Shown: positions 1-64,000 of the stretch, piece by piece
Layout: every line of letters begins with the position of its first letter
Position numbering within the stretch: the first letter of the stretch is position 1
Source: Dehalococcoidia bacterium UBA2247
Lineage (GTDB): Bacteria; Chloroflexota; Dehalococcoidia; UBA2247
Assembly: GCA_002347295.1 (NCBI GenBank)
Contig: DDXZ01000005.1
Coordinates: 27,537 to 91,536 of the forward strand
Reading direction: 5' to 3'
DNA length: 64,000 nt
The notes under the pieces: model-generated
Seen by the model: only the letters and a program-made list of their open reading frames with translations
Told to the model about the DNA's origin: nothing
The model's database searches: none
Program-made: the position numbers and the translations under genes

Positions 1-2321
1 CCTGCACCCTGTACGGTGACGTTGTTGTAGGTTTGACTTGCTCCAGCAAAGGTCTGTGCACTTGCATTAGAACCAGTATAAACAATAGTAGAGGTTTCTG
101 CATTAAAAGTTAGATTAGTTGCGTTAAGTTGCCACTTACTAGCGACAATATCACCATTATGTGTTAACGTAACAGTGCCAGAGCCTAAAGATAATGTTCT
201 GGTGGTAGTATAATCTGTAACAAAGAATCCACAAGTTAAGTCATTATCATTTAAATCTAATCCGCCAATAGCTAGTCTTACTTCTCTCCCTGTTTGAATA
301 CAACCATCACTAAGAGACAATGTTCCAGTAGGATTGTAAATATATAATCCGTTGAGGTCTTTACCGTTAGATGTTAAAGTATAATTACCTCTACCTCGCA
401 TATTGAGTGTTTTTGCGGAATGTGTCCATGTCATTCCAGATGCTACAGTTAAACTACCAAACACATTAATTGTATTACTCAGTGTTACCGTAGGTATTCC
501 CGTAAAGGTAATAGACTTCCCTATTCGTGGCATATCCACTGTTACTGTATGAGAGCATGAAACATCATCTTGAGGTAAAGGTACTCTGTCAGTCCCGACA
601 CCATCTTGCCATGTGGCTAGAGTTGACCAGTTACCAGTAGCATTGGAGATTTGAGCTGCTGCTGTGGTAAAGGTGATATTGGTATTCCCTTGACAATCTC
701 CTGAACCACCTGTGATAGCGGATAAATCCACCGCATTGGTAGCTGTAATATCTATAATATCCACGTTCTGTGAGCCAGTCCAGTTAGTGGCGGTTATGAT
801 TGCTGGTGTACCTAAAGTTGAGGACTGTACCAGAAGTCTATTGGTTGAGCTATTGCCTTTCATGGCAAAGGTTGTGCAGGTCAATGTAGTTCCCGATGTC
901 ATGGTTATGGTATCTGTCTTGGTGGCTGTACCATTTCGGGTAAAGACATCTATCCCTGTTGGACTTCCTGATACGGTATGAGCAGTACCATTGAGGTTGA
1001 TGTTGGCACCATTAAAATCCAAATTTCCTGCAGCCAGACTTCTAGTAGTCTTTATATTTATAGCAGCAGTATTCGCTGCAAAGGTAACGTTGGAACCAGT
1101 GTCATATTGAAAATCACCAATATTAAGTGTAGAAGTACCTAAGTTAAGAGTACGCGCATTAGCATAGTTAAGATTTAAGGCACCATCACCAGAAGTTAAT
1201 GTTAAGTTATGATTGTTGGTAGTAAATGTTCCTGTGGTCATAGAAAATCTACCAACTGATAAATCATCGCCTAACTGGAAAGTTTTATTATATTGCATTA
1301 TTAAATTATTTGTACTTATTATTTTTCCCGCACTAATAAATGTGCTATTTTCGGCAGGATACCAGTTACCAGTAAACGTGACATTCATGCCTACTATTAA
1401 GGTAACATTTCCGTAAAATGTAATACTTGAAGAACCTGCCAGTGTCGGTGTATTCGTTGCTCCCGCAAAGCTTAGAGAGAGACAGGAAGCGGCGGCATCT
1501 ACGCTCAATATGGCATTCGCCCCAGCTACCGATGCGGCATCTACATAAACCTCATCTGCATTAGTTGGTACTGATGCTCCAGTAGCACCACCGGAAGCAG
1601 CACTCCATGTTCCTGTGCTTGACCAATTAGATGTTGTAGCAGCGGGTAATATCGCATACCGGGGCGGGTCATATTCCGGTAAACTTAAATCTACATTCGG
1701 TCTGATTAACCGCTCTAATTCCAGAGCATCCAGTACGGCTTGCTGTTCAGGAGTTATTTCTATAGGTATTTCTTTTGTTTCAGTAACAACACTGTCTTTT
1801 TCATCTAATACAACATTACCTGATTCATCTAGTACAGGTACTTCTTTAACAGTTACCAGCTCCGGTATGGGTAAAAACTTCTGCTTTAATTTATCGCCCA
1901 TCCAGAAGCCGGTGTATCTATCCTCAAATTGCAGTACGGATAATATCTCAGTAGGGTAGGGAGTGCTGGCAGTAGCAGGGTATGATTTCAGGATTGTAGC
2001 AGCTTGTTCCGCTGTAATAACATTGAGTTTAGTCCCGCCTTGTTCGCCTGATGGCTTACTGGCAGCCGGTAAGGTGAAGATACAACGACCATTATTATCA
2101 TCAAAAAGCAGTATATTTAGCCCAGTTTGCGGGGCGTGTGTAAATGTACCATACCATCCATCAGAATATTTTATGGATACCGGGAACCATGTCTCGTAAT
2201 ATTGCACATCGGCTGCATGAGCCATCGGTACAACAAACCCAAATAATGAGAAACAGATGGCCAGAGCCAGTAATACTCTGATAGCCAGGGGGATTAAATT
2301 ACTTTTATACATCCCATTCAT
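1..2321 (-). CDS. Large secreted repeat protein, N-terminal part only (C-terminus beyond the window edge). It has a signal peptide (MNGMYKSNLIPLAIRVLLALAICFSLFGFVVPMAHA|AD) followed by T/N/G/S-rich repeats with a parallel-beta-helix/adhesin flavour.
   Basis: Hand translation of the minus strand from the ATG at 2321 (second ATG at 2312) stays open to position 1. A GGGAGG RBS sits at 2326-2331. The ORF is absent from the ORF track only because no stop codon lies inside the window. All + strand ORFs here are short and overlap it. Confidence 0.7.
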   Translation of the reverse strand, partial: MNGMYKSNLIPLAIRVLLALAICFSLFGFVVPMAHAADVQYYETWFPVSIKYSDGWYGTFTHAPQTGLNILLFDDNNGRCIFTLPAASKPSGEQGGTKLNVITAEQAATILKSYPATASTPYPTEILSVLQFEDRYTGFWMGDKLKQKFLPIPELVTVKEVPVLDESGNVVLDEKDSVVTETKEIPIEITPEQQAVLDALELERLIRPNVDLSLPEYDPPRYAILPAATTSNWSSTGTWSAASGGATGASVPTNADEVYVDAASVAGANAILSVDAAASCLSLSFAGATNTPTLAGSSSITFYGNVTLIVGMNVTFTGNWYPAENSTFISAGKIISTNNLIMQYNKTFQLGDDLSVGRFSMTTGTFTTNNHNLTLTSGDGALNLNYANARTLNLGTSTLNIGDFQYDTGSNVTFAANTAAINIKTTRSLAAGNLDFNGANINLNGTAHTVSGSPTGIDVFTRNGTATKTDTITMTSGTTLTCTTFAMKGNSSTNRLLVQSSTLGTPAIITATNWTGSQNVDIIDITATNAVDLSAITGGSGDCQGNTNITFTTAAAQISNATGNWSTLATWQDGVGTDRVPLPQDDVSCSHTVTVDMPRIGKSITFTGIPTVTLSNTINVFGSLTVASGMTWTHSAKTLNMRGRGNYTLTSNGKDLNGLYIYNPTGTLSLSDGCIQTGREVRLAIGGLDLNDNDLTCGFFVTDYTTTRTLSLGSGTVTLTHNGDIVASKWQLNATNLTFNAETSTIVYTGSNASAQTFAGASQTYNNVTVQGA

Positions 2322-2330
2322 ACTACCTCC

Positions 2331-2531
2331 CTATCTTATCCTCCACACCGCTTTACCAAAGAGATATAGCGCTATTCCTAAGACCGCTATTCCTAAGGTT
2401 AAATTTGTTTCGACCAAAGGATAACCAACAAAGGCGACCACAAAGGCGCCTACAAAATATAAAGTACGGTCTCTGCTCCAGATAGCCAAGGCGCTGATTC
2501 CTATAACTAAAATTGCTTCTGCCTCTGTCAT
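2331..2531 (-). CDS. Small two-TM membrane protein (66 aa) translationally coupled to the upstream ATPase.
   Basis: Two hydrophobic helices; 4-nt overlap with the Zot-like gene; same operon orientation. Confidence 0.55.
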   Translation of the reverse strand: MTEAEAILVIGISALAIWSRDRTLYFVGAFVVAFVGYPLVETNLTLGIAVLGIALYLFGKAVWRIR

Positions 2532-3376
2532 TTATTTAAATCCTTCATAACCTGCATAATACCTTTAACCGGCATATTGGCATCGGCCATCCGCTGCGCT
2601 ATCTGTTGTTTCTGTTCGATGGTTAATCCTGAGGCAGGATTGCTAACTACCGGTACCTGGGCATTTCCTAAACCTACATCAGGGGTGCCGGTATCCTGAC
2701 CAATAACATTAAAACTATTATTAGCGTCAACGGTTAATTTCCGTTTTTTCAGCTCTACCGATACCATTCCTTCTCTCGGATCTACTACGCCGTAAGTGTC
2801 ATAACATTCCCATATAGGAGTAATATTGGCAGAGCTCATGGACCATAAAGAACCAGGGACTCCTGTCTGAAATCCCTTCATATCATAAACACTGAGGTTA
2901 ATCTGATGGCCCCGGGGGATATGATTCTCTTTACCCCATTGTGTGAAGTAAACATCCCAGCAATCAAAAACATAATGCGTCATCCAGCGTAAGCGGGGAT
3001 TGAGAAAATCAAAGTTCTGGATAGTTCCCAGCATACCCAGGTTACGCTTACGGCGCTGTCCCGCTATCCAGTACAGGATGCGGGATAATACGGTATTCCA
3101 GCTCTCACTACCGGCAAAATTTTGCAGCTCGTCTATATCAATGAGGGTATCTTTTAACTCATCACCCATTTTGATAAACTCATCTATTTGTATCGGCTCC
3201 GAACGGACTTCAAGGTAGCTGACAGTGTGCCCGCCCTGGCGTTTGGGAATTTTTGCATGACATTCATACCCGGGGAATGTTCGTACTTTCCCCCCCATAT
3301 ACATATGCAAGCAGGATAAGACTGTCATCATAGCAGTCTTACCACCACCCTCTGGCGCCTGAAATATTGATATCAT
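2528..3376 (-). CDS. Zot/pI-like P-loop NTPase (filamentous-phage assembly ATPase family).
   Basis: N-terminus MISIFQAPEGGGKTAMM closely mirrors the Zot N-terminus (MSIFIHHGAPGSYKT: SIF...APxGxxKT Walker A). A Walker B-like TLIDIDELQ follows (Zot FLFIDECG). The gene sits in an operon of small membrane proteins. Confidence 0.6.
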   Translation of the reverse strand: MISIFQAPEGGGKTAMMTVLSCLHMYMGGKVRTFPGYECHAKIPKRQGGHTVSYLEVRSEPIQIDEFIKMGDELKDTLIDIDELQNFAGSESWNTVLSRILYWIAGQRRKRNLGMLGTIQNFDFLNPRLRWMTHYVFDCWDVYFTQWGKENHIPRGHQINLSVYDMKGFQTGVPGSLWSMSSANITPIWECYDTYGVVDPREGMVSVELKKRKLTVDANNSFNVIGQDTGTPDVGLGNAQVPVVSNPASGLTIEQKQQIAQRMADANMPVKGIMQVMKDLNK

Positions 3377-3795
3377 TGTGCCTTTTCCTCAACCTTAGGA
3401 TTAATAGTGCGCCGGCTGGGGATAGCAGAGGGAACCATAATACCGGTGCCTCCCATCAGCCCCTGCCATCTATTTATACCGCCAATAGCCGGCTTCCCAT
3501 CGAGTAACAGCTCTAATTCCGTAAGCCCATCCTCATCACCAAATTCCACACAACGAGCTAAAAAGGAAATCGCAGCATTTAATTCCTGGCGGTTATCAAA
3601 TATTGTATGTGCTATGGCATCCCGGATATCTTTGGCATGGTGCATGAATTCTTTTGCCAGGTTAGCGTTGCCTTCCATCGGGCGGAACATATTATTAAAA
3701 ACGTTCTGGTCCAGTACCCCCGCCTTACTTTTATTGGCAAAGATATTATTAGAGCTGTTTTTTTGTCCGTGAAATCTATTATATAATCCAGACAT
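3373..3795 (-). CDS. Hypothetical soluble protein (140 aa) in the virus-like operon.
   Basis: ORF overlaps downstream gene by 4 nt (ATGA); no recognisable motif. Confidence 0.5.
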   Translation of the reverse strand: MSGLYNRFHGQKNSSNNIFANKSKAGVLDQNVFNNMFRPMEGNANLAKEFMHHAKDIRDAIAHTIFDNRQELNAAISFLARCVEFGDEDGLTELELLLDGKPAIGGINRWQGLMGGTGIMVPSAIPSRRTINPKVEEKAQ

Positions 3796-4836
3796 TTATA
3801 CCCCTTTTATATTGCTGAATATCAAATACAGGAAAAATAACAATATGCCGACAAGCCCCACCATTAACCCTAATTTAATTTTCTGGAGCCTATCGCTATT
3901 GAGATTAAAGAGAATAGCAATCTCCCGGCATCTTAAAGCGCGGTATAATTTCTCCGGGCTAATAAGCAGCGGGATTTTTTTAGCATCTTTTAGTTCCTTA
4001 CTTTTAGCGGGCTTAATCTCATCATCAAAATTAGTAATATAAGGATCGTACGGCCGGTATTCCATTTCACCATTTTTATTTTTGATATGCTTTACCAGGT
4101 AAACCCATCTATTTTTATATCTCCAGAGAGAGCCCATAGCACTTTCTAAATTGCCTTCATGCCAGCCGGAATACGGGTCGAGAATAACTGCGGGATATTT
4201 ATTCTCCTGAGGTTTATCTGTCCTACTCTTCCGGAAGATATTTTTCAGTGAGCTCAGTAAGTTAACAAAACTATTCTGATTTTTGTTCTTATTATTACCG
4301 GGCGGGGGTGCTTCTTTTTTTTCGGCTTTCTTTTTTTCTTCTACCGCGACCGCCATCATAATAAAGGCAGGATTTAACATACTAAAATCCAGTTTTTCTA
4401 CCTTTAATTTTCCTGCCTGTATCAATCCCGCTACAGTTAGTAAGCAGATGGTAACACCAAGAACAAGAACCAGAATGGTAATATAATCATGGAATTTTTC
4501 TCTTTTTGCGTTTTTAGCATTTTCCGCCTGGGCTTTTTCCCGGGCTTCTACGGCAATAGCCTGTATAGGCTTTACCTGGCGCGGTATTTTGCCATCCAGC
4601 GCGAGGGGAGTGGAATCATACTCATCTATGATTTGATAAACACGATTTGTGCCACGTTTCGGGATAAGTGTATGCGGAGTCTGCCCCCATGCCCTCATCT
4701 CTTTCTCGTTGATTAAGGAATCCTTCATAATACTCTGGTTGATATCGAGAATTTGATGATCTCTGGTAAGTAGTAAACATTTTTGTTTTTTTAATTGTCC
4801 CATACTTTCCTTTCCGCATAGGGGCAGATACCCCAC
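3796..4836 (-). CDS. Membrane protein with a central and a C-terminal TM helix and a Lys/Glu-rich linker (possible minor coat or adsorption protein). The true start may be the internal MGQLKK (~4806), which has an AAAGGAAAG RBS.
   Basis: ORF; hydrophobic segments ITILVLVLGVTICLLTVAGLI and GLMVGLVGILLFFLYLIF; abuts next gene. Confidence 0.5.
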   Translation of the reverse strand: MGYLPLCGKESMGQLKKQKCLLLTRDHQILDINQSIMKDSLINEKEMRAWGQTPHTLIPKRGTNRVYQIIDEYDSTPLALDGKIPRQVKPIQAIAVEAREKAQAENAKNAKREKFHDYITILVLVLGVTICLLTVAGLIQAGKLKVEKLDFSMLNPAFIMMAVAVEEKKKAEKKEAPPPGNNKNKNQNSFVNLLSSLKNIFRKSRTDKPQENKYPAVILDPYSGWHEGNLESAMGSLWRYKNRWVYLVKHIKNKNGEMEYRPYDPYITNFDDEIKPAKSKELKDAKKIPLLISPEKLYRALRCREIAILFNLNSDRLQKIKLGLMVGLVGILLFFLYLIFSNIKGV

Positions 4837-4845
4837 AATTAACTT

Positions 4846-5322
4846 TTAGAATCCGCCTTTGCCGGGTTTTCCCAGTCCGGTCCAGCTCAGTAATCCACCG
4901 CCAAAAAGGCTGGAAACAAAGAGGACCAGAGGAGCAATGGCTCCCACGGAAGCTAATCCGGTGTAATCGGCAATATGGGCATCAGTAATAATGGTGTAGG
5001 CTGATGCTAATATTGTGGGAAAGAGAAGTAGCATAATAACTATGGCAATCAGGCCGCCTACTATCATTATGATGTTTTTCATACCGAGGTCTTTTCCGCT
5101 GCCTTTAGCGCCCTGGAAGACCATCAAGCCTCCGCCAAAAATCATAGAGACAAAGATAATCAGGGGAGCGATAGCGGCCACAGAACTCATGCCGGTAAAC
5201 GAGGCAATGTGAGCATACGTTAAAATGCTCTGTGTGGCAGTAAGCACCATCGGATAGATAACAAAGGCGATTACGATGGCGATTACTCCACCAACTATCC
5301 TGAGTATGCGCTGCATATTCAT
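4846..5322 (-). CDS. Four-TM membrane protein built from an internal tandem duplication (two TM-A/TM-B units). Each TM-B carries a P-L-[IV]-[IL]-F-V-x-x-[IL]-F-G-G-G-L motif.
   Basis: Repeat units VAAIAPLIIFVSMIFGGGLMVF and VGAIAPLVLFVSSLFGGGLLSW; RBS AAGGAAA upstream. Confidence 0.6.
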   Translation of the reverse strand: MNMQRILRIVGGVIAIVIAFVIYPMVLTATQSILTYAHIASFTGMSSVAAIAPLIIFVSMIFGGGLMVFQGAKGSGKDLGMKNIIMIVGGLIAIVIMLLLFPTILASAYTIITDAHIADYTGLASVGAIAPLVLFVSSLFGGGLLSWTGLGKPGKGGF

Positions 5323-5382
5323 TTTTATTTTCCTTTCTTTATATTTTTTCGACTACGTTTTAATTAACTACGTTTTAATTAT

Positions 5383-5838
5383 TTATCTACGCCCGCGGGC
5401 TGCATCAAAGATGGCAAGACCACCGCCGAAGATGAGCATGACGAAGATGATTAACGGAGACATTCCCACAATACTACCCAGGCCGGTAAAGTCAGTAGTA
5501 GCATCGTAATCATAGACCGCTGTTAATGTCCGGGTATCACTGGCATTGAGACCGGTTACATTCAGTGTATTAGTCGCTGGCGTATAAGTATTAGATACCG
5601 GGGTATCCAGTACATTATCCGAGGTCACGGTTACACGACCGGCATCATCCTGCCAGGCATCCTCAGTCAGTACTACGTCGGCATCTGTCACACCGACACC
5701 GGTTACTACCGCTGCAAAAGCATCTGTCTGCGGATCCGTCTGGACATCATGCGTGGAATCAGTGATTAGCGGGAACATAATGAAGGCAATCATAATCATG
5801 ATTACTCCAACCACTACTTCCGTCACTTTTTTACCCAT
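5383..5838 (-). CDS. Two-TM membrane protein paralogous to the 4846..5322 product (same C-terminal PLIIFVMLIFGGGL motif). It carries an ~85-aa T/D-rich, probably surface-exposed insert.
   Basis: ORF with AGGGAGG RBS; N-terminal TM VVVGVIMIMIAFIMFPLI and C-terminal TM IVGMSPLIIFVMLIFGGGLAIF. Confidence 0.6.
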   Translation of the reverse strand: MGKKVTEVVVGVIMIMIAFIMFPLITDSTHDVQTDPQTDAFAAVVTGVGVTDADVVLTEDAWQDDAGRVTVTSDNVLDTPVSNTYTPATNTLNVTGLNASDTRTLTAVYDYDATTDFTGLGSIVGMSPLIIFVMLIFGGGLAIFDAARGRR

Positions 5839-5903
5839 TTTCCTGTGTCCTCCCTTCTTTAAATCTAGCAGCCACTTTCATTGTAAAACATGACATATTA
5901 ATA

Positions 5904-5943
5904 TTTAGTAACATATTTGATACTAAATACAGTATGCTATAAT
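5904..5943 (+). promoter_or_regulatory. Divergent control region. A perfect inverted repeat TTTAGTA-N10-TACTAAA (candidate operator) overlaps a TTGATA-N16-(TG)cTATAAT promoter that drives the HTH gene.
   Basis: Read directly from the sequence at 5904-5927 (palindrome) and 5916-5943 (-35 and extended -10). The region lies between the divergent leftward membrane-protein operon and the rightward regulator gene. Confidence 0.45.
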
Positions 5944-5973
5944 ATAATATATACTATAGGTAGTGGAGGTGGC

Positions 5974-6243
5974 ATGAAGAGTAAACGGGATATAGTATTC
6001 TTAACTACTAAAGAGGCAGTATTAAAACCTTTTGAGTTTCAGCAAGCCTGCGATTATCTTATTAAGAATGGGTTAAAGCCTGCTACCATTTGCCGTTCGC
6101 TGGGTATATCACGCATGAATTTATACCGTTACCGCACAGGTCAGTTAATACCTAATTGGGTAGTAGGGGACACAATCGTACAATGTGCCAAAAAAATGCA
6201 GGCGGGGGAACTTGCTTTCCAATATCTACAAAGGAGAGATTGA
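5974..6243 (+). CDS. Small HTH DNA-binding protein (excisionase/regulator-like). The real start is probably the ATG at 5974 (MKSKRD...) behind GGAGGTGG, not the 5917 ATG given in the ORF track.
   Basis: Helix-turn-helix-like segment ATICRSLGISRMNLYRYRTGQ; RBS 5965-5972. Confidence 0.55.
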   Translation: MKSKRDIVFLTTKEAVLKPFEFQQACDYLIKNGLKPATICRSLGISRMNLYRYRTGQLIPNWVVGDTIVQCAKKMQAGELAFQYLQRRD

Positions 6244-6579
6244 ATGTCATTACCAGAGAACACAGAACAATATATTAATACTGCTCAAAATGAAGCTGAG
6301 CGCTCCGATAGAATTAAGGAAATAGCGGAACGGCAGGAACAGGCATTTAATACCTGGGAACTTCCTAATAAAATAGATATCGATTCGTCTTTTAAAGAAC
6401 TAAATCCTTTAATATCCATTTTGGCCAATAATATGATGCAATGGATTCCCGGGCTGCCTGATTTTATGAAAAAAGCAGCGGTTAACAATACCAAAGAGAT
6501 AATATACCTCGGGTTTAAATTAGGTTATTTTATGGGGAGAAATTATGAGGAAATTCCTGCGGTATTTAAGGATATTTAG
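6244..6579 (+). CDS. Hypothetical protein (111 aa)
   Basis: ORF follows the regulator gene directly; no motif recognised. Confidence 0.4.
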   Translation: MSLPENTEQYINTAQNEAERSDRIKEIAERQEQAFNTWELPNKIDIDSSFKELNPLISILANNMMQWIPGLPDFMKKAAVNNTKEIIYLGFKLGYFMGRNYEEIPAVFKDI

Positions 6580-7771
6580 TGTTCTCCTGTTATTAATAGT
6601 ATTATTCCCATTACCGGCGCTAGCTGTAGCTGCTCCAGACCTGATGGAAATACAGGATGTGGAGGTATTCCGTCATTTATTAGAGGATGATGACTACCTG
6701 GTAATTATTACCTATAATATTGAATATACGGTATTACCCAGTGAGACCGCAGACAACCTATTTATCATCCGCTTAATGGATGGCGTTACTGAATTAGGAT
6801 CTAATATGCCATATCCTTACATCAATTATGGTTACGGCATAGGATGTATGTCATTATACTGGGATGCGGCCACAGCGCCCACCTGGGGGACATTGTATGA
6901 TGTTAGATTAGAGGGCAATCCTCTCATGTTTGCACCGCCGCTGGCTCCCATCATATATACACTACAAGCCGGGGACTTTGTGGCCAGTACAGATCCTGAT
7001 GTGCAAAAAACTTTTTTGGCCAGTAGAATCAGAAGCATTGCCGATGATATGCAAACGTTATTCGGTGCCGGTTATGAAATGCTGGATAGTACTGATAGCG
7101 GAACTTACCTTAGCGCCCTGGGGGAATATTATTTTTATGGAGCGGTCCCGGGTATTCAGGTAATGTGTCCGGAATTATTCATATTACAGAAAACTACACC
7201 GGAATGGGAGGACCGCGACTGGGGAGACCCCCAGGTAGATGTATTCCCTGTTACCACCGGGATAGCAGAAACATCCGCTACAGTCACGTTAACGTATAAA
7301 AATTATCCCGGTAATACTAATGGAATTACCGTTACCAGTAGCGAACCGGCGGATATCCCGGTAGTGAGTACCTATAATGATGATCAGAAAACAGTATTAA
7401 TTACCGGACTGGATAATAACAATACCCGCAACCTCACCGTGAGCTACCGCTATAATGCCAAAGCCGATGAGTTCGAGTCACGCTGGGACCATACTATAGT
7501 ATCCGATGCTTTTAGCGGACTAGCGGAATTAATGGGCGGCATTGCAAAAATGACCGCTTCCAGCCTACTCATTATCGCCCTGGCCCTGGTGCCGTTTATG
7601 ATCTGTTATAAGAAATTCAAGCAGACAGATGCCGGCTTAGCTATGATGGACCCTGTAGTATTAGGCGGCTGGCAGGCGGGATTATTTGCCAGCTCTTACC
7701 TCGGATTACTCTGTATTGTGTCTGTATTTATCCTGGGCTATTACTTCTTTTATAGAGGAACTAACGGATGA
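6545..7771 (+). CDS. Secreted protein with an N-terminal signal peptide and C-terminal multi-TM anchor (408 aa)
   Basis: Signal peptide MRKFLRYLRIFSVLLLLIVLFPLPALAVAAP; C-terminal hydrophobic segments; 4-nt overlap with next gene. Confidence 0.55.
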   Translation: MRKFLRYLRIFSVLLLLIVLFPLPALAVAAPDLMEIQDVEVFRHLLEDDDYLVIITYNIEYTVLPSETADNLFIIRLMDGVTELGSNMPYPYINYGYGIGCMSLYWDAATAPTWGTLYDVRLEGNPLMFAPPLAPIIYTLQAGDFVASTDPDVQKTFLASRIRSIADDMQTLFGAGYEMLDSTDSGTYLSALGEYYFYGAVPGIQVMCPELFILQKTTPEWEDRDWGDPQVDVFPVTTGIAETSATVTLTYKNYPGNTNGITVTSSEPADIPVVSTYNDDQKTVLITGLDNNNTRNLTVSYRYNAKADEFESRWDHTIVSDAFSGLAELMGGIAKMTASSLLIIALALVPFMICYKKFKQTDAGLAMMDPVVLGGWQAGLFASSYLGLLCIVSVFILGYYFFYRGTNG

Positions 7772-9516
7772 GATTATTACGATTATTATGCCTGGCAATA
7801 CTCATTTTATTACTGGCCCCGGCGGCTCTGGCGGCTACCGCCTATACCGCGGAGATTCAGGTCACGGAAACAGGCCTGGCCGGGTATGTTATGCTGCCGG
7901 TAATAGTGGATTGTAATAACCAGGAGCTGGCCGACAATTATTACATGGATTCTGATGGGCTGGATACGCTGGTTAAATATAATGCCATATCACTACCGCA
8001 TATGGTGGCGGATGACAAATTATTGTTCGCCTCTTTATTACCCACCTCCAATACCAAAACATTTATTTACAGTACCGCTAATACACCGGCATTGAGCGCC
8101 TTTTATATTATTACCGGGTATGATGGTTATTTTACTATTCCTGACAACGCCGCCCTGGAGCCGGGAGCAGATTTTACCTATACTTTAACTGCATACACTG
8201 ATACCACTACGGGAACCAATAAGAGATTGATATTCAAAGACCAGGCGGTTAATTTATCCGTAACCGCGGACCATGAAATCACCGGCCGTGTTTATACTAG
8301 CGCTCCCGCCAGTGAAACAAGTTATACCGCCGGCGCTGATAGTAGCGGTACCGTTAACGGCACTATAGCAGAAGCACAACTATTTACTGTAGGAGGAGCC
8401 GATATTACCCTGGAATCTGTGGAGTTACAATTAGTAGGTAATGCTACGCCCAGCGGAACGATAACCGTATCCATCCGGACCGTAGCCGGGGGATTACCTA
8501 CCGGGAGCGATTTGGTATCCTTTACCTGTAATGCTTCCGATATAAGTAATGCGGGTTGGGCATGGTATGAATTTTCCTTCTTTAATAAAATAACACTGAC
8601 TACCGCGACACAATACGCCATAGTATTAAAAGCATCTGCGTTAGGAGCAGTGACTTACTGGCGCTCTGATGCTACGGCGCCGGCCTATGCCGGCGGGACC
8701 CGTTGTTCTTCAAATAATAATGGCGCCACATGGACTAGTGCTGGAACTGTAGATTATATGTTTACCGTCTATAAACCGGGAACCACGGTGGAAGTAAGTT
8801 ACAACGATGTCACTAATATGGCCAGCGGGGAACATGACATAATACTCGACATCAATGCGGGAAATCTGGAATTAACCATAGATGGCACCCTCCGGGATAA
8901 TGCTGCTATGGGGGGAGGAAGTATCTATGATTCCGCCTATGATTATTACATCGGGTACAATAACTGTTTACCTTATATTGAGTCCTTTGATATCGATATC
9001 AGCGGCGCTCCGGTCGCCGGCTATGCTCCGGTAGATATCATCAGCGGCACTACTTTACCCGATGAGGTAGGTACTTATGATGGCACCATTACCTGGGGCA
9101 GTAATCCGGCGGGGGTATCAGTAGTATTGGAATCTTTACTCCCGGTAGCAGCGGCAGAGGCCGCCGGATATACGTCTTCCACACCCTCTGGACCTATCAG
9201 CGACGCTCCTGATACTCCTGATATGTCCCAGCCGGGCATCGCCACCACACTACCCGGAGCAGATGTTATTAATGAAATGATGGATGCCGGAGACATCCCT
9301 AAGGATTTATTCTGGTTGTTTCTGGCCTTTGGATTAATGATGGCTATAGGCTACGGCGTATATGCTCTGACCCATAGTTTACTGGCGGCGGAAATTGCTA
9401 TTATTATTGTGGGAGTATTCTTTATGCTCAATAATGTGGTAACCTGGCCGGCTATACCTTTAAATATACTCTTTGCCGCCCGCAATGTAGTGATAAAAGA
9501 GCGCTACGGCTTATGA
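7768..9516 (+). CDS. Large secreted Thr-rich protein with a signal peptide and C-terminal TM anchor (582 aa); spike/adhesin-like
   Basis: Signal peptide MRLLRLLCLAILILLLAPAALAATA; T/S/G-rich ectodomain; C-terminal TM helices. Confidence 0.55.
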   Translation: MRLLRLLCLAILILLLAPAALAATAYTAEIQVTETGLAGYVMLPVIVDCNNQELADNYYMDSDGLDTLVKYNAISLPHMVADDKLLFASLLPTSNTKTFIYSTANTPALSAFYIITGYDGYFTIPDNAALEPGADFTYTLTAYTDTTTGTNKRLIFKDQAVNLSVTADHEITGRVYTSAPASETSYTAGADSSGTVNGTIAEAQLFTVGGADITLESVELQLVGNATPSGTITVSIRTVAGGLPTGSDLVSFTCNASDISNAGWAWYEFSFFNKITLTTATQYAIVLKASALGAVTYWRSDATAPAYAGGTRCSSNNNGATWTSAGTVDYMFTVYKPGTTVEVSYNDVTNMASGEHDIILDINAGNLELTIDGTLRDNAAMGGGSIYDSAYDYYIGYNNCLPYIESFDIDISGAPVAGYAPVDIISGTTLPDEVGTYDGTITWGSNPAGVSVVLESLLPVAAAEAAGYTSSTPSGPISDAPDTPDMSQPGIATTLPGADVINEMMDAGDIPKDLFWLFLAFGLMMAIGYGVYALTHSLLAAEIAIIIVGVFFMLNNVVTWPAIPLNILFAARNVVIKERYGL

Positions 9517-9573
9517 TGTTTACTACCTTTTCTTAACCGGATAACGCTATCCCTGGCAATCCGGCATAATGGA

Positions 9574-9601
9574 AAGCCCCGGCGCTTTACCCGGGGTTTT
9601 T
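9574..9601 (+). terminator. Rho-independent terminator: GC-rich hairpin (CCCCGG...CCGGGG) followed by a T-run
   Basis: aagccccggcgctttacccggggttttt, read directly; sits 60 nt after the 582-aa ORF at a convergent gene junction. Confidence 0.6.
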
Positions 9602-9603
9602 CA

Positions 9604-9915
9604 TTATAAATAGGACCATAATTGATATTTCACAATAAAATAAACAGCGGCACCAATAATCAGCAAGGGAAGAAAAATACTACTTAGATATTTAGTGATG
9701 TCGATTACAGTATCCCTGGGGGAGATGCCATCATCTTTGTCATGGATGTTTTTCAGTAGATTGCGCTGTATTTTCTCATAAGAGCGGTTAAATTTACGCA
9801 GCTTTTTATCACTTCGCTCTAATTTAAGCCGAGATAACCGTTCCTGAGTACATTTATAACAATTACAGTAAGGCGGGTGTTTATCATGAGTATAATCTCG
9901 ATCTGATACAGGCAA
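9604..9915 (-). CDS. Small protein with a CxCxxC zinc-binding motif and a C-terminal TM helix
   Basis: ORF; PYCNCYKCTQ motif; hydrophobic C-terminus IFLPLLIIGAAVYFIV. Confidence 0.45.
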   Translation of the reverse strand: MPVSDRDYTHDKHPPYCNCYKCTQERLSRLKLERSDKKLRKFNRSYEKIQRNLLKNIHDKDDGISPRDTVIDITKYLSSIFLPLLIIGAAVYFIVKYQLWSYL

Positions 9916-10009
9916 GGCTAATCCTTCCAGCCCCCGGATTTACCCCACACCACATTTGTTATTAATACCACAACAATAACTTAATATCAATATTACGTAT
10001 AAAATAATA

Positions 10010-10038
10010 TTGACAAATATTATAGACAGGTGTATATT
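10010..10038 (+). promoter_or_regulatory. Sigma70-like promoter TTGACA-N17-TATATT upstream of the XRE gene
   Basis: Hexamers read directly at 10010-10015 and 10033-10038; 20 nt upstream of ATG 10058. Confidence 0.4.
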
Positions 10039-10057
10039 CGTATTGGATATAAAATAA

Positions 10058-10261
10058 ATGAGTAAATTAAAAGAAATCAGGGAAGCGAAAGGGCTAACTC
10101 AGGTAGAGTTAGCGGTAAAGTCAGGAGTAGCATCAATGACAATAAGCCGGATTGAAAGAGGAGCAGTAACAAAACCAGCTTATGCTACATTAAAAGTTCT
10201 GGCCGATGCGTTAGGTGTGAGCCCTGAGGACATCCGGAACGGATATTATGCTCAAAATTAA
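10058..10261 (+). CDS. XRE/Cro-CI family HTH transcriptional regulator (67 aa)
   Basis: LTQVELAVKSGVASMTISRIERG helix-turn-helix signature. Confidence 0.75.
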   Translation: MSKLKEIREAKGLTQVELAVKSGVASMTISRIERGAVTKPAYATLKVLADALGVSPEDIRNGYYAQN

Positions 10262-10334
10262 GGATTGCACTATTATGTCATCTATGATATTACATAACAT
10301 ATATAGTGCGAACCACTTCGTGCCTGCTTTAATA

Positions 10335-11513
10335 TTACATAATATCACCACATAATAATGTTGACCCGGATAACATTCTGGTAATGGTTGTTACCAGTTC
10401 TTTCAGTCCCCACTTTTTCGCTGCTGAAATTAAAACTATAGACTCGGCATCAGCATTTTTATTCTGATAATATTGCACCAGATTATTAAAACCAGCTTCG
10501 TCCTGGGACTCCGGTAATAAGTCTACTTTGTTATAAACTGTTAAAATTGGCTTTTCGCTCAGATTAAGCTCCTTAAGCAAGCTTTTTACCGTTCCAGCCT
10601 GTTCTAACGTATTTTTATGCGTAATATCGATAACATGTAATAATAAGTCAGCCTCCTGTAACTCTTCGAACGTTGCCCGAAAGGCCAGTACCACCGCAGG
10701 AGGCAGTTTCTGAATAAATCCCACCGTATCTGTTACCAGCACTTCAAACCCTCCTGACAGCCTGATGCGCCTGGTGACCGGATCAAGAGTGGAAAACAGG
10801 CTGTTGCTTACCATAACTCCTGCGCCACTGAGGGCATTCAATAAGGTACTCTTACCGGCACTGGTATAGCCCACCAGAGAGACCACAGGGATGCCCGCTC
10901 TTTCTCTCTTCTGACGATAAAGCGTCCTGTGAGTCCTCACTTTTTCAATATCTTTTTCAATACGACTGATTCTCTGCCGTATTAGCCGTCGGTCGGTCTC
11001 TAACTGCGATTCTCCCGGACCACGTGTACCGACACCACCACCCAGCCTCTCCAGATGGCTCCATTGCCCCACAAGCCGGGGCAGTAAATACTGGTGTTGT
11101 GCCAGTTCCACCTGTAATTGTCCTTCACGAGTCTGCGCTCTCCGGGCAAAAATATCGAGAATAAGAGCCGTTCTATCTATTACTTTCACATGGGTAACCT
11201 GTTCCAGGTTCTTTTGCTGTAACGGAGACAGTTCATCATCAAAGATAATAACTTCGCTGCCGGTACTCTGTTGTAATGCCACTAAATCATCCAGTTTCCC
11301 CGTACCAATATAATATGGCGACGGTCTGGCCACTTTTTGCATAATCATACCCGCCACTTTCACTCCGGCAGATATGGCTAATTGCTGCAACTCCACCAGG
11401 GAATCTTCCAGAGACCATGATGACCTGTCATCCTTGAGACGTACTCCCACCAGTATCGCGTGCTCTAAATCATTCTCTTTAACAGTTTTCAATCGTGTAT
11501 TAATAGATATCAC
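10335..11513 (-). CDS. hflX: GTPase HflX
   Basis: G1 motif GYTSAGKST, DTVGF, and an NKVD-like G4 motif; N-terminal HflX domain. Confidence 0.85.
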   Translation of the reverse strand: MISINTRLKTVKENDLEHAILVGVRLKDDRSSWSLEDSLVELQQLAISAGVKVAGMIMQKVARPSPYYIGTGKLDDLVALQQSTGSEVIIFDDELSPLQQKNLEQVTHVKVIDRTALILDIFARRAQTREGQLQVELAQHQYLLPRLVGQWSHLERLGGGVGTRGPGESQLETDRRLIRQRISRIEKDIEKVRTHRTLYRQKRERAGIPVVSLVGYTSAGKSTLLNALSGAGVMVSNSLFSTLDPVTRRIRLSGGFEVLVTDTVGFIQKLPPAVVLAFRATFEELQEADLLLHVIDITHKNTLEQAGTVKSLLKELNLSEKPILTVYNKVDLLPESQDEAGFNNLVQYYQNKNADAESIVLISAAKKWGLKELVTTITRMLSGSTLLCGDIM

Positions 11514-11562
11514 CTCTTAAAATAAAAACATTATGTCAAATACGCTTCTCTGAATTAAGTAA

Positions 11563-12486
11563 TCAAGACACCGACAAAAAATCCTGCACCAAACGTATGC
11601 ATTCTTTTTCAAAACCATCACATTTTATGTCAAACCAGTGTATGCGCGGGTCGTTCAGATGGAACCAGGCATACTGGCGACGGGCAAAGTGATGTGTATC
11701 ATATTTAATTTTTTGAACAGCTTCGGGTAAGCTGATTTCTCCCCTGAGATACATTGCGATATGCTTATATCCCAGTCCTGTCATTGCTGGAGAATCCAGA
11801 CGGTAGCCTTTATCTAATAAAAAACGTGTTTCTTCAACCAGTCCCCGCTTAACCATTTCATCCACCCGTGCATCAATCCGCCGATATAAATCTTCTCTCG
11901 CTAAAGTTAACCCGATAATAAGATTATTAAAATCCGGCGCTGATTTACTGAGAAACCGGGAAAATGGCTGTCCTGTGGCATAATATACTTCCAGCGCCCG
12001 GATAATACGGCGCAGGTTATTCGGATTAATCCTGTTCGCACCTTCCGGGTCAACCCCGCACAATTCCGTATAAAGTACTGTCGCACCTTCTTTTTCCGCT
12101 CTTGCTTCCAGTTTATGTCTTGTTTTTATGTCAGGAGGAATGTGCGGGATATCCCATCCTTCAATAATAGACCAGATATAAAGACCCGTTCCTCCCGCAA
12201 GCAAAGGCACCTTCCCACGCATCTGAATATCCGCAATTACTGCGAGGGCAGCTTCCTTGTATTGCGCGAGAGTAAAATCACTATCCGGACGGACAAAATC
12301 AATCAGGTGATGAGGCACTAAAGCACGTTCTTCCGCAGAAGGCTTATCGACAGCGATATTAACATCACAATAAATCTGGCGGCTGTCAGCACCGATTATT
12401 TCGCCATTACAGGCCAGCGCTATTTCTAAAGAAAGCCTCGTTTTACCTGATGCTGTCGGTCCTACTACAGTGACCAGATTATTCAT
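11563..12486 (-). CDS. miaA: tRNA dimethylallyltransferase
   Basis: N-terminal GPTASGKT P-loop; typical MiaA length and motifs. Confidence 0.85.
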   Translation of the reverse strand: MNNLVTVVGPTASGKTRLSLEIALACNGEIIGADSRQIYCDVNIAVDKPSAEERALVPHHLIDFVRPDSDFTLAQYKEAALAVIADIQMRGKVPLLAGGTGLYIWSIIEGWDIPHIPPDIKTRHKLEARAEKEGATVLYTELCGVDPEGANRINPNNLRRIIRALEVYYATGQPFSRFLSKSAPDFNNLIIGLTLAREDLYRRIDARVDEMVKRGLVEETRFLLDKGYRLDSPAMTGLGYKHIAMYLRGEISLPEAVQKIKYDTHHFARRQYAWFHLNDPRIHWFDIKCDGFEKECIRLVQDFLSVS

Positions 12487-12488
12487 AT

Positions 12489-13247
12489 TTATTTTTTAAT
12501 TTCTGCAGTTTGTTGAGCAATACTGACAAATTCTGCTGCCTTGAGGCTCGCTCCCCCTACCAGAGAACCATCAATATCCGTCTGGCTGATAAATTCCTTA
12601 ATATTACTGCCGGTGACACTACCACCATAGAGGATACTGATAAGATTAGCAACATGACCACCATATAATTTTACTATCAGGTTACGTATAATGCCGCTAA
12701 CCTCGTTTGCCTGCTCTCCAGTAGCCGCCTTCCCCGTACCTATAGCCCATATCGGTTCGTAAGCAACAATTAATTTTCCGATATAATTAACATCACGCAG
12801 GGCCGCAGTTACCTGTCTCTTAATAACACTTTCCATTTGCCCTTTTTCTCTCTGCTCCAGATTCTCACCAACACAGAGAATTGGTATCAATCCGGCATTT
12901 AAAGCTGCTTTTATCTTCTTATTAACCATCTCATCGGTATCTCCGAAATATTGTCTTCTCTCAGAGTGGCCGATAATGACATATTCACACAGACCTTTAA
13001 GCATAAGCGGCGCTATCTCTCCAGTAAAAGCGCCCTTCTCTTCAAAATACATGTTCTGCGCCCCCAGTTTCAGTGACGACCGGTCAACCAGTTTTCTGAT
13101 TTCGGCTATGGAAATAAAAGGAGGGCATAATATTTTCTCCACACCTTGAACCCGATCCAGGTCATTCTGCATGGTCCTGACCAGTTCAACCCCACTCTCC
13201 AGAGTGGTATTCATTTTCCAGTTTCCGGCAACTACAGGTACAGGCAT
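12489..13247 (-). CDS. tpiA: Triosephosphate isomerase
   Basis: NWKMN, IGHSERR, AYEPIWAIGTG motifs. Confidence 0.9.
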   Translation of the reverse strand: MPVPVVAGNWKMNTTLESGVELVRTMQNDLDRVQGVEKILCPPFISIAEIRKLVDRSSLKLGAQNMYFEEKGAFTGEIAPLMLKGLCEYVIIGHSERRQYFGDTDEMVNKKIKAALNAGLIPILCVGENLEQREKGQMESVIKRQVTAALRDVNYIGKLIVAYEPIWAIGTGKAATGEQANEVSGIIRNLIVKLYGGHVANLISILYGGSVTGSNIKEFISQTDIDGSLVGGASLKAAEFVSIAQQTAEIKK

Positions 13248-13256
13248 TTCTCCTCC

Positions 13257-14462
13257 TCAAGCACCAAATTTGGTAAATTTTCCGGCATGAGCCATCATTA
13301 ATAAAATCAATTCACGGGCAGGAAATCTTCCCAGACTGCCCCCGGAACAAGTTCTCTCGGCAAAATGAGCGATATTATCCGGACGGCACGAGGGTGAATA
13401 TAATAAAACAGGCACCGGATGCCAGCTATGCCCTTTCAATACTGCCGGGGTAGAATGGTCACCAGTAATAACAATAACTTCCGGATTTAAAGCAGTCAGG
13501 CGGGGCAATAAGAAATCGACCTCCTCAATCGCCTTCACTTTACGCTCAAAATCACCATCCTCACCCGCACTATCCGTCTTTTTTATATGAACAAAGAAAA
13601 AGTCATGGTTGGCATAATTGCTTTCTAATATAGCCAGTTCTTCCTCTATGGAACCACCTGTATTCAAGACGTTCATACCCACCAGCTTGGCCAATCCCCG
13701 ATACATCGGATAGGAAGCGATAGCAGCCGGGGTCAGTTGATACAACTCCTTCATTGTAGCAATTTCAGGAAACTGGGAAAATCCTCGCAATAACACCATA
13801 TTGGCCGGACGATGATTCGCCAGAAGTTTCCGGGCAGCGCTAACAAATTCATTTATCATATCGGCGGTAACTCGGGCTTGCGGCAACAAAGATTCCGCCT
13901 TTCTCACTGGAACTCCGGTTAACTGCGGGTCAGTTTCACTCACTGCGGGAGATAATCCCGTACCGCGCAGTATCAGGACAAAGCGGTGCTCTTTCACCGG
14001 CTGCACGATAACCTGTACCCCTTTTATTTTAATACCGCTGAGCAGATTACTCAGTTCAATACACTTTTCCGTAGAGATACGTCCTGCTCTACGGTCAATC
14101 ACATTACCTTTTTCATCGATAGTACAAAAATTACCACGCGCCGCAACATCCGTCTTGTGGAGATCAAAATCAATTCCCAGCGCCTCCAGGACTCCTCGGC
14201 CGATAATATGAGTGGTGGGATCATAACCAAACAATCCCAGGTGTCCGGGAGCGCTCCCGGGAGTAATTCCGGGAGATACGGGATCCACCAGACCACAGGT
14301 GCTCATCCGTACCAGTTTATCTAGATTAGGTGTCTTTGCCGTCTCCAATTCTGTTTTACCCGTTTCGGGATGCGGCAGACCTCCTAAACCATCCAGCACT
14401 AGTAGTACGATTCTGGTCGGTGTTTTTCGGGAAACTTCTTTTATCTGCTCCGCTGTAATCAT
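13257..14462 (-). CDS. apgM: 2,3-bisphosphoglycerate-independent phosphoglycerate mutase, archaeal ApgM type
   Basis: 401 aa; LVLDGLGG start; metalloenzyme-superfamily phosphopentomutase/iPGM-like; sits between pgk and tpiA. Confidence 0.75.
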   Translation of the reverse strand: MITAEQIKEVSRKTPTRIVLLVLDGLGGLPHPETGKTELETAKTPNLDKLVRMSTCGLVDPVSPGITPGSAPGHLGLFGYDPTTHIIGRGVLEALGIDFDLHKTDVAARGNFCTIDEKGNVIDRRAGRISTEKCIELSNLLSGIKIKGVQVIVQPVKEHRFVLILRGTGLSPAVSETDPQLTGVPVRKAESLLPQARVTADMINEFVSAARKLLANHRPANMVLLRGFSQFPEIATMKELYQLTPAAIASYPMYRGLAKLVGMNVLNTGGSIEEELAILESNYANHDFFFVHIKKTDSAGEDGDFERKVKAIEEVDFLLPRLTALNPEVIVITGDHSTPAVLKGHSWHPVPVLLYSPSCRPDNIAHFAERTCSGGSLGRFPARELILLMMAHAGKFTKFGA

Positions 14463-14466
14463 TTTA

Positions 14467-15654
14467 TTATTTGTCCTGTAAAGCAGCTACTCCGGGCAGG
14501 ACTTCTCCTTCCAGAAATCTTAGAGAGGCTCCGCCACCTGTCGAGACATGATTCATTTTATCTGCCAGACCAAATGCCTGCACGGCCTCGCCGGTAGAAC
14601 CACCGCAAATAATAGTAGTGGCTTCAATATTAGCCATGACATTGGCAATAGACTTTGTCCCGTTACTGAATTCAGGAATCTCAAATACTCCCATGGGACC
14701 ATTCCATACTGCTGTTTTACACTTTTTTATTTCCGCAGAGAATATTTCTATTGTCCGCGGGCCGATATCCGCTATCTTCCAGCCCTCTTCCACTTTCTCC
14801 AGAGGGACGATTTTAGTAGTAGCATTCTCCGCAATATTATCCGTAATAACCGCGTCTACCGCAAGAACCATCCTCGCCCCATTATGTTTCGCTTTATCCA
14901 GCAGACGGCGTGCCGTTTTCACTTCCTCTTCTTCGGTATCCGCTGCCCCCTCTTCCTGTGCCCGGAGGAAAGTGGACATCATACCCCCACCCACCAGCAG
15001 AACATCTACCTTATCCATAATATGGTCCAATAATTTAATCTTGTCCGTTACCTTGGCTCCTCCCACCACGGCAAGAAGCGGGCGAACGGGATTATCGAGA
15101 GCCTTACCGAGCATATCCAGCTCTTTTTGCATCAAGAATCCCGCAACCGCCGGCAGATAGCTCGTGATACCGACATTGGACGCATGGGCACGGTGTGCTA
15201 GGCCGAAAGCATCGTTCACCACAATATCACCCAGTCGTGACAGCGCCCGGGCAAATTCCGGGTCGTTTTTCTCTTCCTCAGAATGAAAACGCAAATTCTC
15301 CAGAAGGATAATTTCTCCTTCCCTCAACTCGTTAACAGCGCTCTCCACCCGGGGACCAATACAATCATCCAGTGTTTTTACCGGCCTTTTGATTAATTCC
15401 GAAAGTCTTTTCCCTACCGGAGCCAACTTTAATTCATTAACCACTTTCCCGTCCGGACGTCCCAGATGAGAACTGAGAATGATTCTGGCATTATTCTTAA
15501 TTAAATACTCGATAGTGGGCAATTCCGCCCGGATACGCGTGTCGTCAGTAATAGCATTGGTTTTACGGTCCAGGGGGACGTTAAAATCCACCCTCATGAA
15601 TACTCTTTTTCCTTTTACAGCAACATCACGTATGGTTTTTTTGTTCACTGGCAT
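14467..15654 (-). CDS. pgk: Phosphoglycerate kinase
   Basis: RVDFNVP, conserved N- and C-domain motifs, 395 aa. Confidence 0.9.
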   Translation of the reverse strand: MPVNKKTIRDVAVKGKRVFMRVDFNVPLDRKTNAITDDTRIRAELPTIEYLIKNNARIILSSHLGRPDGKVVNELKLAPVGKRLSELIKRPVKTLDDCIGPRVESAVNELREGEIILLENLRFHSEEEKNDPEFARALSRLGDIVVNDAFGLAHRAHASNVGITSYLPAVAGFLMQKELDMLGKALDNPVRPLLAVVGGAKVTDKIKLLDHIMDKVDVLLVGGGMMSTFLRAQEEGAADTEEEEVKTARRLLDKAKHNGARMVLAVDAVITDNIAENATTKIVPLEKVEEGWKIADIGPRTIEIFSAEIKKCKTAVWNGPMGVFEIPEFSNGTKSIANVMANIEATTIICGGSTGEAVQAFGLADKMNHVSTGGGASLRFLEGEVLPGVAALQDK

Positions 15655-16166
15655 CTCCTCCGGAAAATATTTTTAAAATATTATTATTGAAACTATTTGT
15701 TTCAACCCACCTGACCTATTAAATATTATACCCCGCGCCCTGTCTGTGCAATCCCTAAGTATGATTATCACAAGACATCCTGTGGTGAACATTCCCCTAT
15801 CAGGAAATACGAGAAAATGATAATTTCTCAAGTAATAACATTATGTCAATTTAAATACCCCTCTTAAAATCAACAGTATATTTAAAGATTTGATTTTTCA
15901 ATTCTAGTTTTAACATTTGAGCTTTTCCTTTAGATTTAACAATAGCGAGAATCCAGAGTAGGCATACTACCCTTTATTACGAATTTCTTATCAGCTACAG
16001 GTTAAATTCCTCCAACTGCGCTCTATCTCATTCCGGCATTTTGGGTAAAACAGGCACAATTCTTTGATATAGTATTCAAAAGATAATATAATACATCTAG
16101 TATTTATGGTTTGAGATATTTGATATTATTTATTAAATACAATGTGCGTATGGAGGTATAGTTTTA

Positions 16167-16532
16167 ATGAAATGCCCGAATTGTGGAGCCGAATTGAGGC
16201 TGGAGCTCATTCTGGAAGCAAACGGTGCTCTCTCCAAAACAAGTGCTAAAGGTCATGAAATCGTTTTCCGGATGAAGGGAATGCCTTATACCCTCTCTGA
16301 CGATGATATCGTAGAAGCAGCGAAAAATTTAAACTGGCCGGAAACAATCAGAGACTATTACGTTGAACTGAAAGATAGAAAAGGAATAATTAAAGAATAT
16401 CCCATCAAGCAGGTAGTGCGAGAGGCACTACGGACAGTACGCAAGAATGTAATATCGGAAGACTACTTTACTTCACAGCGGGCAAAACAAATTCTGACCA
16501 AACTACAGTTCACGGTAAAAACCAAGACATAA
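16167..16532 (+). CDS. Hypothetical protein with an N-terminal CPxCG zinc ribbon (121 aa), in an AT-rich island
   Basis: MKCPNCGAEL...; local GC far below the window average. Confidence 0.45.
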   Translation: MKCPNCGAELRLELILEANGALSKTSAKGHEIVFRMKGMPYTLSDDDIVEAAKNLNWPETIRDYYVELKDRKGIIKEYPIKQVVREALRTVRKNVISEDYFTSQRAKQILTKLQFTVKTKT

Positions 16533-16971
16533 AAAATTATTATACCTGGTTGAATTCCTTCTTCAATAATTAAAACATACTTCCGCCATCAGCTCTTTAA
16601 AGGCTGAAGAGGATATTTTTTAGCCTACAATATTTATTAGGATCAACAGTACCATAGATATGACACAGAGATATTTACAGAGTTTAAACATGGATGATGT
16701 GACTAAATTCCCATTTATCCACTCTTGTTCATTAGTCGTACTCTCAATCCTACTTCTATATTAATAATGTTAATCAGCACACACAGCTGATTTAATTTTA
16801 TTTATAAATACCCATAAATTAATGAGTACCACATTTTACTGGACCTTTATTCCAAGCATCTTATTAAAGGCTTTTCTATGAACCATTCGCTTGCCATATT
16901 TAGGATTATTTGTTTCAATAACAAAACTACTAGCACCTTTCCGCTTAACTTTTATTTTACACTTATCAATA

Positions 16972-17766
16972 TCAATCAAACCTGAGTAACCAATTAAATC
17001 CAAAGTGATCTAGGCCAATATCAAGTAAACAAGGCGGACGCTCTTTCATCTCTAAAACATATGATGTGCTTCCAAGTGGTTCTCTTTCTTTTAAATCTTT
17101 GGGAATTTCTATACGGAATTTATCAATCTCGCCAAAATCCTCAGATATCACTCTTAAATCCCACCAAGAACCAAGAGGAATTAACGGCATCGGGTCTGCA
17201 ATAGCAGCACAGATATCTCCAACAACTTTCATGTGATTCAAAGGTTTCCAATTTGGATGACTAATGTTCAGTTCTGGATATGCATCTCTCCTTATACTTT
17301 CGCAAATCACAGCAACTCTCAGAGGCATACCTCTTGACAGATTAATACCAAGACTGAAACCGCTAGGTGTATAGCCAACGATATTCTTTGAATACTCGTT
17401 TAACACCTCATCTATTGTAGATTTTGTTCGTACCCCAAATAATCCACTTGAACGGAAGTAACAAAACGGTTTATAAGCACGAGAATCATAGGGTATTTTA
17501 CCTGTACTCATGCAATATACTCTCGGTATGATTGTATTAAGCCACATATTATTTCTTATTTCTACACAATGTATTAAGAGAAATCCATCACTACAAAAAT
17601 TAGTAAAAGTTACTAACCGCACGGTTAACAAAGGTTTTCTAAGTACTTTCCTGATAGCTTTTTCAACATGAAAAGTAAAGTTTGGATTACTAGCAATTAA
17701 TGTAGCAATAATCCCGCTTATGATTCCAGCGAGTATACCGATAAAAAAACCTGACCCAAATGCCAT
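16972..17766 (-). CDS. Hypothetical N-terminally membrane-anchored protein (264 aa). The reading frame may continue to about 16847 through a frameshift.
   Basis: N-terminal TM FFIGILAGIISGIIATLIA; AT-rich; a K-rich open frame continues in the -1 frame after the stop. Confidence 0.45.
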   Translation of the reverse strand: MAFGSGFFIGILAGIISGIIATLIASNPNFTFHVEKAIRKVLRKPLLTVRLVTFTNFCSDGFLLIHCVEIRNNMWLNTIIPRVYCMSTGKIPYDSRAYKPFCYFRSSGLFGVRTKSTIDEVLNEYSKNIVGYTPSGFSLGINLSRGMPLRVAVICESIRRDAYPELNISHPNWKPLNHMKVVGDICAAIADPMPLIPLGSWWDLRVISEDFGEIDKFRIEIPKDLKEREPLGSTSYVLEMKERPPCLLDIGLDHFGFNWLLRFD

Positions 17767-17979
17767 CAGGCATACCTCCTATTAGCAGGTTATATGGTAC
17801 GATATATTGCATTGTATTCTTGGCAAGGTGATTTCTCAAGATTATAAATTTTGCTAAAGCTAATAAAGATATTAATCACTAATAGAACTTGCCATACTGT
17901 ACCCATTTAAAGTTGTGTCCACAAGTATGATTCACAATTAGCTATTTTAAAGCTAAATAGTTAACTTGTTAATAATTAA

Positions 17980-19157
17980 GGAAACTCTGAAAAAGTCTCC
18001 GGATATGAGATAATACTGATATCAAATATCGTATGGAGCAGAAGATGAAATCACTATCCTTCGCCGGTCTTGCCTATGAACAGAAGAAAAAAACCCGTCG
18101 GGAGCAATTTCTTGGAGAGATGGATAAAGTCATTCCCTGGGAAAGCATGGTGAAACTCATCAAACCGCATTATCCGAAGGCTGGTAATGGACGCAAGCCG
18201 ATGCCGCTTGAGATGATGCTGAGGATATACTTCCTGCAACAGTGGTATGGACTCTCGGATCCGGCGATGGAGGACTCACTCTACGACATCGAATCAATGA
18301 GACGGTTTGCCGGTATAGATCTTCATACGGATGACGTACCTGATGAAACAACCATCTTGAACTTCCGGCATCTGCTGGAGAAGCATAAACTGACGGAAAA
18401 GCTGTTTGCCCAGACGCGGAGGTACCTTATCGACAAAGGACTGATGATGGTACGGGAAGGGACGATAGTCGATGCAACGATACTGAATGCGCCGTCGTCA
18501 ACAAAAAACAGTGAGCAAAAGAGAGACCCGGAGATGAAGCAGACGAAGAAAGGGAACCAGTGGTATTTCGGGATGAAGGCACATGTGGGAACAGACACAG
18601 GTAAAGGACTGGTACACAGTGTCGTCGTGACCAATGATGCTGTCCATGATGCGAAGGTAATGGGTGAATTGTTACATGGAGAAGAAAAGGCCGTGTATGG
18701 AGATAAAGCCTATGCCGGAGAAGACAGGCAGAAAGAATGTGAATCCAGAGGAATCGGATGGTGTGTCAAGAGGAAAGCATACCGGGGCAGAGAGTTAACC
18801 GAAGAAGACAAAGAGAATAATCACCGGCATGGGAAGATACGGGCAAAGGGAGAGCATGCATTTCAGGTGGTAAAACATCTGTGGAAATATCGGAAGGTAC
18901 GATACAAAGGCTTCTACAAGAATGCGATACAGGTCTTTAGTTTGTTTATGCTGGCGAACCGGTACATGGTACGTCGGGAAATACCGATGATTAAGGGGTA
19001 AGTATGCCTCAATGGGGAAGAAAACCTCAAATAGGGCTAAAAGATGGGCAACAAGAGTGTAAAAATGCGATAAAAACCACAAAAACGCCGTTTATAAATT
19101 GATTTGAAAGAACATAGTCTTCAAATATCCATTATCAATAGCTTATTCAGAGGTTTC
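17980..19157 (+). mobile_element. IS5-family insertion sequence (~1.18 kb). Imperfect 17-bp terminal inverted repeats (GAAAC(C)TCTGAA(A/T)AAG) and a likely TTAA target-site duplication.
   Basis: The left end reads GGAAACTCTGAAAAAGTC (17980-17997). The right end reads GCTTATTCAGAGGTTTC (19141-19157), which is its reverse complement. TTAA flanks both ends. GC content is clearly higher than in the flanking DNA. Confidence 0.7.
18033..19001 (+). CDS. IS5-family DDE transposase (322 aa)
   Basis: N-terminal region conserved in IS5-group transposases (DPAMEDSLYDIESMRRFAGI), DDE-type catalytic core, single ORF within TIRs. Confidence 0.75.
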   Translation: MEQKMKSLSFAGLAYEQKKKTRREQFLGEMDKVIPWESMVKLIKPHYPKAGNGRKPMPLEMMLRIYFLQQWYGLSDPAMEDSLYDIESMRRFAGIDLHTDDVPDETTILNFRHLLEKHKLTEKLFAQTRRYLIDKGLMMVREGTIVDATILNAPSSTKNSEQKRDPEMKQTKKGNQWYFGMKAHVGTDTGKGLVHSVVVTNDAVHDAKVMGELLHGEEKAVYGDKAYAGEDRQKECESRGIGWCVKRKAYRGRELTEEDKENNHRHGKIRAKGEHAFQVVKHLWKYRKVRYKGFYKNAIQVFSLFMLANRYMVRREIPMIKG

Positions 19158-19188
19158 TTAAATAAAGAGGTATACTATAGAGAAAATT

Positions 19189-19264
19189 TGGAGCGGGAGA
19201 CGGGATTCGAACCCGCGACCACCTACTTGGAAGGCAGGAGCTCTGCCAACTGAGCTACTCCCGC
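19189..19264 (-). tRNA. tRNA-Gly (anticodon UCC), CCA encoded
   Basis: Hand fold: GCGGGAG acceptor, D-arm GCTCAGTTGGCAGAGC, anticodon loop CTTCCAA, T-arm GGTTCGAATCC. Confidence 0.85.
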
Positions 19265-19287
19265 TAATAAGCATCTTTCAGTTATGC

Positions 19288-19365
19288 TGGTCGGGGTGGG
19301 CGGACTTGAACCGCCGACCTCATGGTCCCAAACCATGCGCGCTAAACCGACTGCGCTACACCCCG
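19288..19365 (-). tRNA. tRNA-Pro (anticodon UGG), CCA encoded
   Basis: Hand fold: CGGGGTG acceptor, anticodon loop TTTGGGA, T-arm GGCGGTTCAAGTCCGCC. Confidence 0.85.
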
Positions 19366-19492
19366 CCATAAGGCGCAATACATTGTGCCACGATATAACG
19401 ATTTTTACAAGAGAATTGAGTGAAGGAATAGTAAAAGGGTAGGTTATGCCACGCCCTTTCTATTACTAAGAAGAGGTAACCTTCAAGTTATT

Positions 19493-19804
19493 TTAACCTT
19501 CAAGAGTGTTTGCCCATTCCTGCATCATTTTTTTAATGCGTTCCGCGAGTTTAGGGTTATTGCGTAACCTGTCAATAAAAACGGGGCATGCTTCCAAAAG
19601 AGCGTTTTGTGCCGCCATAGCCATATTAGATAGTAATTGTCCCATTCCCTGCGATGAAAGGTCGGCAGAAGCGCCTGGTATTGTATTACCCAATTGCTGA
19701 CGCAAATCTGCTTCACTTACACGCAAGGGAACGACGCAATTTTTGTACCAGGGACAGGATTTGCACTGTACCAGTGCCTGCGCTTCATTTAAAATATCAT
19801 CCAC
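19493..19804 (-). CDS. Small Cys-containing hypothetical protein (103 aa) downstream of the por operon
   Basis: ORF; CKSCPWYKNC motif. Confidence 0.4.
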   Translation of the reverse strand: MDDILNEAQALVQCKSCPWYKNCVVPLRVSEADLRQQLGNTIPGASADLSSQGMGQLLSNMAMAAQNALLEACPVFIDRLRNNPKLAERIKKMMQEWANTLEG

Positions 19805-19844
19805 GATTATTTCTCATTCTTACCAATTAGTATGGTAACACTTT

Positions 19845-20795
19845 TTAGACAACTCTCATATCGTCGCACATCATTTTTCTCTTCAACTCAATAAAGTTGC
19901 TATTTACTCTTTTTTCGATTTCTTTAATGGTATCATCGGAAAGATGGCGGAATCTCCCCTGTAGCTTCAGGTAATCTTTAACCGGGTCAAGCTTAGAGGG
20001 TTCATGATTTATCTTGTAAACACCATTTTCGACCTCATATAACGGGAATATACCCGTTTTGACTGCCAGACGTCCCAGCTCAATAGCAAGTTCCGGAGCA
20101 CTACGCCATCCTGTAGGACAGACAGAAAAAACATGTAAATAAGACGGCCCTTTCATTGTAGTCGCTTTTTTTACTTTATTAATCAGGTCAAAGGGATAGG
20201 AAGGACTGGCAGTAGCGACATAAGGGATATTGTGAGCAATAGCGATGGAGGGCAAATCCTTTTTCCAGGTAAGTTGACCGATACTCTTTTTACCGGCAGG
20301 TGAAGTTGTAGTAGAAGCACCAAAGGGAGTTGTACTGGATCTTTGAATACCGGTATTCATATAGGCTTCGTTGTCAAAACAGATATAGACAAAGCGATGT
20401 CCTCTTTCCAGAGCACCGGATAATGCTTGCATACCGATATCTGCCGTACCGCCGTCTCCCGCCATAGCCGCAACGATGGTATTTTCGTTACTATATCTCC
20501 CTTTTTTACGCAGGACTTTTAATCCACATTCTATTCCCGATGCTACGGCAGCGGTGTTTTCAAAAAGTGTATGAATCCAGGGAACCCCCCAGGCAGTGTT
20601 AGGGAGCTGCGAGGAAACGACCTCCATACAGCCCGTAGCATTGGCAATGATAACGTTTGGTCCGAGAGCCTTACAGACAAGTCTTACGGCCAGTGCTTCA
20701 CCGCAACCAACACACCCGCGATGACCGGAAACGAAGTATTCTTCCGGGGGAACTTTACTGAAAATTTTCGGTTGTTTCTGTAATTTTTGTTCCAC
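19845..20795 (-). CDS. porB: 2-oxoacid (probably pyruvate):ferredoxin oxidoreductase, beta subunit (TPP-binding)
   Basis: GDGG...N TPP motif; Cys cluster; typical four-subunit OFOR order. Confidence 0.85.
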   Translation of the reverse strand: MEQKLQKQPKIFSKVPPEEYFVSGHRGCVGCGEALAVRLVCKALGPNVIIANATGCMEVVSSQLPNTAWGVPWIHTLFENTAAVASGIECGLKVLRKKGRYSNENTIVAAMAGDGGTADIGMQALSGALERGHRFVYICFDNEAYMNTGIQRSSTTPFGASTTTSPAGKKSIGQLTWKKDLPSIAIAHNIPYVATASPSYPFDLINKVKKATTMKGPSYLHVFSVCPTGWRSAPELAIELGRLAVKTGIFPLYEVENGVYKINHEPSKLDPVKDYLKLQGRFRHLSDDTIKEIEKRVNSNFIELKRKMMCDDMRVV

Positions 20796-22019
20796 TTATT
20801 CTTTTACCCCAATCATTTCTACTTCATTTTTTGTACCGTGTTGTATAATTTCCTTGCCTCGTTTTGTCATATATTCAAAATCGCCTGGTGTCATATCCCG
20901 ACCGCCCAATCCGCCAATGAAACCGATAATACTCGGTTTCTTCTGAGAATCATAGAAAGCGGCTTTTATCTCGGAACAAACCGGTCCTCCCGGCCCTCCG
21001 AGGGAAATGCAGCGGTCAAGAACAAATAAATTATCTGCATTTTCTGTTGTCTGCTTTAATTCTGCGAATGGGAAGGGCCGCCATAATCTTAAGTGAATAA
21101 GTCCAACCTTTTCTCCTTTTGTACGCATGTTATCAATAGCAACCATGGCTGTTTCACTGTAACTACCCATGGTCAGGAGCAATGTTTTAGCATCTTCGGT
21201 TCGATATGTTTCTACCGGATTATAATGACGTCCGAAACGTTTTCCGAATTCATCCCATACTGACACGATAACTTTTTTACTGGAACGCAATGCCTCATCG
21301 GCAATCTTCTTTGTCTCTGTATAGATAAACGGAGGAGCAAATGCTCCCATAGTTACCGGCTTGTCGGGGCGTAGCGCGAAGGGATGCTTTAACGGTGGGA
21401 TAAATTTGTCGACATCACTCTTTTCAATAAGGGTGATGGGTTCTACAACATGAGTGAGATGAAATCCATCGAGGCTTAGCATTGTTGGTAACATTACAGT
21501 TGGGTCTTCAGCAATACGGAAGGCACATAATGTTAAATCAAACGCTTCCTGGCCGTTCTCTACAAAGAATTGAATCCAGCCGCAATCACGTGTAGCCATT
21601 ACATCAGAGTGATCACCCCAGATATTTAACGGACCGGATAATGCACGGTTAGCTACAGTCATAACAATAGGAAATCGTAGAGCTGAGGCAACATAGAGCA
21701 CTTCATGCATAAGTTCCAGACCCTGTCCGGCAGTAGCAGTAAAAGTGCGTGCACCAACTGCTGCCGATCCCAAACAGGCACTCATGGCGGAGTGTTCAGA
21801 TTCAACAGTAATAAATTCTGCATCCATTTCTCCGTTAGCGACCATGTCAGCAATATGCTCAACAATATGTGTTTGGGGAGTAATGGGATAAGCAGCAATA
21901 ACATCGGTGTTCGCCAATTTGGCTGCCTCGCCTAATGCAATGGAAACTTCCATTCCAATCTTTTGCGCCATTTTTATTCCTCCTCCTCTTCTATCATAGT
22001 AATTGCTTCCTGAGGACAT
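20796..22019 (-). CDS. porA: 2-oxoacid:ferredoxin oxidoreductase, alpha subunit
   Basis: 407 aa; pyruvate flavodoxin/ferredoxin oxidoreductase domain I; position between delta and beta. Confidence 0.85.
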   Translation of the reverse strand: MSSGSNYYDRRGGGIKMAQKIGMEVSIALGEAAKLANTDVIAAYPITPQTHIVEHIADMVANGEMDAEFITVESEHSAMSACLGSAAVGARTFTATAGQGLELMHEVLYVASALRFPIVMTVANRALSGPLNIWGDHSDVMATRDCGWIQFFVENGQEAFDLTLCAFRIAEDPTVMLPTMLSLDGFHLTHVVEPITLIEKSDVDKFIPPLKHPFALRPDKPVTMGAFAPPFIYTETKKIADEALRSSKKVIVSVWDEFGKRFGRHYNPVETYRTEDAKTLLLTMGSYSETAMVAIDNMRTKGEKVGLIHLRLWRPFPFAELKQTTENADNLFVLDRCISLGGPGGPVCSEIKAAFYDSQKKPSIIGFIGGLGGRDMTPGDFEYMTKRGKEIIQHGTKNEVEMIGVKE

Positions 22020-22270
22020 TCATGGGCGCATATACCACAACCCTTACAATATTCGTAATTGGATAAAAAGTAACCTTTATTGTTAACGCGTATGCATCCT
22101 TCCGGACAATATATATAACAAAGGCCACATTTATTGCATTTTTCACGGTCTGTTACTGGTCTTTTTGATTTCCAGCTTCCAGTTTTATATTGACGCGCAT
22201 TTCCTGGTTCTGTTACCACACATCCCAGATTTAAATCTTTCAATGTTAGTGAATCTTCTGATTTTGCCAA
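21974..22270 (-). CDS. porD: 2-oxoacid:ferredoxin oxidoreductase, delta subunit (2x[4Fe-4S] ferredoxin)
   Basis: Two CxxCxxCxxxCP motifs. Confidence 0.85.
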   Translation of the reverse strand: MAKSEDSLTLKDLNLGCVVTEPGNARQYKTGSWKSKRPVTDREKCNKCGLCYIYCPEGCIRVNNKGYFLSNYEYCKGCGICAHECPQEAITMIEEEEE

Positions 22271-22271
22271 T

Positions 22272-22847
22272 TTATTTCTCCTCTATCAGGGATTCTTGAT
22301 AAGCTCGCTTACATGCAATTAAATTACGTTCTGCTGCCACACCAAAACGATTTTTTAAAGGTGCTTCAAGAGATTCGAGTTTAATTATTCCAGTTGCTTT
22401 AACCAGTAATCCCAGTATTGTGGTATTAACAATATTAAGTTTAATGGTTGCTAGAGCAATTGAAGTTGCGTTAACAACACCAACCCTGTTTGTAATTTCA
22501 TATTGTGATTTTATGTCGTTAATAGATTTTTTGGTATTTAATAACACAATACTGTCTTCTTTAAGTCCAGCTTTAACATCAACATAATCGAGAAGTCGCG
22601 GGTCAAGTACAAGGACAATATCCGGATTTTCTACAGCAGATCTTATTCTGATCTGTTTATCACTGATGCGGTTAAAGGCCAGGACAGGAGCGCCTCTTCT
22701 TTCAGGTCCAAAACTGGGGAAAGCCTGAGCAAATTTACCTTCTCCAATCGCAGCATGAGCAACCAATTCTGCCGATGTTACTGCTCCCTGTCCACCTCTA
22801 CCATGCCACCGAATTTCAACAGTACCCTCTGTTTTTTCAGGTATCAC
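22272..22847 (-). CDS. porG: 2-oxoacid:ferredoxin oxidoreductase, gamma subunit
   Basis: 191 aa; gamma-subunit family; first gene of the cluster. Confidence 0.8.
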   Translation of the reverse strand: MIPEKTEGTVEIRWHGRGGQGAVTSAELVAHAAIGEGKFAQAFPSFGPERRGAPVLAFNRISDKQIRIRSAVENPDIVLVLDPRLLDYVDVKAGLKEDSIVLLNTKKSINDIKSQYEITNRVGVVNATSIALATIKLNIVNTTILGLLVKATGIIKLESLEAPLKNRFGVAAERNLIACKRAYQESLIEEK

Positions 22848-22882
22848 AATTTTTCTCCCATTTTAGTAATTTTAGCATCTAA

Positions 22883-22955
22883 TGCCCCTGGAGCGACTCG
22901 AACGCTCGCAACCAGCTCCGGAGGCTGGTGCTCTATCCAACTGAGCTACAGGGGC
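22883..22955 (-). tRNA. tRNA-Arg (anticodon CCG), no encoded CCA
   Basis: Hand fold: GCCCCTG acceptor, anticodon loop CTCCGGA, T-arm GAGCGTTCGAGTCGCTC. Confidence 0.8.
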
Positions 22956-23101
22956 AAGTCACTAATATAATCTTTTAATGTACTATATTTGCAGCATAAA
23001 TCACATATATAGTCTTATAGAAATCTGCAGGATATATTTCTAGATATACTACTAATATAATTGGAAACAGTTGACTAATGCAACAAATCGGTTCGGTTAC
23101 A

Positions 23102-23581
23102 TCAAGAAGAAAATAATTCCGGGAAGCTGGACAGATTTATTTTGTTGTTTAGAGAAGTGCCCGGTGAGAAAACATATTGTATGGTAGTTTTTAATTTATT
23201 TCTTAAAAGAGCAATTTGTGGTTTGTAGAGGATCACGCGCTCTTGCCGGTGTGTGAGGGGCATTTCCAAAATGGCAGAAATAACCTTTTCTGTTACTTTA
23301 TGGTGTGAAATTACGGTAGTTTCATCACCATTAGACTGTAACTCAATTAGTATCGGTAAAAGTAGGTCGTTCTGTTCATCAGGTGTTATTAATTCGGCAA
23401 GATAGTGTAATTCCTTTCTTTTAAAGAGATGAACGGAATCGTCACTACAAACGACATGAGGATATTCTTCACACAGCAAGTCTGCCAGGGATTTCTGTTT
23501 CCGTGGCAGATGAGCATTCATAACTCTCATCTCATCCTTGAGATATTGTTGTAATACTTTCTCGTATAGTCCGTCCAGCAC
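23102..23581 (-). CDS. Hypothetical protein (159 aa), distal gene of the A/V-ATPase operon
   Basis: ORF abuts atpD with no gap; no motif recognised. Confidence 0.4.
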   Translation of the reverse strand: MLDGLYEKVLQQYLKDEMRVMNAHLPRKQKSLADLLCEEYPHVVCSDDSVHLFKRKELHYLAELITPDEQNDLLLPILIELQSNGDETTVISHHKVTEKVISAILEMPLTHRQERVILYKPQIALLRNKLKTTIQYVFSPGTSLNNKINLSSFPELFSS

Positions 23582-24214
23582 TTATTTCTTCTTCTCGAGT
23601 AATGCTTTAACACGCTTCATGCGCCCCTTCTCTTCACGGTCTCTTTCTTCAAATTTCATATAGAGAAACTTGATTGTCACTTTGAGGGAGGGCATAATAA
23701 TGTATTCAAGCGCGTTTGTTACTCTTTTTGATTTCTTAATTTCCAGACCAAGAGACTCCAGGTTACTCTGAGCTTCAGCAACTTCAACAATATATTCCAG
23801 ACACTTTCGAGCTGCTTCTGCTTCCCAGTCTATCAGCGATGAGGTATCAGCAATACTATAGGTAATCTTTGGCCCTTCCTCTTGCAGTTCGAAAGAAGGC
23901 ATCCTCACCCCCGCTACGTTACGAACTCCCGTAGCAATTTTTATGTCTTTTTCTGAGGCGACAAATTCCTTTTCCAATACCATATTACCATGATAACCGG
24001 AGGCGATAGATACTACTTTATAAAAGTTAGGAAACTCGTCAACCAATTTTTCACGAGCAGCTACAGTCTCGCGTGCTGTTTGCAGAAATTCCATTGTAAT
24101 GATGGCCAACCTATCTTTGACAATCTTATGCACCCGTGTTGTCAGAGTGAGTCTTCTCTTGAGACGTATAAATTCAATTTTAGTAGGTCGTACTTTTATT
24201 AATTTATCTGCCAT
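23582..24214 (-). CDS. atpD: A/V-type ATP synthase subunit D
   Basis: 210 aa coiled-coil central stalk protein; operon position after B. Confidence 0.8.
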   Translation of the reverse strand: MADKLIKVRPTKIEFIRLKRRLTLTTRVHKIVKDRLAIITMEFLQTARETVAAREKLVDEFPNFYKVVSIASGYHGNMVLEKEFVASEKDIKIATGVRNVAGVRMPSFELQEEGPKITYSIADTSSLIDWEAEAARKCLEYIVEVAEAQSNLESLGLEIKKSKRVTNALEYIIMPSLKVTIKFLYMKFEERDREEKGRMKRVKALLEKKK

Positions 24215-24230
24215 CTATTTTCTTCTTACT

Positions 24231-25637
24231 TCAGACTTTTTTCTCATCTTTATATTTGGGAAGGTATTTCTTGATATATTCCTCACGAATAAGTTTAAGG
24301 TCTTCTTCCGGCAGGTCTGCAAAAAGCTTCCAACCGATATCAAGGGTTTCTTCTACTGTTCTTCTCTCGTCTTCACCTTGTAACAGAAATTCTGACTCAA
24401 AGCGATCAGCAGCACTAAGATAAATCTTGTCCCGGTCACTTAATGCTTCAGCACCGATAATGGTAGAGATCTCACGCAGGTAGCTGCCTTCAGCATATGC
24501 GGCGTATAATTGCATAAAGACATTATTATGGTCTTCTCTGGTCTTATTTTCTCCGATACCTTCCTTCATCATTCGTGATAGAGATAAGAAGACATCAATA
24601 GGAGGATAGATACCTTTCCTCTGCAACTCACGGGAAACAACAATCTGGCCTTCAGTAATATAACCTGTCAAATCAGGAATAGGATGGGTAATATCATCAT
24701 CAGGCATGGTCAGGATAGGCATGATGGTCACAGAACCTTCGCGGCCACTAATTCTTCCTGCCCTCTCATAAATTCCAGCAAGGTCAGTATACATATAACC
24801 GGGGTAACCACGCCGACTGGGAATCTCATCACGCATGGCAGAAAGTTCACGTAAAGCTTCACAATAATTGGTCATGTCAGTAAGGATAACCAGAGTATGC
24901 ATACCGTGGTTCCATGCGAGATATTCTGCGGCTGTTAATGCCAGTTTTGGTGTTGAGATACGTTCAATAACCGGGTCGGAAGCAGTATTGATGAAAGCGA
25001 CTGCTCTTGCCATAGCACCGGTTTCACCGAGGTTTTTGATAAAGAAGTCCGCGTCATTATAGCTTACACCGATAGCACCAAATACAATAACGAATTTTTC
25101 TGAAGCACCGCGTACAGCAGCCTGTTTTAATATCTGGGCTGTAATTTGATTGTGCGGTAAACCGGAGCCGCTGAAAATAGGTAATTTCTGTCCGCGTACG
25201 AGAGCATTCAGTCCATCAATAGAAGATATACCTGTTTCGATAAACTCGGCAGGAGGCATACGTGCTGCAGGGTTTATCGGCTCACCATTTACATTGAGGT
25301 AGTCTTCTGCGACTACTTCAGGGCCGCCGTCGATAGGTTTTCCCATACCATTAAATATACGGCCGAGAATATCGATAGAAACGGGTAATTTCAGTGTCTC
25401 GCCTTTGTATCTAACACTGCAACCAGCGAGGTCAACTTCACTAACACCACCAAATACCTGTACGACGATGGCATCTTTACTAACATCGATTGCCTGACCC
25501 TGTCGAATCTCACCGTTGGTAAGTTTTACATCAACGATTTCACCATATTGCACGCCAGGAATACCTTTGGCAATAAGCAAAGACCCTTTTGCTTGATTGA
25601 TTGCTTTACCTTCTTTTACGTAGAGCGGAGAGCTCAT
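24231..25637 (-). CDS. atpB: A/V-type ATP synthase subunit B
   Basis: 468 aa; non-catalytic nucleotide-binding subunit motifs. Confidence 0.9.
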
Positions 25638-27388
25638 CTAACCCCTCCTTTTTGTGGAATTAAACCTGTTTCCATATCATTTGTTAATTCTTTTACACGT
25701 TGTTCGAAGTCTTCATTTGGAATATCCTTCATTCGGGATATCCTGGGTACTATTGGCGATTGTCTCAATTCATTAATTGTTCCGCCAGATTCGATAAGCT
25801 GCTGTGCCAGAGTATTGAATCGCATAATCGTCTTGACCATAAGCTGCGCTCTTTGCGGGGTGGTATAAGTGTCAACAGGATGATACGCACTCTGCATAAG
25901 GAAATCCTCCCGCAGCATTCTGGCTACCATTAATGTTAGCTTATCTCTCTCTGGTAGGGCTTCAGGACCCACCAGACGAACAATTTCTTCCAATTCCGCT
26001 TCCAACTGAAGTATGCGTAAGGCGGATGCTCTTATCTCTGCCCAATCGGGGGCTATCTTGCTCCACCATTCCTTAACAGAATCCACATAAAGGCTGTAAC
26101 TCTGTAACCAGCTAATTGCCGGGAAATGTCTCTTGTTAGCCAGTGAAGTATCAAGCGCATAAAGAGCATCAACAATACGGAGCGTATTCTGTGTAACTGG
26201 TTCGCTGAAGTCAGCACCCGGGGGACTTACTGCGCCTACAATAGTTACAGATCCCATTCGATCGGGAGAACCGATGCATTCAACCTGCCCCGCTCTCTCA
26301 TAGAAAGAAGAAAGACGGGAACCCATGTAGGCCGGGAAGCCCTCTTCACCTGGCATTTCCTCCAGACGACCACCAATCTCTCTCATAGCCTCGGCCCATC
26401 TTGAGGTAGAGTCAGCAACGAGGAGAACATCGTAGCCCATATCACGGAAGTATTCCGCTAGCGTGATACCAACGAAGATGCTGGCCTCGCGGGCAACCAC
26501 CGGCATATTAGAAGTGTTCGCCAGGAAGACTTCTTTTTCTGCCAGTAATCTACCACTGTTGGGGTCCTTTAACTCTTTAAAGCTGTAAAGAACGTCTGCC
26601 ATTTCATTACCACGTTCTCCACATCCCACATAAATATTAATCTGTGTTTGTGACCATCTCACAAGCTGTTGCTGCGTCACTGTCTTACCGGTACCAAAAC
26701 CTCCCGGAATAGCAGCTTTACCACCCAGCGCGAGGGGAAACATGTAATCAAGGATTCTCATACCGGTAACGAGCAAACGGGTTGTCGGCAGTCTCTTTTT
26801 GTATGGCCGAGGCTTCTTGATGGGCCATTTCTGCATCATAATAATTTCTTTGGTCTCTCCATCCTGTTCGACCAATGCCACTGGCTCCACAACAGTAAAT
26901 TGCCCCTCGGATATTTTCTTTATAGTACCGCTGATACCTTGTGGAATCATGATTTTATGTACTATCAATCCGGTTTCAGGAACAGTACCAATAATAGTGC
27001 CTTCGGATACTTTATCACCTACTTTTACTGTTGGGGTAAATTGCCATTTTTTATCACGTGGTAGCGCAAATGATTTTACGCCACGTCTTAAAAATACATC
27101 ACCATTTGCCATAAGAGCAGTGAGTGATTTCTGCAGACCATCATAAATAGCTCCCACGATACCAGGGCCTAACTCGGCAGTTAAAATACTACCGGTTCCC
27201 CTGACTTCCTCCCCGGCTTGCAGCCCGAGGGTATCCTCGTGTGCCTGAATTACGGCGCGATCACTATCAAGACTGATAATCTCGCCCACTAAACCCTCGC
27301 TGCCTATTTCAACAACCTCGTTGACCTGGGAACCTCTCATTCCTTCTGCTACAATGACCGGTCCCGTAATACGCCAAATTTTTCCCAC
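25634..27388 (-). CDS. atpA: A/V-type ATP synthase catalytic subunit A
   Basis: 584 aa; GPFGTGKT-like Walker A (GGFGTGKT); non-homologous insert region typical of A subunits. Confidence 0.9.
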
Positions 27389-27418
27389 GGCTATATAACC
27401 CCCTTAACCACTGTAAAG

Positions 27419-27772
27419 TTAAATCTGTAAATCAAAACCGATGAAATCTCTGATATAACCTTTATAATAAGCTCTGACATCTTTATATTTCGCCCCAAAT
27501 TTTGAGGGCACGGAAACGATGACGGGAGTAACCTTCTTTTCATCCCTGAGCTTTTTCACCATATCAGAAATATACTCGGCATAGTCTTCTAATATAACAA
27601 TAACACCAATTTCAGGATCGCTTATTAAAGCACTTACTTCGTTTCTAATCTCATCACGAGCTGTATCGAGATTACTTATAATATGATAGCGATTTATACC
27701 TGCCATTCTCAACCCATTAACCAGGTCCTGGTCTCCAATAATAGCAATAGATAAAAAGGATGCTACTTTCAT
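27419..27772 (-). CDS. atpF: A/V-type ATP synthase subunit F
   Basis: 117 aa; operon position. Confidence 0.75.
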   Translation of the reverse strand: MKVASFLSIAIIGDQDLVNGLRMAGINRYHIISNLDTARDEIRNEVSALISDPEIGVIVILEDYAEYISDMVKKLRDEKKVTPVIVSVPSKFGAKYKDVRAYYKGYIRDFIGFDLQI

Positions 27773-28812
27773 GATGCAACCACCATAAAATTCCTGATAT
27801 CAGCCATTGGTGTTTTATCGAGAATCCCTTTCAATACTAAACGCATGTTTCGTACTTCAATTTCTTTGAGTATTAAATACCAGAGTACTATCAGGGGAGA
27901 CATGATTTTAAGTGATAGATTGTCTTTAAGCATTCTAAAACGATACTTTTCTATAATCTCATCAATTACTGTGATACTTTTATTACGTTCATAACCAGAT
28001 ACAATCTCGCGTGCGATCTCACTGTAAGAGGTGTTGGACAACCTCGCAGGAAGATCAACTAATTTTAATGACAGTAACTCTCTTATATAATCAATCTTCA
28101 GAGTGCCTCCGGAGATGATGGAACCTTCTACTTCTGCACCGATACCGCCTGCTATTACAGAGCGGAATACTTTTTGAAGATTAGTAAGATCTATAATTAA
28201 ACCAATAGACTTAACAAATGTCTTACTTTCTCTAAGTTTATTTACGGTGTCTAACAACCGGCTATAATATAGACTATCTAACTTCGATTCTACGACAAAT
28301 CTTGTTTGTCCACTAAGGACGTTGCTTTCATTATCTCTTAAAACTTGAGCGTATTTTTTCAAGCCGGATTCTTCAAGAACTGATATAACATTATCCAGAT
28401 CTTCTGCTGCTGAAAGGTGACCAAGAGCATCATTATTCTGAAGAATACCGAGTGGAATTAATTGTACTACTTGTTTGCCTGTTATACGCCAGAGGGTAGA
28501 CTTGATATTTAACACGTCGAATTTCTCAACATATACACCGAGTAATTTACGTACATCGTTTGGCGCGAAACGCAGCCACTGCAAGGTTCCAAGACACTTG
28601 TTATAATATGACCATAGGTATTCTTCGGCACTACTAAAAGAATTGATGCTACTATTTTCAAGATAATCTCCGATATCAGTACCATTAATGGCAGATAATA
28701 TCTCAGGAACAGTGGAAGCATGTAATATCGAGTCCATATGACTGGCGGATACCATTCTTGCCTGTTCACCTTCAAGATATCCGGATATAAAACTTTGCTT
28801 GATACTGGGCAA
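27769..28812 (-). CDS. atpC: A/V-type ATP synthase subunit C (d)
   Basis: 347 aa; operon position between E and F. Confidence 0.75.
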   Translation of the reverse strand: MPSIKQSFISGYLEGEQARMVSASHMDSILHASTVPEILSAINGTDIGDYLENSSINSFSSAEEYLWSYYNKCLGTLQWLRFAPNDVRKLLGVYVEKFDVLNIKSTLWRITGKQVVQLIPLGILQNNDALGHLSAAEDLDNVISVLEESGLKKYAQVLRDNESNVLSGQTRFVVESKLDSLYYSRLLDTVNKLRESKTFVKSIGLIIDLTNLQKVFRSVIAGGIGAEVEGSIISGGTLKIDYIRELLSLKLVDLPARLSNTSYSEIAREIVSGYERNKSITVIDEIIEKYRFRMLKDNLSLKIMSPLIVLWYLILKEIEVRNMRLVLKGILDKTPMADIRNFMVVAS

Positions 28813-28823
28813 ATTGCCTCCTT

Positions 28824-29408
28824 TTAATTAGGGAAGAGCTCTTTACTTATTTCGGGTATTACTCTGGGAAGTATCATATCGAGCCTGGTATCAAAGGTAT
28901 TATCTATTCTCAGACTGCCATCGATACTCTCAATTACAACTCCTCCATTACAATTAATTGTTTCAACTGCTTTTACTTTAGAGCCAAGTTCTTTATTTTT
29001 ATTGAGAATGCCCTTAACCATGGCTACATCTTTTTTAGAAAGATAAATTTTAACTTCACTAACACCAAGTCCGCTAATTGACTCTTTGATAAGATTAATC
29101 ATATTTGCTTCATTAGAAACAAAAGATAGCTCTTTCTTTACCTTGGCAATAACATTGGAAAGTACATTTGATTTGGCACTTAATAATTCCTGGCGCTCTC
29201 CAATGGAGGCTTGTGCCGATATTCTTGCTGCTTCTGCTTCTGCTCCTGCAATTAATCTGCGCCGTTCATTAGCAAATCTTATTTCCCTGTTTTTCTTAGC
29301 TGTCTCTATTTCAGCTTTGCCTTTTTCTTCGGCCTCTTCAATTATCTGACGTGCTTCTTCTTTGACTTTGTCAAGAATCGCAGCACTTATTTTATCCATT
29401 TCCTCCAT
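28824..29408 (-). CDS. atpE: A/V-type ATP synthase subunit E
   Basis: 194 aa; charged coiled-coil N-terminus. Confidence 0.75.
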   Translation of the reverse strand: MEEMDKISAAILDKVKEEARQIIEEAEEKGKAEIETAKKNREIRFANERRRLIAGAEAEAARISAQASIGERQELLSAKSNVLSNVIAKVKKELSFVSNEANMINLIKESISGLGVSEVKIYLSKKDVAMVKGILNKNKELGSKVKAVETINCNGGVVIESIDGSLRIDNTFDTRLDMILPRVIPEISKELFPN

Positions 29409-29417
29409 ATAGTTCTC

Positions 29418-29882
29418 CTACATGAGCCCTAACAGACTGAAGGTCATAATACAGAATACCAGGCCTAATACACCAATAAGTTCAACGTATACTGCGAGTA
29501 GCATGGTACTGGTAAAAATCTGTCCTTTGGTCTTGGGTAATAGACTGATACCAGAAGCACACACCGTACCCTGATAAATTGAAGAGAACAATTCGGCACA
29601 AGCGGATATAATACAAATACCTAATACAGCAATTCCTTTTGAACCATCGGCTGGTAAATTGGGAATAACTGAAGTAATAACAAGAATAGTGACAATAAGA
29701 GCATAGAAAGTTTGTGTCATTGGTAATGCCGCTAAGATAATAACATTTTTAAACTGTCCCGAGTCTTCTGAAAGGGTAGCTGTTCCTGCAGAAGCTCCTA
29801 ACGCCATACCAATGGAAGAACCAACCATACCGCCGACCAGTGCTATTGCACCACCAATAGTCGCCCATGTTTCCGGACTCAT
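29418..29882 (-). CDS. atpK: A/V-type ATP synthase proteolipid subunit K (c), duplicated 4-TM form
   Basis: 154 aa; Gly/Ala-rich TM hairpins. Confidence 0.8.
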   Translation of the reverse strand: MSPETWATIGGAIALVGGMVGSSIGMALGASAGTATLSEDSGQFKNVIILAALPMTQTFYALIVTILVITSVIPNLPADGSKGIAVLGICIISACAELFSSIYQGTVCASGISLLPKTKGQIFTSTMLLAVYVELIGVLGLVFCIMTFSLLGLM

Positions 29883-29898
29883 ATTAAAATCTTCCTCC

Positions 29899-31887
29899 TT
29901 AAATTTTCTCCGCTAAAAGTGCGGTTGCTTTACTTTTTAGTTTAAACGGGCTGTATGCTCGACCTGACCCGTCATAAAATTTCAGTAAAAATTCGATAAA
30001 ACAAAGTCTCATCGAATGGATGAACCCACCAAGAACGCCCACAAATAGACTCAAGAAATGCCCGACTACCAATATTACTATCATTAGTATACCACCTATA
30101 ATTACTCCCGCAGTGCCGGGAATCATATCAGAAAACAATCTTGCCATTAAGTTAAAACAAGAGGCAAGGTAATAAGAAGCAAGACCAACTCCTGCCAGTC
30201 TGGCGTAAGATACTATATCACCCAGAAGCCCGGTGATATCAAATAACCAGAGAATAGCGCCAAATCCCTTACTCTGAATAATTGTGGAAGTGACAATGAA
30301 TACTACACCAACAATTATTCCTATCAGGGCAGAATCATAATTAAACCAAGAAAATGTCATCTTCATAATCATTTTAATAATGAGGGGAATACCAAATATC
30401 TGGATAATGAATAATCCGCACTTGTTTAGAATTATTCCGATAGACCTCTGTTTAATACCTTTAATGAGACCAAGGATGTGAGCAATATTAATATGAATCA
30501 CACCGATACATATCGCAAGTAATATGAAATAGATTGCATTAGTAAAGATATTTTCAACAGCGGGAACAAGAGCCATAGACTTTATGCCAAAAAATAAGTA
30601 GATGTCACCAAGATAACTACCACTAAGAGCACCGGTTATTATGCTACCAATACCACAGATATAAAGTATATTCCGGAACATTTTAACGCCATCAGTATTA
30701 GGATTGTCCACAAATTTATTTATAGCAAATTTAGCTACTAAAACCAGAGCGATACCATAAATTACATCCGCGAACATGAGGGAATAGAAAAAAGCAAAAG
30801 AATAGGCAACAAGGGGTGTTGGATCCCACTCTCTGTATCCTGGCGTGCCAAACAACCCGACAATTACCTGGAAAGGTTTGACGCCTTTCATATTTGTCTG
30901 TTTGGTGGGAGGCACCTCATCTTTTGTTGGTTTCCTACTATCAATATAGACATTTTCAATAACATTTTTTATGCCTGAAAACACTACATCGGTACTTGCT
31001 TCAGGAATCCAACCCTCAATTAATGTCACATATTTAGCTTCCGTGGCTTTTTCCAATACGAGAAAACGCTCATGTTCTGCAATTAAACATCCTCGTGTGA
31101 GAACAAGTTTCTTCAAGTTCTCCTTGACTTTATCATGTAGAATGCCACGTAATTTACTTTCTTCAGCTTCTAAACTTTTAATTTTATTATTGGTAACATG
31201 GAGAAATTCTGCTATTGAGACATCTTCATTTGGTATATTTACGATTCTACCACCGCTATCGGTGACCAGTGTTTCAACATCTTTAATAGTTTCTGTATGG
31301 GTAACGAGATACAAAACAATCTCGTCTCCGACATAAGCAAGAGCATCTGTTAATACATATTGCTTTAATCTACCAGCAAGACCTTCATAGGTTTCGCCGG
31401 AAACAGCAAAAGTTCGCGAGGAGAGATGTCTTCCGGAAAAACTAAGGTCAAGTAAATTAAGATCGGCAATAGCAGAAATGGCGTCGAGATATTTCTTTAT
31501 ATCCGTGAGTTTCTTTATCTCTTCGCTAAGTGAAAGACTTTTCTTATGTAAATCGGAAAAACTATTATATAGCTCGTTAATCTCTTTTCCTAGCTCACTG
31601 AACGGTCGAGTGTACATTACTGTAATGTCATCATCAAGAGCTGCACTTTGAACTTCTTCCCGGGGGATATAGCTCAACATGTCATTGGTAAAAGTGAGAA
31701 GCTCCTCGCATAATTTTCGCCCCTGCTCTATAATGCCACGGTCTATCTGAGATAATTCTTCGCTCTTTTCAACATGAAGAGTTCCTATCTCATGAAGTGT
31801 TTTCAGGGCTTTTTCAACATGATCTTTTACTACTATTACCCTGATTTTAACCATGGGATCGGCATTGCTGACAATTAATGGTTTCAC
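29899..31887 (-). CDS. atpI: A/V-type ATP synthase subunit I (a)
   Basis: 662 aa; soluble N-terminal half plus C-terminal polytopic membrane domain. Confidence 0.85.
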   Translation of the reverse strand: MKPLIVSNADPMVKIRVIVVKDHVEKALKTLHEIGTLHVEKSEELSQIDRGIIEQGRKLCEELLTFTNDMLSYIPREEVQSAALDDDITVMYTRPFSELGKEINELYNSFSDLHKKSLSLSEEIKKLTDIKKYLDAISAIADLNLLDLSFSGRHLSSRTFAVSGETYEGLAGRLKQYVLTDALAYVGDEIVLYLVTHTETIKDVETLVTDSGGRIVNIPNEDVSIAEFLHVTNNKIKSLEAEESKLRGILHDKVKENLKKLVLTRGCLIAEHERFLVLEKATEAKYVTLIEGWIPEASTDVVFSGIKNVIENVYIDSRKPTKDEVPPTKQTNMKGVKPFQVIVGLFGTPGYREWDPTPLVAYSFAFFYSLMFADVIYGIALVLVAKFAINKFVDNPNTDGVKMFRNILYICGIGSIITGALSGSYLGDIYLFFGIKSMALVPAVENIFTNAIYFILLAICIGVIHINIAHILGLIKGIKQRSIGIILNKCGLFIIQIFGIPLIIKMIMKMTFSWFNYDSALIGIIVGVVFIVTSTIIQSKGFGAILWLFDITGLLGDIVSYARLAGVGLASYYLASCFNLMARLFSDMIPGTAGVIIGGILMIVILVVGHFLSLFVGVLGGFIHSMRLCFIEFLLKFYDGSGRAYSPFKLKSKATALLAEKI

Positions 31888-32285
31888 TTTGCACCTGTTC
31901 CTGTAACCATCTCGACTAACCGTTTAACAATACTATTTTCTTTGCCACCGATAGTATCTTTGATTCGGGATGCCTCTACCTTAGCGTTTTTAAGCTTCTG
32001 ACTGGCTTCACTTTGAGCGGCTTTAATAATTTTTTCACGTTCTGATGCTACTTCACCAAGCTCCAGAGCTACACCAGTAATCCTGTTTGCCTCTTCTCTG
32101 GATTTTAATAAAATATCATTGGATTTAATCCTGGCCTCATCAAGTATCTTTTCAGCTTCATTTTCTATGGTTGCGACACTAACTGAAATTTTTTCTGTTC
32201 CTTTACTCTGTGTTAATGCCGCTTCTGTTTTGGTGTCTTCGCTTTTTGTAGCTTCCGTACCGCCAGTAGCTTTATCTACAGTCAT
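31884..32285 (-). CDS. atpH: A/V-type ATP synthase small stator subunit (H/G-like)
   Basis: 133 aa; Ala/Glu/Lys-rich helix; first gene of the operon, overlapping atpI. Confidence 0.6.
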   Translation of the reverse strand: MTVDKATGGTEATKSEDTKTEAALTQSKGTEKISVSVATIENEAEKILDEARIKSNDILLKSREEANRITGVALELGEVASEREKIIKAAQSEASQKLKNAKVEASRIKDTIGGKENSIVKRLVEMVTGTGAK

Positions 32286-32319
32286 TATTCACCTCATTCT
32301 GAGTAAATTATGAAAGACT

Positions 32320-32349
32320 AATGATAGCCATAAATGTATTTGCTGTCAA
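32320..32349 (-). promoter_or_regulatory. Sigma70-like promoter for the A/V-ATPase operon (TTGACA-N17-TATCAT on the minus strand)
   Basis: Read as the reverse complement at 32344-32349 and 32320-32325; GAGGTGA RBS before atpH. Confidence 0.4.
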
Positions 32350-32455
32350 GCATTTTTTGTAAACGATATTTAACATAAATAACGATATTAATAAATATTT
32401 GTCAATTATATTTAAGAAAGTAAACATAATATTTTATTCAAAAATATTAAATAAG

Positions 32456-32484
32456 CTTGACGCAGTTACTGCGTGACTTTAGAA
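32456..32484 (+). promoter_or_regulatory. Sigma70-like promoter TTGACG-N17-TAGAAT for the tRNA-Ser genes
   Basis: Read directly; about 20 nt upstream of the tRNA 5' end. Confidence 0.4.
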
Positions 32485-32503
32485 TAGCGTCAAGTTACTG
32501 GAA

Positions 32504-32594
32504 GGAGAGGTGTCCGAGTGGTTCATGGTGCCGCTCTCGAAAAGCGGTCCCCAATTATATTGGGGCGTGGGTTCGAATCCCACCCTCTCCGCCA
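32504..32594 (+). tRNA. tRNA-Ser (anticodon CGA), long variable arm, CCA encoded
   Basis: GGAGAGGTGTCCGAGTGG start, anticodon loop CTCGAAA, GGGTTCGAATCCC T-arm, CCTCTCCGCCA end. Confidence 0.85.
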
Positions 32595-32706
32595 TAAATA
32601 GATAGATTTATTAAGGATAACAACTATAATAAATTTAATGATAAAAGATTATTGACTAAAGTAATAAGACAGTTTAACCTATAGTTTTCTACCATTTAGA
32701 CATTGC

Positions 32707-32796
<90 letters not shown>

Positions 32797-32805
32797 TTTA
32801 TCTTT

Positions 32806-33924
32806 TTGCTTATGATTAATGACATTAAATATTGGAATGCATTTAATCTCATACCAGGTATTGGAAGAGTAAAATATTCCCTCCTCGAGAAGTATTTTGG
32901 TGTACTGGAGAAGGCGTGGATAGCGACATCTGTTGAACTTAGAGAAGCCGGACTCGACCCGAAAACGGTAGATTCCATAATTACTGGTCGAAAAAACATT
33001 TCTCCGGAACAAGAACTGGAAAAGTTGCATAAATTAGATATTAAAATATATTCATGGAATGATGAGGGTTATCCTGCCCGGCTCAAAGAAATAGATGATA
33101 AACCACCGGTACTTTATGTAAAGGGAGCATTAATTTCTGAAGATGAGTGGTCAATAGCAGTTGTTGGTACCAGAAGAGCAACGGTATATGGTCGCCAGAT
33201 AACTGATGATATTGTTGGTAATTTATCACGCTGTAAAATTACTATTGTGAGCGGCCTGGCGAGAGGTATAGATACTATTGCACATAAGACTGCACTTAGC
33301 GCCGGTGGAAGGACTGTTGCCGTATTTGGATGTGGTTTGGATATGGTTTATCCTGCAGATAATCTTGATTTGGCACGCAGGATTTGTGAGTGTGGCGCAC
33401 TGGTAAGTGAATATCCTCTGGGGACACGACCACGTGCAGATAATTTTCCGCGGCGTAATCGTATTATGAGTGGTATGAGTCTGGGAGTACTTGTAATAGA
33501 AGCTAATGAAAGAAGTGGAGCTCTCATAACTGCTCATCAGGCTCTGGAACAAAATAGAGAGGTTTTTGCTATTCCGGGAAGTGTATTATCCCCGGCAAGT
33601 CGTGGCACGAACCGTCTCATCCAGGAAGGGGCCAAGCTTGTATTAAATTATAACGATGTGCTGGAAGAATTGAATCTCTGTATTACAGAGCAACAGTCTG
33701 AGATGCAGGAGTATAGTTATGTTACCGATACTGAAAATATGATATTAAAGTGTCTGTCGAGTGAAGCAACACATATTGATGAAATATGTCATCGTAGTGA
33801 GCTTCCCATATCAACAGTAAGTAGTCTTCTTTCTGTTATGGAGTTACGAGGGATAGTAAAACAGCTCGGGGCGATGCAATATATAATAAACAAGGGGATA
33901 AATTATACTGGTTCGAGTAGGTAA
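32806..33924 (+). CDS. dprA: DNA processing protein DprA/Smf
   Basis: Rossmann-like DprA core (IAVVGTRRAT...VSGLARGIDT...); the track start is TTG; ATG at 32812 is an alternative. Confidence 0.85.
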   Translation: MLMINDIKYWNAFNLIPGIGRVKYSLLEKYFGVLEKAWIATSVELREAGLDPKTVDSIITGRKNISPEQELEKLHKLDIKIYSWNDEGYPARLKEIDDKPPVLYVKGALISEDEWSIAVVGTRRATVYGRQITDDIVGNLSRCKITIVSGLARGIDTIAHKTALSAGGRTVAVFGCGLDMVYPADNLDLARRICECGALVSEYPLGTRPRADNFPRRNRIMSGMSLGVLVIEANERSGALITAHQALEQNREVFAIPGSVLSPASRGTNRLIQEGAKLVLNYNDVLEELNLCITEQQSEMQEYSYVTDTENMILKCLSSEATHIDEICHRSELPISTVSSLLSVMELRGIVKQLGAMQYIINKGINYTGSSR

Positions 33925-33926
33925 TA

Positions 33927-36038
33927 ATGGCAAAAAAATTAGTAATTGTAGAATCGCCTGCAAAGGCAAAAACAATCGGTAAATTATTAGGGAAAGGTTA
34001 CAATGTTAAGGCTTCTATCGGGCATATTCGTGACCTGCCTAAAAGTAAGCTGGGTGTAGATATAGATAATGAATTTACACCACAATATGTGATTCCCAGA
34101 GATAGAAAGAAAATAATAAAAGAGTTAAAAGATGCTGCGAAGGAAGCCTCTGCGATATATCTGGCTACTGATCCGGATCGAGAGGGTGAGGCAATTTCAT
34201 GGCATTTAACTATGGCTGTTCCATTTGAGGGTAAGTCAATACATCGTGTGATATTTCACGAACTTACGGATAAAGCAATTAATACGGCATTTCATAATCC
34301 TACTGTTATTGATATGAACAAAGTTAACGCACAACAAGCAAGGCGTATACTGGACCGGCTTGTTGGTTATAAAATTAGTCCGCTGCTCTGGCAAAAGGTA
34401 AGGCGAGGTCTCTCAGCAGGAAGAGTACAATCAGTTGCATTGCGCATGATTGTCGAGCGGGAACGTGAAATTGGGAATTTCACTCCGGAAGAGTTCTGGA
34501 CTATTGATGCATTACTGAAGAAACCTGGTGCAGAGCCGCAGTTTATTGCCAAGTTGAACGGTTTTGTTGATAAGAAAAAGAAATTAATCATTCATAATAA
34601 AGAAGAATCGGATAAATTAATTGCCGAATTACGTATTTCACAATATTCTGTTGTAAGCGTAAATAGTAAGACAGTGCTTCGTCAGCCATATCCACCTTTT
34701 ATTACCAGTACTCTGCAACAAGAGGCATGGCAAAAGCTGCGATTTACCGCACAACGTACTATGCGGATAGCACAACAACTTTATGAAGGTCTGGCAATAG
34801 GTGATGGTCAGATTACCGGTCTGATTACATATATGCGTACTGATTCTACACGTATCGACCCGGCGGAAATTTCTGAGGCGAGAGATTATGTCAAGGAAAG
34901 ATACGGAACTGAATTTATTCCTGTAAATCCCCGTCATTTTGTGAGGAAAATAAAAGGAGCACAGGAAGCGCATGAAGCAATTCGCCCGACGTCGATCAGA
35001 AGGGAACCGGATAGCCTTAAAAAATATTTAACGGTGGACCAGTATAAATTATATGAGCTAATCTGGAAAAAAGTACTGGCGAGTCAGATGTCGGCTGCGT
35101 CATTCCGTGTTTTAACTGTGGATATTGAAGCAAAATCGAGAGATATAAAAAATAATTACTTGTTAAGAGCATCGAGTTCCACACTCACTTTTAAAGGATT
35201 TTTAATATTAAGCGGAGAGACAAAAGAAGATGTTGAAGGAATTGATTCCAGCAAGTTGCCCGACCTGTTAAAAAATGATACCCTTGAGTTGAAAGATTTA
35301 GTGCCGGAGCAGCATTTCACACAGCCACCTCCGCGCTATACTGAAGCTACTTTGATAAAAGCCCTGGAAGATAATGGTATTGGACGTCCCAGTACTTATG
35401 CTTCGATTGTTTCTGTAATACAGGAACGTGAATATGTAAGTAAAAAAGAGGGGAGACTGCATCCCGCCGAGATTGGCATGGTAATCAGTGATCTCTTAAC
35501 ACAAAATTTTCCTGATACGATAAATGTAGGTTTTACTGCGGAAATGGAAGAGGAACTAGATAAAGTTGCTCGTGGAGAAATAGATTGGATATCTATACTG
35601 CAGGGCTTTTATCCCTCTTTTGCCGACACTCTGGAAAAGGCGAAGTCTAACGTGCAAAAAATAAAATTAGCTGATGAAGAAACAGGTGAAGTGTGTCCTA
35701 ATTGTGGTAAACCTATGGTGATTAAAATGGGGCGTTTTGGTAAGTTTGTTGCCTGTAGTGGGTATCCTGAATGTAAGACTACTAAACCCCTGGTGAAAAA
35801 GACAGGTGTAAAATGTCCAGAGTGTGAAGGGGAGTTGGTAGAAAGACAATCTAAAAAAGGACGAAAATTCTATGGATGTTCTAATTACCCTGCTTGTGAT
35901 TTCATAATTAATAAAAAACCACTGGCAACAGCTTGCCCCCAATGCGGGGCTATTATGGTTGTTCAGGGTACTAAAATGGCAAAGTGCACAAAATGTGACT
36001 ATAAAATGAAGTTAGAGAATACAGAAGCCGTTAGTTAA
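33927..36038 (+). CDS. topA: DNA topoisomerase I with C-terminal Zn ribbons
   Basis: TOPRIM N-terminus (LVIVESPAKAKTI), active-site region, three C4 zinc-finger repeats at the C-terminus. Confidence 0.9.
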   Translation: MAKKLVIVESPAKAKTIGKLLGKGYNVKASIGHIRDLPKSKLGVDIDNEFTPQYVIPRDRKKIIKELKDAAKEASAIYLATDPDREGEAISWHLTMAVPFEGKSIHRVIFHELTDKAINTAFHNPTVIDMNKVNAQQARRILDRLVGYKISPLLWQKVRRGLSAGRVQSVALRMIVEREREIGNFTPEEFWTIDALLKKPGAEPQFIAKLNGFVDKKKKLIIHNKEESDKLIAELRISQYSVVSVNSKTVLRQPYPPFITSTLQQEAWQKLRFTAQRTMRIAQQLYEGLAIGDGQITGLITYMRTDSTRIDPAEISEARDYVKERYGTEFIPVNPRHFVRKIKGAQEAHEAIRPTSIRREPDSLKKYLTVDQYKLYELIWKKVLASQMSAASFRVLTVDIEAKSRDIKNNYLLRASSSTLTFKGFLILSGETKEDVEGIDSSKLPDLLKNDTLELKDLVPEQHFTQPPPRYTEATLIKALEDNGIGRPSTYASIVSVIQEREYVSKKEGRLHPAEIGMVISDLLTQNFPDTINVGFTAEMEEELDKVARGEIDWISILQGFYPSFADTLEKAKSNVQKIKLADEETGEVCPNCGKPMVIKMGRFGKFVACSGYPECKTTKPLVKKTGVKCPECEGELVERQSKKGRKFYGCSNYPACDFIINKKPLATACPQCGAIMVVQGTKMAKCTKCDYKMKLENTEAVS

Positions 36039-36066
36039 TTATGCCAGGAAAAAAGTGAGATAGAAC

Positions 36067-36981
36067 GTGCGAGTTGATCTTCAGCGTTATATTACATACT
36101 TAGAAGCGGAAAACAATGTTTCTCCTTATACTATTCGTAATTACTTGAATGATTTAAAGGGATTTTTTTCTTTTCTTAGTGAAAGCAATGTAATTAGTCT
36201 GGAAATGGTTGAGCAGAGTGATATGCGAAGGTATCTGACTCAACTTCAGAAACGTGGTATTGCCAAGTCAAGTATGGCACGTAAGCTTTCCGCTATCCGC
36301 TCTCTTTATCGCTACCTGGAACGCGAGGACTTAATTGCTTATAATCCTGTGGCAAGCACATCATCGCCTAAATTAACCAGACAGCTCCCTGATTTTCTGT
36401 CGGTCGAGGAGATTGAACGACTTATTAATACACCTGATATAGCTACGCCACAAGGGCAAAGAGACAGGGCAATTCTGGAATTTCTGTATGATGCAGGTTT
36501 GCGTGTTAGTGAACTGGTCCAATTAAAAATAGAGCAGATAAATTTAGAGGGCAGGGAAGTACGTGTTTGGGGTAAAGGATCCAAGGAACGGGTAGCATTA
36601 ATCGGGAAACATGCTGTAGAGGCATTAAGAGTTTATTTATATGATGGTCGTAATAAATTACGTGGGAAAAAAAATACTGATGCCCTTTTTTTAAATAGAT
36701 ATGGTGGTGTAATATCACAGCGTTCGGTTCAAATAATGGTAGATAAATATGCTCGTCAGGCCGGCATGAAAGTAAAAGTGCATCCGCATATGTTGCGTCA
36801 TACATTTGCGACACATCTGCTTGATGGGGGTGCTGATTTGAGAGTAGTTCAAGAACTTCTCGGTCATACAAGTTTGAGCTCGACTCAAATTTATACACAT
36901 GTAACGCAAAACCAGATGAGAAAAATATATTTGGCGGCTCACCCACGTGTTAAAGATAACATGCAAGGAGAGAAAAAATGA
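36067..36981 (+). CDS. Tyrosine site-specific recombinase XerC/XerD family (GTG start)
   Basis: C-terminal HxLRHTFAT...LGHxxxxxTxxYTH catalytic motif. Confidence 0.85.
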   Translation: MRVDLQRYITYLEAENNVSPYTIRNYLNDLKGFFSFLSESNVISLEMVEQSDMRRYLTQLQKRGIAKSSMARKLSAIRSLYRYLEREDLIAYNPVASTSSPKLTRQLPDFLSVEEIERLINTPDIATPQGQRDRAILEFLYDAGLRVSELVQLKIEQINLEGREVRVWGKGSKERVALIGKHAVEALRVYLYDGRNKLRGKKNTDALFLNRYGGVISQRSVQIMVDKYARQAGMKVKVHPHMLRHTFATHLLDGGADLRVVQELLGHTSLSSTQIYTHVTQNQMRKIYLAAHPRVKDNMQGEKK

Positions 36982-37418
36982 AAATACTGATTATTAATGG
37001 CCCGAATCTGAATATGCTCGGCAAACGTGACAAGAATATTTATGGTGATAGGACTCTGAATGAGATCAATTCCTTACTTCAGAGCGAGGCAAATAGAATG
37101 AAGGCGGAACTATTATTTTTCCAATCTAATAGCGAAGGTAATATTATTGATTTTATTCAACAGGAATCAATTAATGCCAGAGGTATCATTATTAATGCAG
37201 GAGCTCTTACCCACTATAGTCTGGCATTGCGGGATGCTTTAATAGATAGTACATTGCCTGTTATTGAAGTGCATATTTCTAATATTTACTCCCGTGAAGA
37301 ATGGCGGGCAAAATCGGTGATCGCTCCTATAGCAAAAGGACAAATATCAGGATTGGGCTGGCATGGTTATGTTGCAGCATTACAAGTACTCGCTGATGAA
37401 CTGAATAAAAAGGACTGA
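36978..37418 (+). CDS. aroQ: 3-dehydroquinate dehydratase, type II
   Basis: ILIINGPNLNMLG...YG; 146 aa. Confidence 0.9.
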   Translation: MKILIINGPNLNMLGKRDKNIYGDRTLNEINSLLQSEANRMKAELLFFQSNSEGNIIDFIQQESINARGIIINAGALTHYSLALRDALIDSTLPVIEVHISNIYSREEWRAKSVIAPIAKGQISGLGWHGYVAALQVLADELNKKD

Positions 37419-37420
37419 TT

Positions 37421-38503
37421 ATGGTAGAAAGGTTAGCAAAATTGCGCCAGGAGTTAGAAAAGAAGAACCTGGACGCAATACTTATTGCACAACCGGAAAA
37501 TCGTCGTTATCTCAGTAGTTTTACAGGCTCGGCAGGTTATCTTGTTGTCTCGCAGAAAAAAGCTGTTCTGGCTACTGACTTTCGTTATATTCAACAAGCA
37601 AAAGAGCAATCTCCCGATTGGGATATTTTTCGTACTCTGGGGGATATCCATAAGTGGCTTCCTGAAGTGATTTCAGATTGGCACATTGAGAATATTGGGT
37701 TTGAATCAAGGCATATTTCATATGCTGTATATCAACAGCTGGTAGAAACTATGAGCAAATTTACACAAGGTGTGCGCCTGGTAGCAGTTGATGCGCTGGT
37801 AGAACAGATACGTGCTATTAAGGATGATGGAGAAATTGCGTCAATTATGAAAGCAGCAAAAATAGCCGATGATGCTTTTGACTATATTCTGACCATAATC
37901 CATCCAGACATGACAGAAAAAGAGGCGGCCTGGCAAATAGAGCGGTTTCTACGCGATAACGGTAGTGAAAGTGTACCTTTTGAGATAATAGCAGCATCAG
38001 GACCCCATTCATCTTTGCCACATGCACAACCATCAGATCGTGTTTTTCATGTTGATGAACCGATATTATTTGATTTTGGAGCAAAAATAGAGGGATATTG
38101 CAGCGATTTATCTCGTACGGTTTGTCTTTCGTCAGGGGAAAATCAAAAATTTTCCGAAATATATAATATCGTTCTTGAAGCTCAGATGGCTGCGATAAAT
38201 CAAATACAGGCAGGAATTTCAGTTGGAGATGCTGATAGTATCGCCCGGTCTGTCATCCGGAAATATGGTTATGGAGATTTTTTCGGTCATAGTCTGGGGC
38301 ATGGTATTGGTTTAGCGACTCACGAAAGTCCTGTTGTGGGACCGCTGTCAACGGGTATTCTGAATAATAATATGATTTTCACAGTAGAACCGGGTATATA
38401 TCTCAGTGATTGGGGAGGAGTACGAATCGAAGATACAGTGATTCTAAAGAATGACAGGATTACTGTACTTAGTAAAGCTGATAAATTATCAGGTTATTTC
38501 TAG
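37421..38503 (+). CDS. Xaa-Pro aminopeptidase / M24 family metallopeptidase
   Basis: Creatinase N-domain plus M24 pita-bread fold motifs (HGLGHGIG, VEPGIY). Confidence 0.8.
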   Translation: MVERLAKLRQELEKKNLDAILIAQPENRRYLSSFTGSAGYLVVSQKKAVLATDFRYIQQAKEQSPDWDIFRTLGDIHKWLPEVISDWHIENIGFESRHISYAVYQQLVETMSKFTQGVRLVAVDALVEQIRAIKDDGEIASIMKAAKIADDAFDYILTIIHPDMTEKEAAWQIERFLRDNGSESVPFEIIAASGPHSSLPHAQPSDRVFHVDEPILFDFGAKIEGYCSDLSRTVCLSSGENQKFSEIYNIVLEAQMAAINQIQAGISVGDADSIARSVIRKYGYGDFFGHSLGHGIGLATHESPVVGPLSTGILNNNMIFTVEPGIYLSDWGGVRIEDTVILKNDRITVLSKADKLSGYF

Positions 38504-38523
38504 AAGGGATTAAGGGTAATATT

Positions 38524-39168
38524 TTGTTAAAGGCTGATTTGCATCTGCATACTTCCTATTCGAGCGATTCTAATTCCTCTCCCGAGCAGATAATTGTTTG
38601 TTGTCTTGAGAAAGGTATTAATTGTCTTGCTGTTACTGACCACGGTACGATTGCAGGTGCGTTGAAAATTAAAGAAATAGCTCCCTTTACTATAATTATT
38701 GGTGAGGAAGTTTCTACGTTATCAGGTGATATGATTGGCTATTTTCTTACTCGTGATATACCCAATGGAATATCTGCCGAGGAAGCTGCAATCCGGATAA
38801 AAGAACAGGGTGGAATTGTGTGCATCCCTCATCCTTTTACGCATTTTCGTTCTTCTGCAATGACAGTAGATAATGTACATAAGTTAATGCCTTATATTGA
38901 AGTGATAGAAGTGTTTAATGCACGTTCTATATTTCTGGATAATACGGGGAAAGCGGAGTCTTTTGCGCGGGAACATGGTTTTCTTATTAGTGCTGGTAGT
39001 GATGCTCATACGTTAGGTGAAATAGGTAATGCTTATCTTGAAATGCCGGAATTTAATAATCAGGATAGTTTCCGTCAGGCTTTATTGAATGGTAAGATTA
39101 TGGGACATTATGCTAATCCTCTGGTACATTTTGGTAGTACAAAAGCAAGAATCAGGAAAAAATGGTAG
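38524..39168 (+). CDS. PHP-domain phosphoesterase
   Basis: DLHLHTSYS and HP...GSDAH metal-binding motifs; TTG start. Confidence 0.7.
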   Translation: MLKADLHLHTSYSSDSNSSPEQIIVCCLEKGINCLAVTDHGTIAGALKIKEIAPFTIIIGEEVSTLSGDMIGYFLTRDIPNGISAEEAAIRIKEQGGIVCIPHPFTHFRSSAMTVDNVHKLMPYIEVIEVFNARSIFLDNTGKAESFAREHGFLISAGSDAHTLGEIGNAYLEMPEFNNQDSFRQALLNGKIMGHYANPLVHFGSTKARIRKKW

Positions 39169-39326
39169 CGTGCTATTTTGGTTGTTCTCCTTACCATTCC
39201 GTTGTAAGCTTGTCCCGTACTCGATACGGGAACGGAATCCAGAGGGGCGGTGTATAGGCTGGATACCGACTTTCGTCGGTATGGGATATTTATCACTATT
39301 TAAATATCAACCAAAATAGCACGCTA
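39166..39326. repeat. MITE-like structured repeat, copy 1 (161 bp). It has 19-bp terminal inverted repeats ending ...TTTTGGTTG and internal hairpins, including ATACCGACtttcGTCGGTAT.
   Basis: TIRs tagcgtgctattttggttg / caaccaaaatagcacgcta read directly; the internal sequence is shared with the copy at 44223..44373. Confidence 0.6.
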
Positions 39327-39355
39327 CCGAAAAAATTGAATCCCCGGAGGTAATT

Positions 39356-40159
39356 ATGTATCAAATAGGATGGTTTTCAACGGGTAGGGGTAGTGGCTCA
39401 CGAAGTTTGCTTAAAACGGTATGGGATAGTATACAGAACAAGGAATTAAAAGTAACCATTCCATTTGTTTTTAGTAATAGAGAACAAGGGGAAGCCGAGG
39501 GAAGTGATATGTTCTTTCAGCAAGTTCAGGGATATGGTATTCCCCTGATTAAATTTTCCTCGAAATATTTTGAGTCAAAAAGTACTACAAGAATGACTCC
39601 GGAATGGAGATTGGAATATGATCGGGAAATAATGGCCCGGTTAGCCGGTTATCATCCGGACCTTATTATTCTAGCAGGGTATATGCTTATTGTTGGCAGT
39701 GAGATGTGTCAGAAATACACTATGATTAATCTTCATCCGGCACAGCCTGGTGGACCAAAGGGTATGTGGCAGGATATTATCTGGCAGTTAATTGAGAAAA
39801 AGCAAGCACAGGGTGGAATAATGATGCATCTGGTTATACCGGAACTGGATGCTGGTCCCCCGGTTACTTATTGTACATATTCTATTAGAGGGGAACCTTT
39901 TGATACTTACTGGCAGGAACTGGAATATATGTCTCTAGCAGAAATAAGACGCGAGCAAGGAGAAAATTATCCTCTTTTTAAGTTGATTCGACAAAGCGGG
40001 CTATCACGGGAGTTACCTTTGATTTTCACCACAATAAAGGCTTTTAGCGAAGGAAAAGTAAAAGTTGACCTCTCCCGTAAGCTGGTTATTGATGAAACAG
40101 GCCAATCTATTTCCGGTTATGACTTAAGTGATGAAATTAATCGTATTCTACAAAAATAA
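39356..40159 (+). CDS. Formyltransferase-family protein (PurN/Fmt N-domain-like)
   Basis: GSGSRSLL...DLIILAGYMLIV...INLHPAQPGGPKG motifs resemble the folate-dependent formyltransferase core. Confidence 0.55.
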   Translation: MYQIGWFSTGRGSGSRSLLKTVWDSIQNKELKVTIPFVFSNREQGEAEGSDMFFQQVQGYGIPLIKFSSKYFESKSTTRMTPEWRLEYDREIMARLAGYHPDLIILAGYMLIVGSEMCQKYTMINLHPAQPGGPKGMWQDIIWQLIEKKQAQGGIMMHLVIPELDAGPPVTYCTYSIRGEPFDTYWQELEYMSLAEIRREQGENYPLFKLIRQSGLSRELPLIFTTIKAFSEGKVKVDLSRKLVIDETGQSISGYDLSDEINRILQK

Positions 40160-40174
40160 GTTTAATATCAAGAT

Positions 40175-40214
40175 AAACATAAAGAGCCAGTATTAAATAC
40201 TGGCTCTTTATGTT
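40175..40214. terminator. Long palindromic hairpin between convergent genes (candidate bidirectional terminator)
   Basis: aaacataaagagccagta ttaaa tactggctctttatgttt, read directly. Confidence 0.5.
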
Positions 40215-40234
40215 TGGGATAAGACGTTGGATTT

Positions 40235-40870
40235 TTATTCTTTCTTTTTATCGTTACTTGAGGGTGCTTTAAGAATTTCATCTACAATACCGTATTCGAT
40301 AGCTTGTTGTGGATTGAGATAGAAGTCACGGTCAATATCATGAGCAATTTTATCCAGTGGTTGACCGGTATGTTTGGCCACTATACCTCTGATGATATCT
40401 TCGATGCGCATTATTTCTTTAGCCGCAATAGCGATATCGGCAGTCTGTCCCTGAGCGCCTCCTATTGCCTGGTGTAGATGGATGGTGGCATTAGGTAAGG
40501 AATAGCGCTTACCTTTGGCACCAGCGCAAAGTAAAATAGTTGCCATGCTGGCTGCAAGCCCTACACAGATAGTGGAAACATCAGGTCTGACAAGTTGCAT
40601 CGTGTCATAAATAGCCAGTCCAGCACTAACAAGTCCGCCCGGACTATGGATATAAAGGTTGATGTCTTTATCAGGATCTTCGCGGTCCAGAAAAAGGAGT
40701 TGTGCTACGATTAAGTTGGCCACCTGGTCATCAATTTGTGAACCCAGTACGATTATACGTTCCCTTAAGAGCAGGGAATATATATCAAATGCTCTTTCTC
40801 CTCGGGCATCTGATTCAATTACCATGGGTATTACTCTATTATATATTGCATCCATTATATTCACCTCCAA
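40235..40870 (-). CDS. clpP: ATP-dependent Clp protease proteolytic subunit
   Basis: Ser-His-Asp catalytic context (GLAASMA, HQ), 211 aa. Confidence 0.9.
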
Positions 40871-40885
40871 GATTATTCATGTTAT

Positions 40886-42235
40886 TTATTTAGTTTCGTT
40901 TTCTGCCGGGGCTGCTGCTTCTTCTATTTGTGCTTTTTCTTCAGTAACCGGAGTACTTACATGGGTTACTATATCAACAAGATGTTGGAAAGTCTTCTTT
41001 CCAAGCAATATTTGTCTTGCAGTTTCGCGACCAGAAGGTGATTTAATTGCGTTACTCATATCTTCTGTAATAGCAGGGTCGCTATTTATTATTTCTTCCA
41101 GGTACGTATTAATCTCCTCATCAGTTATTGTTAATTTGGCATCTTGTGATACTTCTCTCAGAATAAGTGATCGTGTAATTTTACTTTCTGCGGAGGGCTT
41201 GAGTTCATTCTTTATCTCTTCCAGTGTTTTTCCGCTGCTTTTAAGGAAAGTATTTAATCCCGTTTCACCGCCACCGAATTGTTTTGCCATATCGGTAAGA
41301 AATTTACCTATTTCTTGTTCTACCATTATGGGAGGGAAACATATCTTCGATACTTTAGTTATTTCTTCAATAATCTTGTCTTCAAGAGTTTGTCTGACAT
41401 TAGATTCTGCCATTGAATGCAGATTGGTTTCCAGTCTTTTTCTTAATGTATCTAATGAGTCGATATCATCCCCGATGCTTTTTGCAAAATCATCGTTGAC
41501 ATCAGGTAAATGCTTTTCTTTTATTTCGTGAACGGTTACTTTAATCGCATAGTTTTTACCTGCCAGATTTTTATCTTCGTGTTCGGCAGGGAAAGAAAGA
41601 TTAAATTCCTTTGTCTCTCCCGGTTCTATTCCGACCAACTGTTCTGCAAAACCGGGTATGGGTAGGGGAGATTCTTTTTTTACCATATAGAAACGCTCTT
41701 TTTCATCAATAACGGTTTCATCACCAACGACGCTTTTAACGTCAATTTTAACCATATCATCTATAGCTACTGAACGTGTTACCGGTTCCCATTTAGCTTT
41801 CTGTTCACGCAACTGTTCCATCGTATTTGCGATATCTTTTTCCGTAACCTCAACTTTATCCGGCTCTATAGTAATACTATGATAGTCACCTAATTCTATG
41901 ATTGGTTGAACAGAAACAGTTGCTTTGAATTTGACTGGCTCAAGTTCGGTTATTTCAACATCAGGATATGCGATAGCGGTAATTTTCTGTTCTTCGATAG
42001 CCATGTTACATAGTTCTGGAACCAGATGTTCTAATGCATGTTCGACTAACGCTCCTTGTCCCAGATAATTTTCCAGGATGGGACGTGGCGTTTTTCCTTT
42101 ACGAAAACCGGGTACTTTATATTCTTCTACCAGATGGGTATATGCTTCATCAAGATATTTCTCCATTTCAGGAGGTTCTACCTCGATATTAAATATTACC
42201 TGGCAGTTCTCTGTTTTTTCTGTCGATAATTTCAC
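40886..42235 (-). CDS. tig: Trigger factor
   Basis: N-terminal ribosome-binding region, FKBP-type PPIase middle domain, 449 aa, upstream of clpP. Confidence 0.85.
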   Translation of the reverse strand: MKLSTEKTENCQVIFNIEVEPPEMEKYLDEAYTHLVEEYKVPGFRKGKTPRPILENYLGQGALVEHALEHLVPELCNMAIEEQKITAIAYPDVEITELEPVKFKATVSVQPIIELGDYHSITIEPDKVEVTEKDIANTMEQLREQKAKWEPVTRSVAIDDMVKIDVKSVVGDETVIDEKERFYMVKKESPLPIPGFAEQLVGIEPGETKEFNLSFPAEHEDKNLAGKNYAIKVTVHEIKEKHLPDVNDDFAKSIGDDIDSLDTLRKRLETNLHSMAESNVRQTLEDKIIEEITKVSKICFPPIMVEQEIGKFLTDMAKQFGGGETGLNTFLKSSGKTLEEIKNELKPSAESKITRSLILREVSQDAKLTITDEEINTYLEEIINSDPAITEDMSNAIKSPSGRETARQILLGKKTFQHLVDIVTHVSTPVTEEKAQIEEAAAPAENETK

Positions 42236-42317
42236 GCTAACCTTCCTCTCAATATAATAACAGACATTATATCATATAATACCGAAATTTCAGATTACTG
42301 ATTTTTATTAAATCAAT

Positions 42318-44117
42318 CTATTGTGACGGAGAATTATCTATATTCAGGTGTAATTCATGGAGCTGTTTTTCTGTTAGTTCTGAAGGCGCTCCGGTCATAA
42401 CATCTATGGCACTCTTACTCTTAGGGAATGGAATAGTTTCTCTGATACTCTGTTCTTTTGTCAATAGCATCATAAAACGGTCGATACCCGGGGCAATGCC
42501 ACCGTGGGGAGGAGCACCGTACTCAAGCGCTTCCAGTAACATGCCAAATCGGCTCTCCATTTCCTGATGGGTATATCCCAGATATTGGAGCATTTTTTCC
42601 TGCAATTGCCGTGTATGAATCCTGATGCTGCCACTTGATAGTTCGTAACCGTTACATATTAAATCATAATGGCGCGAGTGTACTTTCCCCGGATCTGTTT
42701 CCAGTAATGGTATGTCTTCTTCTCGTGGTGCTGTAAATGGGTGATGTACCGGAATCCAGCGATTATCTTCGGTACTCCATTCCATTAAAGGAAAGTCCAG
42801 GATGAAAGCAAAAAATAACAGGTTGGGATCGACAAGATTGAGCCGTTTCCCCATTTCAAATCGAAGCTGCCCCAGTATGGCACCTGTCTTATTCGATTCA
42901 CCGGCAACTAATAAAAGCAGGTCACCTCTCTTCGCTTCAAGTTGATTTGCTATTGCTCGTATCTGTTCAATTGTAAGATATTTAGTTATTTCAGATTTTA
43001 CGGCTTCCAGAGGCATATTATTGATAGTACCGGTACCATCAAATAACATTGTTATTAATCCTTTTGCTCCGTAGGTTGTTGCCAGCTCCCTTAGCTCGTT
43101 TAATTGGCTCTTGGAATAACTGGCACAGCCAGGCAAACATATTCCTCTGACACGTCCACCATTATTTATAATTGTGCGAAAAATATTAAATGACGAATTA
43201 GCGGCGATAGCAGTAACGTCTTTTATTTCCATACCAAAACGCAAATCAGGTTTATCTACTCCATAACGCTCCATAGCATCAGCGTAGGATAATCGCGGGA
43301 ACGGTTTAATGACATGCATATCAGGTGCTACTGTTTCCACCAGAGAAATAAACAAATCCTCGGTTAATTTTAAGATATCATCTTCTTCAACAAAACTCAT
43401 TTCAATATCAAGTTGTGTAAATTCAGGTTGGCGGTCGGCGCGTAAGTCTTCATCACGGAAACACCTTGCTACCTGGAAATATTTTTCAAAACCGGCAACC
43501 ATAAGTAGCTGTTTAAATTGTTGCGGTGATTGGGGTAATGCATAGAATTTACCGGGATAGAGACGGCTGGGAACGACATAGTCACGTGCGCCTTCGGGGG
43601 TGCTATTTATTAGAATCGGGGTTTCAATCTCAAGAAAGCCTAGAGAGTTTAAAAAATCTCGCATGAATTTAACTACTTTATGGCGCAGGATAATATTATC
43701 TCTCATTCGTGAGCGCCGCAGGTCGAGGTAGCGGTATTTTAAGCGGACATTTTCATCTATTTCCATCTCTCTATTGATGCTAAAAGGGGGTGTTTTTGAT
43801 TCATTTAATATCACAGCCTTGTGTGCAATTACTTCGATTTCACCAGTAGGTAGTTGCGGATTTTCGGTACCTGAGGGACGATGATTAACGGTACCTTCAA
43901 TCATAAGAACATATTCCAGACGTAGTTTATTTGCCACGTCATTATATTCAGGTAATAGTTCTGGATTTAGTACTATCTGTACTGTCCCCTGCCTATCTCT
44001 AAGGTCAATAAAGACAAGTGAACCATGGTCTCTCCGCTGATGTACCCAACCGGCAAGAACCACTTTTTCTCCGATATGCTTTGATGTTAACTCTCCGCAG
44101 TTGTGATCTTTTAACAT
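42318..44117 (-). CDS. aspS: Aspartate--tRNA ligase (bacterial type)
   Basis: OB-fold N-terminus, class II aaRS motifs 1-3 (FRDE, GAPPHGG), 599 aa. Confidence 0.9.
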   Translation of the reverse strand: MLKDHNCGELTSKHIGEKVVLAGWVHQRRDHGSLVFIDLRDRQGTVQIVLNPELLPEYNDVANKLRLEYVLMIEGTVNHRPSGTENPQLPTGEIEVIAHKAVILNESKTPPFSINREMEIDENVRLKYRYLDLRRSRMRDNIILRHKVVKFMRDFLNSLGFLEIETPILINSTPEGARDYVVPSRLYPGKFYALPQSPQQFKQLLMVAGFEKYFQVARCFRDEDLRADRQPEFTQLDIEMSFVEEDDILKLTEDLFISLVETVAPDMHVIKPFPRLSYADAMERYGVDKPDLRFGMEIKDVTAIAANSSFNIFRTIINNGGRVRGICLPGCASYSKSQLNELRELATTYGAKGLITMLFDGTGTINNMPLEAVKSEITKYLTIEQIRAIANQLEAKRGDLLLLVAGESNKTGAILGQLRFEMGKRLNLVDPNLLFFAFILDFPLMEWSTEDNRWIPVHHPFTAPREEDIPLLETDPGKVHSRHYDLICNGYELSSGSIRIHTRQLQEKMLQYLGYTHQEMESRFGMLLEALEYGAPPHGGIAPGIDRFMMLLTKEQSIRETIPFPKSKSAIDVMTGAPSELTEKQLHELHLNIDNSPSQ

Positions 44118-44222
44118 ACAATTCCCTTCCCTAAATTCGTAGAGCAGTATGAACGCATATTATACCGCTTTTAAGAATTATGCAGTATATATTATTTGGT
44201 TTGTATTTAGTATTTTTACATA

Positions 44223-44373
44223 GTAACGTTCCCTTTTGGTTGATATTAAAATCATCACAATAATCCATACCGACGAAAGTCGGTATCCAGAAGCTAAATT
44301 ATTTGACTGGATTCGCACCCAAAGGGTACCCGTCAACGGAATGGAATAGAAAACAACCAAAAGGGAACGTTAC
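44223..44373. repeat. MITE-like structured repeat, copy 2 (151 bp), inverted relative to copy 1. It has 20-bp perfect terminal inverted repeats and an internal ATACCGACgaaaGTCGGTAT hairpin.
   Basis: gtaacgttcccttttggttg / caaccaaaagggaacgttac read directly; shared internal blocks (ccattccgttg...gaatccag). Confidence 0.6.
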
Positions 44374-44420
44374 CTTTTAATTCGTTACATTGACAAAATT
44401 ACAAAATAATGATAATATCC

Positions 44421-44660
44421 TATTGTCCTAAGTGGTCAGGTTGATAAACGGATGACCCAAGAGGATTCTACTACATCATGTGGAAGCTGGGAGTGGGTAG
44501 CGAGCGGGCTGCTGTGTAGGATGGATAATCCGAAGGTGTGATGCTCGTAAGGACGTCTCGATATTGTGGAAGCAGAGTTGTAGAGAATAGGTTTAATACT
44601 TCCTCGTATTAAGCACTGTTGGGTAAGCCAAAAGCAACAGGGTCACTTAGGACTTTTTTA
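44421..44660 (+). ncRNA. Candidate structured ncRNA (~240 nt) of unknown class
   Basis: A strong TTGACA-N17-TAATAT promoter at 44390-44418 precedes it. A 10-bp closing helix pairs GTCCTAAGTG (44425-44434) with CACTTAGGAC (44644-44653), followed by TTTTTT. No ORF is present. The region is intergenic and convergent with respect to the neighbouring genes. Confidence 0.4.
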
Positions 44661-44685
44661 TATTTTTTACTTCAGAATATTTGTA

Positions 44686-46116
44686 CTAATACTCACTTTG
44701 TTTTGAATCCAGTATCCCGATAAATGGCAGGTTACGGTATTTATTATTAAAGTCAAGTCCGTAACCGACAACAAATTTATCCGGTACTTCAAAACCGACA
44801 TATTTTAAAGGAATATCACTGAGGCGACGGATACGTTTATCCAGTAGCGTACAAACACGTAAACTTGTGGGACTGCGTGTTAATAAGTAATCAAGTACGT
44901 AGTTAAGGGTCATTCCCGTATCGATGATGTCTTCGACCATAATAACGTCTTTGCCGGATATATCTTCTTCGAGATCCTTGGTTATTTTAACAGCACCGGA
45001 TTTATCTCCGTTGTAGTGAGATATACCCATAAAATCTACCGATACGGGGATAGTAATGTAACGCATTAAATCTGCCATAAAACAGAACATACCCTTTAAA
45101 ATTCCAATGAGAAGGACATCTTTACCAGCATAGTCCAGTGATATCTGTCTTCCAATTTGTTTCACTTTTCGTTGGATTTGCGCTTCACTAAATAACACAT
45201 GATATATTCCCGTAACATCCAACGCTGCTAGAGGACCATGTCCGTATTTTGCCAGGAGACTATTATATCCTTTCTTGCCCAGTAGTATAACTTTTACCTT
45301 GGGATATAGTTGCCGTAACCGGTTAATTTTTCGTCTTTTAGTTGTTAAATTATCCTGTTTTAGAGTGGTCAATTCAATGTATAGCTTAAGGTCGGGTAAA
45401 TAAAAGTCTGGAGTGAAAACTTCCCGCATCTCGCCTTTTTCCCATTTTAGAGGAAATGAGTGTGGTTCATAGAGCCATTCGATACGATAAAAGTCAAGAA
45501 GACGGGCAAAATCTTCTTCATTGGAATTAACAAAATTGGGAGTACTGTTTATATTCGCAGTAATGAGAGGAGTTTCAAGTTTGCCGGCAGGCTGTTGTGC
45601 CACTATTTTTTCGATAGTTTTACACAGATTCATATTTTCAGAAGCGGTGATAATTAGATTACCAACAGTGATAAGGAAATCCCGTTCTTTAACAGAGAAC
45701 TCCCGTTTTTCACGAGAATAAATGGTAATTGCTCCTACTACTTTATCCTGATATTTTAAAGGGACACTGAGTAATGATGTGATACCTTCATGGGAAATAA
45801 GTTCAGAGTCCTGAAAACGCGGGTCCTGAGGGATGTTCAATATTGAAACAACATCACCGTTAATGACTCGTTGTAATTCTGCATTATCAACCAGCGGCAT
45901 GCTACGAGAATACCAGTCACTTAGACCGTAGTAAGCAGCGTATATTAAATGTTTACCACGTCGGTCGGGAAAGACTATTGAGCAGCCAGTAGTATTGATT
46001 GCCCGGGCACTGATGCGACATATGGAACGCAGTAGCTGTTTCAGGGTATGTTTGTTATTTATCGTCCTTATTATGTCGGATAATGCTCGGTAATATTTTG
46101 GACCGCTACCAGGCAA
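44686..46116 (-). CDS. hpt: Three-domain fusion: N-terminal GAF domain, central DUF559/Vsr-like endonuclease-fold segment, C-terminal hypoxanthine-guanine phosphoribosyltransferase
   Basis: GAF-like region (SLLSVPL...VGAITIYS). Central FTPDFYLPDLKLYIELT resembles the DUF559 signature. The C-terminus has the full HPRT signature (VIMVEDIIDTGMTL, FVVGYGLDFNNKYRNLPFIGIL). Confidence 0.7.
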   Translation of the reverse strand: MPGSGPKYYRALSDIIRTINNKHTLKQLLRSICRISARAINTTGCSIVFPDRRGKHLIYAAYYGLSDWYSRSMPLVDNAELQRVINGDVVSILNIPQDPRFQDSELISHEGITSLLSVPLKYQDKVVGAITIYSREKREFSVKERDFLITVGNLIITASENMNLCKTIEKIVAQQPAGKLETPLITANINSTPNFVNSNEEDFARLLDFYRIEWLYEPHSFPLKWEKGEMREVFTPDFYLPDLKLYIELTTLKQDNLTTKRRKINRLRQLYPKVKVILLGKKGYNSLLAKYGHGPLAALDVTGIYHVLFSEAQIQRKVKQIGRQISLDYAGKDVLLIGILKGMFCFMADLMRYITIPVSVDFMGISHYNGDKSGAVKITKDLEEDISGKDVIMVEDIIDTGMTLNYVLDYLLTRSPTSLRVCTLLDKRIRRLSDIPLKYVGFEVPDKFVVGYGLDFNNKYRNLPFIGILDSKQSEY

Positions 46117-46132
46117 TAAACATCATCCCCCT

Positions 46133-48817
46133 CTATCCACACTTGGTATATCCACAATTCACACAATGCTGACATCCCTCTTGATATACAAGAAGGTTAC
46201 CACATTCGGGACACTGACCACCCATACTGGGGTTATTGTTCGTTACCTGTGGATCATTATTTTCTTTGTGTCCGTTACTATTGCCATTATTATTTTCTAG
46301 TACGCCTCCTATCGCATCGGGGCATGACAGTACGGCATGTCCGTCTTCCCATGCAATAGAAGGGCATCTGATACCACGTAGTTCATAAATAATTGAATTT
46401 AAATCCACTCCGGAGCGGAGTGCCAGTGATATTAGTCTGCTGATGGCTTCCAATTGCGCCGAAGCGCAGCCTCCTGCTTTGCCTAGACTGGAGAATACTT
46501 CGCAAATACCTTCTTCATCAGAATTAACCGTGACGTATATATTACCGCATCCGGTATTTACTTTTCTGGTAAATCCGGTAGTAACAGCACTACGACGTCG
46601 TGGCACGATACCACTAACAGCAGGTGTTGTTTTAGTTGTTTCTTCTCGATTAATAGTCAGTACCTGTGAGTCCTTACTACCATCGCGATAAATTGTTACA
46701 CCTTTACAGTTTTCTTTGTAGGCTAACATGAACACCTGGGCAATATCGTCTCTGGTTGCGTTATGAGGAAAATTAACTGTTTTAGAGACGGCGTTATCAG
46801 TATATTTTTGAAAGGCGGCTTGCATTTTAATATGCCACTCTGGTGTTATGTCGTGTGCGGTAACAAAAATCTGCTGGATTTTTTCCGGGATACCTTCCAT
46901 ACTACGAATCGAACCGCGATTTGCTACTTCCTGCATCAGATTTTCATTCCAGAAACCTTCTTTTTTAGCTGTGACTTCAAAGAATGGATTTACTTCAATG
47001 AATTGTTCTCCTTCAAGAATGGTTTTGGTATAACACAGAGCAAATAAAGGTTCAATCCCACTGGAAGCGCCGGCAATAATACTTATTGAACCGGTAGGAG
47101 CGATAGTAGTTCTAGTAGCATTTCTCATGTGTGGTCCGCCCGGAACGTCATAAATACTACCTTTAAAAGCAGGAAATTCACCTCGTTTTTCTCCCAGTTC
47201 ACATGACGCTTTTGCCGCCTCTTCATTAATAAATTTCATAACTTCTTCAGCAATATACAGTGCATCATTGGAGTCATAGGGAATGCCCAGACATACCAGC
47301 ATGTCGGCTAGCCCCATTATTCCCAGCCCGATTTTTCTGGTAGACCGGGTCATTTTTTTGATTTGGGGTAAGGGGTATTTATTTATGTCAATAACATTAT
47401 CAAGAAACCTGACAGCGATTTTTATGGTTTCTGCTAGTTTGGGATAATCTATTTTTAATCTATCATCATCTTGTATGAGCATACGAGCGAGATTAATGGA
47501 GCCAAGATTACATGACTCATAAGGTAATAACGGTTGTTCTCCACAAGGATTGGTGCTCTCAATAATTCCCAGTTTTGGAGTGGGGTTCTCTTTGTTAATA
47601 CGATCGATAAATACTATCCCGGGATCACCGGATTTCCATGCCATATCAATGATTTTATTGAATATTTCTCTGGCGTTATAAGAACCGACTTTCTGTTTAT
47701 TGCGGGGATTTATCAAAGCATAGTCTTCTCCCTTATCAACTGCCCGCATGAACTCTTCCGTAATGGCAACAGAAAAGTTAAAATTAGTGAATGCAGAAGA
47801 ACTTTCTTTAGCGGTGATAAATTGAAGTATATCCGGGTGATTGATGTTAAGGATTGCCATATTAGCACCGCGACGCATGCCACCCTGTTTAATAACATCA
47901 GTGGCTGTGTCAAAAGCACGAATAAAGGAAACAGGGCCGCTTGCTACTCCGCCGGTTGAGCCTACTCTATCATTTTCCGGTCTGAGACGACTGAAAGAAA
48001 AACCTGTTCCCCCACCACTCTGATGAATTAGTGCTGTGTTTTTTACTTCTTCGAATATAGATTCCATTGAGTCTTCTATGGGAAGAACAAAACAAGCGGA
48101 TAATTGTCCTAATTTACGTCCGGCATTCATTAAAGTAGGAGAGTTGGGTAAGAACTCTAGCTTTGCCATGGTATTGTAGAATTTCTCTTCCCATAATTTT
48201 ACTTCCGCTTTCTCATCGTATATTAATTCTGCGGCAGCAACATTGCGGGCAACTCGACTGAACATTTCTTCCGGTGTTTCTATTACTTTGCCATTACTGC
48301 CATCTTTTTCCAGATAACGCTTTTCTAATACCCTGATTGCGTTAGGCGTTAATTCTACTGGTGATAAATTCATATTTCTATTGCGTTTTTCTCCTTGTAT
48401 AGTTTCACCATCAGATTTTTCGAGAATTAGTTCTTTATCTTTTTTCTTATCGCCAGTAATATTTCCAGTATCTTTTTCTGTAGCAATAGCAGTTTGCATC
48501 TTATCTGTGCTATTGATTAGTGGTACTATGTGGCCATTATCTGTCAGGAGTTTCTTGATTAAAACTTCTATTTCATTATCAGTGGCAATATATCCTTCAT
48601 CCCAATCATAGCGTGGCATTAGTATTTCCATCCCGGGTAGTGTCTTAGCTGCCGGCTTGCGTTGGCTCAAGCGCTGGATAGCTTCCCGGGATATTTTTTC
48701 GAGTAAAGTTCTATCAGGATTTCCCTCTGCTGTTAAAATATTGGATGTAATACGTACTATTCTGGTATGGAGAAGGTTGTTTATTCTGTTCTTCTCCCCT
48801 TGTTTTTTATAAGTCAC
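46133..48817 (-). CDS. nrdJ: Ribonucleotide reductase, class II (adenosylcobalamin-dependent), with N-terminal ~150-aa extension and C-terminal CxxC...CxxC zinc ribbon
   Basis: 894 aa; class II RNR core motifs (catalytic Cys/Asn/Glu region NPCGEQPL); C-terminal CPECG...CVNCG. Confidence 0.85.
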   Translation of the reverse strand: MTYKKQGEKNRINNLLHTRIVRITSNILTAEGNPDRTLLEKISREAIQRLSQRKPAAKTLPGMEILMPRYDWDEGYIATDNEIEVLIKKLLTDNGHIVPLINSTDKMQTAIATEKDTGNITGDKKKDKELILEKSDGETIQGEKRNRNMNLSPVELTPNAIRVLEKRYLEKDGSNGKVIETPEEMFSRVARNVAAAELIYDEKAEVKLWEEKFYNTMAKLEFLPNSPTLMNAGRKLGQLSACFVLPIEDSMESIFEEVKNTALIHQSGGGTGFSFSRLRPENDRVGSTGGVASGPVSFIRAFDTATDVIKQGGMRRGANMAILNINHPDILQFITAKESSSAFTNFNFSVAITEEFMRAVDKGEDYALINPRNKQKVGSYNAREIFNKIIDMAWKSGDPGIVFIDRINKENPTPKLGIIESTNPCGEQPLLPYESCNLGSINLARMLIQDDDRLKIDYPKLAETIKIAVRFLDNVIDINKYPLPQIKKMTRSTRKIGLGIMGLADMLVCLGIPYDSNDALYIAEEVMKFINEEAAKASCELGEKRGEFPAFKGSIYDVPGGPHMRNATRTTIAPTGSISIIAGASSGIEPLFALCYTKTILEGEQFIEVNPFFEVTAKKEGFWNENLMQEVANRGSIRSMEGIPEKIQQIFVTAHDITPEWHIKMQAAFQKYTDNAVSKTVNFPHNATRDDIAQVFMLAYKENCKGVTIYRDGSKDSQVLTINREETTKTTPAVSGIVPRRRSAVTTGFTRKVNTGCGNIYVTVNSDEEGICEVFSSLGKAGGCASAQLEAISRLISLALRSGVDLNSIIYELRGIRCPSIAWEDGHAVLSCPDAIGGVLENNNGNSNGHKENNDPQVTNNNPSMGGQCPECGNLLVYQEGCQHCVNCGYTKCG

Positions 48818-48862
48818 GGTATCCCTCCGTAGTCAAATTAATTTTACTGGTGATGGGGTTAG

Positions 48863-49369
48863 TTATCGTGGTATTAAAGGTAATTGTGCTTTGTTGGCAC
48901 TGTGATGTCTACGGTTTAAATTATCAACTTCTTCCCGGAAATTTTCTATATCAGCAAACTGACGATAAACACTGGCAAATCTGATATACGCTATACGGTC
49001 CAGTTCTTTTAAGTATTTCATTACTAATTCCCCTATTACAGAACTGGAGACTTCCATTTTACCTAACTGGTGTAATTCTCCTTCAATTTTATCTACTAAT
49101 TCTGCGATAATATCTGCTGATATAGGACGTTTGATACAGGCTTTACTGATACCATTTGTTAATTTATCACGATCAAATTCTTCACGCCGTCCGTCCTTTT
49201 TTATCACCAAAAAACTACCCGTATTTATTTTTTCATACGTAGTAAAGCGTGAATCACATTTAAGACATTGCCGTCGTCGTCGAATACCATCACTTACTGC
49301 ACGAGAATCAATTACTTTTGAGTCTTGATAACCACAGCAAGGACACTGCATACTTACTCTCCGTGACAT
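48863..49369 (-). CDS. nrdR: Transcriptional repressor NrdR (the real start is probably MQCPCCG, ~49351)
   Basis: Zn ribbon CPCCG...CLKC followed by an ATP-cone; directly upstream of nrdJ. Confidence 0.85.
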   Translation of the reverse strand: MSRRVSMQCPCCGYQDSKVIDSRAVSDGIRRRRQCLKCDSRFTTYEKINTGSFLVIKKDGRREEFDRDKLTNGISKACIKRPISADIIAELVDKIEGELHQLGKMEVSSSVIGELVMKYLKELDRIAYIRFASVYRQFADIENFREEVDNLNRRHHSANKAQLPLIPR

Positions 49370-49614
49370 GTGCTAGTACTACATTTTGATTGATATTATA
49401 AGATTACTACAACAGGTTGTATATGTCAATGAAATTTATTACTATTTTTGTTATATAGCTATATAACGTATATAAAATTTATAATAAATGCTGCCGGGTA
49501 TAACTAAATATGGTAATATTACTTAGATATTGTGTTATAATATCTAACGCTATAAATTGGTAATTGCTAACTCTAACCAAGTCTGTACTATGAAGAGGAG
49601 GTCTTTTATTACTC

Positions 49615-51861
49615 ATGGTAACTCGTAATATTGTTTGGTTCGACGAAGTTGGTCGTAATGATATTGCTCTTGTCGGTGGCAAAGGAGCGAATCTGGGGGA
49701 AATGACAAGAGCTAAAATACCTGTTCCGCCCGGTTTTATTGTTACCTCTGATGCCTATTCCAGCTTTATTAAAAATGCCGGTATTGAGCATGAAATTTAC
49801 CAGCTTCTTCAAGGTCTGGATGTAGATAATGATGAAAATTTACAAAATGTAGCTAAACAAGCTAAGAAGATAATTAATTCTGCCAGGATACCAGAGCATA
49901 TTAAAAAAGATATACTGGAAGCTTATCATAAATTAGGAAAAGATATTATAGTAGCAGCTCGTTCATCTGCTACCGCGGAGGACTTACCCGAAGCTTCCTT
50001 TGCTGGGCAGCAGCGGACGTATCTAAATGTATCGGGGGAAGATAAACTTCTCCAGGCGGTACAGGGTTGTTGGGCTTCACTTTTTGAGTCGAGAGCAATT
50101 TTCTATCGAACGAAACAAAACTTTGACCACTCAAAAGTTAAGTTAGCAGTACCGGTGCAAAAAATGGTGCAATCCGAAGTAGCTGGAGTTATGTTTACTG
50201 TTGAACCTATCTCCAGTGATACTACAAAAATTGAAATTGAGGCAGCTTATGGATTGGGTGAAAGCGTCGTATCAGGTGATGTTACTCCTGATTCATATAT
50301 TGTGGATAAAGAATCACTGAATATTTTAAATAAAACGATAGCCAGGCAGACATGGGCTCTAGTAAGAAATACTGGTGCCGTTTTGTTAAAAGATGCAAAT
50401 ATTAAGATAGATGTTCATAGTGATAAAGTCGGTCTACAAAAACTTTCTGATGAAAATATTGTGGCACTGGCCCGAATTGCAAAACAACTGGAAAAGCATT
50501 ATCAGTTCCCGCAGGATATTGAATGGGCTTTAGAATCAGGTAAACTGTATATTCTACAGACACGCCCGATTACCACAATTAAGAAGAATGCTCCTGTTGC
50601 TCAGAATCTAACCGGTAAGATTATTCTATCCGGTCTGGGTGCCAGCCCTGGTGTTGCTTCAGGTCCGGTAAATGTGATTCATTCCGCATCTGCGATTAAT
50701 GAGATAAAGGAGGGTGATATCCTGGTTACTGAAACCACTACACCTGATTTCGTCCCTGCTATGAAGCGTGCTGTTGCAATTATTACCAATCATGGTGGTA
50801 GAACATGTCATGCTGCGATTGTCAGTCGTGAGCTGGGTATTCCCTGCATTGTCGGCACTAACGATGCTACGGATGTTCTTAAAAAGGGACAGGTTGTTAC
50901 TATTGATGGGTCTACCGGTGTAATATATGAGGGAAAATTAATTATAAAAAAGGAGTCAGAAATTACATCTGAAAATATAAGAACTAAAACCAGGGTATAT
51001 GTTAATCTTTCTGCTCCTGACCTGGTAGATCGTGTGGCTAAGCGTAATGTAGATGGAGTTGGTCTGCTGCGTGCAGAATTTATTGTGGCGAATATCATTC
51101 GAGAACATCCTCGTTATATGTTAGCCCAGGGTAGAGGAAATGAATTTACGGATAAGCTTGCTGGTGGGTTAATTAGTTTTGTAAAAGCTTTTAATCCGCG
51201 TCCTGTTGTTTATCGGACCACTGATTTTAAAACTAATGAATATCGTAATCTAAAAGGTGGTGAAGAGTACGAGTTTCCTGAAGAGAATCCGATGCTGGGT
51301 TATCGTGGTTGCTCTCGCTATATTGGAGATACTGAAGTATTCAAATTAGAGATAGCTGCTATAAGAAAAGTAAGACAGCAATATAATAACCTTTATGTCA
51401 TGATACCATTTATCCGTACTGTGTCAGAGTTATCTACAGTAAAGAAAATACTGGAAGCAGAGGGTCTGGTCCGCTCTAAAGATTTTAAATTATGGATGAT
51501 GGTTGAAATACCGTCGAACGTTATTCTTATCGATAAATTTCTTGACGTTGGAATTGATGGCGTCTCCATTGGTTCGAATGATTTGACTCAGCTTACTCTT
51601 GGCCTGGATCGTGATAATGCTAAACTGGCGGAGTTATTTGATGAGAGAAATGAAGCAGTTGTTGCATCGTTAGAACGTATTATTAAAGCAACTAAAGAGA
51701 GAGGTGTTACCTGCTCTATATGCGGTCAGGCCCCCTCTGACTATCCTGAGCTGGTGGAAAAACTCGTTGAGTTAGGTATTACCTCTGTTTCCGTAAGCCC
51801 TGATATGATTGACAAAACTCGCCAGAATATTGCTGAAGCAGAGAGTAAATTATCTCGTTAG
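49615..51861 (+). CDS. ppsA: Phosphoenolpyruvate synthase (pyruvate, water dikinase)
   Basis: N-terminal ATP-grasp (LVGGKGANLGEM), phospho-His domain (GGRTCHAAIVSRE), C-terminal PEP-utilising TIM barrel; 748 aa. Confidence 0.85.
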   Translation: MVTRNIVWFDEVGRNDIALVGGKGANLGEMTRAKIPVPPGFIVTSDAYSSFIKNAGIEHEIYQLLQGLDVDNDENLQNVAKQAKKIINSARIPEHIKKDILEAYHKLGKDIIVAARSSATAEDLPEASFAGQQRTYLNVSGEDKLLQAVQGCWASLFESRAIFYRTKQNFDHSKVKLAVPVQKMVQSEVAGVMFTVEPISSDTTKIEIEAAYGLGESVVSGDVTPDSYIVDKESLNILNKTIARQTWALVRNTGAVLLKDANIKIDVHSDKVGLQKLSDENIVALARIAKQLEKHYQFPQDIEWALESGKLYILQTRPITTIKKNAPVAQNLTGKIILSGLGASPGVASGPVNVIHSASAINEIKEGDILVTETTTPDFVPAMKRAVAIITNHGGRTCHAAIVSRELGIPCIVGTNDATDVLKKGQVVTIDGSTGVIYEGKLIIKKESEITSENIRTKTRVYVNLSAPDLVDRVAKRNVDGVGLLRAEFIVANIIREHPRYMLAQGRGNEFTDKLAGGLISFVKAFNPRPVVYRTTDFKTNEYRNLKGGEEYEFPEENPMLGYRGCSRYIGDTEVFKLEIAAIRKVRQQYNNLYVMIPFIRTVSELSTVKKILEAEGLVRSKDFKLWMMVEIPSNVILIDKFLDVGIDGVSIGSNDLTQLTLGLDRDNAKLAELFDERNEAVVASLERIIKATKERGVTCSICGQAPSDYPELVEKLVELGITSVSVSPDMIDKTRQNIAEAESKLSR

Positions 51862-51903
51862 TAGTAAAAGCTTTAAGATTATCAACTGATTAAGAGTACA
51901 TTA

Positions 51904-52950
51904 ATGTACAATGTCAAGAACCTCGGCATCCGGCAACGTATTGAGGAAAGAGAAGAAATGCTTTCGTCTCATGCTGTTAAGAGCCGTAATTCTCGGGGGC
52001 GCTTGCGTTCTGAAACATACTGCCCTGTACGTACAGTTTTTCAGCAGGATAGAGACAGGATAATACATTCAAAGTCTTTTCGCCGTCTTAAACATAAGAC
52101 ACAGGTTTTTGTTGCTCCGTCTGGAGATCATTATGTAACTCGTCTTACACATACTCTGGAAGTATCTCAGATTGGCCGTACGATATCTCGAGCCCTTAAT
52201 TTAAATGAAGATTTAACGGAAGCAATTGCTCTAGGGCATGATTTAGGCCATACACCATTTGGACATACTGGAGAAGCAGTACTGAATGATTTAAATCCCG
52301 ATGGTTTCAGACATAATGAACAAAGCTTAAGAGTAGTTGATTTTTTAGAGAATGATGGAAGAGGCCTTAATCTTACTTTTGAAGTAAGAGAGGGTATATT
52401 AAAACATTCTAAAAGTGGCACTGTATTACTTGGTGAGGACTGGGTTAATGATGGTAACCTTGAAGGTCAGGTTGTTAAAATTGCAGATATTATTGCTTTT
52501 GTTAATCATGACCTGGATGATGCGATGAGAGCAGGGCTATTATCTGTAAAAGAACTACCATCATCTATTCTATCTTTACTGGGGAATACGCGCTCAGAGA
52601 GAATAAACTCCATGATTATTGATGTTATTGAATGTTCATGGGGAGTGTCTGGAATGTGTAGTGAAGACAAAATAGCTATTACTATGAGTGATAAAATTAG
52701 AGAAGCAACGGAAATGCTGCGGGAATTTCTTTTTGACCGGGTTTATCGTGCTTCTTCTATTATGGAGGAGAATAATAAAGCGGGACAAGTAATAAATTAT
52801 ATGTATGGTTATCTTATGAAACACCATAGTCTTTTACCGGAAGAATATTCTCTCCGACAAGAACCGATAGAACGTCAGGTATCAGATTATATCGCCGGGA
52901 TGACTGACCAGTATGCTTTACAGCTATCCAGACAAATCTGTTTTCCATGA
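51904..52950 (+). CDS. dGTPase-like HD-domain phosphohydrolase
   Basis: HD motif (HSLEV...GHDLGH); canonical position upstream of dnaG-rpoD. Confidence 0.8.
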   Translation: MYNVKNLGIRQRIEEREEMLSSHAVKSRNSRGRLRSETYCPVRTVFQQDRDRIIHSKSFRRLKHKTQVFVAPSGDHYVTRLTHTLEVSQIGRTISRALNLNEDLTEAIALGHDLGHTPFGHTGEAVLNDLNPDGFRHNEQSLRVVDFLENDGRGLNLTFEVREGILKHSKSGTVLLGEDWVNDGNLEGQVVKIADIIAFVNHDLDDAMRAGLLSVKELPSSILSLLGNTRSERINSMIIDVIECSWGVSGMCSEDKIAITMSDKIREATEMLREFLFDRVYRASSIMEENNKAGQVINYMYGYLMKHHSLLPEEYSLRQEPIERQVSDYIAGMTDQYALQLSRQICFP

Positions 52951-52986
52951 ATTGTCTGGATAGCAGGATGGTTTTTAAAATAAATA

Positions 52987-54813
52987 ATGAGTGAAATTGA
53001 TCAAATAAGAGAAAGAATTGATATTGTAGAACTTATCTCTGAGTATGTCCCCGACTTAAAAAAAGCAGGACGTAATTACAGAGCGCTCTGTCCATTTCAT
53101 AGCGAAAAAACGCCTTCTTTTTTCGTTTTTCCTGACCGACAAACCTGGCATTGTTTTGGTAGCTGTGCTACCGGTGGTGATATCTTTGCGTTTGTTATGA
53201 AAAAAGAAAATGTGGATTTTGGTGATGCTCTACGTATTCTTGCGCATAGAGCCGGATTCACATTATCTATGGGAAAAAAAATTGATGCTACTGATAAAGT
53301 ACATCAGGAGCTCTATGATATCAATAAAAAGGCGGCAGATTATTATCATCAATTCTTACTTACATCTCCTGCTGCAGAGCCGGTAAGGAATTATCTGACG
53401 AAACGGGGTGTATCTGCTGATAGTATTGAGAATTTTTATCTTGGTTATAGTCCTGATAGCTGGGATACAATAAAAAATATACTTGTCTCACAAGGCATGA
53501 TAAAACAGGGTTTAACAACGGGGTTACTGATAGAGAAAGATGGTGGGGGGGGATATTACGACCGTTTCCGGGGACATCTTATGTTTCCTATTCGCAATAC
53601 ACGAGGGCATATTGTTGGTTTCGGAGCGCGGGTACTGGATAATTCATTACCTAAGTATATTAATTCTCCGCAGAGTCCTGTATTCGATAAAAGTAGTGAG
53701 CTATATGGTATAGATCTGGCTCATACTACTATCAGTAAATTAAAACAGGTGGTTATTGTCGAAGGATATATGGATGTCATTATTGCTCATCAGTATGGAT
53801 TTGGTAATGTTGTTGCTTCGATGGGTACGGCTCTTAATGATAGACAAATTTCTACCTTGAGAAAACTAACGAAGAATTTTGTTCTTGCTATGGATTCTGA
53901 TGAAGCAGGGAAAAATGCGGCACGTAAGGGTCTGGAATCTGCCTGGCTTACCATGGAAAACGTGGTGAATATGATTAATGCCCCGGGAGGAAAACGGACT
54001 GTTGGTGGTCATTATTATGATGAGGAACTTAAAATAGCACCTATGCCGTTGGGTAAGGATCCTGATGAGGTAATAAAAGAAGACAAGAATTCCTGGCAAA
54101 CAATAATAGATAAAGCACAAAATTGGCCGGATTACCTTATTGATATTATTGTTCCTGAAATTGATCCTAATGATGCCAGAAGTAAATCCGGTGCGGTTAA
54201 TAAAGTTCTGCCTTTTTTATCTGCTATACCTGACCCTATCGAAAGAGCACACTATTTACAGAAGTTAGCTCGCCTGGTAGGTGTGAATGAAGAGACTTTA
54301 ATATCAGCCACGAACAAACTCAAGAATGAATTTACGAGTAGAATTGGTAAAACTCACACAGGTAACAGTATGAGACAGTCAGTAATAGGTAATCCCTGTG
54401 AGAATTATTGTCTCTCCCTATTATTATGTTATCCTCGATTGAGGGATAAAAGTGAGCAAATACTTCCTGACTATTTTAGTCATACAGTAAATCGTGAACT
54501 CTTTTTATATTTAAAGAAGAGTTCTAATTCTGAGATATCATTAGATGATATTGAGCCTGCTTTAAAAGAACAGTTGGATTATCTAACAAAAAGTGACATG
54601 CCTCCTATGTCTGATAAGGAAGTTAATTTAGCTTTTGTTGACTGTGTGCGTCATTTACGTGAGCAACATTTACGTGATTTAAAACTAAAAGAGGCGTTGC
54701 TCTTCTCTGATCCGGAGATAATACAAAATTCATCCGATATGGAGGTAATAGAACAAAAAGGTTTGACACATAATACTCAACTGAGAGATATATTTAATCA
54801 GCATCGCGAATGA
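52987..54813 (+). CDS. dnaG: DNA primase
   Basis: N-terminal CHC2 zinc finger (CPFHSEKTPSF), TOPRIM core (EGYMDV), 608 aa. Confidence 0.9.
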   Translation: MSEIDQIRERIDIVELISEYVPDLKKAGRNYRALCPFHSEKTPSFFVFPDRQTWHCFGSCATGGDIFAFVMKKENVDFGDALRILAHRAGFTLSMGKKIDATDKVHQELYDINKKAADYYHQFLLTSPAAEPVRNYLTKRGVSADSIENFYLGYSPDSWDTIKNILVSQGMIKQGLTTGLLIEKDGGGGYYDRFRGHLMFPIRNTRGHIVGFGARVLDNSLPKYINSPQSPVFDKSSELYGIDLAHTTISKLKQVVIVEGYMDVIIAHQYGFGNVVASMGTALNDRQISTLRKLTKNFVLAMDSDEAGKNAARKGLESAWLTMENVVNMINAPGGKRTVGGHYYDEELKIAPMPLGKDPDEVIKEDKNSWQTIIDKAQNWPDYLIDIIVPEIDPNDARSKSGAVNKVLPFLSAIPDPIERAHYLQKLARLVGVNEETLISATNKLKNEFTSRIGKTHTGNSMRQSVIGNPCENYCLSLLLCYPRLRDKSEQILPDYFSHTVNRELFLYLKKSSNSEISLDDIEPALKEQLDYLTKSDMPPMSDKEVNLAFVDCVRHLREQHLRDLKLKEALLFSDPEIIQNSSDMEVIEQKGLTHNTQLRDIFNQHRE

Positions 54814-54872
54814 AATTTAAAATGATATAATTATTATTGTTATAAATAACTGGTGAAAGTGAAAAAGAGTTA

Positions 54873-56399
54873 ATGCAAAACGAGAATGAAGAAGAAAAAG
54901 AGATAATATCAGGAGAAAAGGAAACTTTAGTTTCTTTCGGACAGGAACCGAATATTCTCATTGAAGAAGAGACGGATGTTATACCTGAGGATATCCAGAC
55001 GGATAAAGAAATCGCTGAGGAAGAATCAGCCGATTTCTGGCATGAAGTATCTGATGGGGAAAAATGGGAATCTTCGGATCAAAAGATTGCTACTTCTCTG
55101 GGATTACCTCCTATTTCAAGAATTGAAGCAGTAGAAGATCCTGTGAGAATGTACCTGCATGAAATAGGGAGAGTTCAATTACTGACAGCGGCAGATGAGA
55201 AAGATCTCGCTAAAAAAATAGAAAAATGGCGATACATATATTCTATAGTCAGTGACCTGGAGAGGCAGGGTGTATCAGCAGCTGCTTCTGAGGTAGTTGT
55301 TTGTATATTGAGACGATTTTTTGAAAAATCTAAATTGTTTGAAAATTTATGCCAACAGCTGCTCTTTCCTTCCTCGGTGACAATTAGAGAAATACTTACC
55401 GATACGAAGTTTAGAGAAGCTATTGATGGAGAATTAAATTCTCAGTTAATAACCACACTGACAGAAATAACGGGTGATACGATAACTGATATTGAGCGGG
55501 GTATTATCGATATCTCGCTTAGTACCCAATCTTTACCTGAAGAAGTTGTCGATATGATCGGAGAATGTAGCTCTTTCCCCGAGGATATTGAAAATTATAT
55601 CCAGACATTATTACCCCGTTTGAAACGCCGCGATAGACATTTTGAGACATATTTTCATAGAGTCAAAGCTGAAGCAGAAGTAGCGGAAAGTCACTTGATT
55701 CAGGCTAATCTGCGCCTCGTAGTTAGTGTAGCTAAAAAATATATGGGGAGAGGAATGTCTCTTCTCGATTTAACTCAAGAGGGTAATATTGGGCTGCTGC
55801 GTGCAGTAGAAAAATTTGATTATCGCAAAGGATATAAATTTAGTACTTATGCCACATGGTGGATTCGCCAGGCTATTACACGTTCTATTGCAGATCAAGC
55901 ACGTACAATTCGTATTCCGGTTCATATGGTGGAAACAATAAATAAATTACTGAAAATAAGTCGCTATCTGATTCAAGAATATGGTCGGGATCCAACAAGT
56001 GACGAAATCGGTCGGGAGATGGATATCCCTTCCAGTAAAGTCAGAGAAATTACCGGTGTTTCTCAGGAACCCCTTTCTCTTGAGATTCCCATTGGGGAAG
56101 AAGAGGATAGTCATTTAGGTGATTTTGTGGAAGATCACAGTACTATGAGTCCGCCTGAGATGGCATCCCGTCAGTTACTTAAAGAACAGATTGAAGATGT
56201 CCTGGAAACGCTTACCCCACGCGAACGTCGTGTTTTGCAGTTGAGATTTGGTCTGGAAGATGGCAGGAGTAGAACATTAGAGGAAGTGGGACGTGAGTTC
56301 GGGGTGACCAGAGAGCGCATAAGACAGATTGAAGCTAAAGCATTGCGCAAGTTACGTCATCCTACGCGCAGTAAAAGATTAAAAGATTACCTCGAATAA
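54873..56399 (+). CDS. rpoD: RNA polymerase primary sigma factor
   Basis: Regions 1.2-4.2 with the [12 protein letters not shown] region 2.4/3 signature; acidic N-terminus. Confidence 0.9.
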
Positions 56400-56412
56400 A
56401 AAGGAGGACTTC

Positions 56413-57015
56413 ATGCTTAAAACATTGGCAATAGTAATTGGTATAGTTGTCGCTGTTATACTGGTAACAGCCGGTGTAGGTTATTACCTGATAACAAGAC
56501 CTTCTGAGGTAGAACAACAAGCGGCTTCTATGGATATCAGTGACGAGACGTCGCAACGTGCCGAAGATAAGATTAATGCATTTACGGAGCAGCTATCAAC
56601 TGTACCTGCAGGGGAAACGGTAGAGTTAACTCTTACAGATGATGAGGTCACCTCTGCTTTATTGAAAGAGATGGAATCAAATGATATGGAGTTACCGCTG
56701 GATTTGCAGAATCCCCGTATTCTGTTTGTAGAGGATAAGATATTGCTTTCCGGAGATGTTTCAGTTTCTGGTTTTGAGACTAATGTTACTATCGAAGCAC
56801 GAGCAGAAACGCAAGATGGTCAATTAAAATTAACTATAGATGAAATAGACCTTGGTAAATTACCGCTTCCCGATGCAGTAATTGATCAATTAATGGGAAA
56901 TTTCAGTGAGGGAGAGGAAATATTAATTGATCTTAACGAACTGGATATTCCCCTTGACCTCCAGAACATAATTATTGAAAATGACCAGGTAGTAATAGCA
57001 GGATCAGCACAGTAA
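56413..57015 (+). CDS. Hypothetical N-terminally membrane-anchored protein (200 aa)
   Basis: ORF with an AAGGAGG RBS; single N-terminal TM. Confidence 0.5.
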   Translation: MLKTLAIVIGIVVAVILVTAGVGYYLITRPSEVEQQAASMDISDETSQRAEDKINAFTEQLSTVPAGETVELTLTDDEVTSALLKEMESNDMELPLDLQNPRILFVEDKILLSGDVSVSGFETNVTIEARAETQDGQLKLTIDEIDLGKLPLPDAVIDQLMGNFSEGEEILIDLNELDIPLDLQNIIIENDQVVIAGSAQ

Positions 57016-57022
57016 TTTTGTG

Positions 57023-58348
57023 CTAGCGGAAAAAGGACATTGGCGATATTTTTTTTCCTGATTGCATCTGCTTGAACATTTTTTGCGTCATGCGGAACTG
57101 ATTCAATAACTGATTGACGTCCTGTGGTGTTCTCCCGCTACCACGTGCTATCCGGCGGCGCCTGCTGCCATCAATTATCTGGGGATTATGACGTTCTTCC
57201 GGTGTCATTGATAATATTATTGCCTCTATTCTTTTTACCTGGGAATCATCTACTCCCTCTGGAACCTTGGCGGATATTTTGGATAATCCGGGAATCATAT
57301 CCATAATTTGATTAAGCGGCCCCATTTTTTTCATCTGTTGCAGCTGTTCCATAAAATCTTCCAGGTCAAATGTGGCTGTTTCCATCTTCTTTTGTAACTT
57401 AGCAGCTTTGTCTTTATCGAATGAGGCTTCTGCCTTTTCAATAAAAGTTAACATGTCTCCCATACCTAATATACGTGATGCCATACGCTCCGGGTGGAAA
57501 GGTTCAAGAGCATCCGATTTTTCTCCGATTCCGACAAATTTAACAGGAACACCGGTTACTGATTTAATGGAGAGAGCGGCTCCACCACGTGCATCTCCGT
57601 CTAATTTAGTTAAAATCAAACCGGTTAAATCTACTTTTTTATTGAATTCATCCGCCACGTTAACCGCAGTCTGACCGGTCATAGCATCTACTACCAGTAA
57701 GGTCTCAGTTGGTTGAAGTTGCTCCTTAATATCTATCAGCTCCTTCATCATTTCTTCGTCTATTTGAAGGCGTCCGGCGGTATCTACAATTACCCAGGTG
57801 GCAGCTATTTCCCTGGCGTACTCTAAGCCATGTTTTGTAATGGACACGGGAGAAGCAGGTAATTTTTCCTGGTAAACCGGAATGTTTATTTGTTTACCCA
57901 GGGTTACTAATTGCTCAATAGCAGCAGGACGGTGCGTGTCAGCAGCGATCAATAAGCAACGGTGACCGGAGTTTTTGAGATGCACTGCTAATTTTGCTGA
58001 TGTGGTAGTTTTTCCCGAACCTTGCAGTCCTACCAGCATTATTGTTGTGGGAGATTGGTTCGCATGATTTAATTTCTGTTGTTCGGCACCAAGAATAGAG
58101 GTAAGTTCTCCATTAACAATTTTAACTATTTGTTGCATGGGACTGAGACTTTGCATTACCTCTGTGGTGATGGCTTGTTCTCGTACATGTGCGATAAAAT
58201 CTTTAACGACCTTAAGATTTACGTCGGCTTCGAGTAATGCCAGTCTTACTTCACGCAATGCCTCATCAATATCTTTTTCGGTAAGCCTACCTTTGTTGCC
58301 AAACTTTTTAAAGATATTTCCTAATCTCTGTGATAACAGGTCAAGCAT
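57023..58348 (-). CDS. ffh: Signal recognition particle protein Ffh
   Basis: NG domain GTPase motifs (GLQGSGKTT, DTAGR, TKLD) plus Met-rich M domain. Confidence 0.9.
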   Translation of the reverse strand: MLDLLSQRLGNIFKKFGNKGRLTEKDIDEALREVRLALLEADVNLKVVKDFIAHVREQAITTEVMQSLSPMQQIVKIVNGELTSILGAEQQKLNHANQSPTTIMLVGLQGSGKTTTSAKLAVHLKNSGHRCLLIAADTHRPAAIEQLVTLGKQINIPVYQEKLPASPVSITKHGLEYAREIAATWVIVDTAGRLQIDEEMMKELIDIKEQLQPTETLLVVDAMTGQTAVNVADEFNKKVDLTGLILTKLDGDARGGAALSIKSVTGVPVKFVGIGEKSDALEPFHPERMASRILGMGDMLTFIEKAEASFDKDKAAKLQKKMETATFDLEDFMEQLQQMKKMGPLNQIMDMIPGLSKISAKVPEGVDDSQVKRIEAIILSMTPEERHNPQIIDGSRRRRIARGSGRTPQDVNQLLNQFRMTQKMFKQMQSGKKISPMSFFR

Positions 58349-58657
58349 GTATCTTCCTGAAACTTTCTATTTAAATATTCGATGGTGTATCATTTTGTCA
58401 TTCTCAGGCTTGACCTGGGAATCCAGTGTGAATGTGATAACACCGCTTTGGAGATAATGCTTCTTGTTGTCAGCTTATCTCTCTTGCTGCCTATTTTCTT
58501 AAAACCATCCACTATTTCTTTGCCCCTGAATTCCCGCTCGGAGGCGGGAACGACAATGGAAGACGTTTCAAAATAATACACTACCAAATATTCAAATATT
58601 TCTTACTATAATTGTAGAAAGAGATAACAAATTTAAATTTTAAGAGATAAAAAGAGT

Positions 58658-58891
58658 CTATTCATGAACTTTTTTTACATAGACTTTTATTTCTCCCTTA
58701 GATTCCTCTACTCCCAGACATTCATGACCGGTAGCTTTGCACCAGGCCGGCATGTCCGCTTTTATTCCTTTGTCATCAGCCACTATCTCCAGGATTTCTC
58801 CGGTTTTCAACTGCTTAATTTTTTCGGCTGTCTTTACAATAGGCATAGGGCAATAGAGGCCGACACAATCTATACTCTCATCAGCCTTCAT
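58658..58891 (-). CDS. tusA: TusA/SirA-family sulfurtransferase
   Basis: CPxP motif (LYCPMP), 77 aa two-layer sandwich family. Confidence 0.8.
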   Translation of the reverse strand: MKADESIDCVGLYCPMPIVKTAEKIKQLKTGEILEIVADDKGIKADMPAWCKATGHECLGVEESKGEIKVYVKKVHE

Positions 58892-58917
58892 GATAATACT
58901 CCTGAATCATCCTTGTT

Positions 58918-59400
58918 TTATATGAATAATGTAACCTGAGATTCTTTTGCTTCATTTAAAAAATATGCTGCCCCTGCCATTTCACTGACTTCACTGCGAA
59001 AAGCATCTTCCGGCAGACCCATTAATGCGCATGTTGTTGTACATGGGGTTAGTTTAACTCCCATTTGATGAGACATGACAATCATTTCATCCAGGGATGG
59101 CATATTTATTTCTTTCATTAATTTTTTCATCATCCATGTGCCAACACCCAGCATATTAAATTTTGATAGTTTAATATGATCAGTGCCCCCCCTGTTAATA
59201 AGGTTGAATAATTTTCTTTTTATACCCCTGCTCTTTATTTTAGTGTTATTCTTTTTAATGATATTCAGGCCCCAGAAAGTAAAAAACATTTCTACTTCCA
59301 TGTCCATGGTAGCACCTGTAGTAGCAAGCATAAAAGCAGCCAGCGCTTTATCCAGATTATCACTGAAGACCACTATTGTGAGCTTCTCTTTAGCGGACAC
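58918..59400 (-). CDS. DsrE/DsrF-like (YchN-like) sulfur-relay family protein
   Basis: 160 aa; N-terminal LTIVVFSDNLDKALAAFMLA pattern typical of DsrE/F-like proteins. Confidence 0.6.
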   Translation of the reverse strand: MSAKEKLTIVVFSDNLDKALAAFMLATTGATMDMEVEMFFTFWGLNIIKKNNTKIKSRGIKRKLFNLINRGGTDHIKLSKFNMLGVGTWMMKKLMKEINMPSLDEMIVMSHQMGVKLTPCTTTCALMGLPEDAFRSEVSEMAGAAYFLNEAKESQVTLFI

Positions 59401-59419
59401 TTCTGCTTCTCCTTATATT

Positions 59420-59608
59420 TTACTTTTTAATTTTAGTGCCGCATTTTGGGCATACATCTGTATCGCGAGACACCGGTTGATGACACTGAGGACAATAAAA
59501 TATTGTCAGCTTGCATGGTTCGCAATACGGGAAGGAAGATTCGGCGATTTCCTTGTCGCAATAAGGGCAGGGCATCTCTTCTTTATTTATCTTATTCTTT
59601 TCAGCCAT
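59420..59608 (-). CDS. Small double zinc-ribbon protein (62 aa)
   Basis: CPYC...CEPC...CPQC...CPKC. Confidence 0.55.
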   Translation of the reverse strand: MAEKNKINKEEMPCPYCDKEIAESSFPYCEPCKLTIFYCPQCHQPVSRDTDVCPKCGTKIKK

Positions 59609-59609
59609 A

Positions 59610-60011
59610 TTACTTTTCCCCCTTGTCTTTAGTTAGTCCCTTCTTTTTTGATAAATAATCCTCGATAGCTTTATGTAATGCCTGTGCCCCCAGATTGGAG
59701 CAGTGAAATTTGTTTTTTGGTAATCCTTCCAATTCTTGTGCTACTGACTGGGGAGTAATTTTCATCGCTTCATCCAGTGTCTTTCCCTTGGCCATTTCAC
59801 TGACCATACTGGAAACGGCGATGGCTGCTCCACAACCAAAAGTTCTGAATTTTACATCTTCCAAACGGTCGTCCTTAACTTTAATATAGAAGGTCATCAT
59901 ATCTCCACAGATGGGATTACCTTCTTCCCCGACTCCATCCGGATTCTCAATCTCCCCTACATTACGGGGATTCATGAAATGATCCATCACTTTATCATTA
60001 TATATTGGCAT
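59610..60011 (-). CDS. iscU: Fe-S cluster assembly scaffold IscU/NifU-like
   Basis: MDHFMNPRNVG...GNPICGDMM...FGCGAAIA conserved Cys. Confidence 0.9.
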   Translation of the reverse strand: MPIYNDKVMDHFMNPRNVGEIENPDGVGEEGNPICGDMMTFYIKVKDDRLEDVKFRTFGCGAAIAVSSMVSEMAKGKTLDEAMKITPQSVAQELEGLPKNKFHCSNLGAQALHKAIEDYLSKKKGLTKDKGEK

Positions 60012-60013
60012 AT

Positions 60014-61201
60014 TTATTTGCCTCCTTTGCCTTCTTTAATAAATTTAGCATAAAGTGGGGACATCTGACGTAGCCTTTCCACAATAGGCGGCAACGTATC
60101 TATCATATATTCCACATCATTAATATTATTATCTAAACCGATAGTACAAAGCAAAGAGCCTTGCGCTATCTCATGAGGTAATCCCATGGCAATAAGCACA
60201 TGCGAAGCCTTTAGTGCTCGTGATGTGCATGCCGAACCGCTGGAAACAGCGATCCCTTTGCTGTTCAGGAGCATTAGCATTGATTCTCCTTCAATAAATT
60301 CTACACAAAAACTCGCATGTCCCGGGAGACGATGCTTCGGATGTCCCGTAACGATAACATGATTTATTTTATGAGGAAGTCCTTCCATTAATTCGTCACG
60401 TAATGGTATAAGTTGCTCCATCCGTTCAGAAAGATGAATACGGGCCAGTTCCGCTGCTTTACCCAGGCCGACAATAGCCGGAACATTTTCCGTACCGGCA
60501 CGCCTTCCTCCCTCTTGTATTCCACCATCAAAGAAGGGTATGATGCGTACTCCCTTTTTAATCCATAGTGCACCGACTCCAACAGGACCGTAGAACTGAT
60601 TTCCGGCCAGGCTCAGCGCATCAACCCCCAAATCACTGACATTAACCGGTATTGTTCCTGCGGTCGCTATAGCATCTGTGTGAAAAATAATATTGTTCTT
60701 TCTGGTTATTTCCGCAATTTCTTTTATTGGTTCTATTGTTCCGATTTCACCATTGGCGTGCATTATTGATACCAGTACCGTATCTTTACGGATGCTTTTT
60801 CTTATGTCATCCGGATTAACTATCCCATATTTATCTACAGGAACTTGTGTCAGTTCAAAACCCCATTTTTCTAATGTTTTTGCCGAATAGAGTATGGAAA
60901 AATGTTCTATTGCAGAAATGATAATGTGTTTTCCTTTGTTTTGTTGTGCTAATGCTAATCCTTTGACCGCAAAATTATTACTTTCTGTTCCCCCGCTGGT
61001 AAATATTATCTCTTCATTGTCAGCACCGATAAGAGCAGCCACCTGCGCTCGAGCAGTATCTACCGCTTCCCGTGGCAAATCGCCCCATTCATGCAGAGAA
61101 GATGGGTTTCCCACAATTTCCCCCAGATATGGGAGCATGACATCTTTCACTTCAGGAAGTGTTCTGGTTATTGCTGCGTTATCAAAATATATTTTTCTCA
61201 T
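60014..61201 (-). CDS. iscS: Cysteine desulfurase IscS/NifS
   Basis: PLP-dependent class V aminotransferase, 395 aa, SSGSACTS active-site Cys region. Confidence 0.9.
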   Translation of the reverse strand: MRKIYFDNAAITRTLPEVKDVMLPYLGEIVGNPSSLHEWGDLPREAVDTARAQVAALIGADNEEIIFTSGGTESNNFAVKGLALAQQNKGKHIIISAIEHFSILYSAKTLEKWGFELTQVPVDKYGIVNPDDIRKSIRKDTVLVSIMHANGEIGTIEPIKEIAEITRKNNIIFHTDAIATAGTIPVNVSDLGVDALSLAGNQFYGPVGVGALWIKKGVRIIPFFDGGIQEGGRRAGTENVPAIVGLGKAAELARIHLSERMEQLIPLRDELMEGLPHKINHVIVTGHPKHRLPGHASFCVEFIEGESMLMLLNSKGIAVSSGSACTSRALKASHVLIAMGLPHEIAQGSLLCTIGLDNNINDVEYMIDTLPPIVERLRQMSPLYAKFIKEGKGGK

Positions 61202-62118
61202 TCTCTTTTACCTATACCCAGCATTCTATCCACCGATTTTTTAGCCATGATACGAATATCTTCCGCTACTTTTACCTGTGGGGATAAATCTTCAAGCGAC
61301 CAGAGAATCTTTTCTAATGTTATTTTCTTCATATTGGGGCATATGGCCTGTTCAGATAAGGGAACAAAAAGTTTTTCCGGATTGTCCTTTTTTAGACGGT
61401 GTATAATTCCGATTTCCGTACCGATAATGATTTGTTCCGCATTCGACTCTCTGGCAAATCTTATGATACCACCGGTACTTAATACTGCGTCTGCCAGTGC
61501 TATTACTTCCGGCCGGCATTCCGGATGAACAACAACTTTTGCCTCGGGATATTCTTCTTTACGTTGTATGATGTGTTCCGGCAATATTTTGGCATGTGTG
61601 GGACAATATCCCTGCCAGAGTATTATTTCCTTATCGCTTTTAGTGGAGACATAATGTCCCAGATATTTGTCAGGAACAAAGATAACTTTATTGCAATCAA
61701 TGCTATTGACTATCTCGATAGCATTGGCGGAGGTACAACATATGTCCGATTCTGCTTTCACCCTGGCTGACGAGTTAATATAGCAAACTACAGGAATATC
61801 AGTAAACTCCTGTTTCTTTTCCCGCAAAGCATTGGCTGTTATCATATCTGCCATAGGACAGCCGGCATTTTTATCAGGAAGGAGAACAATTTTATCCGGA
61901 TTCAGTATTGAAGCTGTCTCCGCCATAAAATGAACACCGCAAAATACAATGACTTCTGCATCTGTAGCCGCTGCTTTCCGGCTCAGTTCCAATGAATCAC
62001 CGACAAAATCAGCAATATCCTGCACTTCTCCCAACTGATAATTATGTACCAGGATAATGGCTTTTCTCTTCTGTTTTAAATCTGCTATTTTTGCAGATAA
62101 TTCATTACTATTTCCCAC
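61198..62118 (-). CDS. nadA: Quinolinate synthase
   Basis: 306 aa; three-repeat NadA fold with conserved Cys ligands (CxMA..., HPEC). Confidence 0.85.
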   Translation of the reverse strand: MGNSNELSAKIADLKQKRKAIILVHNYQLGEVQDIADFVGDSLELSRKAAATDAEVIVFCGVHFMAETASILNPDKIVLLPDKNAGCPMADMITANALREKKQEFTDIPVVCYINSSARVKAESDICCTSANAIEIVNSIDCNKVIFVPDKYLGHYVSTKSDKEIILWQGYCPTHAKILPEHIIQRKEEYPEAKVVVHPECRPEVIALADAVLSTGGIIRFARESNAEQIIIGTEIGIIHRLKKDNPEKLFVPLSEQAICPNMKKITLEKILWSLEDLSPQVKVAEDIRIMAKKSVDRMLGIGKRE

Positions 62119-62288
62119 TTTTCTCCGAATGCTTTATTTAAGAAAAAACGATTGAACTGAATAGATTATACTCTGACATTATTTCACATATAATAATTAT
62201 AACATAACTTTTGTTATGTCGATTAACTCAGTGGCTTATTCATGCTTAAAGTAATTATCGGGAAGAGTACAAAGAAAGCGAATAGTTA

Positions 62289-63452
62289 TCAACAAGTTTT
62301 TTTTCTTAATGGAGATATAGTACGTAATTTTTTTACTATATCCGGTAATACATCCAGAACATATTCTACATCTTCAGTAGTGGTCCATTTTCCCATGGTG
62401 AATCGTAATGATCCACGTGCCTGTTCTGGCGACAAACCTGTACCGAGCAAGACATGTGATGGTTCATTGCTGGCTGAACTACAGGCAGAACCTGTGGAGG
62501 CGCAGATACCTTTCATATCCAGATTAACCAGTATCGCTTCTCCTTCTATAAATGCGATGCTAACATTAACATTATTAGGTAATCTCTGCTGCGGGTGGCC
62601 ATTAAGTTGAACCTCATCAATATTTTCCAGGCCATGAATCAATTTATCACGGAGAGTAGTCAATCGGATTGCTTCTTGCTCCATTTCGTTTTGCGCTATT
62701 TCCGCAGCTTTTCCGAAACCAACGATGCCCGGTACATTTTCTGTTCCGGCACGTTTCTCCCTTTCTTGTTCTCCGCCGTGCATAAAAGAGGTAATTTTAG
62801 TTCCCTTCTTGATAAATAGTGCCCCTACTCCTTTAGGCCCGTATAACTTGTGTGCCGATATGGATAATAAATCTATACCCCATTCTTTAACATTTATCGG
62901 GATATGTCCTGTCGTTTGTACGGCATCTGTATGGAAACAGACACCTTCCTGGTGAGCTATCCGGCTTATTTCTGCTATCGGCTGAATGGTACCGATCTCA
63001 TTATTGGCATGCATAATTGAGATAAGTATGGTCTTTTTTGTGATGGCGTCTCTAACATGGTCGGGATTAACCAGTCCATATTTATCTACGGGGAGATAGG
63101 TTACTCTATAGCCCATTTTCTCCAGGAAGCGGCATGTTTCTATGACTGCGTGGTGTTCAATGCAGCTGGTTATAATATGATTGCCTTTGCTCTTATTAGC
63201 GTAAACAACACCTTTAATCGCAAAATTATCTGCCTCCGTACCGCCACTGGTAAATATTATCTCATCGGACTGAGCGCCGATTAGCTGAGATACATTATTT
63301 CGTGCTTGTTCAACGGCTTGTCTTGCTTCTTGTCCACAGAAATATATACTGGAAGGATTACCAAAAACATTGCCAAAATAAGGCATCATTGCTGCCACTA
63401 CTTCCGGGTCTACCGGTGTTGTGGCGGCATAATCAAGATAAATACGTCTCAT
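62289..63452 (-). CDS. nifS: Cysteine desulfurase (second NifS paralogue)
   Basis: 387 aa; STGSACSS active-site region; paralogue of 60014..61201. Confidence 0.85.
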   Translation of the reverse strand: MRRIYLDYAATTPVDPEVVAAMMPYFGNVFGNPSSIYFCGQEARQAVEQARNNVSQLIGAQSDEIIFTSGGTEADNFAIKGVVYANKSKGNHIITSCIEHHAVIETCRFLEKMGYRVTYLPVDKYGLVNPDHVRDAITKKTILISIMHANNEIGTIQPIAEISRIAHQEGVCFHTDAVQTTGHIPINVKEWGIDLLSISAHKLYGPKGVGALFIKKGTKITSFMHGGEQEREKRAGTENVPGIVGFGKAAEIAQNEMEQEAIRLTTLRDKLIHGLENIDEVQLNGHPQQRLPNNVNVSIAFIEGEAILVNLDMKGICASTGSACSSASNEPSHVLLGTGLSPEQARGSLRFTMGKWTTTEDVEYVLDVLPDIVKKLRTISPLRKKTC

Positions 63453-64000
63453 TGATATAACCTCTTCTGGTCTTCTCCGAAGAATGTACCCTTTACAAAT
63501 GCGAAATTACGTTTTACTTTATCCTTACCGGCGACAATATCCATATGTCCCGGGAGCAAGTAATCAACATCAAGTTGAGATATACGGTCAATACTCTGCT
63601 CGAGTAAATTAATATCTCCCCCGGGTAAATCAGTTCTACCGATACTAACCATAAAAATAACATCACCTGTTATTAATACTTTTGATTCCTTCCAGTAGAG
63701 ACATATTGATTCCGGTGAATGCCCCGGTGTATGCAATACATTTAAGGGTATTCCTCCTGCATCGATTACATCGCCATCTTTTAGCAATAAATCAGGTTTA
63801 AATTCTATCGGTTTTAATCCTAGTATTCGCCCTATAGGACCCTGTGTCAGTTTATTATAGGAATCTGTGTTCTCATATATGGCAATTTTAGCCTTTCCTT
63901 TATTAATGGAAGAAGCTGCCCCAAAATGGTCCGGATGAGCATGTGTAATGATTATTTGTTCAATGTCATCCATGCTAAACCCATCCGTCTTCATAGAAGA
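63449..64000 (-). CDS. Metallo-beta-lactamase-fold hydrolase, likely N-terminally truncated by the window edge
   Basis: The HxHxDH motif (THAHPDH) lies only 15 aa from the first Met. The frame stays open to position 64000. Confidence 0.65.
   Translation of the reverse strand, partial: SSMKTDGFSMDDIEQIIITHAHPDHFGAASSINKGKAKIAIYENTDSYNKLTQGPIGRILGLKPIEFKPDLLLKDGDVIDAGGIPLNVLHTPGHSPESICLYWKESKVLITGDVIFMVSIGRTDLPGGDINLLEQSIDRISQLDVDYLLPGHMDIVAGKDKVKRNFAFVKGTFFGEDQKRLYQ

Follow-up and report, generated by a model that had tools for sequence, protein, structure and literature searches.

An integrated 22.9-kb element of a Dehalococcoidia bacterium is related to the IME1 elements of Dehalococcoides and is probably a temperate, non-tailed virus

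Molenda et al. were the first to note the IME1s of Dehalococcoides, a family whose original name was "integrative and mobilizable element". A preprint of September 2026, the first to describe them as viruses, proposes that they are dsDNA, non-lytic and probably filamentous (Nesbo et al., bioRxiv 10.64898/2026.09.15.751708). IME1s are 20.9–28 kb in size, exist both integrated and circular, account for 56–79% of the reads from KB-1 viromes treated with DNase and encode a tyrosine integrase in 21 of the 21 described cases; filaments in electron micrographs co-occur with them, the particle type not being tied to the genome (bioRxiv 10.64898/2026.09.15.751708). We analysed a stretch of 64,000 nt from Dehalococcoidia bacterium UBA2247 (the window), of which positions 1–10304 represent the right-hand 45% of an integrated element of 22,919 bp that begins 12.6 kb left of the window. 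Among described systems, the IME1 lineage of Dehalococcoidia comes closest, not classical Inoviridae. At least nine element genes show homology and synteny with IME1 elements, one of them a Dehalococcoides contig from KB-1, and a conserved block of about ten genes is common with IME1s of Dehalococcoides and Dehalogenimonas. Window 1–10304 is probably part of a temperate, non-tailed, virus-like element of the IME1 type.

The element is inserted between host ftsZ on one side and hflX on the other, and a 13-bp direct repeat flanks it at both ends. The rpmH–rnpA–yidD genes are found 2 kb from the insertion site.

10292..10304, no strand: attR core ACATAACATATAT, right boundary of the element (13-bp direct repeat, junction contigs)
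L096 4524-4536, 12.6 kb left of the window: attL, identical 13 bp (direct repeat)
10335..11513, minus strand: host hflX, where the host genes resume to the right of the element; shown for context (ORF, Pfam)

Contigs from other samples reveal both further forms of the locus: (i) two metagenome contigs (L098 and L003) carry the right end fused to the left end over a single core copy (attP), a type of junction that tandem copies could also give, and (ii) two contigs (L105 and L104) run from hflX to ftsZ through the core and represent the empty site (attB). Because joined-end and empty-site contigs occur, the element is mobile and not a core operon. The original prediction of an integrated mobile element that might continue left of the window is borne out by these contigs and the repeats, and the att-site search that it proposed there led to attL. 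Its right boundary at 9603 and its statement that the window holds no att site were wrong, and the degeneracy that it considered possible does not agree with the existence of attP and attB forms. A non-mobile chromosomal operon of the host, for cell-envelope functions or secretion, would account for the many membrane and secreted proteins and for the absence of an integrase within the window, and its mark would be conservation of the whole block in the same context in all relatives. This reading retains next to no probability and is refuted by the joined-end and empty-site contigs, the latter fusing hflX directly to ftsZ; the 13-bp repeats at the element bounds and the phage-type modules and integrases of related elements likewise argue against it.

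Within the window, the left part of the element consists of a leftward operon, in which all previously described open reading frames are present.

1..2321, minus strand: first 773 codons of the gene for a 1148-aa protein that may act at the virion surface or in host recognition; the remaining codons lie left of the window
2331..2531, minus strand: 66-aa 2-TM protein, candidate membrane partner of the soluble ATPase ("split pI"); ATGA overlap with the ATPase gene
2528..3376, minus strand: 282-aa soluble P-loop ATPase, by family profile and structure model a distant Zot/pI-family morphogenesis ATPase; equivalent of IME1 HOG04
3373..3795, minus strand: 140-aa soluble protein (ORF; homologues in relatives)
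3796..4803, minus strand: 335-aa protein with two TM segments, 346 aa from alternative start 4836 (ORF, TM prediction)
4846..5322, minus strand: 158-aa protein, candidate coat or major structural protein, made of two tandem ~76-aa units
5383..5838, minus strand: 151-aa paralogue of the 76-aa unit (blastp, homologues)

The P-loop and Zot/pI-like N-terminus noted earlier for the 282-aa protein are present, with Walker A APEGGGKT at residues 7–14 and Walker B LIDIDE at 78–83, and K13, D82 and E83 vary little or not at all across the family, for which full HMMER searches returned 346 homologues. An HMM search against Zot, proposed earlier as a test, gave no Pfam Zot (PF05707) match at any score for the protein alone; this part of the expectation failed, but family-profile and structural evidence overrule it. 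A profile of 95 family members matches best, among PDB entries, the Neisseria Zot N-terminal domain (2r2a, 1.7e-6), 44 of the 95 members match PF05707 themselves, and the PHROG matches are M13 protein I and Zot-like. With the AlphaFold (AF2) model (pLDDT 88.9), Foldseek ranks Inoviridae Zot proteins and 2r2a first; these structural matches are moderate (TM-score by target 0.58–0.64), and genome-packaging ATPases of icosahedral viruses score just below Zot. Profile and model together support the window ATPase as a distant relative of Zot/pI. It is 35% identical to the KB-1/UViG IME1 ATPase and 33% to that of the Dehalogenimonas MAG contig L102, while tblastn against 50,697 phage records gave no match. 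No TM segment is predicted in the ATPase; its gene is translationally coupled by the ATGA overlap to the 66-aa gene for the 2-TM protein, as predicted. The 66-aa protein is 42% identical to a 67-aa protein at the equivalent position in L091, and its slot holds 72-, 126- and 124-aa genes in L094, L102 and L107, respectively.

The 140-aa gene is always directly upstream of the ATPase gene; its product has homologues in L091 (35%), L094 and L102 (29%) and, like the 1148-aa protein, no Pfam or PHROG family. The 335-aa protein joins in one chain two ~150-aa proteins, each anchored at its C-terminus, for which relatives have separate genes: its N half resembles a 156-aa protein (37%) and its C half a 150-aa protein (43%) of L091, both halves match L107 and the N half matches L102. 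Each ~76-aa unit comprises an N-terminal hydrophobic segment, a short loop, a second hydrophobic segment and a basic C-terminus, so that four hydrophobic segments are predicted in the 158-aa protein; both halves align to a lone 76-aa protein of L091 (47% and 54%) and to an 81-aa protein of L094. The predicted paralogy of the two small membrane proteins is confirmed by blastp (151-aa versus 158-aa, 2e-10), and the 151-aa protein holds an inserted domain of ~90 residues that recurs in the 408-aa protein described below (1.6e-13). The 151-aa gene is the most conserved structural gene in the lineage, with 51% identity to the IMG/VR contigs L106 (from the KB-1 metagenome) and L107 (a 27.4-kb provirus) and 47% to L102. 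The protein of more than 770 aa noted at the left edge is indeed secreted: at its full 1148 aa it has a signal peptide, Thr/Asn/Gly-rich repeats and two C-terminal TM segments. This slot is variable, since no homologue is detectable at this position in L091, L094 or L102, and past the window edge the operon goes on with a 1033-aa and a 120-aa gene.

Rightward genes and regulatory sites occupy the remainder of the element.

5902..5929, no strand: inverted repeat TATTTAGTAACA / TGATACTAAATA, candidate operator in the divergent promoter region (12-nt arms, 92% complementary, 4-nt spacer)
5974..6243, plus strand: 89-aa HTH protein, candidate regulator, positional equivalent of IME1 HOG08 (weak HTH_7, HTH_23 and HTH_29 matches)
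6244..6579, plus strand: 111-aa protein (ORF); no Pfam or PHROG family found
6545..7771, plus strand: 408-aa protein, candidate for a role in the virion envelope or in adsorption (signal peptide, two C-terminal TM segments)
7768..9516, plus strand: 582-aa protein with signal peptide and C-terminal TM anchor, candidate virion surface protein
9577..9596, no strand: GC-rich, terminator-like hairpin where the 582-aa and 103-aa genes converge
9604..9915, minus strand: 103-aa protein with Cys-rich N-terminus and C-terminal TM (ORF, TM prediction)
10058..10261, plus strand: 67-aa regulator of the XRE/Cro-C1 type, at the element's right end (matches HTH_3 and related Pfam families)

The palindrome beside the divergent HTH gene, the two secreted proteins with C-terminal TM anchors and the XRE regulator near the boundary all agree with what had been predicted. 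Divergence of the 89-aa gene from the morphogenesis operon is kept in L091, L094, L102 and L107. A promoter scan around 5902..5929 was not above chance, and the best promoter-like site lies at 10010–10038, near the XRE gene, whose product is 43% identical to the HTH protein of L102 and 39% to that of L107. Identities of the 408-aa protein are 44% (L091), 41% (L094), 30% (L102) and 31–32% (L106/L107); the 582-aa protein is 27% identical to a 578-aa protein of L102 over its full length and 26% to one of 578 aa in L107, and has weak Laminin_G_3 and phrog_5986 matches. The 103-aa gene is variable cargo, replaced in the variant L003 by a 165-aa gene.

The element further encodes a D5-type (SF3) helicase, a DnaG zinc-ribbon protein, an orphan DNA methyltransferase, DUF5131 and a nuclease; in a variant, helicase and zinc-ribbon protein are replaced by a replisome-organiser module. 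Pfam and PHROG scans found no rolling-circle Rep of any family, so its absence, noted before for the window, holds for all 22.9 kb. We infer that the genome would replicate as dsDNA because the helicase, zinc-ribbon protein and orphan methyltransferase occur without such a Rep.

These genes bear on whether the element is a canonical inovirus prophage (Tubulavirales), with a rolling-circle ssDNA circle, a pVIII-like coat and pI-driven extrusion. With Inoviridae/Tubulavirales (Ff, Pf, CTXphi) it shares an ATPase with Walker A at the extreme N-terminus and Zot as top profile and fold match, small hydrophobic candidate coat proteins whose 76-aa units are laid out like pVIII, signal-peptide and C-terminal-anchor proteins resembling pIII, and a temperate, site-specific lifestyle; a more distant ATPase-family member in L095 sits in a classic small prophage with Phage_CRI Rep and integrase, and Roux et al. 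2019 assigned IME1 contigs to the candidate family 'Densinoviridae' Sf_3. However, the genome is two to four times larger (22.9 kb versus ~5–15 kb for inoviruses; PMC6813254), replication and methylation genes of the dsDNA type stand in place of a rolling-circle Rep, and the ATPase is soluble with a separate 2-TM partner, whereas pI bears the TM segment itself, and escapes PF05707 when searched alone. An inovirus in the strict sense is therefore very improbable, while the earlier suggestion of a non-tailed, membrane-associated virus is supported by the gene content.

The element resembles IME1s in (i) its size, (ii) its existence integrated and as joined ends, (iii) a pI-like ATPase and a pair of small hydrophobic paralogues encoded next to a divergent regulator gene, (iv) three signal-peptide/TM genes in the divergent arm, and (v) a serine resolvase, D5-type helicase and terminal XRE repressor. 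L102 additionally matches the 120-aa protein (38%), the 158-aa protein, the resolvase and the methyltransferase. Unlike IME1s, the element has a tandemly fused 76-aa gene, two ~150-aa genes merged into one, a 120-aa gene shifted to the other operon, unrelated large genes downstream of the ATPase and a resolvase reduced to its catalytic domain (154 aa versus 227–229 aa), and it stems from methanogenic hydrocarbon-degrading cultures and a host with 40.5% GC. Its central block is flipped with respect to the resolvase and methyltransferase genes, as among IME1s in strain 195 only (bioRxiv 10.64898/2026.09.15.751708).

In an IME1-like virus, the 151-aa, 158-aa (two 76-aa units), 408-, 582- and 1148-aa proteins would insert into the cytoplasmic membrane, where the ATPase would dock via its coupled 66-aa partner and drive loading of element DNA as well as the non-lytic release, by extrusion or budding, of a filamentous or pleomorphic particle. 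Two regulators would govern the switch: the 89-aa HTH protein together with its operator-like palindrome, and the terminal XRE protein.

No capsid, terminase, portal or tail gene was recognised in the element (Pfam, PHROGs), as would also be expected of a satellite or phage-inducible island without its own virion, packaged by an unidentified helper virus and using the ATPase and membrane module for another purpose, e.g., superinfection exclusion or surface remodelling. The missing integrase shows some dependence on trans functions, and the preprint still entertains this earlier reading of IME1s (bioRxiv 10.64898/2026.09.15.751708). We consider it unlikely: across distant hosts, 25–51% identity is kept over a block of some ten genes that surrounds an ATPase of the morphogenesis type, and such a block is hard to explain as accessory cargo, and IME1s have no consistent link to tailed proviruses in KB-1 and are not called by SatelliteFinder (bioRxiv 10.64898/2026.09.15.751708). 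Quite unlikely, too, is a non-viral integrative mobilisable or conjugative element, with an FtsK/TraB-like DNA translocase and surface proteins serving as mating adhesins. The family's original name, the large anchored surface proteins and an ATPase that resembles packaging and translocating ATPases and whose IME1 counterpart belongs to a wider FtsK–HerA-related group would fit, but Pfam/PHROG scans of the element found no relaxase, coupling protein or type IV secretion component, the best ATPase matches are Zot/pI and not FtsK/TraB, and IME1 DNA is strongly enriched in the DNase-protected, cell-free fraction (bioRxiv 10.64898/2026.09.15.751708).

The element is an IME1 relative without an integrase gene and in this departs from all 21 described IME1s: Pfam/PHROG scans and comparison with IME1 integrases found no tyrosine integrase in it. 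Integration and excision would be site-specific at the 13-bp core, catalysed either by a host Xer-type enzyme on dif-like att sites or by the element's own 154-aa serine recombinase. A candidate trans-acting enzyme is encoded 26 kb from the element, and its product shares 30% identity with the integrases of the IME1s L102 and L107.

36067..36981, plus strand: host XerC/XerD-type tyrosine recombinase in a dprA–topA–xer cluster; context (TIGR02224, 346.8 bits, above cutoff)

IMEX elements (CTXphi, VGJphi, TLCphi) reportedly enter dif via host XerCD, as found by Das, Barre and colleagues. Like these, the element lacks its own integrase gene, its host encodes XerC/D, and its att layout resembles dif, attR matching the E. 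coli dif arms at 17 of 22 positions as the top single site in 81 kb. Unlike them, attB matches at only 15 of 22, with six other sites doing at least as well, GC-skew shows no sign of a terminus, with rpmH–rnpA–yidD nearby, and the serine recombinase domain could act instead.

Among other bacterial viruses, the Plasmaviridae, with Acholeplasma phage L2, are temperate, enveloped, budding dsDNA viruses that integrate, are non-lytic and have membrane-associated structural proteins. Foldseek aligns the ATPase model with the 37.2-kDa protein of L2 (2.1e-7), a single structural match to the sole gene compared; L2 differs in its ~12-kb genome, wall-less Mollicutes host and own integrase. With the archaeal budding viruses (Fuselloviridae SSV1; Pleolipoviridae) the element shares small hydrophobic structural proteins, anchored spike-type proteins, a P-loop NTPase and exchangeable replication modules. 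The papers searched contain no Zot–pleolipovirus link. Apart from the archaeal hosts, a difference is that the PHROG scan of the 151- and 158-aa proteins did not match the VP1 family, whereas IME1 HOG00/01 structurally match SSV1 VP1 (bioRxiv 10.64898/2026.09.15.751708).

We determined the extent of the element from metagenome contigs that overlap the window. An exact look-up returned the ATPase at 100% identity on at least 22 contigs, and the 10 listed stem from 10 samples, at least one of which is labelled as a hydrocarbon metagenome. One of these, a 92.9-kb JGI contig, showed no difference from the window in a 13.4-kb comparison and continues leftwards, and a second contig, L096, reaches further; the original prediction had rightly suspected an extension beyond the left window edge. 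The element comprises 22,919 bp between two 13-bp repeats, with its right-hand 45% at window 1-10304, and has a GC content of 42.5% vs 40.5% in the host part of the window. The 13-bp core (ACATAACATATAT) is present in exactly two copies in the 81-kb reconstruction, one per boundary. Beyond the left boundary lie the host genes ftsZ, rpmH, rnpA and yidD.

The element is mobile. Its joined ends (attP) were found on contig L098 from another sample, which fuses window 9673-10304 (100% identity) to L096 4524-5577 (97%) with the 13 bp in common, and the same junction was found independently on contig L003. The empty site (attB) is present on contig L105, which fuses window 12000 to 10292 (hflX side) to L096 4536 to 3976 (ftsZ side) via the same 13 bp, and again on contig L104. 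All four att states (attL, attR, attP and attB) are thus observed, which refutes both the degenerate remnant considered in the original prediction and the core host operon that it named as the alternative, the latter being ruled out by the attP and attB contigs; the integrated, non-tailed virus-like element stands. The attP junctions may reflect either free circles or tandemly arranged copies, and both imply site-specific recombination. At L105 2654-2681, an A-to-C change lies within the 13-bp core (ACAGAACATATAT), which could represent an integration-resistant allele; the core of L104 is unchanged.

All ORFs listed in the original prediction were found in the sequence. A closely packed minus-strand operon runs leftwards from 5838 and encodes proteins of 151, 158, 335 (346 if started at an upstream GTG), 140, 282 (the P-loop ATPase) and 66 aa. 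The 282- and 66-aa genes share an ATGA overlap, and the large gene that follows (1148 aa) crosses the left window edge. On the plus strand, the 89-aa HTH gene is followed by 111-, 408- and 582-aa genes, and the divergent control region contains an inverted repeat with 12-nt arms at 5902-5929. A generic promoter scan gave no signal over shuffled expectation.

Further features of the window part (position, strand, description)
ATG at 5974, plus strand, 89-aa HTH gene, with GGAGGTGG just before the start
Right of the 582-aa gene, minus strand, ORF of 103 aa
10058-10261, plus strand, ORF of 67 aa (XRE) at the right end

In a hydropathy scan, the 408-, 582- and 1148-aa proteins show an N-terminal hydrophobic segment and a C-terminal TM anchor, the 66- and 335-aa proteins two TM segments each and the 158-aa protein four hydrophobic segments, and no TM or hydrophobic segment was found in the 282-aa ATPase or the 140-aa protein. 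The proposed paralogy of the 151- and 158-aa proteins was borne out (2e-10), and residues 35-125 of the 151-aa protein reappear in the 408-aa protein (1.6e-13). A single-sequence AlphaFold2 model of the 582-aa protein was unusable (pLDDT 36.7). The short spacer between the 151- and 158-aa genes holds two identical 15-bp units in tandem (window 5352-5381; ACTACGTTTTAATTA). In a further copy (L005, JGI 3300002220), a deletion of ~61 bp relative to window 9065-9125 replaces the 582-aa gene by ORFs of 438 and 97 aa.

From the left boundary towards the window, the first genes encode proteins of 126, 124, 170 (with a DnaG-type zinc ribbon) and 600 aa. The 600-aa protein is an SF3 helicase (D5_N, DUF5906 and Pox_D5) that aligns to the helicase two-thirds of phage primases. 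Three small ORFs follow, then genes for 260 aa (DUF5131), 166 aa (MmcB/Hjc-like nuclease), 88 and 67 aa, 154 aa (serine recombinase), 62 aa, 265 aa (N6/N4 DNA methyltransferase), and 86 and 74 aa. On the opposite strand, leading into the window, lie genes for 120 aa (2 TM) and 1033 aa (Lys/Glu-rich, soluble) and the 1148-aa gene. A metagenome scan using the 88-aa protein gave no match. The zinc ribbon of the 170-aa protein (L096 5586-6098) and the N-terminus of the DnaG primase of the host (window 52987-54813) share 46.5% identity, a sequence similarity suggesting that it was captured from, or mimics, the host enzyme. At L096 8709-10004, the DUF5131 protein is radical-SAM-like (phage Gp37/Gp68-type) and the MmcB/Hjc nuclease PD-(D/E)XK-like; both are candidate counter-defence cargo, as are the orphan N6/N4 methyltransferase and a small Lar-like protein of the element.

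Two variants that co-occur with the element differ in defined segments. In L098 (1689-3674), a replisome-organiser gene (Phage_rep_org_N) and a 313-aa gene take the position of the D5-helicase and zinc-ribbon genes, and in L003 (125-984), the XRE and 103-aa genes have given way to an HTH gene of 75 aa and a gene of 165 aa. Modules for replication and regulation can thus be exchanged as cassettes, whereas the core of ATPase and membrane proteins is fixed.

The element belongs to the kind of the IME1s, putative non-tailed viruses of Dehalococcoides and Dehalogenimonas that were themselves described very recently, and is not categorically new. IME1s measure 20.9-28 kb, are integrated or circular, and have genes for a pI-like ATPase and, next to it, TM proteins, as well as an opposite-strand arm of a repressor and three signal-peptide/TM genes; they also encode a serine resolvase, a primase-helicase (HOG13, archaeal-type) and a terminal repressor (bioRxiv 10.64898/2026.09.15.751708). 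The same preprint reports IME1-like elements in other Chloroflexota and notes that Roux et al. (PMC6813254) assigned IME1 contigs to the candidate family 'Densinoviridae'. The present element likewise has a HOG04-type ATPase, small TM proteins, a divergent repressor arm and a serine resolvase, its 22,919 bp fall within the IME1 size range, and it occurs in integrated form and on attP contigs, for which tandem copies are a possible source.

Counterparts of the morphogenesis block, with conserved synteny, are present in two metagenome contigs (L091 and L094), a 26.6-kb Dehalogenimonas MAG contig (L102) and two IMG/VR contigs (L106 and L107). L106 originates from IMG taxon 2013843002, the KB-1 Dehalococcoides enrichment metagenome (PMC6610324). 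Both IMG/VR contigs were found using a Dehalogenimonas ATPase homologue as query; the element's own ATPase gave no match in IMG/VR. The ATPase is 35% identical to those of L106/L107 over 278-286 residues (4e-49) and 33% identical to that of L102.

Identity of further element proteins to their counterparts in L106/L107
151 aa, 51%
408 aa, 31-32%
582 aa, 26%
120 aa, 29%
335 aa, both halves, 24-25%
158 aa, 27-29%
Resolvase (154 aa), 32%
XRE, 39%

Homologues of the 158-, 335- (both halves) and 140-aa proteins keep their order in the IME1 relatives, and the 66-aa protein is kept in L091 at 42% identity. The IME1-type divergent arm is present (89-aa HTH, then 111, 408 and 582 aa), with the third conserved gene (120 aa) relocated; the counterparts of the 408- and 582-aa proteins in L102/L107 measure 339/338 and 578 aa. 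The nearest named relative of the ATPase is from Dehalogenimonas, and Dehalococcoidia MAGs hold the nearest resolvases; together with the host range given in the preprint, these relatives suggest that the host may belong to Chloroflexota. A resolvase scan of genome contigs returned 80 resolvase loci, none with other element genes.

Against this common background, the element departs from its relatives in several respects. The 76-aa gene that is single in the relatives is a tandem fusion here (158 aa), and the 335-aa gene unites two genes of ~150 aa that are separate in the relatives. The 120-aa gene lies at a different place, and the central block is inverted with respect to the resolvase and methyltransferase genes. 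For the two large genes that follow the ATPase gene (1148 and 1033 aa), no homologue could be detected in the relatives, as expected for host-recognition functions. The serine recombinase (PF00239 at 4.4e-32; 32% identical to that of L107, 28% to that of L102) has 154 aa and consists of the catalytic domain alone, with no C-terminal DNA-binding domain, whereas those of the relatives have 227-229 aa. Finally, L102 and L107 both end in a tyrosine integrase of ~320 aa, which the element lacks.

The original prediction identified the ATPase as Zot/pI-like. With the 282-aa protein alone, no Pfam family was found at E < 0.1 and no PF05707 (Zot) at E<=1, PHROGs gave nothing informative, PDB gave no relative, a word-indexed homologue search returned only the protein itself and tblastn against 50,697 phage records gave zero matches. 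The family became visible only when 1.84 billion representatives were scanned in full with HMMER, which yielded 346 relatives with a top identity of 40%. In a 95-sequence alignment of this family, K13 is invariant and D82 and E83 are near-invariant; the 14 closest sequences share the signature GPEGxGKT ... FPGYE ... IDE ... QRRKRNLG. The family profile retrieved the Neisseria Zot N-terminal domain (2r2a) as top PDB match (E = 1.7e-6), covering Walker A to the arginine-rich region. Among the 95 members, 44 match PF05707 (best 2.8e-6), 22 the PHROG 'protein I of M13' (best 2.4e-07) and 12 'Zot-like toxin' (best 4.4e-09). A stronger match than either of these PHROGs is phrog_20922 ('head morphogenesis'), found in 47 of the 95 members (best 3.7e-15).

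An AlphaFold2 model built with the 95-sequence alignment was confident (pLDDT 88.9) and has a Zot-like fold. Foldseek against viral models ranked Inoviridae Zot proteins at the top (1.9e-10) and gave a 37.2-kDa protein of Acholeplasma phage L2 at 2.1e-7, with A32/STIV-type packaging ATPases ranking below both; against PDB, 2r2a was again first (4.2e-6), followed by STIV2 B204. Since profile, PHROG, PF05707 and fold evidence agree, the ATPase is, as judged from sequence and model, a distant relative of Zot/pI at superfamily level. The predicted identity therefore stands for a distant family and fails for Zot in the strict sense, as the protein falls below the curated Zot threshold and has no TM segment. 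A distant relative of 286 aa (P0153) is located in a small, classical inovirus-like prophage adjoining ftsY (L095 6100-13400), which encodes a tyrosine integrase and a Phage_CRI Rep besides numerous short ORFs. This location speaks for a connection with filamentous phages, and the prophage shows at the same time how unlike them the present element is.

An inovirus proper is rejected on size, on the missing Rep and on an ATPase without TM. Inoviridae have circular ssDNA genomes of ~5-15 kb (PMC6813254), in contrast to 22,919 bp here. No rolling-circle or other Rep family was found among the element proteins with Pfam and PHROGs, and this absence is credible because the Phage_CRI match in L095 shows that these tools detect Rep where it is present. 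Inoviral pI bears its own TM segment, whereas the element's ATPase has none and is followed by the separate 66-aa 2-TM gene, whose coupled product may be the membrane anchor for the soluble ATPase ('split pI'). By hydropathy, the 76-aa units of the 158-aa protein appear to share the layout of inoviral coat proteins (signal peptide, one TM, basic C-terminus). A tailed prophage is likewise rejected: no terminase, portal, HK97-fold capsid or tail gene, and hence no Caudoviricetes hallmark, was found in any element protein with Pfam and PHROGs. A literature search returned no paper joining Zot with pleolipovirus.

The recombinase that moves the element has to be sought among three sources. A tyrosine recombinase (HOG02) is present at one end in 21/21 IME1s (bioRxiv 10.64898/2026.09.15.751708). 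In the present element, none of the 31 proteins matched Phage_integrase (Pfam), tblastn with the L102 and L107 integrases found only host xerC (window 36067-36981), and the largest non-coding gap measures 186 bp. Thus, as in IMEX (Xer-exploiting integrative elements), the element has no integrase of its own and host XerC/D is at hand; unlike IMEX, it encodes a serine recombinase domain. The host protein (304 aa) exceeds the XerC as well as the XerD cutoff of NCBIfam and shares 30% identity with the integrases of the IME1 relatives; its gene is part of a dprA-topA-xerC/D cluster (window 32806-36981).

We assign just short of an even chance to recombination by this host Xer-type enzyme. The attR site on the minus strand (GGTTCGCACTA TATATG TTATGTAATAT) matches 17/22 positions of the E. 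coli dif arms and is the top site on both strands of 81 kb; on the same arms, attP scores 16/22, attB only 15/22 and the next-best background 15/22 at six sites. An identical 13-bp core is also commoner with tyrosine than with serine recombinases. Two observations speak against a true dif: GC skew at attB tracks the gene strand without a terminus switch, although it is uninformative as a test for a terminus, and the integration site is 2 kb from rpmH-rnpA-yidD, genes typically found close to the origin. No att core or dif-like motif above background was found in L091, L094, L102, L106 or L107. Recombination by the element's 154-aa serine recombinase, which might act together with another protein that binds DNA, is somewhat less likely, and an enzyme provided by another element is improbable. 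The more specific proposal of an integrase-less IME1 branch that, in the fashion of CTXphi-type filamentous phages, enters and leaves a dif-like site by means of a Xer-type tyrosine recombinase of the host is possible but less likely than not.

For the life cycle, we propose that the small hydrophobic and anchored proteins would enter the membrane, where the ATPase may power DNA loading and then extrusion or budding. Because an SF3 helicase and a methyltransferase are present and Rep is absent, the element probably replicates as dsDNA, and lysogeny would be controlled by the HTH/operator pair and XRE. In IME1 relatives, DNA leaves the cells with no evident lysis and is recovered cell-free and protected from DNase, IME1s account for 56-79% of the reads from KB-1 viromes treated with DNase, and electron microscopy showed filaments (bioRxiv 10.64898/2026.09.15.751708).

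IME1s were proposed as a new bacterial virus lineage (dsDNA, non-lytic, probably filamentous or budding) only in that September 2026 preprint, and detailed descriptions have so far been confined to Dehalococcoides and Dehalogenimonas. The same morphogenesis block is now present in a different, low-GC host of methanogenic hydrocarbon-degrading cultures. The element is of interest as a member of a barely characterised lineage and because it lacks the otherwise universal integrase, which indicates that a tyrosine integrase is dispensable for mobility in the IME1 lineage. As all four att states are recoverable from public data, it offers a second experimental system for linking genome with particle. 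If the Xer reading is true, an inovirus-style lifestyle (Zot-like ATPase, small hydrophobic coat proteins and Xer hijacking) would be combined with a 23-kb dsDNA-replicating genome, a 'split pI' of soluble ATPase and 2-TM partner, and a tandem-fused coat gene; confirmed Xer use would bring the IME1 lineage closer to inovirus biology. The element bears on whether Zot-type extrusion machines became coupled to dsDNA genomes in bacteria.

In the host part of the window, a low-GC stretch (16000-18000; 34.8% vs ~42%) lies between pgk and a tRNA-Gly/Pro pair, with a 27-bp tandem repeat nearby at 15881-15941.
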